Under the pieces are notes generated by a model that saw only the letters and a program-made list of their open reading frames with translations, searched no databases and had not been told where the DNA came from. A stretch of DNA of 64,000 nt, taken from Planctomycetota bacterium. Its GTDB lineage: Bacteria; Planctomycetota; B15-G4; SIAN01. The stretch spans positions 160,001 to 224,000 of the forward strand of contig JANNXA010000014.1 in assembly GCA_031409275.1 (NCBI GenBank), in the 5' to 3' direction. Positions 1 to 64,000 of this stretch are shown in pieces (within the stretch, counting starts at the first letter, position 1; every line of letters starts with the position of its first letter). A program made the position numbers and the translations under genes.

Positions 1-157
1 CCTCGACGGAAACGGCGACTCCACCGCCTCCCTCGTCATCCCAAGTGGCCGCCTGCTCCAGCACAAGTTCAGCTACTTCAGCGGGGTCATCCTGCCGGCG
101 AGCAACTTGTCGACGGTGCGCTGGGTGCTGAACTCGGTCACGCTCGACGTGCAGTAG
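1..157 (+). CDS. 3' end of a CDS truncated by the window edge (hypothetical, possibly the C-terminal beta-rich domain of an exported protein)
   Basis: Open frame from position 2 reads LDGNGDSTASLVIPSGRLLQHKFSYFSGVILPASNLSTVRWVLNSVTLDVQ, with TAG at 155-157 and GC3-rich codons. Confidence 0.6.
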   Translation, partial: LDGNGDSTASLVIPSGRLLQHKFSYFSGVILPASNLSTVRWVLNSVTLDVQ

Positions 158-189
158 CCGCCGCGAGACGCCTCTCGAGCCACGCGTCA

Positions 190-219
190 GCCCGCTTTCG
201 AACCCCTTTCGGAGCGGGC
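190..219. terminator. Possible hairpin terminator between convergent genes
   Basis: Imperfect stem GCCCGCTTTCGAA-CCCC-TTTCGGAGCGGGC; no clear U-tract. Confidence 0.3.
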
Positions 220-226
220 GCGGTGC

Positions 227-1585
227 TCATCCGCCCGGCAACAGTTCGTCGATCCGCACCATTCGCCGTTCGTCGATGCTCTTGCGCGCTGCGATGCCGG
301 TGAGGCAGGCGAGCGCCCCGTCGCGCGATCCCGGCAGTTGCAGCCAAGCGGGCAGCTCCGGCTTGGCGAAAACCTGGGCAAGCAGCAGGTCGTCACCGCC
401 GCCGTGCCCGGCGCTGACGTTTTCGACATCGATCGCCTCGCGCGCGCCGAAGTTGCGCGTGAGCCAGATCTCGGTCGGCTTCTCCGGCTGCCACGGCTGG
501 CGATCGTGGTCGCGCACTTCCAGCCGCCCGCGCTCGCCGTTGAAGGCGATGCGGTAGCCCTCGAACGGCATCGCCGCGTTCAGCGAGTAGCTCATGGTGA
601 CGTCGTTCGAGTAGCGGACGAGCACGTTCATCGTGTCGAAGATGTCGACGTCCTCGCGGAAGACGCAGCCGTCCCGGAAATAGCCATCCTCGCTCTCGCA
701 ACCGACATAGAGCTCGGTCAAGCCCGGGTCCTTGGTGATGTCCCAGAAGAACGGGCACTTGGACGCATGCGGACAACCTCGGCAATGCTCATGCCGGAAA
801 GGGCCGTTGCGGCCGTACACCTTGAGATCACCGAACGCGGAGACCTCGACCGGCGCCGCCGCCAGCCACCAGTTCATCAGGTCGAAGTGGTGGCTCGCTT
901 TGTGGACCAGCAGCGAACCGCTGCGCGACCGCAGCCGATGCCAACGACGGAAGTAGTCCGCACCGTGACGGACGTCGAGGTACCAGCTGAAGTCGACCGA
1001 CGTCACCTTGCCGATGGCCCCGGCGAGCAGCAGTTCCTTCACCCGCTGATGCTTCTTGGCAAAGCGATAGTTGAAGCCAACGGTGAGCTTGCGCCCGCTG
1101 GCACGTTCGGCGTCGAGGACGGCGCGGCATTGCGCATCGTCCGTGACCATCGGCTTCTCGGTGATCACGTCGAGCCCGGCCTTGAGGCCGCGCACGATGT
1201 AGTCGGAGTGGGTCGCATCGACGGTCGTCACGGTCAGGAGCTCGGGTCGCGCTTCCTTCACCATCGCGTCGAAGTCGGTGAAGATCGGGCAGCTCGCGCC
1301 GAGTCTTCCGCGCACCAGCGCGGCGCGCTTGGCGTTCACGTCGCATAGCCCCACCAGTTCGACCGCGTCGCCATGGCGGGCGAGCACGCTCGCGCCCCAC
1401 ATCGTGCTGCCGCGGATGCCGGTGCCGACGATCGCGTAGCGCCGCTTGGCGCGCGCCACCGTCGGGAGCACGCCGCGCGGAAGCGCGAACGCCGCCGGGA
1501 CGAGCGCGGACGCGAGCGCCGCGCCGCTGGCCGCCTTCAAGAAACCGCGCCGCGTCACCGCGCTACTCGGCCGCTCGTTTTGCAT
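227..1585 (-). CDS. Gfo/Idh/MocA family NAD(P)-dependent oxidoreductase (YteT-like) with Tat signal peptide
   Basis: TRRGFLKAA twin-arginine motif, Rossmann YAIVGTG, EKP motif, ASHHFDL and C-terminal GHGGGD. Start placed at ATG 1585, which is preceded by GGAG; alternative start 1597. Confidence 0.88.
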   Translation of the reverse strand: MQNERPSSAVTRRGFLKAASGAALASALVPAAFALPRGVLPTVARAKRRYAIVGTGIRGSTMWGASVLARHGDAVELVGLCDVNAKRAALVRGRLGASCPIFTDFDAMVKEARPELLTVTTVDATHSDYIVRGLKAGLDVITEKPMVTDDAQCRAVLDAERASGRKLTVGFNYRFAKKHQRVKELLLAGAIGKVTSVDFSWYLDVRHGADYFRRWHRLRSRSGSLLVHKASHHFDLMNWWLAAAPVEVSAFGDLKVYGRNGPFRHEHCRGCPHASKCPFFWDITKDPGLTELYVGCESEDGYFRDGCVFREDVDIFDTMNVLVRYSNDVTMSYSLNAAMPFEGYRIAFNGERGRLEVRDHDRQPWQPEKPTEIWLTRNFGAREAIDVENVSAGHGGGDDLLLAQVFAKPELPAWLQLPGSRDGALACLTGIAARKSIDERRMVRIDELLPGG

Positions 1586-1686
1586 CGCCTGCTCCATCGG
1601 TCGGTCATCGGTTCGGGCCCGCGCGGCCAGGAGCCTACCCCCGGCGCGCGCCAGCACGGTTACCCTCGGCGCCTGGAGGGCCTGCC

Positions 1687-4600
1687 GTGACCACATCGCT
1701 TGCTTGCCTCGCCGCCTCGTGGTTCGCATCGACGGTGCCGGGCTTCGATGCTCCGAGCGCCGCCCCCGACACCCCCATCGCGTTCGGGCTGGCACGACTT
1801 GCCGCCGCCGGCGTCGATGGTGCTTGGGTCGAAACGCGCCTCGACCCTGGGCTCGGTCGCGAAGTCTTCGCGCTCGCACCGCACGAGCGCGGGGCGCGCG
1901 TCACCGCCGGCGACGCGACCGGCGCCATGTATGGGCTGCTCGAACTCGCCGAGCGCGTGCGCAGCGACGGGCTGCGTGCCCTCGCGCAGGCTCGCGGCGG
2001 CGGATCGCCCTACCTTGCCGAGCGCGGTCTCAACATCTTCCTGACGCTGCCGTGGAACGACGCTCGCCACGAGACCGAGTACGACCCGGCCGCGCTCACC
2101 GATCCGGCGCGCTGGTGGTTCCACGACGAGTCGTACTGGTCCACGCTGCTCGACCTCATGGCCGAGAGTCGGTTCAATTGGCTCGATCTGCACGGGATGT
2201 GGGACGTCCATTCGACCGGTGCACCGAATCTCTACGCCTACTTCGTCGACAGCGCGACCTACCCCGAGGTCGGCATCGCCAGTGCGCAGAAGCAGGCCAA
2301 TCTCGCGCGCCTGAACTGGGTCATCGAACGCGCGCACGCGCGCGGCATCCGCGTCAGCGTCATGTCGTACGAAGCGCGCCTCACCACGCCCCATCGTCGC
2401 AGCGTGCCCTATCCCGACGACGAGGCGACCACCTACGCCTACACGCGGGAAGCGGTCGCAGCGCTGATCCGCGCCGCGCCGGCGCTCGACGCCATCGGCT
2501 TCCGGATCGGCGAGAGCGGCCACGGCGGCGACTTCTTCCAGTGCTACGTCGAAGCGGTGGCCGCGAGCGGCCGCGACATCCCGCTGTTGACGCGCAGTTG
2601 GGTCACGCGCAAGGAGAAGGTGGTCCCGTTGGCGCGCGCGTCGTCCGACTTCACCGTCGAGATCAAGTACGACGGCGAGCAGTGGGCCGCTCCCTATCCC
2701 TTCAGCGGCGGCCGCGTGGCCAACTGGCACAGCTACTCGTTCGAGGACTACCTGAGCGATTCGTCGCCCGCCGGCGAGGGTGCGGCGGCCACCGCTTCCA
2801 AGCGAATCTGGCCGGGCCAGCCGCTCGCGGACGGCGAGCGTTGGCCCGATCAGCCCTACAAGATCGCCTGGCAGGTGCGCGCCAACGGGACTCATCGGAT
2901 CTTCCCCTTCCACGAACCCGATTGGGTGCGCCGCTCGATCGAACCGATGCGCGTCGGCACCGCGAGCGGCTTCACGGTCGAACCGGTGAACGCCTATTTC
3001 CCCGCGTCGCCGAGCTACTACCTCGCCGATCGAGCCACGCTGCCGTGCGACTGGATCCATCAGCGCGACGAGCTCTACCTGCTGGAATGGGGTCGACTCG
3101 GCTACGACCCGACCACCCCCGATCGCGTCTTCACGCAGCGACTGCGCGAACGCTTCGGCGACGCCGCCGAGCCGCTCGATGCCGCCTGGCGTGCGGCGAG
3201 CCGCGTGGTGCCGCTCGCCCTGCTCGCGCACGCGTTCGGACCCGACCATCGCGACCACGCTCCAGAACTCGAGTGGGGCGGCGCCACGCGCGAGTGGATC
3301 GAAGGCGAAGGGCTCGACACCCACGCGTTCCTGCCGATTCGCGAGGAGATCGCGCTGCGCACGACCGGCGGCCGCGACGGACGCATCTCCGCGTTGCGCG
3401 TGGCCGCCGAGCTCGACTCGCTCGCGCAGGAGATCGCGGTGCAGCGGCCGCGACTCGCCGCGCGTGACGCCGCGCCCGATGTTCCCGCGGCGCCCCGGTT
3501 GCACGAACTCGAGCAGGTCCTGGCGCAGCTCGAGCAGCTCGCGCGCTACCACGCCGGTCGCCAGCGCGCCGCGTGGTGGACCGCGTTGGCCAACGCGGCG
3601 CCGGGAACAACGGGCGCCCGGGAGCAGGCGGCGAGCGCGATGGAGTCGGCGCTCGCGGCGTGGCGGGAACTCTCGCTGTCGTCGGCGGCGAGCTTCTACG
3701 CGCCCTTCACCGATCGCCTGCGCATGCACACGCACGCTTTCCATTGGCGCGACGAGCTGCCGAAAGTCGAGGCGGAGACGAACTCCCTGCGGGGGTTGGT
3801 GAAGTCGTCGCGCACTCCGCCGGCACCGGCGCGGCCCGATCCTGAACTCGCCGTCAGCGCTCCTCGCAACGACATCGCGTTGACGTGGAGCGCCGACGGC
3901 GACGAGCTCATCGCAACGCTGCCCGCGCGCGGCCTCGATCGCGCATGGCTGCTCCACAAACCGCTGCCAAGCTCGACCTTCTTCCACCGAGTCGCGATGG
4001 CGAAGGAGGGGGCGAGGTTCACCGCTCGCCTCACGCGCGAACGGTGCGGCCACTTGTTGGCGGCGGAAGTCGCGGTCGGTGCGCAACAGTGGCGCTTGCC
4101 CGACGCGCTTGCGGCGACACCGTGGCTCGTGGTGCCGAGCCAACCCGGTCCGACGCCGCTCTACTTCGCGACCGGCGAGGCGCTCGCCCATCTCGACCCG
4201 GCCAGCCTCGATCCGTCGCTGCACGGCACGCTGGTCATCGCGCCGCGCGCATGGCAGTTCTTCCGCGACTTCGACGCGACGACGCAGCGCAAGCTCCTCG
4301 ACGTCGTAGCGCGCGGCTTCGAGCTGCTGGTGCTGCAGCAGGACTACACGTCGAACCGCTACCCGCTCTCCTGGCTGCCGAAGCCACCGCGCGTCGAGAA
4401 CGCTCGCCTCGACACCTTCGACCCGGGCGCCGCGCTCCACCTCGACGTCGTGCGCGCGCCGGACATCGTGCTGCAGCGCTTCGTCGCCACGCCCGGCTAC
4501 CAGCTGCATGGCAACGGCGCGATCGCGCAGCTGCGCATGGGCAAGGGCAACGTCTGGTTCGTGCAGGCACGCCTGATCCAGAACCTCGAGCTGCCGACGG

Positions 4601-6681
4601 CGGCGCGCGCGCTGCTGCAGCTGCTGCGGACGGGAGGCGGTGCCAGGCCGGTGATCCTCATCGACCCCGGCACGGAGAACAATCGCTTCGGGACCTCGCT
4701 GTTCCCCGACTTCCTGAACGCGCACGAGCTGCCGTTCCTCACGCTCGGCGAAGTGATCGCACAACGACAAGGGGTCGGGGCCGCAGCACCCGTTCCGGCA
4801 CGTCCGTGGGACGACCTCGTGTTGAATGGCCAAGGCGCCGCGCAACAGCAGCGCTACCTCGACACGCAGGCGCGCCAGTCCGCCGCGCGACCGGCCGCGA
4901 CGACGCGCGCCGAACTCGAGGCGTCGCAGCCCGGCCAGTTCCAGGCGATCCGCGCCGCGCTCGGACTCGATCCGCTGCCACCGCGCACGCCTCTGAACGC
5001 GAGCGTGACGGGGGTCCTGAAACGCGACGGCTATCGCATCGAGAAGATCGTCTACGAGAGTCGTCCCGACTTCCCGGTCACGGCGCATCTCTACGTTCCC
5101 GATGGCGCCGGCCCGTTCCCGGTGCTCCTCAATCCGCATGGCCACTGGTCGCACAAGAAGCTCGAGCCGGTGGTGCAGCAACGACTGATCCAGCAGGCCT
5201 TGCACGGCTACCTCGCGCTGATCGTCGACTCGCCCGGATCGAGCTTCGAAGGCGACGCGCGCATCGAGCGGCGCGAAGCGGGCAGCCACATGGACTTCCG
5301 CAACGTGCTCGGCTCCTGCGGCGCGGGCGCGGTCTATGTGTGGGACCTGATGCGCGGCCTCGACTACCTCGAAACGCGGCCCGAAGCGGACATGGGACAC
5401 GTCGGCATCACCGGCGCATCGGGCGGCGGACACGCCACGTTGTGGACGTTCGCGGCCGACCCGCGCATCGACGCGGCGGTCCCGGTCGTCTTCGCGACGA
5501 GCCTCGAGATCGAGCCGCACAACGGCTGCCCGTGCAACCACATCCCCGGCACGTTGCGGCTGGGCGATCGCGCCGACGTTCTCGCCGCACGCGCGCCCGC
5601 GCCGGTTCTGGTGCTCGGCGCGCGCGACGATCGCGAGTTTCCGCCCGCCGGCACCGAACTCACCGGCCGCAAGCTGAAGGAGCGCTGGGCGCTGCTCGAT
5701 GCCGCCGATGCGGTGGGATCGAAGGTCTTCGAAGGCCCGCACGACTACAACCTCGCGATGGTCGCCACCGCGCTCGGGTTCTTCGAGCGCCATCTCAAGG
5801 GAATCGGCGACGGAGCGCCGCTGGAGCTCACCGCGCGCCCCACCGAGCCCGAGGCCGCCGACGAACTCTTCTGCCTGCCGGCACCGCGACCGGGATCACG
5901 CACGATGCGCGACCTCGCCGTCGAGCGGCTCGCGGCGACGACGAAGCAGCCGGTCAACCGCGATCCCGCGGAGTTCCTGCGCGCGAACGGAGGGGTTGCC
6001 GCCGGCGCCCCCAAGCAGGTGAGCGCCCGCGACGAGGCGGGGCTCGCGGTCGATTTCCCGACGACGCTGGCACAGTCGGCGGCGCTCGCGGATCGAACGC
6101 TCGCGGTCCGTTTCGAGAGCGAGCCGGGCCTCGCGATTCCCGGCATCCTGCGTCTGCCTGCCAAGGAGATGCGCGGTGCGGTGGTGCTGGTCGGCGATGA
6201 CGGCAAGCAGAACGCCGACGAGCGCTGCACCGTCGAGAAGCTGCTGCTCGGAGGATTCGCCTGCTTCGCCATCGATCCGAGGGGCTTTGGCGAACTCGAT
6301 GGGATCGACCTGCGCCTCCTGATCTACCGCAACAGCGCCCCCGCCGTCGCCGCCGCGACCGACATCGCGGCCGCAGTCGCGCTGCTCGAGCCACTCACTC
6401 CCAAAGTCGTCGTCATCGGCGATGGCGCGGCCGGATCGCTCGCGGCGCTCGCGACCGCGCTGGCACGGCCCGAGCTTGCCGGCGTCATCGGCCGGCAGGG
6501 GATGCGCGAGTTCGCCGACGCCTTCGACGAGTCGATCCCGCTGCTCGCGCTGCAACCGCAGGCCGATCGACTGCCGCCGCTCTCGACGCTGCGCAGCGCC
6601 GTCACCATGCCGAGCCACTTCACCTTCCGCGGCGACCCCGGATTCGACCTCTACGCGGCGCTGCTGCGCCTGCTCCGCTGA
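1687..6681 (+). CDS. Large exported multidomain protein: N-terminal glycoside-hydrolase-like region fused to C-terminal acetylxylan-esterase-like alpha/beta hydrolase domains
   Basis: 1664-aa ORF with signal-like N-terminus; GAMYGLLELAE and RFNWLDLH resemble GH67/GH20-like regions; YESRPDFPVTAHLYVP, PHGH, WDLMRGLDYL, GITGASGGG nucleophile elbow, GPHDY. Confidence 0.7.
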   Translation: MTTSLACLAASWFASTVPGFDAPSAAPDTPIAFGLARLAAAGVDGAWVETRLDPGLGREVFALAPHERGARVTAGDATGAMYGLLELAERVRSDGLRALAQARGGGSPYLAERGLNIFLTLPWNDARHETEYDPAALTDPARWWFHDESYWSTLLDLMAESRFNWLDLHGMWDVHSTGAPNLYAYFVDSATYPEVGIASAQKQANLARLNWVIERAHARGIRVSVMSYEARLTTPHRRSVPYPDDEATTYAYTREAVAALIRAAPALDAIGFRIGESGHGGDFFQCYVEAVAASGRDIPLLTRSWVTRKEKVVPLARASSDFTVEIKYDGEQWAAPYPFSGGRVANWHSYSFEDYLSDSSPAGEGAAATASKRIWPGQPLADGERWPDQPYKIAWQVRANGTHRIFPFHEPDWVRRSIEPMRVGTASGFTVEPVNAYFPASPSYYLADRATLPCDWIHQRDELYLLEWGRLGYDPTTPDRVFTQRLRERFGDAAEPLDAAWRAASRVVPLALLAHAFGPDHRDHAPELEWGGATREWIEGEGLDTHAFLPIREEIALRTTGGRDGRISALRVAAELDSLAQEIAVQRPRLAARDAAPDVPAAPRLHELEQVLAQLEQLARYHAGRQRAAWWTALANAAPGTTGAREQAASAMESALAAWRELSLSSAASFYAPFTDRLRMHTHAFHWRDELPKVEAETNSLRGLVKSSRTPPAPARPDPELAVSAPRNDIALTWSADGDELIATLPARGLDRAWLLHKPLPSSTFFHRVAMAKEGARFTARLTRERCGHLLAAEVAVGAQQWRLPDALAATPWLVVPSQPGPTPLYFATGEALAHLDPASLDPSLHGTLVIAPRAWQFFRDFDATTQRKLLDVVARGFELLVLQQDYTSNRYPLSWLPKPPRVENARLDTFDPGAALHLDVVRAPDIVLQRFVATPGYQLHGNGAIAQLRMGKGNVWFVQARLIQNLELPTAARALLQLLRTGGGARPVILIDPGTENNRFGTSLFPDFLNAHELPFLTLGEVIAQRQGVGAAAPVPARPWDDLVLNGQGAAQQQRYLDTQARQSAARPAATTRAELEASQPGQFQAIRAALGLDPLPPRTPLNASVTGVLKRDGYRIEKIVYESRPDFPVTAHLYVPDGAGPFPVLLNPHGHWSHKKLEPVVQQRLIQQALHGYLALIVDSPGSSFEGDARIERREAGSHMDFRNVLGSCGAGAVYVWDLMRGLDYLETRPEADMGHVGITGASGGGHATLWTFAADPRIDAAVPVVFATSLEIEPHNGCPCNHIPGTLRLGDRADVLAARAPAPVLVLGARDDREFPPAGTELTGRKLKERWALLDAADAVGSKVFEGPHDYNLAMVATALGFFERHLKGIGDGAPLELTARPTEPEAADELFCLPAPRPGSRTMRDLAVERLAATTKQPVNRDPAEFLRANGGVAAGAPKQVSARDEAGLAVDFPTTLAQSAALADRTLAVRFESEPGLAIPGILRLPAKEMRGAVVLVGDDGKQNADERCTVEKLLLGGFACFAIDPRGFGELDGIDLRLLIYRNSAPAVAAATDIAAAVALLEPLTPKVVVIGDGAAGSLAALATALARPELAGVIGRQGMREFADAFDESIPLLALQPQADRLPPLSTLRSAVTMPSHFTFRGDPGFDLYAALLRLLR

Positions 6682-6751
6682 AAGGGCGGCCGCTGCCTGG
6701 TTCCGCCGCGATCTCCACTCGCCGGACTCGCGGTGCCGTTCGCGACGGACG

Positions 6752-8149
6752 TCAGCGCTGGAGCTTGTTCGCCGCGTTGAGCGCCGCGACCTTGTAGCAC
6801 TCGGCGAGCGTCGGGTAGTTGAAGACGGTTTTCAGGAAGTAGTCGAGACCGCCGCCAAGTCCGATCACCGCCTGGCCGACATGGATCAGCTCGGTGGCGC
6901 CGGTGCCGATGCAGTGGCAGCCGAGCAGCCGGTGATCTTCGCGATGGAAGAGCATCTTGAAGAGGCCGGAGTCGTCGCCCAGGATCTGCCCGCGCGCGGT
7001 ATCGCGGTAGCGCGCCAGACCGATCTCGTACGGCACCTTGCTGGCCGTGAGTTCCTGCTCGGTCGCCCCGACCATCGACAGTTCCGGGATCGCGTAGATC
7101 CCGATCGGGAAATGGGGCTCCATCGCGCTCGCCTCGACGCCGAACGCATGACACGCGGCGAGGCGTCCCTGCTCCATCGAAGTCGCGGCGAGGGCGGGCG
7201 AGCCGACGACGTCGCCGGCCGCGTAGATGTGCGGTCGTGCGGTCTGGAAGTGATCGTTCACCGCGATGCGGCCACGCGGGTCAGCGACGAGCCCGGCTCG
7301 CTCGAGGCCCAGATCCTTGGTGGCGCCGACGCGTCCGGTCGAGAAGAAGGCGACGTTCGCGACCAGCCGCTTGCCCGAGTCGAGCAGGACGACCGCACGC
7401 CTCGGAGGGCCCTGCTCCACTTGCACGGACTGCACCGATTCGCCGAGCCGGAAGCTCACGCCGTGGTCGCGCATCTGATGCATCAGCTCGTCGACGATCT
7501 CGCGGTCCAAGAACTCGAGCGGCCGCTCGCGTTTCTCGACGACGGTCACCTCGAGGCCGAGCAGCCCGAGCATCGACGCGTACTCCATGCCGATGACGCC
7601 GCCGCCGACCACCACGATCGAGCGCGGCATCGTGGCGAGCCCGAGCAGCTGATCGCTGTCGACGACGGTCTCGCCATCGATCGGCACGCCGGGCGGCGCG
7701 GCGGGGCGAGTGCCGACGGCCAGCATCACGTGGTGCGCGGTGACGAGGCGCTCGTTCGCCCCATCCACGATGGCCAGCGTGTGGTCATCGCGAAACGAAG
7801 CGAACCCGCGCACCACTTCGACGTCGTTGCGGTGCAGCTGCTTCTCGATGATCTCCGCCTCGCGCCGCAGCACTTCGGCGACGCGCCCCTTCAGCTGCTC
7901 GAAGCTCGCGCTGCTGCGCTGGCAAGCGATCCCGAATTCGACGGCCCGCTGGCTCTCCTTCCACCACAGCACGGCTTCGCGGAAGGTCTTGCTCGGAATC
8001 GTGCCGAAGCCGAGGCACTCCCCGCCGACCCGCGGCCGACGCTCCACCAGCAGCACCCGTTTGCCGAGCTTGGCGGCTTGGATCGCGGCACGCTGGCCGG
8101 CCGGGCCACTGCCGACGGAAACGAGGTCGTAGTCAGGAATGCTGGCCAT
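6752..8149 (-). CDS. sthA: Soluble pyridine nucleotide transhydrogenase
   Basis: GSGPAG FAD motif, GGECLGFGTIPSK (single Cys, as in STH), GGGVIG, GIYAIPE, and C-terminal VFNYPTLAECYKVAALNA. Confidence 0.88.
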   Translation of the reverse strand: MASIPDYDLVSVGSGPAGQRAAIQAAKLGKRVLLVERRPRVGGECLGFGTIPSKTFREAVLWWKESQRAVEFGIACQRSSASFEQLKGRVAEVLRREAEIIEKQLHRNDVEVVRGFASFRDDHTLAIVDGANERLVTAHHVMLAVGTRPAAPPGVPIDGETVVDSDQLLGLATMPRSIVVVGGGVIGMEYASMLGLLGLEVTVVEKRERPLEFLDREIVDELMHQMRDHGVSFRLGESVQSVQVEQGPPRRAVVLLDSGKRLVANVAFFSTGRVGATKDLGLERAGLVADPRGRIAVNDHFQTARPHIYAAGDVVGSPALAATSMEQGRLAACHAFGVEASAMEPHFPIGIYAIPELSMVGATEQELTASKVPYEIGLARYRDTARGQILGDDSGLFKMLFHREDHRLLGCHCIGTGATELIHVGQAVIGLGGGLDYFLKTVFNYPTLAECYKVAALNAANKLQR

Positions 8150-8257
8150 GGCCGTGTCTCGCACGGGACGCGCGGGAGAGACCGGGGATGGTACGCCGCC
8201 AACCACCGCTCGAGTGCTGCGAGCGAAACGACGCCCGCAACCTCGATCGCCACCGCT

Positions 8258-8770
8258 TCAGCGTCGCGGCTCGATCCGCCGCAGCGAGCGCAGCGCGTGC
8301 GGCTCGACGAGGATGAACTCGCTCCACTCGCCGTGTTCGAGCGAGGCGGGCGGGAAAGGACCCTCGCCTTCCAGCTGCACGTAGCAGGTCAGGTTGCTGC
8401 CCAGATGGAGCACGATCTCGCCGCCCGATGGCGGTTCCGTGCGCTCGACGAGGCCACCGTAAACACGATCCTCGGCCCGCTCGGGCGGCAGTTGCGGCCC
8501 TTCGTTGGCAGGATGAAGGCGGCACGCGTAGTGGCCGGGCGCGTCCGCCTGCCGCGACGCTTCAGCGACGCTGGCCAACACCACTTCGACCTCGTCGGCA
8601 AGCTCGAGCGGTGGCGCGTCGGCCGGCAACGCCACCTGCAGATCGCACCAGCTCCACCAGCGATCCGTTCGGTAGTCGGCGTGGCGCAGACGCAGCGTGG
8701 CGATGCGCCCGCCATCGGCGGCAATGGCGAGTTGCCGGATCGCTCCGCGCGCGACGTCGCTGGCTCGCAT
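8258..8770 (-). CDS. Hypothetical protein (170 aa)
   Basis: ATG at 8770 preceded by GAGGAG; globular-looking sequence; fills the gap between the tRNA terminator and sthA. Confidence 0.6.
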   Translation of the reverse strand: MRASDVARGAIRQLAIAADGGRIATLRLRHADYRTDRWWSWCDLQVALPADAPPLELADEVEVVLASVAEASRQADAPGHYACRLHPANEGPQLPPERAEDRVYGGLVERTEPPSGGEIVLHLGSNLTCYVQLEGEGPFPPASLEHGEWSEFILVEPHALRSLRRIEPRR

Positions 8771-8818
8771 CGTCGAACTCCTCGTGGGTCGCGGCCCCGC
8801 AGCTGCCGGGATCGGCGG

Positions 8819-8854
8819 AAACGAAAACGGCCGCCGGAGGGGTCTCCGACGGCC
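8819..8854 (-). terminator. Rho-independent terminator downstream of tRNA-Gln
   Basis: Minus strand GGCCGTCGGAG-ACCC-CTCCGGCGGCC followed by GTTTTCGTTT. Confidence 0.75.
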
Positions 8855-8865
8855 GAGGTTGCGCG

Positions 8866-8940
8866 TGGCTGCCCGACTAGGACTCGAACCTAGACTTACG
8901 GAGTCAGAGTCCGCTGTCCTACCAATTAGACGATCGGGCA
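8866..8940 (-). tRNA. tRNA-Gln (anticodon CTG)
   Basis: Acceptor stem TGCCCGA/TCGGGCA, D arm, anticodon arm GCGGA-CTCTGAC-TCCGT, T arm CTAGG-TTCGAGT-CCTAG, encoded CCA. Confidence 0.97.
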
Positions 8941-9050
8941 ATGCACGAACGACAGACACGAACGCCGGCTGCGTCTTGCGGACCACGGCACGGTTGCCGT
9001 CCAAGATCGGCCAGCGGCGCCGTCTGACTTCAGCGCCCGGTTCCGGTCTG

Positions 9051-9086
9051 AAACGGGCGTCGGAGCATATCGGCGCTTCCGGCGCC
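9051..9086 (-). terminator. Possible terminator after the KamA-family gene
   Basis: Imperfect stem GGCGCCGGAAGC/GCTCCGACGCC followed by CGTTT, immediately after the stop codon. Confidence 0.35.
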
Positions 9087-10322
9087 TCACAACGGGCCGG
9101 CCGCCCCAGCCAGCCGCCAGCTGCCGGCCCCGCGAAAGCTCCCCTCCGAGCCGTCGACCTCGATCGTCTGTCCGGTGAGCGGGCTCTCGTAGAGGAACCG
9201 CTCGCCGCGCCGCTCGCGCAGGTACGGGCCATCCGCCTGCACTTTGCCGCCGCCGCCCGGCAGATCGACCGTGAGGCGCGGGATGGCGAGCCCGCTCACC
9301 TTGCCTTGAAGCGAAGCGATCAGGTCGATGCCGCGCGCCAGGCCGACGCGCAGGTGACGCACGCCCCGCACCGGATCGCAATGGTGCAGGTAGTAGGCGC
9401 GCAGCCCCGCCCGCAGCAACGCTCGCGACAGGTCGAGCAGGTCGCCCGGCACATCGTTGATACCGCGCAGCAGGACGCCTTGATTGCTGACCACGACGCC
9501 CGCGCCGGCAAGCCGCCGCACCGCCGTCGCCGCTTCCGCCGTCACTTCACGCGCATGGTTGAAGTGGGTGTTGAGCCAGAGCGGCGCGGCCGGCGCGAGC
9601 TCGCGCAGCAGTTCGTCGTCGATGCGCATCGGCAACGTGACCGGCACCCGGCTGCCGAGCCGCAGCAGGTCGAGATCGCACCGCTCGCGCAGCGCGCGCA
9701 CCACCTTGCCGACGTAGCTCGGCGGCAGGTTCAACGGGTCGCCGCCCGAAAGGAGCACGTCGCGGATCGCAGGGCGCGAAGCGATGGCGGCGACACCCGC
9801 CTCGATCTGATCGTCGCTCAATCGAGTGAATCCGCCCTCCCACTCGCGCCGTCGCATGCAATGGCGGCAGAGCGTCGAGCAGAAGTTGGTCAGCAGGAAG
9901 AGCGCGCGATCGGGGTAGCGGTTGACCACCCCCTTCGCGATCTCGAGCTCCTCTTCGAGGAACGGATCGGGCACTCCGCTCGCCTGCGCTGCGCCCTCCT
10001 GCTCGGCCGGATCGGGCAGCACCTGCGGCAGGATCGGATCGCGCGGATCATCGGGTCGCGCGAGCGCGAGATAGCACGGCGTGACCGAGACCTCGCTCGC
10101 TGCACCCGCCTGTTCGAGCGCCACCCGCATCGCGGGCGCGACCGGAAAGTCGGCGCCCAGCAGATCGAGCAACGCACCGACGTTCGTCACGCGATGGGCA
10201 AGCTGCCAGCGCCAGTCGTGCCACTCGCCCGACGCGAGCGCGCCCCCCCACGCGCGTTGCGCGAAGGGCGGGAGCGGCAGAGTCGACGGGAGCAGCGGTG
10301 GCGCGGCCATGCGGCGCGGCAT
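9087..10322 (-). CDS. KamA/EpmB family radical SAM lysine 2,3-aminomutase
   Basis: WHDWRWQL, NRYPDRAL, CSTLCRHC radical SAM motif, LLSGGDPL, NTHFNH, NQGVLLRGIND, YYLHHCD, VDLPGGGGK (PLP lysine). Start 10322 or 10310. Confidence 0.9.
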   Translation of the reverse strand: MPRRMAAPPLLPSTLPLPPFAQRAWGGALASGEWHDWRWQLAHRVTNVGALLDLLGADFPVAPAMRVALEQAGAASEVSVTPCYLALARPDDPRDPILPQVLPDPAEQEGAAQASGVPDPFLEEELEIAKGVVNRYPDRALFLLTNFCSTLCRHCMRRREWEGGFTRLSDDQIEAGVAAIASRPAIRDVLLSGGDPLNLPPSYVGKVVRALRERCDLDLLRLGSRVPVTLPMRIDDELLRELAPAAPLWLNTHFNHAREVTAEAATAVRRLAGAGVVVSNQGVLLRGINDVPGDLLDLSRALLRAGLRAYYLHHCDPVRGVRHLRVGLARGIDLIASLQGKVSGLAIPRLTVDLPGGGGKVQADGPYLRERRGERFLYESPLTGQTIEVDGSEGSFRGAGSWRLAGAAGPL

Positions 10323-10352
10323 CGTAGGCGAGCCACGCCGCTGCCGCGCGAG

Positions 10353-12164
10353 CTACTTGGCGGCGCCGCCGTCCGCGGCGAGGTAGAGCGAGAACTTCAC
10401 CCACGCCTCACCGCGGCGCGCGACGAAGGCGAGCCGACCGTGATTGCGTGCGCCGAACTCCTGCATCACCTGCGCCACGCTCGAAGTCATCGCGCGGGCG
10501 TCGGCGGCGATCAGCACGTCGCCCGCGAGCGGAGTCGAGACGTCGAGTTTCGCCAGCTCCGCTTGGATCTGCCGCCCTTCGTTCATGTCGCTCGGGCAGC
10601 CGGGGTAGACCACCGACAGGTCGGGGAACGCCGCCGCGAGCGCCGCAGTCGAACGCGCCGACGGCGCGAAAGCGAACTTCGATCCCCAGTAGTGGAAGAG
10701 CGGCGCCCCCGGGCGCGCCGCCGCGCGTGCCGCCGCCACGAGTTCGACCATCGCTTCGGGAGATGAAGCGCGAACCCCATCGACCCTCGCGCCGAACCCG
10801 TCGCTCGTTGGCGAATTCACGTAGACCTCGATCCGCGAGCCCTGCGAGGGCCGCGGATCGTCCGAGAGCTCGATCGGGGCCGGCACGGCGAAGCCGCGCC
10901 CATCGTCCGGTACCGCGAACCGGATCGGCGCCGCGATCCGACTGTCAGCCCCCACCACCACCAGCAGCGCGACGCCGCCGCGCGTCAGCTCGATCCCGCC
11001 GGCCGGCACGCTCGGCAGCTCGACCCCACTCGCGGTGATCGCCTCGATCAGCGCTCGTTCCCCCGCCACCGCTGCATCGGCGGCCGCCGCGCCGCCGCTC
11101 TCTTGCGTCGAGCTCGCCGCGCCGCACGCGACCACGGCGAGCAGCAGCGCCGCCGCCGCGACGCGCGCGAATCGGGGCGAACGCAGCGACGACGCGCGCC
11201 CGTGCAGCAGCCGCTCGATCCGCTCGCGCAGCCGCCGCGCCGAACTCGACAGCGCGACCGCCGGCAGCGGCGCATCGCGATCGCACGCGTGTTCAGCGAC
11301 TTCGATCAAGCTCTTCGTGTAGTCCATGGCAGGAATGGCTCCTTCGAGGAGGACCGCTTCGTCGACGGCGAGCTCGCGTTCGCGCGCCAGTCGCGCGGCG
11401 GCGTGCCAGACGCAGGGATGAAACCAAAGCAGCGTGCGCGCGACGGTCGCGAGCGCCGCCATCCACGGATCGCGCCGCCGCAGGTGGAGCAGCTCGTGGA
11501 CGAAGATCGGCGCGAGGTCGAGCGGTCGCGGCGCCGGCGAAGCGGCGCACCCCATCGCCGCGTCCTCGACGACCAGTGCCGCGGAAAGCAGCAATACCGG
11601 CCGGGTGAGCCCGATCACGCCCGGCGAGGCGATCGCGTCGACCAGCCGCAGCTGCGGCGGCGCGACGCGCAGTTGCCGCGCCAGCGATGCGAACTGCCGC
11701 AAGACTGCCGCTGGAGCGAGTCGACCGCGCCGCGCCAGCGCCCGCCGCCGCCACGCACGCCTCACTTCGACGCCGGCCAACAGCAGCGCGCCGAACAGCC
11801 CGAGCGGCGCCACTGCGGCGAACGGCTGCCCCCAGGATGCGTTCGCCGAACCACCGCTGCGCAGTGCTGCATTGCGCGCCGTGGCGGTCGCGTCGTCACG
11901 CGATTCGCCTCCGCCTTGCGCGGCGCCGTCGAGCACCAACATCCACCGCCCGCGCCACGACTCCGCTTCACCGCCGCCGCGCGCTGCAACCCATCCGACG
12001 AAGGTCCGCCCGAAGGCCGCGATCGGTGGCACGAACGGCACCAGCAGCACGCCGAGCCAGAGCGCGTGGCGCAGCGTCGCGCTCCTCTTGCGCAGGAGCC
12101 ACGCCAGCGCCATCGCTACCGCCCATGCCGCCGTGACTCGCGCGCAGAGATCGAGCGCGCTCAC
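10353..12164 (-). CDS. M56 family (BlaR1/MecR1-like) metallopeptidase with an atypical C-terminal extracytoplasmic domain
   Basis: N-terminal TM helices, SATLRHALW, SPGVIGLTRPVLLL, HELLH zinc motif, LLWFHP, ERELAVD; GTG start overlaps the blaI-like stop (GTGA). Confidence 0.85.
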   Translation of the reverse strand: MSALDLCARVTAAWAVAMALAWLLRKRSATLRHALWLGVLLVPFVPPIAAFGRTFVGWVAARGGGEAESWRGRWMLVLDGAAQGGGESRDDATATARNAALRSGGSANASWGQPFAAVAPLGLFGALLLAGVEVRRAWRRRALARRGRLAPAAVLRQFASLARQLRVAPPQLRLVDAIASPGVIGLTRPVLLLSAALVVEDAAMGCAASPAPRPLDLAPIFVHELLHLRRRDPWMAALATVARTLLWFHPCVWHAAARLARERELAVDEAVLLEGAIPAMDYTKSLIEVAEHACDRDAPLPAVALSSSARRLRERIERLLHGRASSLRSPRFARVAAAALLLAVVACGAASSTQESGGAAAADAAVAGERALIEAITASGVELPSVPAGGIELTRGGVALLVVVGADSRIAAPIRFAVPDDGRGFAVPAPIELSDDPRPSQGSRIEVYVNSPTSDGFGARVDGVRASSPEAMVELVAAARAAARPGAPLFHYWGSKFAFAPSARSTAALAAAFPDLSVVYPGCPSDMNEGRQIQAELAKLDVSTPLAGDVLIAADARAMTSSVAQVMQEFGARNHGRLAFVARRGEAWVKFSLYLAADGGAAK

Positions 12165-12541
12165 GTTTGGCCGCCCCGCTCGAGCAGCGCGCGCAGCTTC
12201 ACGACGTCGGCCGCCGAGAGCCGGCGCGCGTCGGCGATGTAGCCGACGAGCGGCTCGAGCGAGTCGTCGAGCACGCGATCGAGGAAGCTGCCGATCGCGC
12301 GTGGCAGCAGTTCCTCGCGTCTCCTCGCCGCGACGTAGCGGCGCACGCCCGAGCGGTCGCTCGACTTGAGCAGCCCCTTCGCCTCCATCCGCTCGAGCAG
12401 CGTCTTCACCGTCGTACGCGCCCAGCCGGTCGCATTTGCGACCTCGGCGTGGACCTCCCGTACCGTGCCGCCGCCGAGCCGCCACAGCGCGCGCAGCAGC
12501 GTCCATTCGCTTGGACCGAGTTCGGGCGGTTTCGGGGCCAT
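12161..12541 (-). CDS. BlaI/MecI/CopY family transcriptional repressor
   Basis: LGPSEWTLLRALW...TVREV...WARTTVKTLLERMEAKGLL winged-helix signature; coupled to the M56 gene. Confidence 0.92.
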   Translation of the reverse strand: MAPKPPELGPSEWTLLRALWRLGGGTVREVHAEVANATGWARTTVKTLLERMEAKGLLKSSDRSGVRRYVAARRREELLPRAIGSFLDRVLDDSLEPLVGYIADARRLSAADVVKLRALLERGGQT

Positions 12542-12612
12542 CGGACGCTCCGGGTCGCGGGAGGGGTGGCGCCCGCGAATCGCTTCGGGGGGGAGCGCAC
12601 GACCAGCCGTTC

Positions 12613-12630
12613 TGGCGACAGTTGTAGCCA
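12613..12630. promoter_or_regulatory. Candidate BlaI/CopY-type operator
   Basis: TGGCGACA-GT-TGTAGCCA: 8-bp arms with one mismatch; core is one substitution from TACAnnTGTA; lies between blaI-like gene and divergent gene. Confidence 0.65.
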
Positions 12631-12723
12631 CATCAACGGCGCCGGCAACCGCCGGTTCACGGCCGCGCTATCGTCCTGACCTCTCCCGGAGCAGCGTCTG
12701 CCCCGCCTCGCCCGGAGTTTCCC

Positions 12724-15700
12724 ATGCCGCGTCGCTCGCTCACGCTCGCCCTCCCCGCGCTCCTGCTGCTCACGCTCGCGCTCACACTGTGGCGCACGCT
12801 GGCAGGCGACGGCGCGCGCGTCGTCGCTCCGAAGGCGCAATCGCCCGCCGCTTCGGCGCCGGAGCACGCCGCCGTCGCCGCGGCGAGCGACGCCGAAGTC
12901 GGTGCCGACCGCGCGCTCGCGCCGTCGGCGAGCGATCGGCCGTCGATCGCGGTCGCCCCCGGCCGAGCGCTGCTGCACGGCTTCGTCGCCGATCGAGCCG
13001 GATTGGTCGTCGCCAACGCGACCCTCTGGTTTGGCGAGCCGGGCGGGCGGGCCGAGCGCACGCCGGGCACTCGCTACACGATCGAGGGCGGCGAATACGC
13101 GCTGGCCTCGCTGCCGGCCGCCATCGTGCCGTTCCGGATCGAGTCCGAAGGCTTCGCGACTCTCGAGCTCGCGCTCGACCTGCGCGCCGGCGGCGTGCTC
13201 CGCCACGACTTCCTGCTCGATCGCCCCGCCTCTCTCACGATCCAGCTGGTCCGGCCCGATGGAGAGCCCTGGTCGCTCGACGGGGTTCCGTTGGCGGCCG
13301 CCACCGGGCTCGCCCACAGCGAGGAGGAGCGACGGCTCGCCGCGTTCGCGAGCGGCGTCGGAGTCATCGCGACCGAGGAGCCGCCACCGGCGCGCTTCTC
13401 GCCAACGCCGGGGAGCCGAGCCGAGCCGCATGGCATCGGAGCGTTCCGGCGCGCCGACGAGCAGGCGCCCCGCCGCAGTGCCGCGTCAGCGATCCCGAGC
13501 GGCGCGTTCGGTGTGCTCGAGACGCCGCGACTGCCGGTCGAGGTGAGCCTCCTCTTCATGCACGAGGTCGTCGCGACGCAGCGGGTGACCACCGGCGACG
13601 CGCCGGTCCGCTTCGTGATCGACGCGACGCAGCTCACGCGCTTCTTCGGCGAGGTGCGCGGGCGAGTGATCGACGCGGTGACGGGCGAACCGATCGCCGG
13701 CGCGGCGTTCCTGCTCAACGACGCGCAGACTTTCCGACAGGGCGGGAACAGCAGCGCGGACGGCCGTTTCGCCTTCACGCTGGAGAAGCCGGGCTGGCGA
13801 ACGGTGCAGGTCGAAATGCCGGGCCGCGCGCGCTGGCAGCGTGCGGTGCTGGTGGAGGCGGGCCGAGTGACCGACCTCGGTGACCTCGCGCTCGACGTCA
13901 GCCTCACCTTGCGCGGCACGCTCGCCGACGGCGAAGGGCGGCCGCTCGGCGCGCGCTTGCACGCGTGGCCGCTCGACGGCCAGACGCTCGGCGCCCCGTT
14001 CGGCGCGAACTACTACTGGGGCGTCGAAAAGCCGGGCACGTTCGAGATCGACGGTCTCGGGAAGGGGCGCTACGTGGTCGGCGCCCACTGCGACGACGAC
14101 CCGACGCTGCAGGCACGCGCGATCGTCGACCTGCGGTCGGGCAGCGCGCCATTGCTGCCGCTGGTGTTGACCGCCGCGACGGCCGTCGAGCTCGATGCCG
14201 GACTCGCGCCGGGGCGCCTCGTCGTCTCGTCGCTGCAGCGAAGTGACGGCGTCCTCGAGCTGGCGTCGTTCGAGCGCACCGATCACCGCTTCCGCGCGCG
14301 CCTGCTGCCCGGATCGTGGTGCTGGACGCTTCACGAAGAGGGGCGCGAGCTGCGGCGCGTCACCTTCGAGCTCGGAAGCCGGCCGCTGCGGATCACGTTC
14401 GCCCAAGGGGCCGCCGATGCGACGGTCGCTGAAATCGGCGGCGCCAGCGACACCGCGAACGGCGGAAGCGACGCGGTCGAGAGCGACTTGCCCACGCTGC
14501 TGCCGACGGCGTTCCCCGGGCTCGTGCGCGGAGTGCTGCTCGTCGGCGTCGTGCAGGACGGAGTGGGCGCGCCGATCGCGGGAGCGCGGGTCGGCGCCAC
14601 GCCACTCGACGGGCCGGTGCGCTACGGCCGATCGGGGAGCGACGGGCAGTTCGCGATCGCGGGACTCGCCGCGGGCCGCTTCGATCTCCGCGCGCGCGCC
14701 GAAGGCTGCGTGTCCGGAGTCGAGCAGGTCGAGCTCGCCGCCGGTCGGGCGCCGCCGACCGTCGTGATGACGCTCCAGCGCGCAACCCCGATCGAGGTCT
14801 TCCTCGAGGACGAGACGGGCGCTCCGCTCACCCGCGCCTTCGAGCAGCGCTTCCCCCACTCGCGGCTCGCGCAGGAGGTGCGTGTGATCGCGACCCTCGA
14901 TGCGCCGGGAGAATCGGTGGTCCGCTCGACGCGCGGGGTCGGCCAGTGGCGACCGAACTGGAGCGGCGGCCCGGGGACGCTCGAGCTGAGCGTGCCGCCC
15001 CCCCTCTTCATCAGCGCGCTCCATGCGGGGCGCGTGCTGGCGAGCGCCGAGCTGGCCGACGGCGAGACGGCGATTCACCTCCGCGTGCGCGCCGCGGAGT
15101 TCGACGCCGCTCGCGCGACGCTGCGCTTCCGCCTGGTCGACGCCGACACCGGCGCCGTGGTGATGCGCGCCTTCGCCGGCCTGACTGGCTTGAACGGCGG
15201 CATGCATGGCGAGCCGCGCGATCTCCCCGAGTCGAGCGGCGGCGTGATCACGCTCGCCGAGGAACAGGCGGGCCGACGCAACCTCTCGATCGCGCTCGAC
15301 GGCGGAGTCCTCTTCAACCTCGTCGTCGAGCTGCCGCCCGGCCAGACCGTCGACCTCGGCGACTTGCCCGTCCGCTCGCCGACGTCGTTGCATGGCACCA
15401 TCGTCGATGAGCGGGGGGCGCCGCTCGCCGTCGCGCTGCGCATCGTCCATCTCGACCTCGATGGGCAGCCGACCTTGGAGGGCACCGTCCACGAGGTGGA
15501 GGCCGATGGCGACGGCCGCTTCGAGTTCGCCACGGCACTGCCCCGCGTGCGCCTGCAACCGTCGCAGGGGGATTACGCGCTCGACCCGGCGATCGTCGAT
15601 GTCGCCGCGGCAGCGGCGGCAGGGGGCGAGGTGCAGGTCGTCCTCCGGCGCGGGATCGCCGTCGCGCTGCGTCCCGGTCGGGCCGACGAGGCGTGCGAGG

Positions 15701-15876
15701 TGACGCTGCTTCGCAATGGCGAACTGCTGCGCCGTACGCTGCTGTCGCCCGGCGACGCGATGCGCGCGCGGCTCGTCGCCGGCGACTACCAGGCGACCAT
15801 CGCGTACGAGGGCACCGAGCCGATCGAGAAGCGCTTCCGGGTCGGCGCGACCGCGCTCGAGGTGGCGCTGCCGTAG
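12724..15876 (+). CDS. Membrane-anchored protein with repeated carboxypeptidase-regulatory-like (transthyretin-like) beta-sandwich domains
   Basis: N-terminal TM helix; recurring GRVIDAVTGEPIAGA, GVVQDGVGAPIAGARV, GTIVDERGAPL and DGRF motifs. Confidence 0.8.
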   Translation: MPRRSLTLALPALLLLTLALTLWRTLAGDGARVVAPKAQSPAASAPEHAAVAAASDAEVGADRALAPSASDRPSIAVAPGRALLHGFVADRAGLVVANATLWFGEPGGRAERTPGTRYTIEGGEYALASLPAAIVPFRIESEGFATLELALDLRAGGVLRHDFLLDRPASLTIQLVRPDGEPWSLDGVPLAAATGLAHSEEERRLAAFASGVGVIATEEPPPARFSPTPGSRAEPHGIGAFRRADEQAPRRSAASAIPSGAFGVLETPRLPVEVSLLFMHEVVATQRVTTGDAPVRFVIDATQLTRFFGEVRGRVIDAVTGEPIAGAAFLLNDAQTFRQGGNSSADGRFAFTLEKPGWRTVQVEMPGRARWQRAVLVEAGRVTDLGDLALDVSLTLRGTLADGEGRPLGARLHAWPLDGQTLGAPFGANYYWGVEKPGTFEIDGLGKGRYVVGAHCDDDPTLQARAIVDLRSGSAPLLPLVLTAATAVELDAGLAPGRLVVSSLQRSDGVLELASFERTDHRFRARLLPGSWCWTLHEEGRELRRVTFELGSRPLRITFAQGAADATVAEIGGASDTANGGSDAVESDLPTLLPTAFPGLVRGVLLVGVVQDGVGAPIAGARVGATPLDGPVRYGRSGSDGQFAIAGLAAGRFDLRARAEGCVSGVEQVELAAGRAPPTVVMTLQRATPIEVFLEDETGAPLTRAFEQRFPHSRLAQEVRVIATLDAPGESVVRSTRGVGQWRPNWSGGPGTLELSVPPPLFISALHAGRVLASAELADGETAIHLRVRAAEFDAARATLRFRLVDADTGAVVMRAFAGLTGLNGGMHGEPRDLPESSGGVITLAEEQAGRRNLSIALDGGVLFNLVVELPPGQTVDLGDLPVRSPTSLHGTIVDERGAPLAVALRIVHLDLDGQPTLEGTVHEVEADGDGRFEFATALPRVRLQPSQGDYALDPAIVDVAAAAAAGGEVQVVLRRGIAVALRPGRADEACEVTLLRNGELLRRTLLSPGDAMRARLVAGDYQATIAYEGTEPIEKRFRVGATALEVALP

Positions 15877-15944
15877 TCTGGACCGATCGGGCTGCGGACG
15901 CGCTTCGTCGCGAGGCTGTCCGCAGCGGCGGTTCGGAGGGCGCC

Positions 15945-18218
15945 ATGACCGGACGCGATTCGCTCGGCATCCTTCGCGACCACTCCACGCGCCCTCGGCT
16001 GAAGCGGGCGCGCACCCTCGGAGGGCTTGCGCTCCTGCTCGTCGGACAGGTAGCAGCCACGCCGCGGCACGCACTGCACGCTCGCCTCGACGACGAATCG
16101 AAACCGCCGCTGCACTGGTTCGTCGCGCCCGATGGCAACGACTCAGCCGATGGCCGGGCGCTGCGCGCGGACGGCGGACACGCACCGTTCAAGACGTTGC
16201 GGCGCGCATTCGATGCGGTCCGAGCGGCGAAGGTCGCGAACGGGGGCAGCCTGCCGAGCATCGCGACGATCGAGCTCGCCCCTGCGCTCCACTTCCTCGA
16301 CGCGCCGCTGCGGCTCGGCGCGGACGACTCCGGCGGCGGGTTCGGTGATCACGGCCACATCGTCGTTCGCACCGCGGAGACGAGCGCGCCGGACGCCGCG
16401 GCGCACGCGCCCCATGCCGTCGTGAGCGGTGGACAACGAATCGACGGTTGGCGCCGCGAGAAGAGCGGCGAACGCGACTGCTTCGTCGCGACGGTCGCTC
16501 CGCTCGCCGCGCACGGATCCCCCTTCCGCGAACTCTGGATCGATGGCCAGCGCCGGCCACGCGCGCGCCATCCCGATCACGGCTACCTCGCCGTCGCAGC
16601 GATCGACACCGTGGATGCGGCGAAGCCGTGGAACGCGCCGATCGCCGCCTTCACCGCCGCCCCGCGCGACATCGCGCCGCTCGTCGCGGCCTCGCATGCG
16701 CCGCGCCCTGATGGAACGCTCGCCGACGTCGTCGCGATGGGCCGCTGGATCGAGAACCACTGCCGCGTCGAAGCGGTGGACGCCGCGAGCGGCCGCGTCG
16801 CCCTGCGCGATCCGACGGTGTTCAAGCTCGAGGCCGACGACCTCTGGTACGCCGAAGGGGCGCGCGCCTTCCTCGATGCGCCGGGCGAGTGGTGGCTCGA
16901 CGAGGCGAAAGGCGAGCTGTGGGTCTTGCCGCTGCCGGGCGAGGAACTCGCGCAGTGCGAAGTGATCGCGCCCCGCCTCACCCACCTGATGGAGATCACG
17001 GGCGATCGGAAGGGCGAGCGCGACGTCGCGGAGGTGAGCTTCGAGGAAGTCGACTTCGCCCACTGCGAGTGGTGGTTCGCCCCGCCGACGACGCCAGGCG
17101 GGCCGCGCGCGAGCGGTTTCCCGCAAGCGGCCGTAGGCGTGCCGGCCGCGATCCGGCTCGAAGGAGCCAGGTACGTCAGCTTCAAGCACTGCACGATCGC
17201 CCACATCGGCGCCTACGCGCTCTCGATCGAACGCGGCAGCGTCAACGTGATCATCGACGGCTGCGACTTCGCCGATCTCGGCGGCGGCGGCGTGAAGCTC
17301 GGGACGACGACGCTCGATCCGGAAGCGGCTGGGCTCGGCAGCAGCTTCGCCACGATCGAGCGGTGCGGCATCGTCGACGGCGGGCGCCTCTTCCACAGTG
17401 CGGTTGGAATCTGGGGCGGGCAGCACGCGCACGCCGCGATCCAGTGCAACGAGATCGCCGACTTCTACTACTCGGGGATCTCGCTCGGCTGGACCTGGGG
17501 CTATGGGCCGGCGGCAGCCGCCGGCTCGACGATCGCGCTGAACTCCATCCACCACATCGGCAAGCGTCGTGACGGCAACGGCCCGATCCTCGCCGACATG
17601 GGCGGCATCTACACGCTCGGCAACCACGACGGGACGGTGATCGAACGCAACTGGTTCCACGACATCGCCGCGCGCAAGTACGGCGGCTGGGGGATCTACT
17701 TCGACGAGAGCACCACCAGGATCGTCGCGCGCGACAACGTGGTCGAGCGCACCACCCACGGCGGTTTCCACCAGCACTACGGACGCGACAACCTCGTCGA
17801 GCGCAACCTCTTCGTCGACGGCCGCGATGCGCAAGTGCAGCGCACGCGCTTCGAGGAGCACACGAGCTTCACCTTCCGCCGCAACGTCGTGCTCTTCGAG
17901 CAAGGCGAGCTCTTCGCCGGCGACCTCACCCACGGAAACGTCGTGTTCGAAGAGAACCTCTACTGGCGGCGCGACGGTGGCGCGATCCGCTTCGCTGGCG
18001 GCAGCTTCGCCGACTGGCAGGCGCGCGGGCTCGACGCGCGATCGCGGGTGATCGACCCCGGCTTCGTCACCAGGCCGTGGAGTCGCTGGACGTTCACAGC
18101 GGATGCACCTGCCGCCTCGCTGCTCGAACGGGGCCACTTCGCCGACGACCGCGCCGCCCGCTACGTGCCGTGGGCGTCGCCGTGGTGGGATCGGAACGCC
18201 GAGCGATCGCAGCGCTGA
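15945..18218 (+). CDS. Right-handed parallel beta-helix protein, GH141-like putative glycoside hydrolase
   Basis: GGAGG before ATG 15945; FVAPDGND...PFKTLRRA, VSGG, RELWIDG...RARHP, YSGISLGW, DMGGIYTLG, WGIYFDE. Confidence 0.75.
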   Translation: MTGRDSLGILRDHSTRPRLKRARTLGGLALLLVGQVAATPRHALHARLDDESKPPLHWFVAPDGNDSADGRALRADGGHAPFKTLRRAFDAVRAAKVANGGSLPSIATIELAPALHFLDAPLRLGADDSGGGFGDHGHIVVRTAETSAPDAAAHAPHAVVSGGQRIDGWRREKSGERDCFVATVAPLAAHGSPFRELWIDGQRRPRARHPDHGYLAVAAIDTVDAAKPWNAPIAAFTAAPRDIAPLVAASHAPRPDGTLADVVAMGRWIENHCRVEAVDAASGRVALRDPTVFKLEADDLWYAEGARAFLDAPGEWWLDEAKGELWVLPLPGEELAQCEVIAPRLTHLMEITGDRKGERDVAEVSFEEVDFAHCEWWFAPPTTPGGPRASGFPQAAVGVPAAIRLEGARYVSFKHCTIAHIGAYALSIERGSVNVIIDGCDFADLGGGGVKLGTTTLDPEAAGLGSSFATIERCGIVDGGRLFHSAVGIWGGQHAHAAIQCNEIADFYYSGISLGWTWGYGPAAAAGSTIALNSIHHIGKRRDGNGPILADMGGIYTLGNHDGTVIERNWFHDIAARKYGGWGIYFDESTTRIVARDNVVERTTHGGFHQHYGRDNLVERNLFVDGRDAQVQRTRFEEHTSFTFRRNVVLFEQGELFAGDLTHGNVVFEENLYWRRDGGAIRFAGGSFADWQARGLDARSRVIDPGFVTRPWSRWTFTADAPAASLLERGHFADDRAARYVPWASPWWDRNAERSQR

Positions 18219-18311
18219 CTCGGAACGATCGGAGCGCTACGCTCCCGCCCCCCCTCCTCGCCGGGAGCGAAACGCTCGCGGCGAGCCTCGACCCCACGGA
18301 AACGCTCCGCC

Positions 18312-19337
18312 ATGACCGATCCTGCATCGCCCCACGGCTACCTCGACCTGCCGCCCGAGCAGCGCGACTACGCGACGGCCCGCATCGCCGTGCTGCCGTG
18401 TCCGTTCGACGGCACGTCGACCTACGGCAAGGGGGCCGACAAGGGGCCGGCGAAGCTGATCGAGGCTTCGGGCCAGGTCGAGTTCTTCGATCTCGAGCTG
18501 CGCCGCAAGGTGTGCGAGCGCGGCATCGTGACGCTGCCGGCCGTCGAGTTCGTCGACGACGATCCGGCGAAGGCCGTCGCAGCGATCGAGGCGGCGGCGC
18601 TGCCGGCGGTGCGCGACGGCAAGTTCCTGCTCGGCCTCGGCGGCGAGCACTCGGTCTCGATCGGCCTCACGCGAGCGGTGCGTGCGGTGCACGGCTCCTT
18701 CTCGCTCCTCCATGTCGATGCGCACGCCGACCTGCGCGCCGAGTGGCACGGCTCGCCGTACAACCATGCTTGCGCGATCCACGCGATCGCCGAAGACGAC
18801 CGCAAGGCGACGATCGTCTCGATCGGCATCCGGGCCGTCGGCGAGGAGGAGCTCGTCTACGCCAAGGAGCGCGGCGTCCACCTCTTTCCTGGACACACGC
18901 TGCGCCATCGAAAGAACTGGATCCGCGACGCAGTGAAGCTGCTGAAGGATCCGGTCTACGTGACGATTGACCTCGATGGGCTCGACCCGACCGTGATGCC
19001 GTCGACGGGAACACCGGTGCCGGGCGGCCTCGACTGGTGGCAGGTCGTCGATCTGGTTCGGGAGATCGGCCTGAAGAAGCGGGTGATCGCCTGCGACGTG
19101 AACGAGCTCAAGCCCGACGGCGTCAACCACCACTCCGAGTTCCTGGCCGCGCAGCTCAGCTACAAGATGCTGAACTGCTTCGTCGACCCGCCGCGCGCGG
19201 CCTCCAAAGCGAAGCGCAACCGCTCGAACCGTCCGCCGAAGGCGGCGGCCAGGACCGTGCGGCGCGCCGCCAAACGCCCCGCCACGAAAGCCGCTCGCGC
19301 GCCCGCACCGTCCGCCGCGAAACGGCGCCGCACCTGA
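18312..19337 (+). CDS. speB: Agmatinase (ureohydrolase family) with basic C-terminal tail
   Basis: PFDGTSTY...GP, GGEHS, HVDAHADL, DLDGLDP, TGTPVPGG, DVNEL. Confidence 0.88.
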   Translation: MTDPASPHGYLDLPPEQRDYATARIAVLPCPFDGTSTYGKGADKGPAKLIEASGQVEFFDLELRRKVCERGIVTLPAVEFVDDDPAKAVAAIEAAALPAVRDGKFLLGLGGEHSVSIGLTRAVRAVHGSFSLLHVDAHADLRAEWHGSPYNHACAIHAIAEDDRKATIVSIGIRAVGEEELVYAKERGVHLFPGHTLRHRKNWIRDAVKLLKDPVYVTIDLDGLDPTVMPSTGTPVPGGLDWWQVVDLVREIGLKKRVIACDVNELKPDGVNHHSEFLAAQLSYKMLNCFVDPPRAASKAKRNRSNRPPKAAARTVRRAAKRPATKAARAPAPSAAKRRRT

Positions 19338-19399
19338 GCCACTGCGGCGCGCGTCTGGCAACGGCACGCGCGTTCGATGCGTTCGATGGTGTTCATTTC

Positions 19400-19597
19400 G
19401 GTGGCGGGGATGTTTCCACCACGTGCCCCGCACACCCGCACCATCCGACTCTTCCCCTCGGACAGCTGATGGCCGCTGGATCGACCGCCCATTCCGCGGG
19501 CGGCCGCTCAGCCAATCTCTAGTGGCACGGGGAGTCTCAATGACCCCACGGGTGGGATCGAGCGTGCGGGTCGCGCGGTGGAAACATCCCCGCCACC
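19400..19597. repeat. 198-bp element bounded by perfect 21-bp inverted repeats (MITE/REP-like or long RNA hairpin)
   Basis: GGTGGCGGGGATGTTTCCACC at 19400-19420 and its exact reverse complement at 19577-19597; imperfect pairing continues inward. Confidence 0.8.
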
Positions 19598-19637
19598 ACT
19601 TCGCGCCACCACTTCGCGCCACCGATTCGGCGCCACC
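19591..19637. repeat. Short tandem repeat abutting the right inverted repeat
   Basis: CGCCACCACTTCG twice, then CGCCACCGATTCGG and CGCCACC. Confidence 0.75.
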
Positions 19638-19711
19638 GCGTCGCCGCCGCGTCGCCGCCGATTCGAGCGCCGGCGATTGGCGCGATGGGAGCGCCAACTC
19701 CGTGTCGCCGA

Positions 19712-20548
19712 TCAGACGAGGTACGACTTGCGGCGGAACTTGAGCAGCGCGAGGCCGAGCGCGAGGCCGCCGATCCAGAGCAGGACCTGGAGCGACGTGG
19801 CGGCGGGCAGCAGTTCGAGGTCGTACGGGCGCGCAAGGGTCTCGTAGCCGGGATCGCCCGACAACCGCGTGAGCACCGTGTAGATGTGGTGCAGCAGCGT
19901 GTAGCGCGCCATCGCACCGGGCATCGTCGCAGCGAACTGCTCCCACACGAACAGCAGTGCCAGGCCGACCAGCAGCGGCCACTTGATGACGACCGAAAGC
20001 AGCATGAAGACGGCGCAGTAGGCGAAAAGCGACAGCGCCATTCCGGCGAGCGCGACTCCGAGCATCGGCAGGTCGACCACCAACGCTTCGACGCCCATCT
20101 GCCCCACCGTCGCCAAGTAGAGCGTCACGAACGCGGCCCCCAGCAGCACCGTCGACGTGACCACCGCCGAGAGCCATCGCCCGAGCAGGAGCGCGCTGCG
20201 CGGCACCGGCCGCGTCAGCAGGTAGGGCAGCGTCTTCCCCTCGATCTCCTCGCCGAGCGCCCCGCATCCGACGAACAACGCCACGATCAGGTTCACACGC
20301 GGGAAATAGAAGGTCGTCAACATCTCGACGAAGCCAACGCCGCCCTTGGCGCCGGCTCCGGCGCGGAAGAGCTCGAGCGCCGGCGCGATCAACGGAAGCA
20401 GGCACAGCAGCGCGAGCGACACGCCGCGCCGCCCTCGCAGCAGGGTCAGCCCCGACACGCGCAGCGTCGCGACGATGCCGTCGACGAGCCCGCGCCGCGG
20501 CGGCCGGTCACGCGACGAGATAGTCGAAGATGGCTTGGAGATTGTCAT
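19712..20548 (-). CDS. ABC-2 type transporter permease
   Basis: EEIEGKTLPYLLTRPVPR motif; multiple TM helices; start uncertain. Confidence 0.85.
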   Translation of the reverse strand: MTISKPSSTISSRDRPPRRGLVDGIVATLRVSGLTLLRGRRGVSLALLCLLPLIAPALELFRAGAGAKGGVGFVEMLTTFYFPRVNLIVALFVGCGALGEEIEGKTLPYLLTRPVPRSALLLGRWLSAVVTSTVLLGAAFVTLYLATVGQMGVEALVVDLPMLGVALAGMALSLFAYCAVFMLLSVVIKWPLLVGLALLFVWEQFAATMPGAMARYTLLHHIYTVLTRLSGDPGYETLARPYDLELLPAATSLQVLLWIGGLALGLALLKFRRKSYLV

Positions 20549-21461
20549 CGGTCGATTCGTATTCCCGCACCACGATCCAGCCGTCCGCCGCCACGCGCCC
20601 GAGGCGATCGAAGAACCGCCCGGCATCCTTGACCTCGAAGTTCGCCTCGTTCGCGCCGACGCGCACGCTCACGACTCCCGCCTCCTCGAGCAGCAGTCGT
20701 GCGAGGCCGCGCGGATCGTCGGCCACGACCCGCACGTGGTGCGGCCGCTGGTCGAGCGCGCGGCGGATCTCGTCGATCGTCCCCTCGGCCAGCACGCGAC
20801 CTCGATGCACCAGCGCGATGCGGCGCGTCATCTTCTCGACTTCATGCAGCACGTGACCCGACACGATGACCGTGTGCCCCGCCGCGCCGAGTTCGCGCAC
20901 CAGGTCGATGATCTCGCGCCGTCCCACCGGGTCGAGCCCGTTCAGAGGCTCGTCGAGCACGATCACTTCGGGGTTGTGAGCGATCGCCTGCGCGATGCGC
21001 AACCGCTGCCGCATCCCCTTGCTGTAGGCGCCGACCTTCTTCTCGGCCGCCGCGGCAAGGCCGACGCGCGCCAACGCCTGCTCGGTCCGCGCGTGCGCTT
21101 CGCTGGCCGCGAAGCCGCCGTAGTGCAGCAGCACGAAGAGGTGGCGACGACCGGTGAGGTGGTCCCAGAGCTGTTCGTGCTCGGGCGAGTGGCCGAGTCG
21201 CCCGGCGAGGTCGGCGTTGGCGAACGGAGCGGCCCCTAGCACGCGCACGACGCCCTGGCTCGGCGCCATCTGCCCCGTCATCAGGCGCATCAACGTCGAC
21301 TTGCCGGCGCCGTTGGGACCAAGCAGCCCGGTCACACCGGGCTGGAACGCGAGCGTCACGTCGTTCAGCCCGATGACCGGTCCGTACCAATGCGACACGC
21401 GTTCCAGCTGAACGGGTGCGGTTGGTACCGGTGTCATCTCGGGAGTGAGGTCGCCGCTCAT
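20508..21461 (-). CDS. ABC transporter ATP-binding protein
   Basis: GPNGAGKST, YSKGMRQR, IVLDEP; ATGA overlap with upstream permease. Confidence 0.92.
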   Translation of the reverse strand: MSGDLTPEMTPVPTAPVQLERVSHWYGPVIGLNDVTLAFQPGVTGLLGPNGAGKSTLMRLMTGQMAPSQGVVRVLGAAPFANADLAGRLGHSPEHEQLWDHLTGRRHLFVLLHYGGFAASEAHARTEQALARVGLAAAAEKKVGAYSKGMRQRLRIAQAIAHNPEVIVLDEPLNGLDPVGRREIIDLVRELGAAGHTVIVSGHVLHEVEKMTRRIALVHRGRVLAEGTIDEIRRALDQRPHHVRVVADDPRGLARLLLEEAGVVSVRVGANEANFEVKDAGRFFDRLGRVAADGWIVVREYESTDDNLQAIFDYLVA

Positions 21462-22437
21462 TTGCCGGCCTCGACGACGACGTCCTGGCGACGCAGCACC
21501 GACACCAGCACCAGCAACGATGCGCCGCACCACGCGAGGACCGACACGGTCGCCTGCAGCGGCGTCGACGAGGCGAAGACCTTCACGGTCTCGAACAACC
21601 CTTGCAGGTTGGCGCGCACCATCGGCTCCGCTTCGCTGGTCGCCCGCTCGAAGAGGCCGGCGATGTCGAAGAGGTGGTAGCCCAGCGAGAAGAGCGCGTC
21701 GTTGGGCGACACGGCGGCGAGCGCCGACACACCGCGATGGCTGCCCGCCATCGAAGTGAACGATGGCAACAGGATCACCAGCGAGAACCAGATGAGCCCC
21801 GCGAACATCGGCCGCCGGCAGATCGAGGAGACGGCGAGGATCGTGAGCGAATAGACCAGGATCACCGCCATGTTCTGCGCGATGATCGGCAGGAGATGGG
21901 GCATCGCGTCGCGCAGCGCATGCTCGCCCGGATCGGCCATGACGCCGACGGCCCACAACACGAGGTTCGGCACCAGCGTGAAGAGCGCCATGAACCAGCC
22001 GATCACGCCGACCTTGCCGAGGATGTAGTCGGTCAGCGTGAGCGGCCGTGACAGGTAGAGCGGAAGCGCGCCGCTGGCGCGATCACGAGCGATCAGGCCC
22101 GAGCCGAAGAGGACGGCGTAGATCATCAGGAAGAGCGAGTTGATGCGGGTGAGCGCCGGGTACTGGATCACGCGATAAGGGGCCACCTGATCGAAGAACT
22201 TGAACATCTCCGGCGGCAGGAAGTCGGGGCGGAAGTAGAAGAAGTAGTTGATGAGGAAGAGCGCGAGCGTCGGGACGCAGCTCGCCGCCATGAACAGCCG
22301 CAGCGTGAGCGTCAGCAGCCAGCCGCCCTTGGTGGCGAGCGCGTTCTTCACGCCCATCGTGACGATCGGCCAGGCGCGGAACGCGCGGCGCTTGAGCTGG
22401 CCGTCCCAATGGCGATACGAGCGGTCGTAGACCGGCA

Positions 22438-22438
<1 letters not shown>
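21458..22438 (-). CDS. ABC-2 type transporter permease
   Basis: MPVYDRSYRHW start, LIARDRASGALPLYLSRPL...DYILGK, TM helices. Confidence 0.85.
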
Positions 22439-23430
<992 letters not shown>

Positions 23431-23615
23431 CTCGCAAACGGCCTGCGGTCGCGGCAGCGCCGGAACCGGGAGGGAATCGAAGCGGCGCATGATAGGTCGG
23501 GCCGCGCGGCGACGAGCCATCCGCGCGCTGACGAAGCGGCGGCACGCGGCGCGGCCCGAAACCACTCGGCAGGGTCCGGGGTTCAATCGTCGCCCCCCTT
23601 TCTGGAGGACTGCCG

Positions 23616-23909
23616 ATGTTCACGACCCTCTGTTCCGCGCTCGCGCTCGCCGCGGCGGCCACTTTTTCGACCGCAGACGAGCCAGGCGCCGCGCGCCACG
23701 ACCAGCGACCGAGCGCGACCACGCGCGCGCAGCTGAAGCGCCTCATCGAACGCCATCCGCGGCTCGCGCGCCACTGGCGGACCGCCCGCGCCGATCGGTG
23801 GCGCGAAAGGCTCGACGCCGGTCGAGCGCAAGCCGGCGAGGCCAGGCCACGCGGCCCGCGAACCGACCGCCAGGACACGGCCCGCTCGCGGCGGCGCCGC
23901 GCGATCTGA
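23616..23909 (+). CDS. Small exported Arg-rich hypothetical protein (97 aa)
   Basis: GGAGG RBS, ATG, hydrophobic signal-like N-terminus; occupies an otherwise empty gap. Confidence 0.55.
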   Translation: MFTTLCSALALAAAATFSTADEPGAARHDQRPSATTRAQLKRLIERHPRLARHWRTARADRWRERLDAGRAQAGEARPRGPRTDRQDTARSRRRRAI

Positions 23910-24004
23910 CCGCCCCACCCACGCGACCGACATCCCCCGACCGACCTCCCCCCGCCGGCAGCCGCAGCCACCGCGCGCGCTGCCGGAGCGCCAGCTCGCC
24001 GCGG

Positions 24005-25159
24005 TCAGCTCGACGCGGCGGGGCTGGCGACCTTGTCGAAGTCGCCGGCGTCGGTGCTGCGATTGACGAGGTAGCAGCTCTTGCAGGCGCCAAACGGGTC
24101 GTCGGAGTGGACGCGGCGGCGCATCTCGCGGTACTTCGGACCGTTCCACTCGGCGAAGAAGTCGGAGCTCTTCACGTTGCCGTTCACGTGGATGCCGGCG
24201 AGGCAGCATGGCACCACGTCACCGAACGGGCCGACGTACATGCGCTGCCAGAGGAACCAGCAGCGGATCGGCGGCCCTCTCGGCGGCGGCGGCGAGCCGT
24301 CGGCGGCGGCGACGGCGAATGGCGGCGGCAGGTTGACCGACAACTGCAGCTCGCGCGCCACTTCGGCGGCACGCGCCAGCATCTCGTTGGTGCGCTGCTT
24401 GGACTCGAGCGACGTATCGAGCATCTCGTCCTGCACTGATTCGTCGGCCACCATGCGCACGAGGTGGGAAACGGTCACGTGGTCGCCGCCAAGTTCTTTC
24501 GCGAGGCGCAGGAAGGCGGGCAGCTCGGGCAGCGTCCGCTTCATCAAGATCGTGTTGAAGTGGAGCAGCGCCCGCTGCGCGACGGGCAACGCCGCGCGTG
24601 CGCGTCCGTACGCGCGCACGTTCCCGACCACCTCGTCGAAGTCGGCGCCGATGCGCAGCGAGTCGTAGGTCGCTTTCGTGGCGCCATCGATCGAGACGGT
24701 CAGCAGCCCCATGATCCCGGCCATGCGCTCGATCAGCCGCTCGCCCTTCATCAAAGTGGCGTTGGTCACCATCTCGAGCTTCACGCCGAAGCGGTCCATG
24801 TCGTCGAACTTCTCGGCGAGGCGCGGCGTCATCATCGGCTCGCCGAACGCGGAGAGCTGGACGATCTCGGCGGCGGGATAGAGCTCCTCGAGGACCTTGC
24901 GGTAGATCGGCTCCTCCATGCGCCAGTCGATGCCCTTGCCGTACGCCTGCGGGCAGAACGAGCACGAGAGGTTGCAGACCGTCGAATTGGTGGTGTTGAT
25001 CCAGGTCGGCAGCGAGTCGCACACCTCGGCGTCCTGAACCTCCGCCGCCTCGGCGCGCCGCCGGTTCTCCGCCTTCAGCGCGGCCAGCTCCGCACGCGAC
25101 GGAATCGAGCCGGCGCGCACCTGCGCGGTGACCTCGCGAAGTCGGGGAAGGAAGTCCAT
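24005..25159 (-). CDS. Radical SAM protein with SPASM/twitch domain
   Basis: CNLSCSFC, FGEP, TNAT, SIDGAT; C-terminal CWFLW...GDVVPCC...CKSC. Confidence 0.88.
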   Translation of the reverse strand: MDFLPRLREVTAQVRAGSIPSRAELAALKAENRRRAEAAEVQDAEVCDSLPTWINTTNSTVCNLSCSFCPQAYGKGIDWRMEEPIYRKVLEELYPAAEIVQLSAFGEPMMTPRLAEKFDDMDRFGVKLEMVTNATLMKGERLIERMAGIMGLLTVSIDGATKATYDSLRIGADFDEVVGNVRAYGRARAALPVAQRALLHFNTILMKRTLPELPAFLRLAKELGGDHVTVSHLVRMVADESVQDEMLDTSLESKQRTNEMLARAAEVARELQLSVNLPPPFAVAAADGSPPPPRGPPIRCWFLWQRMYVGPFGDVVPCCLAGIHVNGNVKSSDFFAEWNGPKYREMRRRVHSDDPFGACKSCYLVNRSTDAGDFDKVASPAASS

Positions 25160-25172
25160 GCGTCCTCGCTGG

Positions 25173-26903
25173 TCAGCGCGTCAGCAACGCGAGCGGCTCG
25201 GCGCTCGCCGAGAGAAAGTCGTGACGCCACAGCGTGCCATCCGGAGCGTGCAGGAAATAGAGATAGCGCCCGTTGGCGCCGAAGGCGGGTGGCGTATCGA
25301 GGCGCGCCGCGGCGGCGATCGGCCGCGGTGCCGCCTCACGATCGGCGGCGAGCGCCACGAAGGACGCGAACGCGAGCGTGCACCCGGCGCTCGGTGCTGC
25401 GCCGGCCGGCTTCGCGAAGAGCAGTCCGTTGCTGCCCGACGCCGCGATCGGCTGGAGCGCGCCGCTCCAGATCAGCGCCGGCCGCTCGCCCGGCCGTGCG
25501 GTCACGCGCACGACCTGGTGACGGGACGCTCCGGCAGGCCCGGCTCGATCGGCGGGTGCCTCGCAGAAGAGCAGGAGTTCGGCGCCGTCCCCGGCGGGCA
25601 GCAGCGACACGACGTGCAACGGCAGATCGAGCAGCCACGGCGCCAGGTGCTCGCCGGCCTCGCGACCGCGGCGCTCGCTGAACTGGAGCTGCGTCCCGGC
25701 GGCGGTATCGACGACGGCGCACCAGAGGAAAGGCAGCGCGACCACCGCGCGGCAACTCGCGCGCGCGCACTCGAGGAGCGCCTGCAGTTCGCCATCGACG
25801 TCGATGCACTCGGCGCGGCCATCGAGGCTCGCCCGAACCAGCGTCCCCGCGCCCTGAACGAAGTCGACGCGACGCAAGCCATCCACGCGGCGCGAAACCG
25901 TGCGCGGCGCCGACATGGAGTGGAGCCGCTGCACGAACGTGCCCGACGCGCGACTCTGGACTTCGAGGACGAGTCCGGTCGCGGGCGATACCTCGACCCG
26001 GCCCGCCAGGCGCTGGCGCGTGCCGCTGGCGAGTTCGAGCAGCACGAAGCCGTCCGTCGGCGCCGACTCGATCACCAGCACGGCGCCGCCGGCAGCGAAC
26101 GCGAGACGGTTCGGCTCGACGTCGAGCTCGAACCAGCGCGGCTCCGCCGGCTCGCGCACGCCCTCGATCGAGAGCAACAGGACCCCGCCGAGAGTCGCCG
26201 TGCTACGACGCATGCCAATCGCCAGTTGCCCGCTCGCCTCATCGAGCGCGAAGGTGCAGGCGGGCTCCGTGCGGGCATCCGCTGCGTCCGCGAGGTCCGC
26301 GGCGCATGCGGCCAGCGGCGGATAGGAATCGCGCAGCACACCGCCGTTCAGGCGATCGCCGCGGTCGTTCGGCTCGAAGGGCACCGCCGCGTCGACGCGC
26401 GCGGGCGCCATGCCGGGCGTTGCTCCCACCACCAGCAGCTCTTCGAGCCGGCCCGACCACAACTTGCCATCGCCGCGACGCCGCAGCGGCAGGCGGAACT
26501 CGAGTTCGAGCGGGCCGCTGCGCAACGGCGCCGCCGACGCCAGCGCGCGCAGCTCCGCCGGACGCGCCACCCAATCGGCCACTGGATCGTGGACCTCGTG
26601 CAACTCGACGTCGCCCAACCGAGCGCGCGCCACCACCACTTCGCCATCGGCCAGGAAACGCAGATTCGTCGCGGTCGAAGGCAGGCGCAGCTCGCCGCGC
26701 CAGGTGCCCCGCAGCTCGAACGGATCGGGCGAGAAGCCGATGGCGAGCGCTGCGCCGTCGAGTTGCTGGCCGGCCAGATGCTCGGCCGCGCGCCGCTCGC
26801 GCGAGCGATCGATCTGGAATGGCGCGGTCGCTGCGACGCGCCAGGTCGCCGCCGCGATCGCGATCGCACCAACCCATCCCAGCGCGATCGTGCGGCGGTT
26901 CAT
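25173..26903 (-). CDS. Hypothetical membrane-anchored protein, possibly a TolB-like beta-propeller
   Basis: N-terminal TM helix; C-terminal PAFGANGRYLYF resembles a PD40 blade; ATGA overlap with the PfkB gene. Confidence 0.55.
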   Translation of the reverse strand: MNRRTIALGWVGAIAIAAATWRVAATAPFQIDRSRERRAAEHLAGQQLDGAALAIGFSPDPFELRGTWRGELRLPSTATNLRFLADGEVVVARARLGDVELHEVHDPVADWVARPAELRALASAAPLRSGPLELEFRLPLRRRGDGKLWSGRLEELLVVGATPGMAPARVDAAVPFEPNDRGDRLNGGVLRDSYPPLAACAADLADAADARTEPACTFALDEASGQLAIGMRRSTATLGGVLLLSIEGVREPAEPRWFELDVEPNRLAFAAGGAVLVIESAPTDGFVLLELASGTRQRLAGRVEVSPATGLVLEVQSRASGTFVQRLHSMSAPRTVSRRVDGLRRVDFVQGAGTLVRASLDGRAECIDVDGELQALLECARASCRAVVALPFLWCAVVDTAAGTQLQFSERRGREAGEHLAPWLLDLPLHVVSLLPAGDGAELLLFCEAPADRAGPAGASRHQVVRVTARPGERPALIWSGALQPIAASGSNGLLFAKPAGAAPSAGCTLAFASFVALAADREAAPRPIAAAARLDTPPAFGANGRYLYFLHAPDGTLWRHDFLSASAEPLALLTR

Positions 26904-27820
26904 CGGGCGCTCCGGATCACGACGCCCGACTGCAACTCGCGCCAGCGCGCCGCTTCGAACTCGCAAACCAGCAGCTGCTCGGCATTGGCCGACCCGGCCG
27001 CGGCGCCGTAGCGCAGCGCCTCCTCCAGCGAGCGCCCCTGGTCGAGCGCCAGCGCGAACGCGCCGGTGAGTGCATCCCCCGAACCGACGGCGTTCACTTC
27101 GCGGATCGACGGCGGCGCGACGATGAGGTGACCGCTGCCGCTGACGCAGTGCAGCGCATGCGGACCGTCGGAGACGAGGATGCCGTCCGCTCCGAGCTGT
27201 TCGCGCAGGCGCGGCAGCTCGGCCGTGGACGCCAACCCGTTGGTCGAGCGCAACTCGTCGAGGTTCGCGCGTACCCAGTGCGGAGGGACGCGCGCCGCCT
27301 CGTTGGCAGCCGGCCCATAGGCATCGAGCACGACGCGTTTGCCGGCCGCGCGCGCGGCGGCCACGAACTCGCGTGGCAGCGCGCTGAATGGCCCCGGCGG
27401 CGTGCTGCCGTTCACGGTGACCGTCGTGACCTGCGTCAACAACGTCGCGAAGCGCACGCGCAGCATCTCGGCCTCGCGCTCGTCGCCGCTGCCGCCTTCT
27501 TCCAGGAACTCGCGGAAATGGTCATGGGCGAGATCGTAGAGACAGGTCGAGAGGCGCGTCGGCGCGGCCACGGGCACCAGTTCGGCGACCACCCCTTCGC
27601 GAGCGAGGCACTCCCGAAGCATCGCACCGGTCGGGCCGCTGGCCGTCGACAGCGCCACCGCTTCGCCGCCCAGCCGCACGATGACGCGCGCCGCATTCAG
27701 CCCCTTGCCGCCGGCGCTCGACCGCTCGCGCACGCCGCGCACGACGGTCCGCGGAGGCGCCTCCTCGCGATAGACGAGGTAGCGGTGCACGCAGGGGTTC
27801 AGGGTCACCGTGAGGATCAT
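26900..27820 (-). CDS. 1-phosphofructokinase family hexose kinase (PfkB family)
   Basis: [34 protein letters not shown]. Confidence 0.88.
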
Positions 27821-30800
27821 GAACGGCGCCCGCCGCGCTCGATCTCACGCAGCAGCGGATCGCACTCGCTCATGCGCGTGCGCACCGCCGCGGATGCGAC
27901 GCCCAGCAGCCGCCGTTCGGCGCGTCGGCGCGCCTCCTCGATCGACGCGTTCGCCGCTTCGCTCTTCCCGCTCTCGCCGGCGATCAACCCATGCACCCAG
28001 TGGATCTCCGCAGCGCGCCGTCGCGCGATGCCGGCCGCCGAACCTTCGCGCAGCGCCTTGCGCGCGATGGCCAGCGCCCAGGGCAGGCGCTTCATGTCGC
28101 GATAGCAGAGCGCCAGTGCCGCGAGGCCGCGCGCTTCGAGTCGGCCGACCGCCAGCGTGTGAGCGCGCGCGATCGCGCGGCGCGCGCAGCGGATCGCCCG
28201 TTCGAGCGAGTGGCCGGAGAAGCGCTTCCAGCGATAGAGCAGGCTGAGCGACCCGAGTGCGCTGACCACCAGGTAGTCGTCCTCGACGCGCAACGCCAGC
28301 CGCAGCGAGCGTACCAACGGTCGGAACGCCGCGTCGGGATCGCCGGAACGCGACTCGATGTCGGCGCGCACGTACTCGGCTTGCGCAAGGTGGCGCAAGT
28401 CGAGGTCCGACGCCGCGGACTTGCGCGCCACCTCGCAGGCGCGCCGCGCCTTGTCCCAGTCGCACAACTCGCGCAGCAGACGCGCGCTGCCGAGCACCAG
28501 CGCGCGGTGAAGCGGTCGCATGGCCGGCCCGCGCACGATCGATCGCCCTTGCGAGAAGGCCTGCTCCGCTTCATCGAACCGCTCGAGTTCGAGCAGCAGA
28601 TTGCCGCGTTCCTTGAAGTAGCGACCGATCGATGCGATCGGCGCGCCCGCGTCGATGACCTGTTCGGCCAAGTCGAGCGTCCCCGCCGCGCGTTCCTCGT
28701 CGCCGCTCCACAGCAGCACTTCCGCGAGGTCGAGCAGGATGAAGGCGCGCTCCGCTCCATGGCCGCGCACCGCGCGCTGCGCCGCCTCGTCGGCGGTCCG
28801 CAGGTACGACTCGGCCGCGAGGAAGCGCCCCGTGCGCGAGGCCAGGCGCCCCAATCCGTGGAAGGCGTGCGAACGGACGCCGGCATCGTCGAGCTGCGCG
28901 GAGAGCTTCGCCGCTTCGGTCCAGCTGGCGCGTTCTTCCTCGCGCCGGCCGAGCCGATGCGCAAGCGTTCCACGCAGCACCAGCGCCTGTGCGAGCAGCA
29001 CCTGGTCGACCGGCGCCACCCGCGCAGACGCCGCGGCCGACCCGACCAGGCGGTAGGCGCGCTCGGGGGAGCCTTCGAGTTCGAGCACGCGCACGGCGCC
29101 GCGCAGCGTCGTGGCCAGGATCGATCGCTCGCCGCCGAGATCAGCGTGGAAGGCCGCCTTGAGCGCCACGCGCGGCGGTGGCGACGGCAAGGTCAGTTCG
29201 CGCCCGTAGTAGCGCGCAGCAAGCCGGTGCGTCGCCTGGCGTCGGTCGAGCGGCGTCGAATGGAGCACGTGGCGCTGGAACAGCGGTTCGCGAAAACGCA
29301 GCTCGCCGGCCACGCGCTGCAACGGACCGCCCTCGGCCAGCAGCGGCGCGAGGCGCGCGTCGAAGTCGGCCGGCGCGAGCGCGAGGACGTCGCGCAACAC
29401 CTGCTCGCGCACGTCAGAACCGAGCACCGCCGTCGATTCCAGGAGCTCGCGCTGCGCGGTCGCGAGCGGCGCGAGTCGGCGCGCGTAGCGTTCGGCGAGC
29501 AGCGGCGGCAACGAGCGGATCGCCGTCTTCTTCGCAGCCAGCGTGTCGAGCTTGCCACGGGCGCGCATCCAGGACGCCAGCTCGATGGCGTTGCCGGCGC
29601 TTCCCGCGGCGATGTCGTGCAGGCGTTGCGCCACTCGTTCGACCGCGGCGTCCTCGAATCCGAGGTCGCGCGCGAGGATCGGGAACATCTCACGTGACGG
29701 GTCGCCGAGCACCAATCGCGTCGCACCACGTGCGAGAGCGACGTGCAGCGGAAGCGCTCCGCGCTCGCTCAACGCCTCGGGCGCGCGCGTGATCAGCAAC
29801 AGGATCGGCACGTTCGGCGACTCGTTCGCCAGCGCGTCGAGCGTGCGCAGCGTGTCCGCGTCGGCGTGCTCGGCCGCGTCGAGGACGAGGAGCAGCGGGG
29901 CCTGGCGCGTGATCGCCACGAACAGTTCGACGAGCGCGGCCCGCAGCGAGCCGAGCTGGCGCGAGCCTTTGATGGCCCCCTCGCGCAGGAACGCTCGCAA
30001 GAGCGCCTGGATCTCCGGGCGATCGGGGAGCAACTCGCGCAACTGGGACTCGGCGCGCGCATCGATCGCGGCGGGTCCGGCCGCGGCTGCGGTGGAGAGG
30101 CTGCACGCATCCGCGAGCAGTTCGCGCAGCGGTTCGAGCGGCTGGCCCGATTCACGACCGCTCGCCACCAGGAAATAGCCTTGCGGGCCGACCCGCTCGA
30201 GGCGATCGGCGAGCGCATCGACCAGGCGCGTCTTTCCGACGCCGGGCGGGCCTTCGAGGATGACGCGCCGCAGGCGTCCGGCGAAGGCGGCGCGCGCCTC
30301 ATCGACCAGTAGCGCGAGTTCGTGCTGGCGGCCGACCAGGCGCGTCGCGCGGCGCACCGAGAGTCGACGGCGACCGGGCGATACCTGCAGCGAAACGGGC
30401 GCGGTCACGCTGCGCCAGAAATCGGATCGCTCGGCGCCGACGAAGGCGGCGGCACCCAGTTCGGCAGTGGCCAGGCGCGCGACCGGATCGCGCTCGAGCA
30501 GCGCCTGCACGACGCGCTCGAGGAAGTAGGAGAGCTCCGGTCGCAGTTCCGTGAGCGGCGTCGGATCGCGCGTCTGCAACGCGGCGACGTAGGCGTCGTA
30601 GCCAAGGTCGCGCTCGCGCGCCCACGGATGGTGCCCCGCGGCCATCTCGTAGAGGACGACTCCGAGCGCGAACAGGTCGCTCTGCGGAGTCGCTGGCGCG
30701 CCGGCGAGCTGCTCGGGCGCGGCGTAGGCCACGGTTCCGAGGAAGCGGCCGGAGGAGGTGGCGCCCGACGAAGGCGGCGGCGTCGCGCGCGCGGGCTCGT

Positions 30801-31371
30801 CCGCCGGGTCGTTCTCGGGCGGCAGCGGCTCTTGCGCCGTGATGAGCCGAGCGAGACCGAAGTCGACGAGCTTCACCTGGCCGCGCTCGTCGAGGAAGAG
30901 GTTGGCCGGCTTCAAGTCGCGGTGGACGATGTTGCGCCCGTGCACGAACGCCAGCGTCTCGGCGATCTGGCGGCCGACCTCGCGCACCACCGGTTCGGGC
31001 TGAGGGCCTTCGAGTTCGAGCCGGCTCTGGAGGCTGCCGCCGGTGAGCAGCTCTTGGACGATGTAGTGGACGCGCCGATCGGCGCTGAGGCGCAGGCTGC
31101 CGATCTCGTAGACGCGCGCGATCCCGGCGTGGACCGCACCGAGCCCGACGCCCGCCTCGCGTTTGAAGCGGCGCACGATCTGGGGGTCGGGCGCGAAGCT
31201 CGGATCGAGGACCTTCAACGCGACTTCGGCGCCCGCCGTCAGGCCGCGGCGACGCGCCACGACGGTCGCTCGATAGACCGCGCCCATCGCGCCGGCGCCC
31301 AGAAGTCCGCGGATCCGATAGCCGCGGATTTCCTCAGGAAGGGCGAGATATGGGGTGGCGGGGCTTCGCAT
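27817..31371 (-). CDS. Hanks-type Ser/Thr protein kinase fused to P-loop ATPase and TPR-like region
   Basis: [46 protein letters not shown] Walker A, LLVLD Walker B; helical repeats; start 31371 or 31413. Confidence 0.88.
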
Positions 31372-31482
31372 CGCGCTCGGATCGAGGGGGCGGTCGCCTT
31401 GACTCGGCCGCACGGCCGGCAGAGACTACCGCGCCCTTTCTCGCGCACCCAGGAACACCTCCGGCACGACGGCTGCGGCGCC

Positions 31483-32940
31483 ATGGCAATTCGTTTCCAC
31501 AACACGCTCACGCGCCGCACCGAGGAGTTCATCCCGTCGGTTGCTGGCACGGTCCGCATGTACCACTGCGGGCCGACGGTCTATTCGTCGCCCCACATCG
31601 GCAACTTCCGCACGTTCCTCCTCTCGGACCTGCTGCGCCGCTTCTTCGAGTGGAAGGGGCTCGCCGTCCTGCACGTGATGAACCTCACCGACGTCGGCCA
31701 CCTTCTCGACGACGCGGAGGAGGGCGAGGACAAGCTCGAAGCGGCGGCCCGCAAGGCGAAGAAGACGGCGTGGGAGATCGCCGACCACTACACCGCCGAG
31801 TTCTTCGCCGCGCTCGACTTCCTCGGGTTCCGGCGCGCCCACCACTACCCGCGCGCCACGACGCACGTCCCCGAGATGATCGCGATGATCGAGACGCTCG
31901 AGGCGAAGGGGCTGGCCTACAAGGTCCCCTCGGGCAACGTCTACTTCGACATCTCGCGCTTCCCCGCCTACGGCCGCCTCTCGGGCAACACGGCCGAGCA
32001 ACTCGAGGCGGGCGCGCGGATCGAGGTCAACCCGGAGAAGCGCGACCCTCGCGACTTCGCCCTCTGGAAGATCGACTCCCACCACCAGATGCAGTGGGAT
32101 GCGCCGTGGGGCCGCGGCTTCCCCGGCTGGCACATCGAGTGCTCGGCGATGTCGAAGAAGTACCTCGGCGACACCTTCGACATCCACACCGGTGGCGAGG
32201 ACAACGTCTTCCCCCACCACGAATGCGAGATCGCGCAATCGGAAGGGGCGAACGGCAAGCCCTTCGTGCACCACTGGCTGCACGTGCGCCATCTGCTGGT
32301 CGACAGCACGAAGATGAGCAAGCGACTCGGCAACGTGCACACCGTCGAGGGGTTGAAGGCGAAGGGCTACAGCGGGGACGCGCTGCGCATCGCGCTGCAG
32401 AAGGCGCACTACCGCGAGCCGCTCAACTTCACCCTGACGGGCCTCGACGAGGCCGAGAAGAAGGTCGCCCGTTACCGCGACCTCGCCCAGCGGCTCGGCG
32501 CGGACGCCGCGGATGCCCCGGCCGGCCGCGCCGCGCCGGACGTTGCGGCCGCCCTCGCCTCGTTGCGCGCGCGTTTCGGCGCGGCGCTCGACGAAGACTT
32601 GAACGTCTCGGTCGCGTTCGCCGTGATCGATGAGGCGGTGGCCGAGGCCAATCGGCGCGCGCGCAAGGGCGCCGACGCCGCCGCCCATCTCGCCCTGCTG
32701 CGCGAGTTGTGGGGAGTGTTCGGATTGGTCGAGAAGTCGCTTGAATCGGCGGCCCTTGAAGATGCCGACGTTCTCGCCTTCATCGAAGAGCGTGAGGCGG
32801 CGCGCAAGCGCCGCGACTTCAAGCGAGCCGACGAGCTCCGTGTGCTGCTGAAGCAGCGCGGGATCGAACTGCTCGATGGCAAGGACGGCGTACGCTTTCG
32901 ACGAACCGCCGGCGGACCGACGCCACCGGCGCACGCTTGA
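31483..32940 (+). CDS. cysS: Cysteine--tRNA ligase
   Basis: MYHCGPTVY, HIGN, DFALWK, GFPGWHIECSAM, FPHHECE, KMSK. Confidence 0.97.
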   Translation: MAIRFHNTLTRRTEEFIPSVAGTVRMYHCGPTVYSSPHIGNFRTFLLSDLLRRFFEWKGLAVLHVMNLTDVGHLLDDAEEGEDKLEAAARKAKKTAWEIADHYTAEFFAALDFLGFRRAHHYPRATTHVPEMIAMIETLEAKGLAYKVPSGNVYFDISRFPAYGRLSGNTAEQLEAGARIEVNPEKRDPRDFALWKIDSHHQMQWDAPWGRGFPGWHIECSAMSKKYLGDTFDIHTGGEDNVFPHHECEIAQSEGANGKPFVHHWLHVRHLLVDSTKMSKRLGNVHTVEGLKAKGYSGDALRIALQKAHYREPLNFTLTGLDEAEKKVARYRDLAQRLGADAADAPAGRAAPDVAAALASLRARFGAALDEDLNVSVAFAVIDEAVAEANRRARKGADAAAHLALLRELWGVFGLVEKSLESAALEDADVLAFIEEREAARKRRDFKRADELRVLLKQRGIELLDGKDGVRFRRTAGGPTPPAHA

Positions 32941-32958
32941 GAACTGGGAGACGATTCG

Positions 32959-34215
32959 ATGAAGCTGGCCCCGACGCTGCTCGTGCTCGCTGCTTTCGGA
33001 GTGCTGCTCTGGGTGAGCACCAAGAAGCCGGCGAACGCTGACCCCGGCGCCTCCGCACCCGCCGCCCAGCACGGCACGGCCTCCGGTCACGGGGACCACG
33101 CCAGCAGCGCCGATGCCGGCCACGCAGCACCACCGGCCGCAACCGGTCACGATGCCGCCGCAGGTCACGATGCCGCCGCAGCTCCGACCGAGCTCGTGAA
33201 GGTCATCCCCGCGACGCCGCTGATCCCGGCGCCGCCGCGCAACCCCGACAGCGTCGTGGTCACGGTGCGCGACCCCGCCAACCAGGGGCAGCCGCAGATC
33301 GAGGTGATGCTGCTGGACGCGAGCGGCGCGACGGTCGCCAAGAAGCGCTCGGACGCGAACGGTCGCGCCGCGTTCGACAAGGTCGCCGCGGGCCGCTACC
33401 GCGTCGTCGCCTACGACCCTGACTACCTCTACACGGCGCGCGGCGAAGCGACCGTCGATGCGAAGTCGGGCGCCTATCAGGAAGCCGAGCTGCGCGTGGA
33501 ACGTGGCCGTTGCGGCATTCGCGGCATCGTGATGGACGGCGGCCAACGACCGCTCGTCGATCGCAAGGTGACGCTGAACGCGGGAGGCGCCGACTTCGCC
33601 GTCAACACCGACCCGAAGGGTCGCTTCCTGGTGAACGGCCTCGTCGCCGGCACCTGGACCGTCGCCGCCGACGGGTTCGCCGACCAGAAGCAGACCGTCC
33701 GCCTCGCCGATGGGACCGTCGGCGAAGTCGCACTCACGCTGGCGAGCACCTGCAGCGTCGAAGTCGAACTGACCGGTTCGCACCTCCACCCGGCCCACTT
33801 CGTCGGCGGCGAGACCGCCTTCCTGCGCCCCGCGGGCGACTCGTCGGCGGGCGCCGAGCTCGCGCGGGCGATGGCGCTCTTCACCGACGGCGGACATGAG
33901 CACGCCAACGTCGCGCGCGCCCGCTTCGACGGATTGAAGCCAGGTTCCTATCAGCTCGACGTCGTCGATTCGAAGGGGGCGAGCCTGATCAACCAGTCGA
34001 CGAAGTTCGGTCGGCCGGTTCCGCTCGATCTGGTCGAAGGCACGTCGCGCACGGTTCCGCTGAAGACGGTCGCGGCGGCGCGCAGCAGCGGCGTCGAGGT
34101 CCCGACGCTCGCGATCCTCATCATGTGCGCCGTGATCGGCGGCATGATCCTGCTCACGCCGGTCCTCTTCCCGCCGCCGCTCGTCGCCAAGCGCCCGCTC
34201 GGGATGCAGCGCTGA
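32959..34215 (+). CDS. Membrane protein with His-rich linker and carboxypeptidase-regulatory-like domains
   Basis: N- and C-terminal hydrophobic helices; SDANGRAAF and TDPKGRFLVNGL..GTWTV repeats; GGGAG RBS. Confidence 0.7.
   Translation: MKLAPTLLVLAAFGVLLWVSTKKPANADPGASAPAAQHGTASGHGDHASSADAGHAAPPAATGHDAAAGHDAAAAPTELVKVIPATPLIPAPPRNPDSVVVTVRDPANQGQPQIEVMLLDASGATVAKKRSDANGRAAFDKVAAGRYRVVAYDPDYLYTARGEATVDAKSGAYQEAELRVERGRCGIRGIVMDGGQRPLVDRKVTLNAGGADFAVNTDPKGRFLVNGLVAGTWTVAADGFADQKQTVRLADGTVGEVALTLASTCSVEVELTGSHLHPAHFVGGETAFLRPAGDSSAGAELARAMALFTDGGHEHANVARARFDGLKPGSYQLDVVDSKGASLINQSTKFGRPVPLDLVEGTSRTVPLKTVAAARSSGVEVPTLAILIMCAVIGGMILLTPVLFPPPLVAKRPLGMQR
33145..33180 (+). repeat. 18-bp perfect tandem duplication encoding GHDAAA twice
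   Basis: GGTCACGATGCCGCCGCA x2. Confidence 0.85.
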
Positions 34216-34306
34216 GCGCGCGGCTCGCGACCCGCTTTTCACGAAGGGCGCGCATCGCGGTTCTCTAGCGGGGTGGCGGTGATGGGCCGCCCCCACTGGA
34301 GACCGC

Positions 34307-35434
34307 GTGGCACCTCTCCCTCGTCTCGCCAGGCGGCTCGCGCTTGCCGCAATCGTCGCCGCCGCAGGTGGCTCGTCGCTCCTGCACGCCAACGGCGGCA
34401 TCGATGGCGCGCGTCGCACGTTCGCCGAGGGGTTCACCCCGTTCCCGCATGACGGCGCTGCCAACGGCGTCTTCGACGCGCTGCGGATGATCGATGAGGA
34501 CGGCGACCTCACCGTCTTCCACTTCGACGATGGCGTCCCCTGGAACGAGGCGCTGGCCGGACTGCCGCATCCCGATCGCGGCACGCTGACCTACCTGCGC
34601 TCGCTCTCGCCGACCGGCAACCGCATCTACGTGGCCGCCACCCCCATCGCGATCACGCGCGATGGACTGACCGCGTACTACCCCAATCAACCACTGCCGC
34701 CGCCATGGGACGCACTCGCGTTCGACGATCCATCGGTCGTCGCGGCGTTCCGCAACCACTGCGAGGAGCTGCTCTCGATCTTCCAGCCCGATTGGTTCGC
34801 GCTGTCGATCGAGGCGAACCTCCTGCACACCCTGGCGCCGGCGAAATGGGCTGCGTGGAGGTCGCTCGCGCAACAGACGGCCGCCGCGTTGCGACTCTCC
34901 CATCCCGGCCTGCCGCTGTTCGCCACCGTGCAGGCCGACGAGTTCTGGCTGCGTCTCACCGATCCGCCCGACCCGTGGACCGGTTTGACCCAGCCGCAGG
35001 CGGCGGCGGAGGTGGTCGCGCTCTCCGACTGCGTGGCGGTGAGCAGCTACCCGGTCCAGCTGACGTTTCGCGGCCACGTCGCGGAATTGCCGCCCGGCTA
35101 CCTCGAGGTCGTGCGCGCGCTCGACGGCCGCAAGCCGTTCCTCATCGCCGAGACGGGCTGGCCGGGCGAGAAGCTCGACGCGCCGTGGCCCTACACGCTG
35201 CGCACGACCGCGCTCGACCAGAGCGACTGGGTCGACTGCCTGCTTTCCGCAGCCGAGCGCCACGACGCGCTCTTCGTGAACTGGTACCTGACCTGGGACT
35301 ACGACGACCTTTGGAACTCCGGCACGATCACGCAAGACGCGATCGGTCGCTTGTTCCGCGACATGGGGCTGCGCGATGGGCTCGGCCGCGCACGGCCGGG
35401 GCTCACGCGCTGGCGCCGCTGGCTCGCGCGCTGA
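34307..35434 (+). CDS. Exported clan GH-A-like (TIM barrel) putative glycoside hydrolase
   Basis: Signal peptide; candidate catalytic motifs SIEAN and KPFLIAETGWP; AVSSYP; GLRD near the C-terminus. Confidence 0.65.
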   Translation: MAPLPRLARRLALAAIVAAAGGSSLLHANGGIDGARRTFAEGFTPFPHDGAANGVFDALRMIDEDGDLTVFHFDDGVPWNEALAGLPHPDRGTLTYLRSLSPTGNRIYVAATPIAITRDGLTAYYPNQPLPPPWDALAFDDPSVVAAFRNHCEELLSIFQPDWFALSIEANLLHTLAPAKWAAWRSLAQQTAAALRLSHPGLPLFATVQADEFWLRLTDPPDPWTGLTQPQAAAEVVALSDCVAVSSYPVQLTFRGHVAELPPGYLEVVRALDGRKPFLIAETGWPGEKLDAPWPYTLRTTALDQSDWVDCLLSAAERHDALFVNWYLTWDYDDLWNSGTITQDAIGRLFRDMGLRDGLGRARPGLTRWRRWLAR

Positions 35435-36061
35435 TCAGCGACGGCGCGGCGACTTGCCGCTGCGGCCCTTGGGAGCGCGCAGCTTCTTGAACGGTCGCAC
35501 CTTCTTGCGCGCGGGCAGCGGCGAGCCAGGGCCCGTGTCGGCCGCTCCACCATCCTCGATCGGCGCGTCCGCTTCGTCGCCGGTGTCCGCTTCGTCGCCC
35601 TCATCCGCTTCGTCGTCGCTGCCCGCGTCGCGGGCGGCAGCGTCCGGTGCGGCCGCGTCCGGCGACGGCAGCGCGCCATCCGCGGGCAGCGCCCCTTCGG
35701 CCGGGATTTCCGGCGGGCGCTGGTCGCGCAGTTGATGCAGCAGCTCGCCCATCTTGATCGCACCTTCGACCGACTCGTCGTATTCGAAGGAGATCTGCGG
35801 AGCGTTGCGCGTGCGCAACCCCTCGGCGACACGCCGCTGCACGAAGAGCTTCGAGCTCTCGAGCGCGTGCTTCGTCTTGCTGCGGTCGCCTTCGCTGCCG
35901 AAGACCGACCAGAAGATGACGCAGCTCGTGAAGTCCGGCGCCAGCTTGACGCGCGTGACGGTCACGAACCCCATCCGCGGGTCTTTCAGCTCGAACAAGA
36001 TGACATGAGCCGCGCGCTTGCGGATCAACTCGGTCAGGCGAAGGTTCACGCGGCTCGACAT
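35435..36061 (-). CDS. rbfA: 30S ribosome-binding factor A with long C-terminal extension
   Basis: ELKDPRMGFVTVTRVKLAPD...LRTRNAPQISFEYDES; lies downstream of infB. Confidence 0.92.
   Translation of the reverse strand: MSSRVNLRLTELIRKRAAHVILFELKDPRMGFVTVTRVKLAPDFTSCVIFWSVFGSEGDRSKTKHALESSKLFVQRRVAEGLRTRNAPQISFEYDESVEGAIKMGELLHQLRDQRPPEIPAEGALPADGALPSPDAAAPDAAARDAGSDDEADEGDEADTGDEADAPIEDGGAADTGPGSPLPARKKVRPFKKLRAPKGRSGKSPRRR
35568..35615 (-). repeat. 18-bp-period tandem repeat encoding acidic DEAD(E/T)G units in the RbfA tail
   Basis: TCCGCTTCGTCG at 35568, 35586 and 35604. Confidence 0.75.
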
Positions 36062-36267
36062 CGTCACGACCCGAAAGAGAGCACCGCCGATCGACGGCTG
36101 CGCACGGATTTGGAAGGCGCCCAGTTGAGCGGACGGCGCCGCCGCCGCAAGAGGCACCGGGGCGCGCGGCCCCGCGGACGTCCCGCCGAACCGGCTCCGC
36201 CGACTACGATCGCGATGCGCAACGGTGGCCGACTCACCGGCAACCGTCGCGCGCGGAGGCCCTGTCG

Positions 36268-36552
36268 ATGATGGAAGTCGGGATCCTGCAGTTCACCGTG
36301 ATCTTGCGCGGCAGCCATTCGCTGAAAGAGAAGCGCCACGTCCTGAAGTCGATCAAGGACAAGCTGCACGCGCAGTTCAACGTCTCGGTGGCGGAGGTCG
36401 ACGACCACGACGTCTGGCAGAAGGGGACGCTCGGCGTAGTGACCTGCAGCAACGACGCCACGCGAGTCCGCTCGCTGCTCGACAAGATCGTGATGATGCT
36501 GCGGCTTCACCCGGTCGCCGAGCTCGTCGACCACCAGATCGAGCTGCTCTAG
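36268..36552 (+). CDS. DUF503 (YlxP-like) protein
   Basis: SHSLKEKRHVLKSIKDKL..QFNVSVAEVDDHDVWQ signature; GGAGG RBS. Confidence 0.9.
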   Translation: MMEVGILQFTVILRGSHSLKEKRHVLKSIKDKLHAQFNVSVAEVDDHDVWQKGTLGVVTCSNDATRVRSLLDKIVMMLRLHPVAELVDHQIELL

Positions 36553-36656
36553 GAGCAGGAGTCGCCGCGACCGCGCTGAACGGTGATCGCGACGAGGGGG
36601 TAGATCCGCGCCGCGCGCTCCGCCGCAATCTCGCCGCGCGCCACAAGGAGTCCGAC

Positions 36657-36839
36657 ATGCCTCCGCAACCGTATCCAGGCTACGCGATGGGCTGGGGCAC
36701 GCTCGCCCTCGTGAACGCGGGGCTGGCGCAAGGCAAGGGACGCAGCGGCTTGAACTGGTTCCTCGCGTCGCTGCTGCTCGGACCGGTGGCGACGTTCCTC
36801 CTCGTCGCCTTCTGCGACGACCTCCGCGGAAAAAAATAG
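36657..36839 (+). CDS. Small two-helix membrane protein (60 aa)
   Basis: AAGGAG RBS; GWGTLALVNAGLAQGKGRSGLNWFLASLLLGPVAT, a pattern recalled from a small conserved membrane protein family. Confidence 0.75.
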   Translation: MPPQPYPGYAMGWGTLALVNAGLAQGKGRSGLNWFLASLLLGPVATFLLVAFCDDLRGKK

Positions 36840-36850
36840 TCGCACAGGAA

Positions 36851-36887
36851 GAGTGGCGGCGGCCCCCGTTGCCAGGAGCCGCCGCTC
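36851..36887. terminator. GC-rich hairpin between the convergent small gene and infB
   Basis: GAGTGGCGGC...GCCGCCGCTC stem followed by GTTCGTT on the + strand. Confidence 0.5.
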
Positions 36888-36929
36888 GTTCGTTCCGATT
36901 CGATCGTCGCCACCGCTGCGCGGCGTGGA

Positions 36930-39779
<2,850 letters not shown>

Positions 39780-39821
39780 TCAGCTCAATTCACTTCGAAA
39801 CGAACTAGTCCACGCCCCGAA

Positions 39822-40904
39822 TCACGACGAGACACTGCTCTCGTCAGCCGGAGGCGTCGGCGGTGGCAGATCGGACGGCGGCGCCACCGCCTCGGACGTC
39901 GCGGGACGCGCCGGCGCCGCATTCGGCATGCCGGGAGATCCCGCTTCCCCTGGCCCCACCAGCGAGCCGTCCGCGCGGATCGCCTGGAGGTTGATCTCCC
40001 AGCCGGTCAGCCGGCTGGCGAGACGAACGTTCTGCCCGCGCCGACCGATCGCGAGCGAGAGCTGATCCTCGGTGACGCGGACGGTGGCGACGTTGCGAGA
40101 CGGGTCGAGCTTGATGTCGGCGATCTCGGCCGGCCGCAGCGCGTTCAGGATCAGCGCCTCGACCGACTCGTTCCATCGGATGATGTCGATCTTCTCGCCG
40201 TTCAACTCTTCGGTGATCGACTTGATGCGCGTGCCGCGGATGCCGACGCAGGCGCCGATGCAATCGACACGCATGTCGGCCGAGGCCACGGCGATCTTGG
40301 TTCGATAGCCCGGCTCGCGCGCCACGCGCTTGATCTCGATCACCCCGTCGGAGATCTCGGGGACCTCGACTTCGAAGAGGCGGCGCACGAGGTCGGGATT
40401 GGTGCGCGACAGGATGATGCGAACGCGCAGGCCGACCTTCTTGACCTCGGTGATCAGCGCCTTGACTCGGTCGCCAACGGCATAGTTCTCGCTGCGAACG
40501 ATCTCGGAACGGGGCAGGATGCCTTCGCACTTGCCGAGGTTGACGATGTAGTTGCCCGCCTCGACCCGCTGCACGGTGCCGGTGACGAGCTGGCCGATCT
40601 TCTCTTCGTACTGGCCGAGGACGACGTCCTGCTCCGCCTCGCGGTGGCGCTGGATCATCACTTGCTTGGCGACCTGCGCGCCAATGCGGCCGAGGTCGAG
40701 GAGTTCGACCTTTTGATCGCCCTTGAAGGCTTCCACCTTGCCGGTGCGGCGATCGATGTGGACCTGCAACTCGTCGCCCACTTCGAGCTTCTTGCGCGCC
40801 GCGCTGGCGAGCGCAAACTCAAGCGACTGGAACAGGTACTCCTTGTCGATGTCCTTGTCCCGGTGGAGGGCGTCGATGATCCGAAGAATCTCTGCGCCGT
40901 CCAT
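39822..40904 (-). CDS. nusA: Transcription termination/antitermination factor NusA
   Basis: LGRIGAQVAKQ, LFEVEVPEI, AREPGYRTKIAV, GACVG, AIGRRGQNVRLA; start ATG 40904. Confidence 0.96.
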   Translation of the reverse strand: MDGAEILRIIDALHRDKDIDKEYLFQSLEFALASAARKKLEVGDELQVHIDRRTGKVEAFKGDQKVELLDLGRIGAQVAKQVMIQRHREAEQDVVLGQYEEKIGQLVTGTVQRVEAGNYIVNLGKCEGILPRSEIVRSENYAVGDRVKALITEVKKVGLRVRIILSRTNPDLVRRLFEVEVPEISDGVIEIKRVAREPGYRTKIAVASADMRVDCIGACVGIRGTRIKSITEELNGEKIDIIRWNESVEALILNALRPAEIADIKLDPSRNVATVRVTEDQLSLAIGRRGQNVRLASRLTGWEINLQAIRADGSLVGPGEAGSPGMPNAAPARPATSEAVAPPSDLPPPTPPADESSVSS

Positions 40905-41028
40905 GAAGGGACCCCCCGTGCTCCGGAGCCTTGTAGCAGCGCGCCGGTGTCCGGAGGTCGGCGTGCCACGCATCTCCCGAAACGCCGGCATCTCCGCCCC
41001 TCTCGCCATCGCGAGCTGGACGGAGACG

Positions 41029-41056
41029 AAAAAAAGTGGGCAGGGCCCACTTCTTT
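41029..41056 (-). promoter_or_regulatory. rimP-leader-like terminator/attenuator upstream of nusA
   Basis: Minus strand AAAGAAGTGGGC-CCT-GCCCACTTTTTTT, ~125 nt upstream of the nusA start. Confidence 0.7.
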
Positions 41057-41082
41057 GCGCGGCTCCAGGAAAAAGCGGGGGG

Positions 41083-43101
41083 ATGGTAACGAGCCCCCCC
41101 CTCCCTGGTCAACCGAGCGTTTTGCGAGCACCCGTCGCAAACTGGCTACAGCGAACAGCTTGGGACAGCTCCTCACTGAGAACCACGTGCCTGCTAGCGG
41201 CTCTCGGGACGGTCCTTGGAGCCATCGCCGCCTCGCCTCTGCGCGCCGCCTCGCCGGCACCGCGACAAGATCCACGCCCGCTCTCCGCACTCGTTACGTC
41301 CGGTCGCGATTGGGTCCTCGCGGAGCCGACTTCGGCCGCGGAGCTCGCCGCGCGACTGAGCGAGGAACTCGGCGGCGCCGCGGACGACGCGCTCGAGTTT
41401 CGGCGCCGCGTCCCGTGGTTGGCCACCCTGCCCGACGGTGGCGCGAGGATCGCGGCGCAGGCGCTCGGGAATCGACGGGGCGCTGACCGACTTTGGATCG
41501 AGAGCGCGACCTGCGACGTGCCGCGGCGGGCCCGCGAGCTTCTCCGCGCCGCCGACGAGCGCGCGGCCGCAGGCGAGCTCGCCCTTCCGATCGCAGCGAC
41601 CATCGCCTGGAGCCGTGGCCGCGTCGAAGGGCTCGACGGCGCGGTCGATCTCTTCGAGGCGGCGCTGCTGCCGACGCATGAGCGCGCCAGCTACGCGCGC
41701 GACGCGTTCTCACGACTCGTCACCGCCGGGTGGCGCCGAGGCGACATGGAGGAAATCGCTCGTCTGCAGGTGGCGCTCACGGTGCGGCATCCCGAACTGA
41801 CCACGCTGCACCTCGATGCCGCGGCCGCCCTCCTCCGTGCCGGCGATCTGGCGTCGGCGCACCGGGAGTTCGACCAGGCCGAGGCCTCGGCATTCGGGCG
41901 CGTCGACACCGCCGCGATGCTTCACTACGGCAGCGCCACCCTTGGCCGCGCCTGGTGCCTCCTGCTGGAAGCGAAGCCTCAGCAGGCGCTCGCGCTGCTG
42001 ACGAAGGCCGACTTGCTGCCCAGGAGCGCGCTCGCGCAGGAGGATGCACTCGACGCACTGAAGCTGCGGTTTGCGATGGTGGCTCACTTCATCCGCGCCG
42101 ATGCCGGCGACCTCGATCCACGCCCGCTCGCCGGAGCATTGGCGCTCGCTCCCGTCGACCAGTCGCGCTCGATCGCCAACGACGCCTGGTTCGGCCCTTT
42201 CGGCCCCCTGTTCGGGCGCGACCTCCTGCGTGACCGCGGCCGAGCCGAGGCGTGGTGCTCTGCAGCGATTCCGTTGCTGGCAGCGCTCGAATCAAGCCAT
42301 GACCGCCACGGTCACGGATTGCTCGGTCGCAGCGTCGATGACGATGAGACTTCTGCTGCGCGGCCGGTGGCGTGGTGCTTCCTCAGCGTCTCCGAGGAGT
42401 GGTTGGTCGGCGCCGGCGATCCCGACGCCGCCGCCGCATTGCTTGCGCCACGCCTCGCCGCTCTCGCCGCAGTCGCCGACTGGAGCAATCGCGAACTCGC
42501 CTGCGAGGCGCAGCTTCTGTTGGCGCGCATCGAACTGCACCGCGGCGATGCCGTAGCCGCGATGGCCGCGGCCGAAGCCGCCTTGCGCGGCGCGCGCGAG
42601 CTGCAAGTGGGGCTCGCGGCCGACTACTGGCAACGCCACGCCGCGGGCGAAGCTCCGCCGCCGCCAAGCGCGCAGCTGATCGGCCGCAGCGACCTGCCCT
42701 ACTCGAACCTCGTCGTTCGCGCGCTGGTTTCGCGCTCCGGGGTCAAAGCGACGCTGCTCGGCGACGCGCGCGGCGCCGCCGAAGACCTGTTCGAAGCGGG
42801 GGCCGGCTGGCCGTTCGACGGCGATCGTTGGCTGCGGCACGCGACCGACTTCGCCCGTCGCGGACGCTTCGAGGAGGCGCGCGCTTGCGCCGAGCGTGCC
42901 GACGCGACTCCCGACCGCGCCTACGACTTCGCATGCTGTCGCGCGCTGTGCGGCGAGTCGGAGGCCGCACTCGCGCTGCTCGATCAGCACCTCGCCTGGG
43001 CCGGTCGTACGCCGGCGACTCGCGCGCTCGAAGTCCGCTACGCTGCGCAAGATCGCGACCTCGCGTCGTTGCACGCGGATCCCCGTTTTCCGCGCCGCTA
43101 G
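41083..43101 (+). CDS. Exported TPR-like helical repeat protein
   Basis: Signal-like segment near 41176; Ala/Leu-rich helices; C-terminal AYDFACCRAL.G....AL...AAQDRDLASLHADPRF capping motif; start uncertain, may be downstream of 41083. Confidence 0.65.
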   Translation: MVTSPPLPGQPSVLRAPVANWLQRTAWDSSSLRTTCLLAALGTVLGAIAASPLRAASPAPRQDPRPLSALVTSGRDWVLAEPTSAAELAARLSEELGGAADDALEFRRRVPWLATLPDGGARIAAQALGNRRGADRLWIESATCDVPRRARELLRAADERAAAGELALPIAATIAWSRGRVEGLDGAVDLFEAALLPTHERASYARDAFSRLVTAGWRRGDMEEIARLQVALTVRHPELTTLHLDAAAALLRAGDLASAHREFDQAEASAFGRVDTAAMLHYGSATLGRAWCLLLEAKPQQALALLTKADLLPRSALAQEDALDALKLRFAMVAHFIRADAGDLDPRPLAGALALAPVDQSRSIANDAWFGPFGPLFGRDLLRDRGRAEAWCSAAIPLLAALESSHDRHGHGLLGRSVDDDETSAARPVAWCFLSVSEEWLVGAGDPDAAAALLAPRLAALAAVADWSNRELACEAQLLLARIELHRGDAVAAMAAAEAALRGARELQVGLAADYWQRHAAGEAPPPPSAQLIGRSDLPYSNLVVRALVSRSGVKATLLGDARGAAEDLFEAGAGWPFDGDRWLRHATDFARRGRFEEARACAERADATPDRAYDFACCRALCGESEAALALLDQHLAWAGRTPATRALEVRYAAQDRDLASLHADPRFPRR

Positions 43102-43127
43102 CGCCCACCCCCCAAACTCCCCCCTCG

Positions 43128-43337
43128 ATGTCGGCCCCCATCACCATCGAAATCAACGGCGAAGCGCGCACCCTGCGCGCGCCGCTCACCGTGCGCGAGT
43201 TGCTCACCGAGCTGGCGCTGCCGGTCGAGCGCCTCGCGATCGAGCTCAATCGCGGCCTGCTTCCGCGAACCGAGTTCGAGCGAGCGCTTGCGGACGGGGA
43301 TCGTCTCGAGATCGTCACTTTCGTCGGAGGCGGTTGA
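43128..43337 (+). CDS. thiS: Sulfur carrier protein ThiS
   Basis: IEINGE...AIELN...GDRLEIVTFVGGG C-terminus; directly upstream of thiG. Confidence 0.93.
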   Translation: MSAPITIEINGEARTLRAPLTVRELLTELALPVERLAIELNRGLLPRTEFERALADGDRLEIVTFVGGG

Positions 43338-43340
43338 CCC

Positions 43341-44159
43341 ATGTCGAGGCGCGATCCATCTCCCGAGTCGGCGCTTTCCGACGAGCCGCTGCGGATCGGT
43401 CGCCACGAGTTCCGCTCGCGACTGCTGCTGGGAACGGGCAAGTACCCGAGCCACGACGTGATGCGCGCCTGCCATGAGGCGGCCGCCACGGAATGCGTGA
43501 CCGTCGCGGTGCGACGGGTCGACCTCTCGGGACGCGAGAAGAGCCTGCTCGACTGGATCGACCGCGGCCGCATCACGCTGCTGCCCAACACCGCCGGCTG
43601 CTTCACGGTCGAGGACGCGCTGCGCACCGCGCGCCTCGGCCGCGAGGCCGGCCTCTCGGAGCTGGTGAAGCTCGAGGTGCTGGCTGATCCGGGGACGCTG
43701 CTGCCCGATCCCGTCGCGACGCTCGAAGCGACGCGCCAACTGGTGAAAGAGGGGTTCGTCGTGCTGGCCTACTGCTCCGACGATCCGATCCTCGCGCGCC
43801 ATCTCGAGCAGGCGGGCGCGGCGGCCGTGATGCCGCTCGGCTCTCCCATCGGCTCGGGCCAGGGAATCAACAACCCGCGCAACATCCGCCTCATCAAGGA
43901 TTCGCTGCGGGTCCCGGTCCTGGTCGATGCCGGCGTCGGAACGCCATCCGACGTGACGCTGGCATTCGAGCTCGGAATCGACGGCGTCCTGCTGAACAGC
44001 GCGATCGCGCTGGCACGCGATCCGGTGCGGATGGCGGCCGCGATGCATCACGCGGCGCTGGCAGGTCGGCACGGCTTTCTCGCTGGACGCATCGCCGTCA
44101 CCGAGCACGGTCGCGCCAGCAGTCCCGAAAGCGGCAAGATCGCGGCGGCCACCCGATGA
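43341..44159 (+). CDS. thiG: Thiazole synthase
   Basis: [48 protein letters not shown]. Confidence 0.96.
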
Positions 44160-45058
44160 GCGGCACCCAGCGCCGCCGCGTCGACCCCGCGCTGCTCGGC
44201 GAGCAACGGCTCGCCAGCAGCCTGGTCGCGCTCGATTTCGCCAGCGTCCATGCCGCCGCGGCCGAACGTCCGCGCGTCATCGTTCGCGGCGGGCCGTGCC
44301 GCATCTGCAGCGGGCGCTTCGGACCGGTGATCGACACCACCGAGCTGTTCCGCGGCACCTGCTTCCTGACCGCCCATGCGCTGATCGACGGCGCGCTGGT
44401 GCTGAAGCAGGTGACCAGCACCAAGCACCGCGAAGATCTCGACAGCGTGCCGCCCATGGACGCGATCACCGTCATCGAGGCGCTCGCTCGCGCCGAGTCG
44501 TTCCTCGCCACCTGCGGAGACGACCGCTTCCCCGAAAGTTCGCCCGGCCGGCGCGGCTACGTCTCCATCGCGAAGCGCCACCGCGAAGGAGCCCACGGCA
44601 CGCAGATGCTGACGCTGCACCCGCAGCCGCCACCGTGGCTGCTGCGCGAACGCGAGTTCGTGGCGCGCTACGGCGCCGGCCGACCGTCCGTGCTGGAAAC
44701 CAAGACACCCGCCGAGCTCATGGTCGGCGAGTTCCGTGGCGGGCTCGCGGCGGCGATGCCGGCGGCACCGCGACGCGCGTTCGAGATGTTCATCTGGTTC
44801 CGTCCCGGCGCGACGGGAGCGCTCTCCGACTTGAGCGGCAATCAGCGCTGGGGTGTGGCGCAGGCGATCCGCGAATTGACCGGGGCGCTGCGCCTCGAGC
44901 TGGCCGTGCGCGGGCTGCCGGCCGACTACGGCTGGCGACTCGTCGCTGGAGCGGACATCGAGCCGTACGTGCACATCCTGACGCCGAAGACGCTCGAGGT
45001 CGTCGACGGCCCGAGCGAGTGGGTGGAACGGCTGCGGGCTCACATCGGCGTCGAGTGA
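44156..45058 (+). CDS. Hypothetical protein, possibly a degenerate GalT/HIT-like fold
   Basis: ATGA overlap with thiG; CRIC motif; weak resemblance to GalT-family segments. Confidence 0.55.
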
Positions 45059-45074
45059 CGCGGCGGCGACGCGA

Positions 45075-46157
45075 TCAGTCGACGCGCCACGCCGGCAACC
45101 AGGTCGCGCCCTGGAATTCGAAACCCTTGGCCGCGAGCTTCGCCGCGAAGTCCGGCAAATGGGCCGCGCCGTAGAAGAGCGCGAGCCAGCGACCCGGCGC
45201 GCCGTTCGTCAGTTCGTCGTCGAGCACCGTCAGCGCGGCATCGTTGCGCCAGTCGATCAGCACGTCGGTCAGCCCTTTCATCTGCAGCGCCATCATCGAG
45301 TCGGCCATCGCCAGCGCACCGGCGACCTGCCGCTTCAACATCGACCGCATCCGTGCATCGGCGCCCGCCTTTGCGAGGTCGAACGTGCCGAGCATCATCT
45401 TCAGCAGCCCTTGCACCAACGGGTTGTCGGTCGGCAATGCGACGCCGCGCGCGTCGAGCTCCTCGGTCAGCGCGACGAAGTCGACGTCGGCGTTGCGCCA
45501 GAAGCGGCGGCGATAGTCGAGGCCGTCCTTCTGGAACGTGAGGCCGAGCGCATCGTTCAGCATCAGCTGCAGTTCGAAGAGCGCGTCCATGCGGGCGACC
45601 TGCTCGTCGCTCGGCGGCGTCGAACCGCTTTTCGCGCCGACCCCCTCGAACAAGACCACGTCGCACGAATCGAGCACGTCCTGCAACTGGTCGTAGTAGC
45701 CGCGGTCGGCGATGTGGATGGCGCCAACGAGGAACAGCGTGGTCCGCGTCGGTTCGTGGAAGTAGCGCCCGATGCCGACCTCGAGAGCGCCCGGCGCCGT
45801 GCTCGTCGGAGCCGTGAAGCGCGTGAAGCTCTTCGGGGGCTGCTCGAGCGTCGACACCAGCCAGAGCGGCGCGAACAGATCGGCCGGCCCGTCGGCGCGT
45901 ACGACGGTGCGCACGAGGTGGCGCGGAAGTTCGAGCTCGCCGCGTTCGCGATCCTGGAAGCGGACGCGATGGGCCTGCGTATCGAGGAGCGTTCCGACCA
46001 GTTCGCGACCGCTCTTCAGGATCACGCGATCTTCAGCGCGCGCGGCGCGAGCAGCCCCGCCAGCCAACGCGGCCACGACCAGCAGCGAAGCCGCGACGAG
46101 AGCGCCGCCGAAGCGAGACCTTGGGTTGCACCCGCGCGGCCGGTGGATCGAGCTCAT
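45075..46157 (-). CDS. Exported hypothetical protein, TraB/GumN-like
   Basis: Signal peptide; DRVILKSGRELVG small N-domain; LVGAIHIAD..YY, DVVLFEGV, RNDAAL, FYGAAHLPD. Confidence 0.65.
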   Translation of the reverse strand: MSSIHRPRGCNPRSRFGGALVAASLLVVAALAGGAARAARAEDRVILKSGRELVGTLLDTQAHRVRFQDRERGELELPRHLVRTVVRADGPADLFAPLWLVSTLEQPPKSFTRFTAPTSTAPGALEVGIGRYFHEPTRTTLFLVGAIHIADRGYYDQLQDVLDSCDVVLFEGVGAKSGSTPPSDEQVARMDALFELQLMLNDALGLTFQKDGLDYRRRFWRNADVDFVALTEELDARGVALPTDNPLVQGLLKMMLGTFDLAKAGADARMRSMLKRQVAGALAMADSMMALQMKGLTDVLIDWRNDAALTVLDDELTNGAPGRWLALFYGAAHLPDFAAKLAAKGFEFQGATWLPAWRVD

Positions 46158-46207
46158 GGCACGCAGACTCCCGCATCGGGCACGGGCAACCGCCCGCGCG
46201 AGGCGAC

Positions 46208-46852
46208 TCACGCTATCCGAGCGTCGCGTGGGAAGCGTCCGTCGCGAAGGAAGGCCACCACGTACTCGTGGACCTTGCGGCTGCCGAGCACCGAAGTGTG
46301 CGTCGCGAGCAGTCGCACGTGGTCGCGCTCGCCATCGAAGTGGGTGCTCGGCTCAGGGACCAGATGGTCGAGGCGGGCCGCGATGACGCCGCACGCGATC
46401 CCCGGCAAGGGCGTCAGCGTGCGTGCTCGACTGTCGTCGCGATCGCGCAGCTCGCGCAACACGGGCACGAGCGGCCCGAGGAAGGGCGCGAGCCAGCGCG
46501 CGACCAGCGAGCCGCGATTCGGCGGCACCAGCATCACGACACGGCCGAGGCCGCGCGGACGCTCGATCGCCAGCGCGGCGCGCGCCACCAGGTTGCCGAG
46601 GCTGTGGCCGACGATGTGCAGCCGACGGCAACCCGGTTCGGCGGCGAGGCGCTTGAGTTCTGCCGCGAACGCACGCCCGTGCTCGTCGATCGAGCCGCGC
46701 ACGCTCGGATAACCGAAGCGGACCGTGCCGAAGCCTGCACGTTCGAGCGCACGCGCCAACGAGCCGAGCGAACGGGTCGTCCGCAGCAGCCCGTGCACCA
46801 GCACCACCCGCTCCTCGCGCACGGACCCGACGCTTCCCGCTTTCTGCGCCAC
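46208..46852 (-). CDS. Alpha/beta hydrolase (lipase/esterase-like)
   Basis: VVLVHGL, GHSLG nucleophile elbow, PPNRGS; start GTG 46852 or 46822. Confidence 0.8.
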   Translation of the reverse strand: MAQKAGSVGSVREERVVLVHGLLRTTRSLGSLARALERAGFGTVRFGYPSVRGSIDEHGRAFAAELKRLAAEPGCRRLHIVGHSLGNLVARAALAIERPRGLGRVVMLVPPNRGSLVARWLAPFLGPLVPVLRELRDRDDSRARTLTPLPGIACGVIAARLDHLVPEPSTHFDGERDHVRLLATHTSVLGSRKVHEYVVAFLRDGRFPRDARIA

Positions 46853-46917
46853 ATGGTGCTCCCGGGCGAAAACACTAGTCTTCCGCGTCCTCGCGTCGAG
46901 CTGCGCCCGGAGAAGAC

Positions 46918-48021
46918 ATGCCCGTCTCGCTGATGGCCCTGCTCGCTTCGCTGCTCCTCCTGCAGACGCCGCCGTCCGATCCATCGCCCGCCGCATGCGA
47001 TGAGGCGCTCGCGACCTTCGAGAACTCGCTCGCCGACGTGCAGGCCGCGACGCTCGCCGACCTTGCCGCCGCGCTCAAGGCACTGCCGGCCGCGCCCCTC
47101 CGGCAACTGCGCGATCACGCCAGGAAGACGCTCACGGTCGAGCTGCGACCGGGCCCGCCTCCATGGTTCGATCCGGTGGAATACGCCGGCGCCGAGGCGG
47201 CGCGAGGCCGGGTCGTGCGCAAGCCGGTCGATCCCGCCGGCGAGGATGCGGCAGCGCAACGCGGCCGCTTCCGGCCGTGGGAGAACGACCCGCCGTTCGC
47301 GATTCGCGTCGAATGGGACTTCGCCAGCGACCGCGCCGTCAAGAACAGCGACGCTCCGCTCGACAGCTTCGGCCAGCTCTTCAATGCGCTGAACGGCTAC
47401 GACCAGGACGCCGACGTGCTGGTCGCATGGCTGCTGTCGCGCTTCGACTTCGAGAAGAAGTTGGACGCCAAGGCGAGCTACTTCGCCCATTCCTACTGCG
47501 ATCTCGGCGGCCGCATCTATCCGGAGATCTCGCTCTACGACGCCTGGTCGTCGGGCACCGGGATGGACATGCCCGACGTCGACACCATCGCGTGGGCGCG
47601 ACTGCTGATGAAGGACAAGTCCTACGTCGCACCGCTGCCGGCCGACGCGCGCCGCCAGAAGCTCTACGACTCGCTCAGCGCCGGCTTCCTCGAGTACTTC
47701 CGCTACCGCATCTGGATCGAGGGGGCGGCGCAGATCTTCATCAACCCGGACGCGCCGTTGCGCGAGGCGCACGAGCCGATGCGACGCCGGCTGCTCCATC
47801 TCTTCACGGTCTGCAAAGGGGAGGTCGAGTCGATCGCCAAGCGGCTGAAGGAGCTCGGCACACGCGACCGCTTCATCGAGGCGATGGACGCCGAGATCGC
47901 GGCCGACCCGCGCGCCGACTCCGCCATCGCGCGATTCGTCGAGAAGCGCGTGCAGGAGCGCTGGACCGTCGCGCGCGCCTGCTACTCCGTCCTGCGCGCA
48001 CACGGCCTCCTCTCCGAATGA
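46918..48021 (+). CDS. Exported hypothetical protein
   Basis: GGAG RBS, signal peptide, strong coding bias; no recognised family. Confidence 0.7.
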   Translation: MPVSLMALLASLLLLQTPPSDPSPAACDEALATFENSLADVQAATLADLAAALKALPAAPLRQLRDHARKTLTVELRPGPPPWFDPVEYAGAEAARGRVVRKPVDPAGEDAAAQRGRFRPWENDPPFAIRVEWDFASDRAVKNSDAPLDSFGQLFNALNGYDQDADVLVAWLLSRFDFEKKLDAKASYFAHSYCDLGGRIYPEISLYDAWSSGTGMDMPDVDTIAWARLLMKDKSYVAPLPADARRQKLYDSLSAGFLEYFRYRIWIEGAAQIFINPDAPLREAHEPMRRRLLHLFTVCKGEVESIAKRLKELGTRDRFIEAMDAEIAADPRADSAIARFVEKRVQERWTVARACYSVLRAHGLLSE

Positions 48022-48067
48022 GCGCTCGGCTCGTGCCGGCGCCGCGGCGGACCGTAAGCTGACGCCG

Positions 48068-48958
48068 ATGAGCTCGAATCGCCCGAACCTCCCGCTGCTT
48101 TCGCCCGCCCCGGCCGCGCACGGCGCGCCCGTCGAGGCCGTCGCGCCATCGAGCGAGCAGCTCGCGCGCCTCCACTCCGGACTCGATGCGCTCGGGAGCG
48201 TCGCGGTCGCGTTCTCAGGCGGGATCGACTCGACCTTGGTCCTGAGAGTCGCCCGCGACCGTCTCGGCGACCGTGCGGTCGGCGTGATCGGCGTCTCCGC
48301 GTCGCTGCCGCCGGGCGAGCTCGAGGAGGCGCGCGCACTGGCCAAGGCGATGGGCGCGACGCTGGTCGAGATCGCGACCGGCGAGATCGCCGACCCCGAC
48401 TACGCGGCCAACCCGGTCAATCGCTGCTACTTCTGCAAGAGCGAGCTCTACCGCCACGTGCTGCCGTGGGCGCGCGCCCAGGGGTTCAACCACGTCGCCG
48501 ATGGAATGAACACGGACGACCTCGGCGATTTCCGTCCGGGCACGAAGGCCGCCGACGAGGCCGGGGTCCGCCATCCGTTGCTCGACGCGGGTTTCGGGAA
48601 GGCCGCCATTCGCGGCCTGGCGCGGCAGCTCGGACTCGAGAACTGGGACAAGCCGGCACTCGCCTGCCTCTCGTCGCGCGTGCCGCACGGCACGGCCATC
48701 GCTCCGGCCATGCTCGACCAGATCGGCCATGCCGAGTTGCTGATCCGACGCCTCGGCTTCGCATCGGTCCGCGTGCGCTGGCATGGGGACGTCGCGCGAA
48801 TCGAGGTTCCCGCGCACGATCTCGAGCGGCTCCTCGCCATGCGCGAGCAGGTGGTGGCCGACGTCCGCTCCACCGGCTTCCGCTTCGTCTCTCTCGATCT
48901 CGACGGTTATCGGACCGGATCGCTGCACCGAACCACCGTCGCGCCGCGCGAGCGCTGA
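48068..48958 (+). CDS. larE: ATP-dependent sulfur transferase LarE family
   Basis: AFSGGIDS PP-loop, NRCYFCK, DGMNTDD..DFRPG, WDKPALACLSSR, VRVR.HG..ARIEV, DLDGYRTGS. Confidence 0.9.
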   Translation: MSSNRPNLPLLSPAPAAHGAPVEAVAPSSEQLARLHSGLDALGSVAVAFSGGIDSTLVLRVARDRLGDRAVGVIGVSASLPPGELEEARALAKAMGATLVEIATGEIADPDYAANPVNRCYFCKSELYRHVLPWARAQGFNHVADGMNTDDLGDFRPGTKAADEAGVRHPLLDAGFGKAAIRGLARQLGLENWDKPALACLSSRVPHGTAIAPAMLDQIGHAELLIRRLGFASVRVRWHGDVARIEVPAHDLERLLAMREQVVADVRSTGFRFVSLDLDGYRTGSLHRTTVAPRER

Positions 48959-49048
48959 CGCCATCACGGCGTCATGACGGCGCGTCCCGCGACGTCGAGG
49001 ACGCCACGGGCCGCGCGCGAAGAACGACGGAAGACGAGGCGCTTCGGG

Positions 49049-52000
49049 TCAGCTGCCCGACGGTCGCAGGTACGGGATCGCGATCGTTTCGACGTTCGGC
49101 AGCAGGAACGTGGACTTGCTGCCCACCAGCGTCGCACGGAACGCCACGTTCTGCCGCGTGTCGCAGGTGTCGACGCTGGTCGAGAAGCCGGTTCCGCCGG
49201 CCCCCTTGATCCCGTTCGATCCCTCGAATTCGAGCGTGACGGAGGTTCCGACCGGTTGGGTCGACGGAGGCGGATCGAGGATCGCCGGGAAGTAGTCCGG
49301 CAACAGCGTGTTGGTCGGGAAGACGCGCACGTACGGCGACGTGATCCGCGACGTCGTCTTCACGTAGTCGAAGACCGCGAGGTAGCGCGAGTTGTCGCCC
49401 GGAATCGGACTGATCGAGGTGGCATTGCCGGTCGCGCAGCGCGCCGCCACGGAGCCGTTGATGTTGTCGGGATTCAGCTTCGACGCCGGCGATCCTTGCG
49501 AGCCGACGCGCCAGCGCGGCTTGCCGAGGAAGTCGATCAGGCAGCCGATGACGAACGAGAAGCCGTTCTGTCCCGAGACCACCGTGTTCTGCGGGCGGAC
49601 GCGAACTTCGAAGAGCAGGCTGTCGCCGCCGACGTTCGCGTTGTTCGAGGTCCGGTAGTCGTCCCACTCGTTGCTGCCGCAGGAGTAGGTGCTGTTGACC
49701 GTCGTGCGCAGGTCCTTCTCGGCCTGCGGGATGTCGCCGTTGTTGTACTGGAACGGCACCGTGAACTCGGGCCACGGGTGCCAGGCGTTGCCGTCTCCCG
49801 GCGGCGTGAAGAGGTTGCCCTGCGTCACGCGGTACTTCGTTCCCGGCTGCACGCAAGTGACCAGCGTGTCCCAGTAGTTGGGGCCGTCGTCGCCGAAGCA
49901 GGTGGCGTTCGCACACGGACTCGTGCCGCCATCGATCAGGTCGATGAAGGAGGTGTAGTCGAACGGAACGCTCATGCCGCTGTCGGGAAACGAGGCGGCG
50001 CCCGTGTTGTTCTGCGAGATCGGGCGCATCGGCGAGTGCGCGCAGTGGATCGAGATGTCGTCATAGGTGTCGGTCGTGACGTTGCCGCCGATCGGCGCCC
50101 AGCTCACGCGGTACAGGTCGAGCAGCGTGCCCGCGAGCGCCACGCTGTTGGGCGAGCAGTCGAAATCACGCCACACCGTCTGGAAGCGTGCACCGTCGTG
50201 CGGCTGTCCTTGCGCCGTCACATTCGAATTGAGCGGCTCCGGCAAACCGGTGAAGAGCTTCGAGAACTGTCCTTCCGGTGGAAAGAACTCGTCGTGGATC
50301 TTGGTGACGAAGACGACCGGCGAGCCGGCCAGCACGCCGTTGGTCTGCAGATTCACGTCCGGGATCGGTCGGTAGTAGTTCGGCTGGTCTCGGTAGCCGA
50401 CGCCCGGCAGCCCGGTGGCGGGATCGATGCCGGTGACCGGACGGCCGCGCATGCGATGCACGATCACGCCCCAGCTCCGCGCGACCGGGGGATTGGGCTG
50501 CGTGATTGCCGCCTCAGCGGCAGTGAAGGTCGTGGTGTAGAGGATCGCGGGTTGCGCCGGATCGAAGCGCGAGTCGGGGAAGCCCACCGGCTGGCCGCCG
50601 AGGTCGACGATGCCGCGAACGCCGTCATCGAGGAACGTCGTGTAGGCCGATGAGCCGAGCTTCTGCTGCAGGTAGCTCGCGCGCGGCACGCTGGTGATCG
50701 CGAGCTGGAGGTTCTTGCTGTTCTTGCCCCACCCGACCACCTCGAAGGTGCCGGCGGCCTGGTCGACGCGGATCGGGCGGATGGTCGCGACCGTCTGCGT
50801 CGAGTCGAGCGAGACGTCGGTCAGCAGTTCCTGGAGTTCGCCGCCATCGGGACTCGCCGAAACGCGAAACGTCTCCCATTGCAGGAACGAATCGTCGGCC
50901 ATCGGCTCGGTGAAGCGCACGCGCAATTCGCAGAAGGTGGGCAGCGTGTTGCGCAGGTCGAGCGGGCCCGCTACGACGTTGCCGGAGCCGTCGATCTCCC
51001 ATGCCTCCACGAAGTTCGCGAGGCTCGCGTTCGCTCCGTTCTGCGGATTGTCCGCATCGAAGCGGGTCGGATCGATCGGGTCGGTCAGCTCAGGCTCGAA
51101 GAGCTCCGCTCGCTCGAGGCGGCACGTGTCGCCGTCCTGCGGCAGCAGCGTGAAGAGTCCGTTGATGGTCACGGTGTCGACGCTGTTGCCGGAGATGACG
51201 TGCGTCTCCTCGGCGGGAGCGCCCGGCCGCAAGACGAGCTTCGCACCGGCCCATTCGCCGCGCCCCGACTTCGACAGCGTCGAGAACGAAGCGCCGGCGA
51301 ACCGGACGCTGCTCGCGCCGGCCACGTCGCCGCCCACGAGGTCGACGACACGCGTGTCCGCGAGCGTACGCACGATGCGCGGCACCGAGACGTCGGGCAG
51401 GAAGCCGTTGTAGGTCTCGTTGGTCGGGATCAGCTGGTTCTGCGCGATGAAGTCGAGGACGCGGTTGCCCGGGTTGATGCCGATGGGCGTCGCCACTTCA
51501 CCGAGCCCGTCGGTGCGCGCGCCAAGGAACGCGCCGCCGGTCGAGCGCAGGACGCTCGGCCCGGTGCGCGGGAGTCGCAGCTTGAGGAAGCCGGTCGCGT
51601 CGGCGCGCGGCTCGCCGCTCGGGCCGAAATTGACAGGGCTCTCCGGGAATCCCACGCTCGTCGCGCCAGACGGGTTGATCCAGATCGTGCGCGCCCCAAC
51701 CTGGGTGATCTCCACGGGGACCGGCGTGCCATCCTGTTGACGCACCTGCACCGAGCCCGCGGTCACGAGCGCACCGTTGGCGTCGATCTCGTCGGCGCGC
51801 AGCGAGCTCGCGTCGATGGGCGCGCTGAACTCGAGTTGGAGCACGCAGTTGCGAGGGATCACTCGCGGCAGGTAGCTCGAACCAAGTCCGAGCGACTGCG
51901 GAGCATCGAGGTCGACGCCGCCCGCCAGCGGCTGCAGCGTTCCCGGTAGCGCCAGACCGGTCACGGCATCGATCTCGACCGTCGTCAGCGGGCTCACGAG

Positions 52001-52174
52001 GCGCGGACCGCTGCCCTCATCGACGAGGCGTCCGTAGTTCACATCGTTCAGGCGGAACCCTGAACTCTTGGTGCCGGCTGGCGATCCACCGCCGCCCGAG
52101 CACGCGCCGATCGCAAACAAGGCGGCGGTCGAGAGCACGCCCAGGAGTCGGGGAGGACGGTTCGAGCGGAACAT
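49049..52174 (-). CDS. Large beta-rich lipoprotein, paralog 1 of tandem triplet
   Basis: GAGGAG RBS; lipobox-like AIGA-C followed by SGGGGS; Ig-like LEFSAPID and VRFTEPM motifs. Confidence 0.8.
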   Translation of the reverse strand: MFRSNRPPRLLGVLSTAALFAIGACSGGGGSPAGTKSSGFRLNDVNYGRLVDEGSGPRLVSPLTTVEIDAVTGLALPGTLQPLAGGVDLDAPQSLGLGSSYLPRVIPRNCVLQLEFSAPIDASSLRADEIDANGALVTAGSVQVRQQDGTPVPVEITQVGARTIWINPSGATSVGFPESPVNFGPSGEPRADATGFLKLRLPRTGPSVLRSTGGAFLGARTDGLGEVATPIGINPGNRVLDFIAQNQLIPTNETYNGFLPDVSVPRIVRTLADTRVVDLVGGDVAGASSVRFAGASFSTLSKSGRGEWAGAKLVLRPGAPAEETHVISGNSVDTVTINGLFTLLPQDGDTCRLERAELFEPELTDPIDPTRFDADNPQNGANASLANFVEAWEIDGSGNVVAGPLDLRNTLPTFCELRVRFTEPMADDSFLQWETFRVSASPDGGELQELLTDVSLDSTQTVATIRPIRVDQAAGTFEVVGWGKNSKNLQLAITSVPRASYLQQKLGSSAYTTFLDDGVRGIVDLGGQPVGFPDSRFDPAQPAILYTTTFTAAEAAITQPNPPVARSWGVIVHRMRGRPVTGIDPATGLPGVGYRDQPNYYRPIPDVNLQTNGVLAGSPVVFVTKIHDEFFPPEGQFSKLFTGLPEPLNSNVTAQGQPHDGARFQTVWRDFDCSPNSVALAGTLLDLYRVSWAPIGGNVTTDTYDDISIHCAHSPMRPISQNNTGAASFPDSGMSVPFDYTSFIDLIDGGTSPCANATCFGDDGPNYWDTLVTCVQPGTKYRVTQGNLFTPPGDGNAWHPWPEFTVPFQYNNGDIPQAEKDLRTTVNSTYSCGSNEWDDYRTSNNANVGGDSLLFEVRVRPQNTVVSGQNGFSFVIGCLIDFLGKPRWRVGSQGSPASKLNPDNINGSVAARCATGNATSISPIPGDNSRYLAVFDYVKTTSRITSPYVRVFPTNTLLPDYFPAILDPPPSTQPVGTSVTLEFEGSNGIKGAGGTGFSTSVDTCDTRQNVAFRATLVGSKSTFLLPNVETIAIPYLRPSGS

Positions 52175-52459
52175 CGGTGGCTCCTCGCGGATGCGGCCAG
52201 CGAGGAGCGTCGACCCACGGATGCGATCGAGGGCGCGGCTCGGCGGCCACTCTCCCTTACTGCGCAGCGTGTGCCGTTCGTGCCACTGCAGCTTCCCGGG
52301 GGAAGCACGCGCGCCGCTCCACCGATCGTGCGACACCGAACATGTTCCAGCTCGCAGCGCTCGCGCTCCGCCCGGGCGCCCCGCGCCCATGGGGACGTCC
52401 GCGGTGAAGCGCGTCAGCGACCGCGAGCCTGCGCGGCGATGGATCGCCGCCGACCGCGC

Positions 52460-55400
52460 TCAGCTTCCGGAAGGCCGCAGGAACGGGATCGCCACGGTGT
52501 CGAGGTTCGGGAGCAGCAACGATTGCTTGTTGCCGACCAGAGTCGCGCGAAACGCGATGTTGCCCTTGGTGTCGGCGATATCGACGACAGTCGAGAAACC
52601 GGTTCCGCTCGCGCCCTTCGTCGAAGTCGCCCCTTCGAACTCCAAGGTGACCGAGGTACCGACCGGCTGCGAGGAGGGCGGCGGATCGATGATCGCCGCG
52701 AAGTAGTCAGGGAGCACCGTGTTCGTCGGGTAGACGCGGACGTAGGGCGAAGTGATCCGCGACGTCGTCTTCACGTAGTCGAAAACGCCGAGGTAGCGCG
52801 AGTTGTCGCCGGGCACCGGCGCGGTCGAGGTCGTGTTGCCTTTGGCGCAGCGGGCTGCCGGCTGGTTGAGGTTGTCGGGGAAGAGCCGGGTCGTCGGCGA
52901 CCCTTGCGAACCGACCCGCCATCGCGGGTTGCCAGCGAAGTCGATGAGGCAGCCGATGACGAACGAGAAGCCGTTGCGACCGGTGACCGTCGTCGTTTGC
53001 GGACGCACGCGCACCTCGAACAGGAGGCTGTCGCCGCCAAGGTTCCCGAAGCCGCCGCTTCGATAGTCCCCCCACTCCTCGCCGCAGCCGTTGTAGGTGC
53101 TGTTGACCGAACTGCGCAGGTCCTTCTCGGCCTGCGGGATATCGCCGTTGTTGTACTGGAACGGCACGGTGAACTGCGGCCACGGATGCCAGGAGTTGCC
53201 GTCACCGGGCGGCGTGAAGAGGTTGTCCTGCGTCACACGGTATTTGGTCCCCGGCTGCACCGTCGTGACCAGGGTGTCCCAGTGGTTGGGCGCATGATCG
53301 GAACCGCAGAAGGCGCCTGGGCACGGGTTCGATCCGCTGCCGTCGATGAAGTCGATGAAGGTCGCGTAGTCGAACGGAATGCTCATGCCGCTCGAGGGAT
53401 AGGAAGCTCCGCCGGTGTTGTTCTGGGAGATCGGCCGCATCGGCGAGTGGGCGCAGTGAATCGAGATGTTGTCGTAGTTGTCGGTCGAGACGTTGCCGCC
53501 GATCGGCGCCCAGCTCACTCGGTAGAGGTCGAGCAGCGTGCCGGCCAGCGCAGCGCTGTTGGGCGAGCAGTCGAAATCGCGCCACACCGTCTGGAAGCGA
53601 GCTCCATCGTGCGGCTGATTCTGCGCCGTGACGTTGGAAGCAAGCGGTTCCGGAAGGCCGGTGAAGAGCTTCGAGAACTGCCCTTCCGGCGGGAAGTACT
53701 CGTCGTGGATCTTGGTGACATAGACCACCGGCGAGCCTGCCAGCAGGCCGTTGGTCTGCAGGTTGACGTCCGGAATCGGTCGGTAGTAGTTCGGCTGATC
53801 GCGATAGCCGATGCCCGGCAGCCCCGTCGCCGGATCGATGCCGGTGACCGGCCGTCCGCGCATGCGATGGACGAGCACGCCCCAGCTCCGCGCAACCGGA
53901 GGATTGGGCTGGGTGATCGCCGCCTCGGAAGCGGAAAAGGTCGTGGTGTAGCGGATCTCGGGTCGGGCGGGATCGAAGCGCGAGTCAGGGAACCCCACCG
54001 GCTGTCCGCCGAGGTCGACCACGCCGCGAACGCCGCTGTCGAGGAACTCGGTGTACGCCGAGGAGCCGAGCTTCTGCTGGAGATAGCTTGCGCGCGGCAC
54101 GCTGGTGATCGCGAGCTGGAGGTTCTTGGTGTTTTTGCCCCAGCCCACCAGCTCGAAGGTGCCGGCAGCCTGGTCGAGTCGGATCGGGCGGATGATCGCG
54201 GTGGTCTGCGTGACATCGAGCGCCACGTCGGTCAGCAGTTCCTGGAGTTCGCCGGCGTCGGGGCTTGGCGAGACGCGGAACGTCTCCCACTGCAGCACCG
54301 AGTCGTCGTCGATCGGCTCGCTGAAGCGAACGCGCAGCTCGGAGAAGGTCGGCAGCGCGTCACGCAGCGAGATCGGCCCCGCCACGACATTTCCCGCCGC
54401 GTCGATCTCCCATCCCTCGACGAAGCTCGCGAGGCTGGTGTTCTCGGCGTTCTGGGGGTTGTCGGCGTCGAAGCGCGTGGTGTCGATCGGATCGGTGAGC
54501 TCAGGCTCGAAGAGCTCGATTCGCTCGAGCTGGCACGCATCGCCATCCTGCGGTGGCAGGACGAAGTTCGACTCGACGCTGATCGTGTCGACCGTGTTGC
54601 CGACGACGACCCGCGTCTCCTCGTCGGGCGCACCTGGCCGCACCACGAGCTTGGCACCGGCCCACTCCCCGAGACCGCCCTTCGCCAGAGTTGAGAACGC
54701 GGCCGCGATGAACCGCACGCTCGCCGCGCCCACGACGTCACCGCTGCCGAGATCGACCACGTGCCGATCCGCGTAGGTCCGCACGATCCGCGGCACCGAA
54801 ACGTCGGGCAGGAAACCGTTGTAGGTCTCGTTGGTCGGGATCAGCTGGTTCTGCGCGATGAAGTCGAGGACGCGGTTGCCGGGATTGAGGCCGACGGGGG
54901 TCGCCAGTTCGCCGAGCCCATCGGAACGCGCGCCCAGGAAGGCACCTCCCGTCGAACGGAGGATGCGCGACCCGTTACGCGGCAGGCGCAGCTTGAGGAA
55001 TCCCGTCGCGTCGGCGCGCGGCTCTCCGGAAGGCCCGAAATCGACGGGACTCGGCGGGAAACCGATGCCGCTCGCGGCGACGGGATCGATCCAGAGGGTG
55101 CGCGCGCCCGCCAACGTGACGACGACTGGAATCGGCGTTCCGTCCTGCAACCGAACCTGCACCGAGCCGGCGGTGACCAGCGCCCCGTTGGCGTCGATCA
55201 CATCGGCGGCGACCGAGGCCGGATCGATGGGAGCCGAGAACTCGAGCTGCAGGATTCCGTTGCGCGGCACCACGCGCGGCAAATAGCTCGATCCGAGGCC
55301 GAGCGACTGGAGGGAATCGACGTCGCCTCCCGACGCCAGCGGGGCGAGCGTGCCCGGAACGATGCGGCCGGTCGTGAGGTCGGTGTCGACCGTGGTGAGC

Positions 55401-55588
55401 GGACTCACGAGCCGCGGCCCGCTGCCGTCGTCGACGAGTCGACCGTACTTCACGTCGTTCAGGAGAAAGCCCGAGCTCTTCTTTCCTTGCGACGTTCCAC
55501 CGCCTCCGCCTGAACAGGCGGACACCGCCAGCAGCCCAGCGGAGGCCAGAACGAGCTTCGGCGATCGTGCGCGAAGGGAGTTCAACAT
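52460..55588 (-). CDS. Large beta-rich lipoprotein, paralog 2 of tandem triplet
   Basis: GGGGA RBS; AVSA-C followed by SGGGGG; colinear with paralogs 1 and 3. Confidence 0.8.
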   Translation of the reverse strand: MLNSLRARSPKLVLASAGLLAVSACSGGGGGTSQGKKSSGFLLNDVKYGRLVDDGSGPRLVSPLTTVDTDLTTGRIVPGTLAPLASGGDVDSLQSLGLGSSYLPRVVPRNGILQLEFSAPIDPASVAADVIDANGALVTAGSVQVRLQDGTPIPVVVTLAGARTLWIDPVAASGIGFPPSPVDFGPSGEPRADATGFLKLRLPRNGSRILRSTGGAFLGARSDGLGELATPVGLNPGNRVLDFIAQNQLIPTNETYNGFLPDVSVPRIVRTYADRHVVDLGSGDVVGAASVRFIAAAFSTLAKGGLGEWAGAKLVVRPGAPDEETRVVVGNTVDTISVESNFVLPPQDGDACQLERIELFEPELTDPIDTTRFDADNPQNAENTSLASFVEGWEIDAAGNVVAGPISLRDALPTFSELRVRFSEPIDDDSVLQWETFRVSPSPDAGELQELLTDVALDVTQTTAIIRPIRLDQAAGTFELVGWGKNTKNLQLAITSVPRASYLQQKLGSSAYTEFLDSGVRGVVDLGGQPVGFPDSRFDPARPEIRYTTTFSASEAAITQPNPPVARSWGVLVHRMRGRPVTGIDPATGLPGIGYRDQPNYYRPIPDVNLQTNGLLAGSPVVYVTKIHDEYFPPEGQFSKLFTGLPEPLASNVTAQNQPHDGARFQTVWRDFDCSPNSAALAGTLLDLYRVSWAPIGGNVSTDNYDNISIHCAHSPMRPISQNNTGGASYPSSGMSIPFDYATFIDFIDGSGSNPCPGAFCGSDHAPNHWDTLVTTVQPGTKYRVTQDNLFTPPGDGNSWHPWPQFTVPFQYNNGDIPQAEKDLRSSVNSTYNGCGEEWGDYRSGGFGNLGGDSLLFEVRVRPQTTTVTGRNGFSFVIGCLIDFAGNPRWRVGSQGSPTTRLFPDNLNQPAARCAKGNTTSTAPVPGDNSRYLGVFDYVKTTSRITSPYVRVYPTNTVLPDYFAAIIDPPPSSQPVGTSVTLEFEGATSTKGASGTGFSTVVDIADTKGNIAFRATLVGNKQSLLLPNLDTVAIPFLRPSGS

Positions 55589-55668
55589 CGGCGAGTCCCC
55601 AGGATCGGGAGCGGTAACGACCAGCGGCGCCAACCGCGGAGATCATGGCACGATCGAACCGAAAACGA

Positions 55669-55698
55669 TGTCGAGCGGGCCATGGGGCCCGCTCGACA
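55669..55698 (-). terminator. Perfect 13-bp hairpin between paralogs 3 and 2
   Basis: TGTCGAGCGGGCC-N4-GGCCCGCTCGACA, followed on the minus strand by TCGTTTT. Confidence 0.6.
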
Positions 55699-55747
55699 AG
55701 AAGAAAGTGCTTAGCAGAGCAGGTCAGATCAAGCGACCGGCTCGCGA

Positions 55748-58700
55748 TCAGGTGCCGGAAGGCCGCAGATACGGGATCGCCACGGTGTCGCAGTTGGGAA
55801 GCAGCAAGGTCGAAATATTGCCGGTCAGTGTGGCGCGGAACGCGACGTTGGGCTTGGTGTCGCAGATGTCGACGCTCGTCGAGAAGCCAGTGCCGGACGC
55901 GCCCTTGATGGTGGTGGCCCCTTCGAATTCGAAGGTGACCGAAGTGCCGACCGGCTGGCTGCTGACCGGCGGATCGACGATCACCGGGAAGTAATCCGGC
56001 AGCAGCGTTCCGGACGGGAAGACGCGGACATACGGCGAGGTGATGCGTGAGGTCGTCTTCACGTAGTCGAAGACGCCGAGGTAGCGCGAGCTGTCGCCCG
56101 GGTTCGGCGTCGCGGACGTCTGATTGCCGACGGCGCAACGCGCGGCCGCCGAGGTGTTGATGTTGTCGGGCTGCAGACGCGATGTCGGCGAGCCTTCCGA
56201 ATGCGCGCGCCAGTCCGGCTTGCCGGACGCATCGATCAGGCAGCCGATGACGTAGGAGAAGCCGTTGAGGCCGGTGATGAGGCCTTGCTGCGGCCGGATG
56301 CGCACCTCGAAAAGGAGGCTGTCGCCGCCCTTGTTGTCGACGAAGGGATCGGAGTTGTAGTCGCGGTAGTCGACCCAGGGGTTCCCGCCCTGGCAGGTGA
56401 AGTCATCGTTGATCGACTTGATGAGGTCTTTTTCCGCGGTCGGGGTGTCGCCGTTGTTGTACTGGAAGCGCACGTCGAAGGTCGGCCACGGATGCCACGC
56501 GTTTCCGTCGAACGGCGGCGTGAAGAGGTTGCTCTGGGTGATCTTGTACTTCGTCCCGGGCTGGACCACGGTCACCAGGGTGTCCCAGTAGTGCGGCCCG
56601 TCGTTCGACGAGCAGGTGGTCCCGGCGCACGGGTCGTTGCCGCCGCCATCGAACTCGTCGACCCAGGTCGCATAGTCGAACGGGACGCCGAGTCCGCTCT
56701 GCGGATAGGTCGCAGCCGCGGTGTCGTTCGCCGAATTCGGTCGGATCGGCGAGTGCGCGCAATGGACCGAGATGTTGTCGTAGCTGTCGGTGCTGACGTT
56801 GCCGCCGATGGGCGCCCAGCTCACGCGGTAGAGATCGAGCAACGTCCCGGCGAGACCAAGGCTGTTGGGCGAGCAGTCGATGTCGCGGAACACCGACTGG
56901 AAACGCGCGCCGTCGTGCGCCGAGTTCTGCGCCGTCAGGTTCGTGGTGATCGGCTCGGGCAATCCGTTGAAGAGCTTCGAGAACTGGCCGATCGGCGGCG
57001 GGAAGAACTCGTCGTGGATCTTGGTGATGTAGACCACCGGCGAGCCGGCGAGCAGGCCGTTCGTCTGGAGATTCACGTCCGCGATCGGCAGGTAGTAGTT
57101 GGTCTGGTCCCGGAAGCCGACGCCGGGCTTCCCGGTGGCCGGATCGAGACCGGTCACGGGCCGTCCGCGCATGCGGTGCACCATGACGCCCCAGCTGCTC
57201 ACGACGGGTGGCACCGGCTGCGTCGACGCCGTCTCAGCCGACGTGAACGTCGTGAAGAAGCGGATCGCTGGGGACGCCGAATCGAAGCGCGACAGCGGGA
57301 ACCCAAGCGGCTGACCGCCGAGGTCGAGCACTCCGCGAAATCCGAGGTCGAGGAACGAGTCGTACTCTGCGGTCGTCAGGAACTGCTGCAGGAACGTGGC
57401 GCGCGGAATCGTCGAGATGGTCAGCTGGAGGTTCTTGGTGTTCTTGCCCCAACCGGTGATCTGGAACGTTCCCGCCGCCTGATCGACGCGCGCCGGACGG
57501 ATCGTCGCAACGGTCTGCGTCGAGTCGAGGAAGACCTCGGTCAGGAGCTCCTGGGTTTCGCCGCCGTCAGGATTCAGCGAGACACGGAAGGTCTCCCACT
57601 GCCGGAAGGAGTCGTCCGCCATCGGCTCGCTGAAGCGAACTCGCAGCTCCGAGAAAGAGGGCACCGCCGTACGCAAGCTGGTCGGACCGGCGACGGCGTT
57701 GCCGGCGGCGTCGATCTCGTAGACCTCGACGAAATTGGCGAGGCTCGAGTTGTTGAGGTTCTCCGGGTTGTCGGCGTCGAACAGCAACGGATCGATGGGA
57801 TCGGTGAGATCGGGCTCGAAGTACTCGGTCCGCTTCAACTCGTAGGCGTCGCCGTTCTGGGGCTGCGTTGCGAACGCCGTCGACAGCACGAGCGTGTCAC
57901 CGTCGTTCGAGACGATCGAGAGCGTCTCCTCGCTCGAGGTCCCGGGTCGCAGGACGAGGCTCGCGCCCGCCCACTCGCCGAGGCCGCCATTGGAGCTGGT
58001 GTTGTCGTTGGAAGAGACGTCGTTCAGCGAGGTCGCCGTGGCGCTGTCACCCGCGAGGGTGTCGAAGGTCCGCGGCACGTCGTAGATGCGCACGATGCGC
58101 GGGATCGACAGGTCCGGCAGGAAGCCGTTGAAGGTTTCGTTGGTGGGGATGAGCTGGTTCTGAGCGATGAAGTCGAGGACGCGATTGCCGGGGTTGACGC
58201 CGATCGGCGTGGCGACTTCGCCGAGCCGGTCCGAGCGCTGCCCGAGGAATGCGCCGCCGGTCGAGCGCAGGATGTTCGCGCCCGTTCGCGGCAGTCGCAA
58301 CTTGAGGTAGCCGGTGGCGTCGGCGCGCGGCTCGCCGCTCGGCCCGAAGTCGACTGGACTTGCCGGGAATCCCACCTGACCGTTGGCAACCGGGTTGATC
58401 CAGATCGTGCGCGCGCCGACAAGGCGCACCTCGACCGGCACCGGCGTCCCATCTTCGAGGCGCACTTGGACCGAGCCTGCGGTGACCAACGCGCCGTTGC
58501 CGTTGATGGTGTCGGCGACGACCGACGCCGCCGCGACGGGCGCGGAGAATTCGAGCTGAAGGACCGCGTTGCGCGGCACGACCCGCGGCAAGTAGCCCGT
58601 CCCGAGACCGAGCGACTGCGGAGCGAAGACGTCGACGCCAACCGCGAGTGGCTCGAGCGTTCCCGGGATGAGGTCACCCGTGATCGGATCGACCTGCGCC

Positions 58701-58894
58701 GTCGTCAACGGGCTGACGAGCGACTCGTTCACGCCGTCGTCGATGAGGCGGCCGTACTTGACGTCGTTCAGCAGGAACGAGGCGCTCTTGCCGCCGGCCG
58801 AACTCGACCCGCCGCCCCCGCCGCAGTTCACGATCAGGCCGCTCGCTACGAGCAACGTCGCCCAGGAGCCGACTCGCTTCGAACCCATGCTCAT
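55748..58894 (-). CDS. Large beta-rich lipoprotein, paralog 3 of tandem triplet
   Basis: GGGAG RBS; LIVN-C followed by GGGGGS; colinear with paralogs 1 and 2; start 58894 or 58888. Confidence 0.8.
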   Translation of the reverse strand: MSMGSKRVGSWATLLVASGLIVNCGGGGGSSSAGGKSASFLLNDVKYGRLIDDGVNESLVSPLTTAQVDPITGDLIPGTLEPLAVGVDVFAPQSLGLGTGYLPRVVPRNAVLQLEFSAPVAAASVVADTINGNGALVTAGSVQVRLEDGTPVPVEVRLVGARTIWINPVANGQVGFPASPVDFGPSGEPRADATGYLKLRLPRTGANILRSTGGAFLGQRSDRLGEVATPIGVNPGNRVLDFIAQNQLIPTNETFNGFLPDLSIPRIVRIYDVPRTFDTLAGDSATATSLNDVSSNDNTSSNGGLGEWAGASLVLRPGTSSEETLSIVSNDGDTLVLSTAFATQPQNGDAYELKRTEYFEPDLTDPIDPLLFDADNPENLNNSSLANFVEVYEIDAAGNAVAGPTSLRTAVPSFSELRVRFSEPMADDSFRQWETFRVSLNPDGGETQELLTEVFLDSTQTVATIRPARVDQAAGTFQITGWGKNTKNLQLTISTIPRATFLQQFLTTAEYDSFLDLGFRGVLDLGGQPLGFPLSRFDSASPAIRFFTTFTSAETASTQPVPPVVSSWGVMVHRMRGRPVTGLDPATGKPGVGFRDQTNYYLPIADVNLQTNGLLAGSPVVYITKIHDEFFPPPIGQFSKLFNGLPEPITTNLTAQNSAHDGARFQSVFRDIDCSPNSLGLAGTLLDLYRVSWAPIGGNVSTDSYDNISVHCAHSPIRPNSANDTAAATYPQSGLGVPFDYATWVDEFDGGGNDPCAGTTCSSNDGPHYWDTLVTVVQPGTKYKITQSNLFTPPFDGNAWHPWPTFDVRFQYNNGDTPTAEKDLIKSINDDFTCQGGNPWVDYRDYNSDPFVDNKGGDSLLFEVRIRPQQGLITGLNGFSYVIGCLIDASGKPDWRAHSEGSPTSRLQPDNINTSAAARCAVGNQTSATPNPGDSSRYLGVFDYVKTTSRITSPYVRVFPSGTLLPDYFPVIVDPPVSSQPVGTSVTFEFEGATTIKGASGTGFSTSVDICDTKPNVAFRATLTGNISTLLLPNCDTVAIPYLRPSGT

Positions 58895-59143
58895 GCTTTC
58901 GACTCCCAACAACGAACGATCGCCGCAGAGGCGTCACGCCCCGCGGGATCCGATGGCCCGTTTCTCTCTCGCTTGCGGCAACTCCCGAGTAGCCGCCCGA
59001 GCGCTCCCTGCAACATCCCGCGAGGAAGTCGTCACGACACGCGGCAGTGTAGCGGTGAAGCCGCGCTAAGATGCCGCGCCCTCCGCGGCCTGGCCAGCCC
59101 CCACCGGCCCACCGGCGCCGCCCTCCTCGGAGCTGTCTTCCCC

Positions 59144-60247
59144 ATGGCCAAGCCGTCCGCCGCCGCCACTTACGCCCAGTCCGGGGTGAGCTTCGACCGC
59201 AAGGAGACGTTCCTGGGCGCGCTGCTGCGCTGGGTCAAACGAACCGAGACGATCCCGGCCGCCGGCCAGCGACCCCTTCTCCCGAACGGCTACTACGCGA
59301 GCGTCCTCGACATCGGATTGCCGACGGCCATCGCGCTGACCACGGACGGCGTGGGCAGCAAGATCCTGATCGCGGAAGCGGCCGGCGACTTCTCCTCGCT
59401 CGGGTTCGACGTCGTTGCGATGAACGTGAACGACCTGCTCTGCGTCGGAGCGATGCCGGTCGCGCTCGTCGATTACATCGCCATGCAGGCTCCGCCGACC
59501 GCCGTCGGTGAAGCGCTCGGCAAGAGCCTCTACCTCGCGGCCAAGCAGGCGGGGATCTCGATCCCTGGCGGCGAGCTCGCGCAACTCCCCGACATGATCT
59601 GCGGCCTCGCCCCGGGACAGGGGCTCGACCTCGCCGCTGCCGCCATCGGCACCGTGGAGAAGGAACACGCCAGCAATGGCCAGGGCATCGAGCCGGGCGA
59701 CGTGCTGATCGGCATCGCGTCGAACGGCGTGCACAGCAACGGCTACACGCTCGTGCGCGAGATCTGCTTCAAGCGCCGCAAGTTCAAGATCGACCTCGCC
59801 GTCCCGGAGTTCGGCGGCACGCTCGGTGCCGAGCTGCTGCGCCCGACCGCGATCTACGTCCCGCAGTTCCGCGCGCTCGCCGCGAAATCGCTGCGCCCGC
59901 GCGCGGCGATGCACATCACCGGCGGCGGCTACCTGAACCTGCTGCGCGCCGCCACGAAGAACATCACCTTCGTCATCGACACGCCGCCCGCGATCCCGCC
60001 GGTCTTCACCTTCCTCCAGCGCGAAGGCAAGGTGACCGACGAGGAGATGCACCGCGTCTTCAACCTCGGCGTCGGCATGGTCCTGGTCGTGCCGGCGGCC
60101 AACGTCACCGCGACGCTCGCCGTGCTCGGCAAGCGCGGCTGGCCGAAGGCGAGCGTGATCGGACGCGTCGAGAAGGGGCGCGGCAAGAGCGTCCGCTTCC
60201 CGACCCGCGAGCTCGTCGGCCGCGGCGACGAGTTCACGCGCAGCTGA
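59144..60247 (+). CDS. purM: Phosphoribosylformylglycinamidine cyclo-ligase (AIR synthetase)
   Basis: TYAQSGV, TDGVGSK, AMNVND, GGE, SNGVHSNGYTL, LLRPTAIY, HITGGG, EMHRVFNLGVGM. Confidence 0.92.
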   Translation: MAKPSAAATYAQSGVSFDRKETFLGALLRWVKRTETIPAAGQRPLLPNGYYASVLDIGLPTAIALTTDGVGSKILIAEAAGDFSSLGFDVVAMNVNDLLCVGAMPVALVDYIAMQAPPTAVGEALGKSLYLAAKQAGISIPGGELAQLPDMICGLAPGQGLDLAAAAIGTVEKEHASNGQGIEPGDVLIGIASNGVHSNGYTLVREICFKRRKFKIDLAVPEFGGTLGAELLRPTAIYVPQFRALAAKSLRPRAAMHITGGGYLNLLRAATKNITFVIDTPPAIPPVFTFLQREGKVTDEEMHRVFNLGVGMVLVVPAANVTATLAVLGKRGWPKASVIGRVEKGRGKSVRFPTRELVGRGDEFTRS

Positions 60248-60263
60248 GGCCGGCGCTCGCGGT

Positions 60264-62402
60264 TCAGCGCGGCCCCTTCAGCGCCGCAGGAACCATCCGT
60301 AGCCCCGGCTCGTCGATCTCCGCTTCGATCACCGGACGCACCTGCGCGTCGATCGCAGCGGCACCCGGCAACTCGTCAGCGACGGCCACCGCGGCGAACC
60401 AGTGCATGGCGTAGGTGATCCAGCTGGCGGCCGGCACCGGTGGCGGCGTGAATCCGCCGCGCGGGCGCCACGTCTCGGGTCCGAGGCCGGCGCTGCCGTC
60501 GACCCCGTTCGGCAGCGACGGCTGCTTGCCCGGGTCGAACTGATGGTCGAGGTTCACTCGCAGCCACCACGCGCACTCGGCGAAGCTGCCGATGAAGCGG
60601 CGGCTGTCCGCGACCTGCTTCCACTCGCCGCGCTCGAGGGTCGGAACGAAGGTCGAGACCGGGAACGAATAGGAGAGTGCGGTGGCGCCGTTCTCCCAGC
60701 GGACGGTGGTTCCATCCGGGGCGCGCCACGTCTCGCCGACGCTCGCGTACGCACGCGCGAAGTACTCCGCCTGCCACTCCCACAAGAAGCGCGCATCGGC
60801 GTTGCCGAGCAGTCGATCGGTCCACCAGCAGGAGGTCGCAACCCAGGTCGCCTGCCACGGACTCCAGAACGTGGCGCAGACCCACGTCTTGCGGCCGCTC
60901 GACTGGAAACCGCCGCTCCCCCACGTATGCAGCGGGGCGGGCGACTGCTCGATCGTGGCGCGCAGCTCGGCGAGGTTGTCGGTCACCCGCTTCCGGAAGT
61001 AGCCCTTCAACGGATGGGCGTCGGGCAGCAACTGCGCCGCGAGCATCGTCGTGCGCAGCGACCACGCGAAGTCGCGCGAGCCGGGATAGCGATAGCGGCC
61101 GTCATGCGGCCAGTCGTAGAAGCAGTAGGCCGCCAGCGCGGCGAACTCCTCCTCCGCGAAGCGCTCTCCGGTCAGCAAGAACGAGAGCGCGCCGAGCAGC
61201 GGCGAATGCGAGCGATCGGCCGTCTGCGGGCACTTGCGCTTGGTGGCGCGCTTCTCCAGCGCCTTGGCGGCGCCGAACTCGACGCCCATGGTCCCGTCGC
61301 GTCCGCGCACATGGATCGGAAACGAGGCGGCACCGTTCCAGTCTGCGGCGCGCAACAGGTCGTCGGCCACGACGCTCTTCGAGTTGAGCGCGAGCGCGCC
61401 CCATGACGGGATCGGCCCGATGTCGCCGCGATCACCGGTCGAAGGCATGTAGCGCGCGATCGGACCGGGATCGAGCGGGATGCCGACCTCGTAGCGCTTC
61501 GCATCCAACGATCCGTTCTGATCGCCGTCGATCAGTCGCCGCGCCAGCTCGTCGGCGCGTGCCGGCGCCAGCGGATGGCGCGCGTCGTACGGCGGGATCC
61601 ACCCGTGCAGCGTCAGGTAGGCCAGGTCTTCGCGTACGCGCACGTTCGGTGGCTCGCCACCGACGTGGCGGCGCACCGCGAAGCGCGTCCGATCCCAGAC
61701 GATGCCATCGCGCAGATCGGCCAGCACCTCATCGCCCGCGATCACCACGAGGCGCGCGAACTCGACGTCATCCGGCGGCGGCGCGCCGCTACCGCCGAGC
61801 GCGGTGTTCTCCAACACGACCTCGACGCGCGCCCCTTCGATGCCGGCGAGCTGCCGCCACCGGACACGCACCGAGAGGCGCGGCAGCTCGCCCTCCGGAC
61901 TGCGCAGCGTGGCCACCTGCTCGAGTTCGCGCGCGAGCGGCCCGTCGACCGGTCCGCGCGCGTTCGCCCGCTCCGGTGCCGGCGCTTCCACGATCGCGGT
62001 GAAGCGCGCTCCATCGCGCGCCAGCAGTTCGACGGCGACGGGCGGCGCCGGCCCGCGCTCGAGGAATGGCTCCTGGCGCGGCGGCGCGGGCGACGGCACC
62101 AGCCACACCTCGCGCGTCGCATTCGGCGCGAGGTCGAGCGGCAAGGTCACCAGCGCGTGCTGCAGCGAGCCGTCGCGGTGGCGCGAGAGCAGATCGACCT
62201 GCGCAGCGACCACCGCCGGCTTGCCGTCGGCGCTGCCATCGCGCACCACGACGCACAGTTCGCCATCGTGGAAACGGCCAGGCGCGAGCAGCGCCGACAA
62301 CGTCACCGGCAACGCCTTCGCGCCGCGACCGGATCGATCGGAGACCTCGAAGCGCACCTCGTCGCCAAAGAGCGCGGCGCACAGCAGCAGCAGGGCATGC
62401 AT
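60264..62402 (-). CDS. Exported hypothetical protein (beta-rich N-terminus, Trp-rich helical C-terminus; possibly carbohydrate-active)
   Basis: Short signal; AQVD...RHRDGSLQHALV; YMPSTGDRGDIG; start overlaps the upstream stop. Confidence 0.65.
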   Translation of the reverse strand: MHALLLLCAALFGDEVRFEVSDRSGRGAKALPVTLSALLAPGRFHDGELCVVVRDGSADGKPAVVAAQVDLLSRHRDGSLQHALVTLPLDLAPNATREVWLVPSPAPPRQEPFLERGPAPPVAVELLARDGARFTAIVEAPAPERANARGPVDGPLARELEQVATLRSPEGELPRLSVRVRWRQLAGIEGARVEVVLENTALGGSGAPPPDDVEFARLVVIAGDEVLADLRDGIVWDRTRFAVRRHVGGEPPNVRVREDLAYLTLHGWIPPYDARHPLAPARADELARRLIDGDQNGSLDAKRYEVGIPLDPGPIARYMPSTGDRGDIGPIPSWGALALNSKSVVADDLLRAADWNGAASFPIHVRGRDGTMGVEFGAAKALEKRATKRKCPQTADRSHSPLLGALSFLLTGERFAEEEFAALAAYCFYDWPHDGRYRYPGSRDFAWSLRTTMLAAQLLPDAHPLKGYFRKRVTDNLAELRATIEQSPAPLHTWGSGGFQSSGRKTWVCATFWSPWQATWVATSCWWTDRLLGNADARFLWEWQAEYFARAYASVGETWRAPDGTTVRWENGATALSYSFPVSTFVPTLERGEWKQVADSRRFIGSFAECAWWLRVNLDHQFDPGKQPSLPNGVDGSAGLGPETWRPRGGFTPPPVPAASWITYAMHWFAAVAVADELPGAAAIDAQVRPVIEAEIDEPGLRMVPAALKGPR

Positions 62403-63589
62403 CAGCGTTGGAACGACGGCAGGTAGCCGAACGGAACGGCGAGCGTCAGCGCCGCCATCGCGGTGGCGTAGACCTCACCGAACAGCTCGTCGGAGAAGAC
62501 TCCGTCCTTGGACTCGCGCTCGGCTGCGTTCACCAGCGCCGGGTACCAGCCACGGAAGTGACGCAGATCCTGGTACTGCCAGTAGGCCTGCGTGGCGTAG
62601 AAGCGCCCGTACCAGGGCCACTGTTCCGGCTCGGAGCCGAAGCGCACCAGCGGGTCCTTCTGGCGCATGTACTCGATCCCGAGATCGACGAACTTGCTGT
62701 CGTAGTCGCCCACCGCGTTCAGCGACGAGACCGCCGCGGCAGTGAGCGCGAACGACGTCAGGTTGTCGTTCAGCATGTAGCGGAAGCCGCCGAACCGCGG
62801 ATCCTCGGGCTGCCGCACCTGGGAGTCGCGCAGGTACTTGACCGCCTGCGCAATCACGCCGGCATCGACGCGCATCCCCGCTTCCTTCGCCGAACGCAGC
62901 GCCTGCAACACGGTGACGGTGACCGACCCTTCGTGAAAATTCTCCGGCTCGAGGCGGTAGCCCCAGCCGCCGGTCGAGTGCTGCGCCAGCTCGATCGCGT
63001 GGACGGCGCCCTGCAGCGTCTTGCGCAGCCGATCGCGCTGATCGACGTTGTCCGCGCCCATCGACATTCCATCCGCCATCGCGACCGCCCAGGTGGCGTA
63101 ACCATGGCCGTGCATCTGCGACGTGGCGAAGCCTGGATCATTGAACTTGGCGACGACGTGCGGGCCGACGACGCGCGTGCAGGTGCACTCCTGCACCGTC
63201 GCTTGCGCCAGCAGCCAGTTCAGCAGCGCGCGCAGCCGCGCCCCGTGGCCATCCTCGCCCTCTTCCGCGGTGTGGCCTCCCGCCATGAAAGCGAGGATCG
63301 CCAACGAGGTTGCCGCCACCGTCGGTTGCTGCGAGGAGCGCGTCATCTCCAGCGCACCGTTGCTGCGCACTCGCGCCGCCAGCCACGTCAGCGCTCGATC
63401 GACGAGGCGGCGCGCCTGCATCAGGTCGCGCGCTTCGCTCGGCTCGCTGGCAGCGAAGGGGTGGTCATCGCCGCCGCCGCGAACCACCGCGCCGGCGCGC
63501 GCGTTCGCTGCCGCCGCGATGGTCGCAGCGATCACCGCCACCACCGCCGCTGCGCCAGCTCCTGCTGCTCGCGCCATGCTCCGCTTCAT
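62402..63589 (-). CDS. Prenyltransferase/squalene oxidase repeat-containing protein
   Basis: RALTWLA, AQHSTGGWGY, QALRSAKEAG, AVKYLRDSQ, GGFRY, YGRFYATQA, YATAMA, C-terminal YLPSFQR. Confidence 0.8.
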   Translation of the reverse strand: MKRSMARAAGAGAAAVVAVIAATIAAAANARAGAVVRGGGDDHPFAASEPSEARDLMQARRLVDRALTWLAARVRSNGALEMTRSSQQPTVAATSLAILAFMAGGHTAEEGEDGHGARLRALLNWLLAQATVQECTCTRVVGPHVVAKFNDPGFATSQMHGHGYATWAVAMADGMSMGADNVDQRDRLRKTLQGAVHAIELAQHSTGGWGYRLEPENFHEGSVTVTVLQALRSAKEAGMRVDAGVIAQAVKYLRDSQVRQPEDPRFGGFRYMLNDNLTSFALTAAAVSSLNAVGDYDSKFVDLGIEYMRQKDPLVRFGSEPEQWPWYGRFYATQAYWQYQDLRHFRGWYPALVNAAERESKDGVFSDELFGEVYATAMAALTLAVPFGYLPSFQR

Positions 63590-63650
63590 GCTCGTCGATC
63601 CTGTCGCGCGCCCCCGCGCCCGTCCTTCCGATCGCGTTCGCTCGTCCCGC

Positions 63651-64000
63651 TCAATCGCGCGACGGCAGTCGGCTCACACGGCGGAAGTACTGCTCCATCC
63701 AGGTGCGGTAGCGCTGCGGAAATTCCTCGGCGCTGCGCCGCTGCAGTGCTTCCGCTTCCTTGTCCGGCAGCATGCCCCAACGACCCGAGAGGTCGGTGCG
63801 CTCGAACTCCCCCGTCGCGCCGGGCGGCGGGCCTTGCTTGGCATCGCGCTGTTCGCCCTTGCTCGGGTCGGCGTCGCCCTTCTTCGGATCGGCGTCGCCC
63901 TTCTGCGGCTCGGGCTTGTCGCCGCCCGGGTTCTGGTCGGGCTTGGGCTGCGGCTGCAACTGGTCGGAATCGGGAGAGCGCGGGCGCTCGGGCGACTTCC
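63651..64000 (-). CDS. 3' end of a hypothetical protein with a low-complexity Q/P/D/K linker (truncated by the window edge)
   Basis: Frame is open to the window edge; ends WGMLPDKEAEAL...FPQRYRTWMEQYFRRV. Confidence 0.7.
   Translation of the reverse strand, partial: KSPERPRSPDSDQLQPQPKPDQNPGGDKPEPQKGDADPKKGDADPSKGEQRDAKQGPPPGATGEFERTDLSGRWGMLPDKEAEALQRRSAEEFPQRYRTWMEQYFRRVSRLPSRD

Follow-up and report, generated by a model that had tools for sequence, protein, structure and literature searches.

The minus strand of the 64,000-nucleotide stretch of Planctomycetota DNA analysed here (the window) carries three intact, co-oriented neighbouring genes for proteins of about 1040 residues, and the question raised by the locus is whether these genes represent an undescribed cell-surface system, as the initial annotation had proposed, and what their products might do.

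An array of three old paralogues

The array and its surroundings comprise the following features.

49049..52174, minus strand: gene A, 1041-residue paralogue; likely start ATG 52174, protein beginning MFRSNRPP; long open reading frame up to 52390
52460..55588, minus strand: gene B, 1042-residue paralogue; likely start ATG 55588; long frame up to 55633; protein chosen for modelling
55748..58894, minus strand: gene C, 1048-residue paralogue; likely start ATG 58894; long frame up to 58912
55669..55698, minus strand: terminator-like hairpin between genes C and B; 13-bp stem with 10 G-C pairs and a T-rich tail
58895..59143, no strand: intergenic region between gene C and a divergent plus-strand AIR-synthase-related gene; spacer common to both genes

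Open frames and ATG starts agree with the span of 49049-58894 given in the initial annotation, and the ribosome-binding sites it had seen at each gene correspond to purine-rich, RBS-like runs 5-10 nt 5' of the start (GAGGAG in A, GGGAG in C and a weaker GGGGA in B). The genes correspond to database entries P0007 (A), P0004 (B) and P0011 (C), with lengths in agreement. Spacers of 160-285 nt precede genes B and A; the promoter of gene C presumably lies within 58895..59143, where a sigma-70 consensus was looked for and not found.

Protein identity between A and B is 78% for the long frames and 79% for the trimmed ones, and C is 69% identical to each of them. The four long identical blocks that had first suggested a paralogous family (FGPSGEPRADATG, NPGNRVLDFIAQNQLIPTNET, HRMRGRPVTG and LAGTLLDLYRVSWAPIGGNV) were all recovered in the three proteins at homologous positions. 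By the Nei-Gojobori method, dN/dS is 0.22 for A-B, 0.34 for A-C and 0.31 for B-C (about 0.22-0.35 overall) at a dS of 0.64-0.82; synonymous sites are therefore enriched for differences, which bears out the purifying selection claimed earlier and supports a real family of paralogues. Phylogenetic analysis places B in a group with P0005/P0006 that leaves out A (support 100/98), and C in one with P0013/P0015 (support 100/100). Because B and C thus each fall with copies from relatives, both duplications are older than the divergence from these relatives, with no loss of any of the three copies since.

Contigs from two runs, possible source samples, tile positions 48500-59500 with 0 differences and at a depth of 13-27, similar to that of the flanks. 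Breaks in the small contigs fall at corresponding points of A and B and leave the relative order of the two genes' segments without an independent bridge, and it is here that an assembly duplicate or a collapsed repeat, in place of three real genes, might be suspected. The chance of such an artefact is nevertheless negligible, considering that all three frames are intact, that nucleotide identity is merely 71-80% at the dS given above, that every segment was recovered at flank-like depth, that a related genome (L015) has the orthologues of B and C in tandem, and that B and C have different orthologues as their partners in the tree. A, B and C are old paralogues, not an assembly duplicate.

An unnamed family with a predicted lipid anchor

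The N-termini of the three proteins were analysed for lipoprotein features.

52100..52174, minus strand: predicted type II signal peptide of gene A, lipobox IGAC (Cys25), by pattern check
55514..55588, minus strand: predicted type II signal peptide of gene B, lipobox VSAC (Cys25), by pattern check
58823..58894, minus strand: predicted signal peptide of gene C, less canonical lipobox IVNC (Cys24), by pattern check
55469..55513, minus strand: Gly/Ser-rich tether of gene B, residues 26-40; disordered in the model (pLDDT <50 for residues 1-36)

The type II calls come from our own pattern check, not from a trained predictor, and by this check A, B and C each have a positively charged n-region, then a hydrophobic h-region, and a lipobox Cys, the lipobox being less canonical in C. 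Directly after the Cys there follows a run of 4-5 Gly in each protein, in line with the lipobox-like Cys and poly-Gly tether described earlier. The arrangement extends to the family at large, with the Cys kept in 90% of 62 aligned members and a lipobox-like motif in 48 of the 62, 44 of which carry five or more Gly/Ser within the 12 residues that follow. The same genome encodes Lgt (PF01790, 229.5 bits, C14:313032-313829) and LspA (PF01252, 101.3 bits, C52:1129-1602). A, B and C are predicted to be lipid-anchored proteins of the cell envelope; their lipidation is putative, and the features described fit outer-surface exposure and periplasmic anchoring alike.

The family to which A, B and C belong is without a name in any library searched, and no confident full-length match to a characterised enzyme or a known family was found in these libraries. 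Pfam gave only a sub-threshold match to Big_5 (PF13205), at 18.1 bits for B and 17.6 bits for C against a gathering cut-off of 23.6 bits, and none for A; NCBIfam and PHROGs gave no match and the PDB sequence search no usable one. A Big_5 match at an E value of 0.01 or better is present in 5 of 21 family members, and distant relatives of 1020-1072 residues exceed the Big_5 threshold.

In one uncultured order of Planctomycetota, 38 of the 41 genomes sampled have a family match, with 1-6 matches per genome and tandem copies in 7 genomes. The phylum-wide sample gave a match in 13 of the 15 order genomes besides the window's own and, outside the order, partial matches alone, mostly C-terminal; the C-terminal 100-190 residues recur at the ends of many unrelated Planctomycetota proteins. 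One genome of 95% completeness (G012) lacks the family. Sequence conservation within the order is 56% inside a family of genomes and 35-40% across such families, and past the signal peptide it is evenly distributed along the entire protein (0.44-0.76 for blocks of 40 residues). That conservation is not concentrated at a single site is an observation that would count against a binding function.

The array is flanked in the window by ordinary metabolic genes on the opposite strand, the neighbours including ThiG, TraB/GumN-like, alpha/beta hydrolase, PP-loop ATPase-like and AIR-synthase-related genes. In other taxonomic families of the order, the copies lie among housekeeping genes (Obg, CoaX and MnmE-like GTPase; PurA, UppS, CdsA, PhoH and YbeY). 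Sulfatase genes adjoin copies at L022, L023 and L027 (one genome) and at 7 further loci, and, in another family of the same order, an S8 subtilase adjoins copies at 4 loci. No partner or accessory gene common across the order was found, and the locus is therefore to be understood as a gene family, not as a multi-gene system. The surface location, the S-layer or filament and the co-assembly that the initial annotation considered are conjectural. Viewed from its distribution, a core envelope role fits the near-universal presence and the housekeeping neighbours at least as well as niche-specific binding does.

The same distribution could reflect a structural role, in which the proteins would form the main lipid-anchored coat or an S-layer-like lattice of the order, its paralogues co-assembling or standing in for each other. 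Besides the near-universal, order-restricted occurrence of full-length members, their multiple and partly tandem copies and the whole-length spread of conservation, a coat would be consistent with the likeness of the Ig-like domains to the S-layer protein SbsC (Z 7.8-8.0, 97-102 residues), with the strong hairpin after gene C and with the rarity of the Cys-plus-poly-Gly tether, which occurs in 13 of 159 crude lipoprotein candidates and clusters in a small number of this genome's giant proteins. We consider a coat unlikely, however, since Pfam detects no SLH or other known S-layer anchoring domain in the three proteins and 21 family members, the G012 genome does without the family, and the conservation within the order seems to exceed what is usual for S-layer proteins. 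Codon usage gives no sign of high expression, by an index that does not discriminate in this genome (ribosomal cluster median 0.687 vs genome 0.680, no separation; the three genes at the 34th-70th percentile). Quite improbable, in our estimation, is the extended form of the idea, according to which the poly-Gly-tethered lipoproteins would make up the order's outer coat as one mixed layer of paralogues and the recurrent C-terminal 100-190 residues would serve as a surface-docking module throughout the phylum.

Predicted architecture and putative function

AlphaFold2 predicts the full-length gene B protein as all-beta (pLDDT 90.1, pTM 0.83), with residues 1-36 disordered; the C-terminal module modelled alone reached a pLDDT of 94.0 and a pTM of 0.90. 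The model divides as follows.

54803..55468, minus strand: gene B domain D1, residues 41-262; beta domain with the first Big_5-like segment LQLEFSAPIDPASV
54503..54802, minus strand: gene B domain D2, residues 263-362; small beta sandwich, fastest-evolving part
53909..54502, minus strand: gene B domain D3, residues 363-560; Ig domain with the second Big_5-like segment LRVRFSEPIDDDSV, and two short helices
52463..53908, minus strand: gene B C-terminal module, residues 561-1042; most conserved region

We read the C-terminal module of the model as an outer jelly roll (residues ~568-620 and ~943-1040) into which a second one (~621-942) appears inserted. Between the paralogues, dN/dS peaks in D2 (0.37-0.58) and reaches its minimum (0.06-0.20) in the initial strands of the outer jelly roll. 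In structure, the stalk matches Ig-like domains from phage tail tips, from macroglobulins (MG), from the S-layer protein SbsC and from CopC (Z 7.5-8.8), and D1 aligns to the Ig-like domains of L,D-transpeptidases (Z 7.0-7.1, 85-99 residues). For the module, VIA-align returned CBM61, CBM16, CBM29, CBM4 and porphyran-/alginate-binding modules together with the Eph ligand-binding domain and the Fbs1/Fbs2 sugar-binding domains, all at Z 5.5-7. These matches to the models appear generic, with Z up to 8.8, all of them within the range that, according to the tool itself, models lacking any true relative commonly reach (best Z typically 7-8). None of the matches listed by Foldseek, VIA-align and BFVD was to a catalytic domain, the enzyme entries in the VIA lists being aligned via non-catalytic beta-sandwich parts. 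The earlier impression of Ig-like segments and no catalytic motif holds in that Ig-like domains are present and no catalytic family or fold was recognized.

Based on the collective evidence, we tentatively understand the ~1040-residue products of A, B and C, all members of the unnamed family, as paralogous and probably non-enzymatic binding proteins that a lipid anchor is predicted to hold to a membrane of the cell envelope, an interpretation to which we assign a probability of about 0.45. The protein would be exported by Sec and lipidated at the lipobox Cys (residue 24 or 25) by Lgt and LspA, with cleavage just before the Cys. The Gly/Ser tether of ~12-15 residues would then provide a flexible link between the membrane and a stalk of three Ig-like beta domains, on which the compact head of 480 residues, read as one jelly roll nested in another, both of carbohydrate-binding-module type, would hold its ligand, with glycans and surface proteins as the likeliest candidates. 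The picture is one of a lipid-tethered stalk with a lectin-like binding head whose specificity we infer to differ among the paralogues. Among the three copies, the ligand recognised or the conditions of expression might vary; their divergence is greatest in D2, and a separate spacer precedes each gene.

The head might instead be an unrecognized tethered enzyme, such as a polysaccharide lyase or hydrolase, or a two-jelly-roll protein like PNGase F or peptidylglycine hydroxylating monooxygenase (PHM). The module has a set of invariant or near-invariant polar residues (H574, R575, D629, R664, Q666, R670, D673, S675, D687, H714, S715, E858, R860), Foldseek returned weak matches to PHM and PNGase F (E 0.016-0.1, TM <=0.2), and sulfatase or subtilase genes adjoin some copies. 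Yet no enzyme family was matched in Pfam or NCBIfam, and the best 50 VIA matches, which comprise binding modules, phage tail proteins and enzymes, include none via a catalytic domain. Planctomycete genomes are rich in sulfatases, so their adjacency can be chance, and the part in common with the S8 subtilase is an N-terminal extension alone, absent from the window's proteins. Altogether, an enzymatic head seems rather improbable to us. As for a PHM-type copper monooxygenase, PHM has two copper sites of conserved His (and Met); just two His (H574, H714) are kept at >=85% in the family, with no Met besides the start residue, and the His-rich copper sites are therefore absent. This candidate was rejected, also in view of the TM of <=0.2. 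Regarding the conserved positions as such, the invariant polar H574, D629, R664, Q666, R670, D673, S675, H714 and S715 could equally be catalytic, which speaks against a binding function.

The result is a well-defined, well-folded family, with the function of A, B and C putative only. Its importance lies in the family being large, found in most sampled genomes of an uncultured order, often in multiple copies, and nameless in the libraries searched. Its definition by lipobox and Gly tether, Ig-like stalk and jelly-roll head makes it a clean target for planctomycete envelope work. Since no close structural relative of the confidently modelled head was found, the catalogue of binding domains would gain a new module from either its experimental structure or a screen for ligands. 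The finding alone opens no long-standing question.

Comparison with known systems

Bacterial alpha-2-macroglobulins (E. coli 4zjg, Salmonella 4u48) are likewise multi-domain beta-sandwich proteins, and they are lipoproteins. A periplasm-facing role in envelope maintenance, as a macroglobulin-like protease trap or an envelope-biogenesis factor, could be drawn from this likeness and from the copies that, in one family of the order, neighbour housekeeping and envelope-lipid genes (UppS, CdsA). We hold it to be very improbable. The alignment to macroglobulins involves a single MG-like domain alone (Z 7.9-8.3, rmsd 2.6, 100-103 residues), the thioester motif (CxEQ, searched as C[GLA]EQ) occurs in none of A, B and C, the jelly-roll module has no counterpart in macroglobulins, and the length of ~1040 residues compares with 1538 for the listed Salmonella macroglobulin chain. 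Moreover, macroglobulins pair with PBP1c, and no PBP1c-type neighbour is present in the window.

Phage tail nozzle and baseplate proteins (Pa223, VP1, SU10 and GP4; phi812) share the jelly-roll core (Z 7.5-8.4, 113-132 residues). The C-terminal module matches podovirus tail nozzle proteins at Z 8.0-8.4 over ~130 residues and, in Foldseek, a phi812 baseplate chain (E 8e-5, probability 0.90), and the best BFVD matches are phage proteins. TM-scores are nonetheless <=0.32, PHROGs gave no matches and there are no phage genes nearby in the window; the modelled likeness suggests a fold type in common, and nothing more.

The outer jelly roll aligns to CBM61, CBM16, CBM29, CBM4, CBM6 and CBM22 (Z 5.5-6.9, 106-129 residues), which we take to be galactose-binding-domain-like jelly rolls, and the family profile weakly matches the scaffolding protein 1g43 (E 0.0025, positions 925-1001), presumably the CBM3 of cellulosome scaffoldin. 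The scores, however, are at common-fold level and the Pfam CBM families gave no match. With Big_5 proteins, SbsC included, the window's proteins have in common two segments with an FSxPxD-type motif and, for SbsC, the Ig-like domain noted above, although they score below the Big_5 cut-off, and Big_5 describes a domain, not a family.

SusE/SusF-type glycan-binding lipoproteins of Bacteroidota are composed of an N-terminal lipid anchor, a membrane-near Ig-like domain and beta-sandwich modules of the CBM type, and have no catalytic domain. Sequence and Pfam searches link them in no way to the window's proteins, which are about twice as long and whose jelly rolls we read from the model as nested, not in a row. 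SusC/SusD-type neighbours, as in a polysaccharide utilisation locus, were found in no case, the neighbours of the relatives being housekeeping genes, sulfatases and a subtilase. What the two have in common is the plan of the protein: a lipid anchor, in the present case predicted, followed by Ig-like and then CBM-type beta-sandwich modules, with no catalytic domain.

The gene triplet and its surroundings

Three long open frames lie on the minus strand of the region, and their translations are colinear.

49049-52174, minus strand: gene A, 1041 aa from the most plausible ATG start, the length of its database entry P0007
52460-55588, minus strand: gene B, 1042 aa from the most plausible ATG start, the length of its database entry P0004
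55748-58894, minus strand: gene C, 1048 aa from the most plausible ATG start, the length of its database entry P0011

The tandem triplet described in the initial annotation is confirmed by these frames together with a dN/dS of 0.22-0.35 among them (Nei-Gojobori; dS 0.64-0.82), and the four identical blocks it had pointed out are all found in A, B and C. At the protein level, identity is 79% between A and B and 69% between C and either of them; among the three genes, nucleotide identity is 71-80%. The leaders are basic and hydrophobic, ending in a lipobox-like Cys (position 25 in A and B, 24 in C) that is directly followed by a run of four to five Gly. Contigs from two runs, possibly of the source samples, span 48500-59500 with no differences and at a depth comparable to the flanks, which together with the dS values excludes an assembly duplicate. 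The run contigs break at words common to A and B, so that the A/B order stands without independent bridging. The window's own genome, of an organism from freshwater-sediment samples, holds exactly these three copies.

On the plus strand, a PP-loop ATPase-like gene converges on the 3' end of gene A, and an AIR-synthase-related gene diverges from gene C ~250 nt upstream of it; ThiG, a TraB/GumN-like gene and an alpha/beta hydrolase are found farther out. The triplet is therefore understood as an island of its own, outside any larger operon. A hairpin 3' of gene C (13-bp stem, T-rich tail) and the upstream spacers of ~160 nt before B and ~285 nt before A suggest that the three genes are transcribed separately. 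No sigma-70 consensus was found for the triplet, the Rfam search of 48500-59500 gave a single chance-level row and no element, and the codon adaptation index was uninformative as a proxy of the triplet's expression.

Two adjoining minus-strand genes nearby (60264-62402, 712 aa; 62402-63589, 395 aa) are without Pfam match and keep their position in the four closest loci; the 395-aa protein has a basic, Ala-rich hydrophobic leader resembling a signal peptide. On the other side, a 603-aa minus-strand frame (46534-48345), Arg-rich and of low complexity, overlaps a 367-aa plus-strand frame (46918-48021) that passed the third-position G+C test. The longer of the two appears to be an antisense artefact arising from the high G+C content.

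Family membership, distribution and gene context

At an E-value cut-off of 0.001, a word-indexed search retrieved 54 proteins and an exhaustive search 177 representatives, of which 47 reached 1e-30 or better. Among the 54, no entry with a source name bears a functional one. Most homologues are without source name; the named ones (sets of 54 and 61) come, bar three, from metagenome-assembled Planctomycetota/Planctomycetes. These three (P0045, at locus L018 on a 2.4-kb contig, P0250 and P0256; one of them a partial entry) are filed as an 'Eiseniibacteriota' fragment and two 'Pseudohongiellaceae' entries, and we suspect that such 'Candidatus Eiseniibacteriota' and 'Pseudohongiellaceae' assignments reflect binning errors, not transfer. 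For A, B and C, Pfam gave only a sub-threshold Big_5 match, NCBIfam nothing usable and PHROGs no family for the three proteins. Sequence searches of the PDB returned only a chance-level row with a single protein and a single weak row (1g43, E 0.0025) with the family profile. The ESM Atlas held no usable match for the whole protein, and best scores of 0.85-0.86, under the lead level of 0.9, for residues 560-1042. Fused forms of 1825-5000 aa were absent at E 1e-5 or better, a result which the tool itself rates as weak evidence. Neither the libraries covered nor the titles and abstract openings of the topical papers listed gave a description of the family.

Within the order of the window's genome, the family is present in 38 of the 41 genomes sampled, at one to six matches per genome; completeness is 78%, 95% and 88% in the three genomes lacking a match. 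Adjacent full-length copies on one contig occur in seven genomes (the window's own G000, and G004, G005, G007, G008, G014 and G020). Across the phylum, 63 of 301 sampled genomes match, with the full-length matches confined to the order, where they occur in the genome of the window and in 13 of 15 others sampled; matches outside it are partial and involve mostly the last 100-190 residues. Distant relatives of ~1000-1100 aa have the C-terminal half in common at 27-31% identity, and our own pattern check detected a lipobox-like motif in 20 of 44 inspected.

The C-terminal 100-190 residues (gene B residues ~855-1042, window 52463-53026) also end many otherwise unrelated Planctomycetota proteins of ~290-1400 aa, including a ~480-aa group most of whose members start with apparently ordinary signal peptides. 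A Pfam scan of 24 proteins bearing the segment gave no family besides Big_5. The segment may be an undescribed C-terminal domain.

The multi-gene 'system' envisaged in the initial annotation is not supported, since clustering of the ORFs of 32 loci across the order revealed no partner gene common to all. Synteny is kept within families only (11 loci of one kind, six of another, four near the window), and it may reflect mere conserved gene order, because housekeeping genes are included. At the 11 loci, which belong to two families of the order, RNase G, Obg, CoaX and an MnmE-like GTPase precede the gene; directly downstream of it is a second giant unnamed protein (1378 aa at L037:11688-15824; median ORF 1630 aa over the 11 loci), with a prepilin peptidase farther on. 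At the six loci, from a third family, it follows sulfatase, PurA, UppS, CdsA, PhoH and YbeY, and in four of them (L026, L028, L036, L040) an S8 subtilase gene lies downstream. The subtilase and the local family member have a ~190-residue N-terminal extension in common (28% identity, E 3e-13), as in the adjacent pair of a 1327-aa member (L036:7182-11165) and its subtilase (L036:11341-14043); the window's proteins are without this extension. Ten loci (L022, L023 and L027 of one genome, L026, L028, L033, L036, L040, L041, L049) have sulfatase genes at a distance of a few kb or less from a family member. Planctomycete genomes are rich in sulfatases, and the proximity is therefore possibly due to chance.

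The second giant family has two homologues elsewhere in the window's own genome, on contigs C16 and C27. The C16 copy (C16:217863-220970, locus L062) is likewise a Cys-plus-poly-Gly lipoprotein candidate, and hhalign relates its last ~75 residues to the window's family (probability 71%, E 3.8e-5). Cys followed by poly-Gly is rare in this genome (13 of 159 crude lipoprotein candidates) and concentrated in very large proteins, among them an FG-GAP/ASPIC protein (1242 aa) and a Big_5 protein (1159 aa).

Age of the copies, selection and predicted structure

For a maximum-likelihood tree, 23 of the 62 aligned members were taken: A, B and C, their nearest clades, and outgroups. B clusters in it with P0005/P0006, A falling outside (support 100/98), and C with P0013/P0015 (100/100); both duplications are therefore older than the divergence from these relatives. 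A FastTree restricted to the 60 members of at least 900 aa, with two shorter ones left out, is concordant. By their substitution pattern, all three copies are retained under purifying selection, and the orthologue dN/dS is 0.22 for B and 0.24 for C. The small beta sandwich D2 (residues 263-362) evolves fastest (paralogue dN/dS 0.37-0.58), the first strands of the outer jelly roll slowest (0.06-0.20). Past the signal peptide, conservation is spread over the full length, at 0.44-0.76 per 40-residue block with the peak at residues 681-720. This evenness, together with the near-universal presence in the sampled order and the housekeeping gene context, speaks for a structural coat, the main rival explanation, which we consider unlikely on the whole. 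A homodimer prediction for the C-terminal module (2 x 483 residues) scored 0.00 against a mark of 0.42, which argues neither for nor against assembly.

The AlphaFold2 model of gene B, obtained with a 62-row alignment (pLDDT 90.1, pTM 0.83), is disordered in residues 1-36 and nearly all beta in the remainder; the C-terminal 483 residues modelled alone reached a pLDDT of 94.0 and a pTM of 0.90. Compared with 48,161 PDB representatives, at scores that the tool calls usual where a model has no true relative, the N-terminal half resembles Ig-like domains (phage tail tips, Z 8.4-8.8; macroglobulin MG domain, 7.9-8.3; S-layer SbsC, 7.8-8.0; CopC, 6.6-7.5), and the C-terminal module (residues 561-1042) matches podovirus nozzle proteins (Z 8.0-8.4) and, at Z 5.5-7, many carbohydrate-binding modules, Eph ligand-binding domains and Fbs1/Fbs2 sugar-binding domains. 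One set of module matches covers its first ~60 and last ~100 residues, a second set module residues 62-383; from these alignment ranges, not from coordinates, we read the module as two nested jelly rolls, the second inserted in the outer one. Foldseek gave only weak rows for the module (phi812 baseplate chain, E 8e-5, TM 0.21; double-jelly-roll capsids; tandem CBM22; PHM), a best TM of 0.31-0.32 against viral models and, for the whole gene B model against the PDB, one match at E 0.001 or better with a TM of 0.07. Polar residues that are invariant or nearly so concentrate in the C-terminal module (H574, D629, R664, Q666, R670, D673, S675, H714, S715, E858, R860). No catalytic domain appeared among the structural matches, and that the family represents an unrecognised enzyme is judged improbable.

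A candidate binding protein of the cell envelope

The window's genome encodes Lgt and LspA, and these, with the lipobox and Gly tether, the modelled all-beta stalk and the jelly-roll head, fit a putative exported, lipid-tethered and non-enzymatic protein. We favour, at a probability of somewhat under one half (about 0.45), a stalk-and-head binding protein: the all-beta stalk would stand behind the conserved lipobox and Gly tether and would bear a head built from binding-module-type jelly rolls, and the paralogues would differ in specificity or regulation. A role of the exported protein in periplasmic maintenance is considered very improbable. The 'surface structural or adhesive' role suggested originally would be compatible with the data.

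The family is well defined, of unknown function and from an uncultured lineage, and it is chiefly a target for structural and envelope biology. As modelled, its folds are of known types, and the C-terminal module as a whole is without a close solved relative among the structures searched. It is an unnamed family inside a known general kind, the multi-domain beta-sandwich lipoproteins of the envelope.
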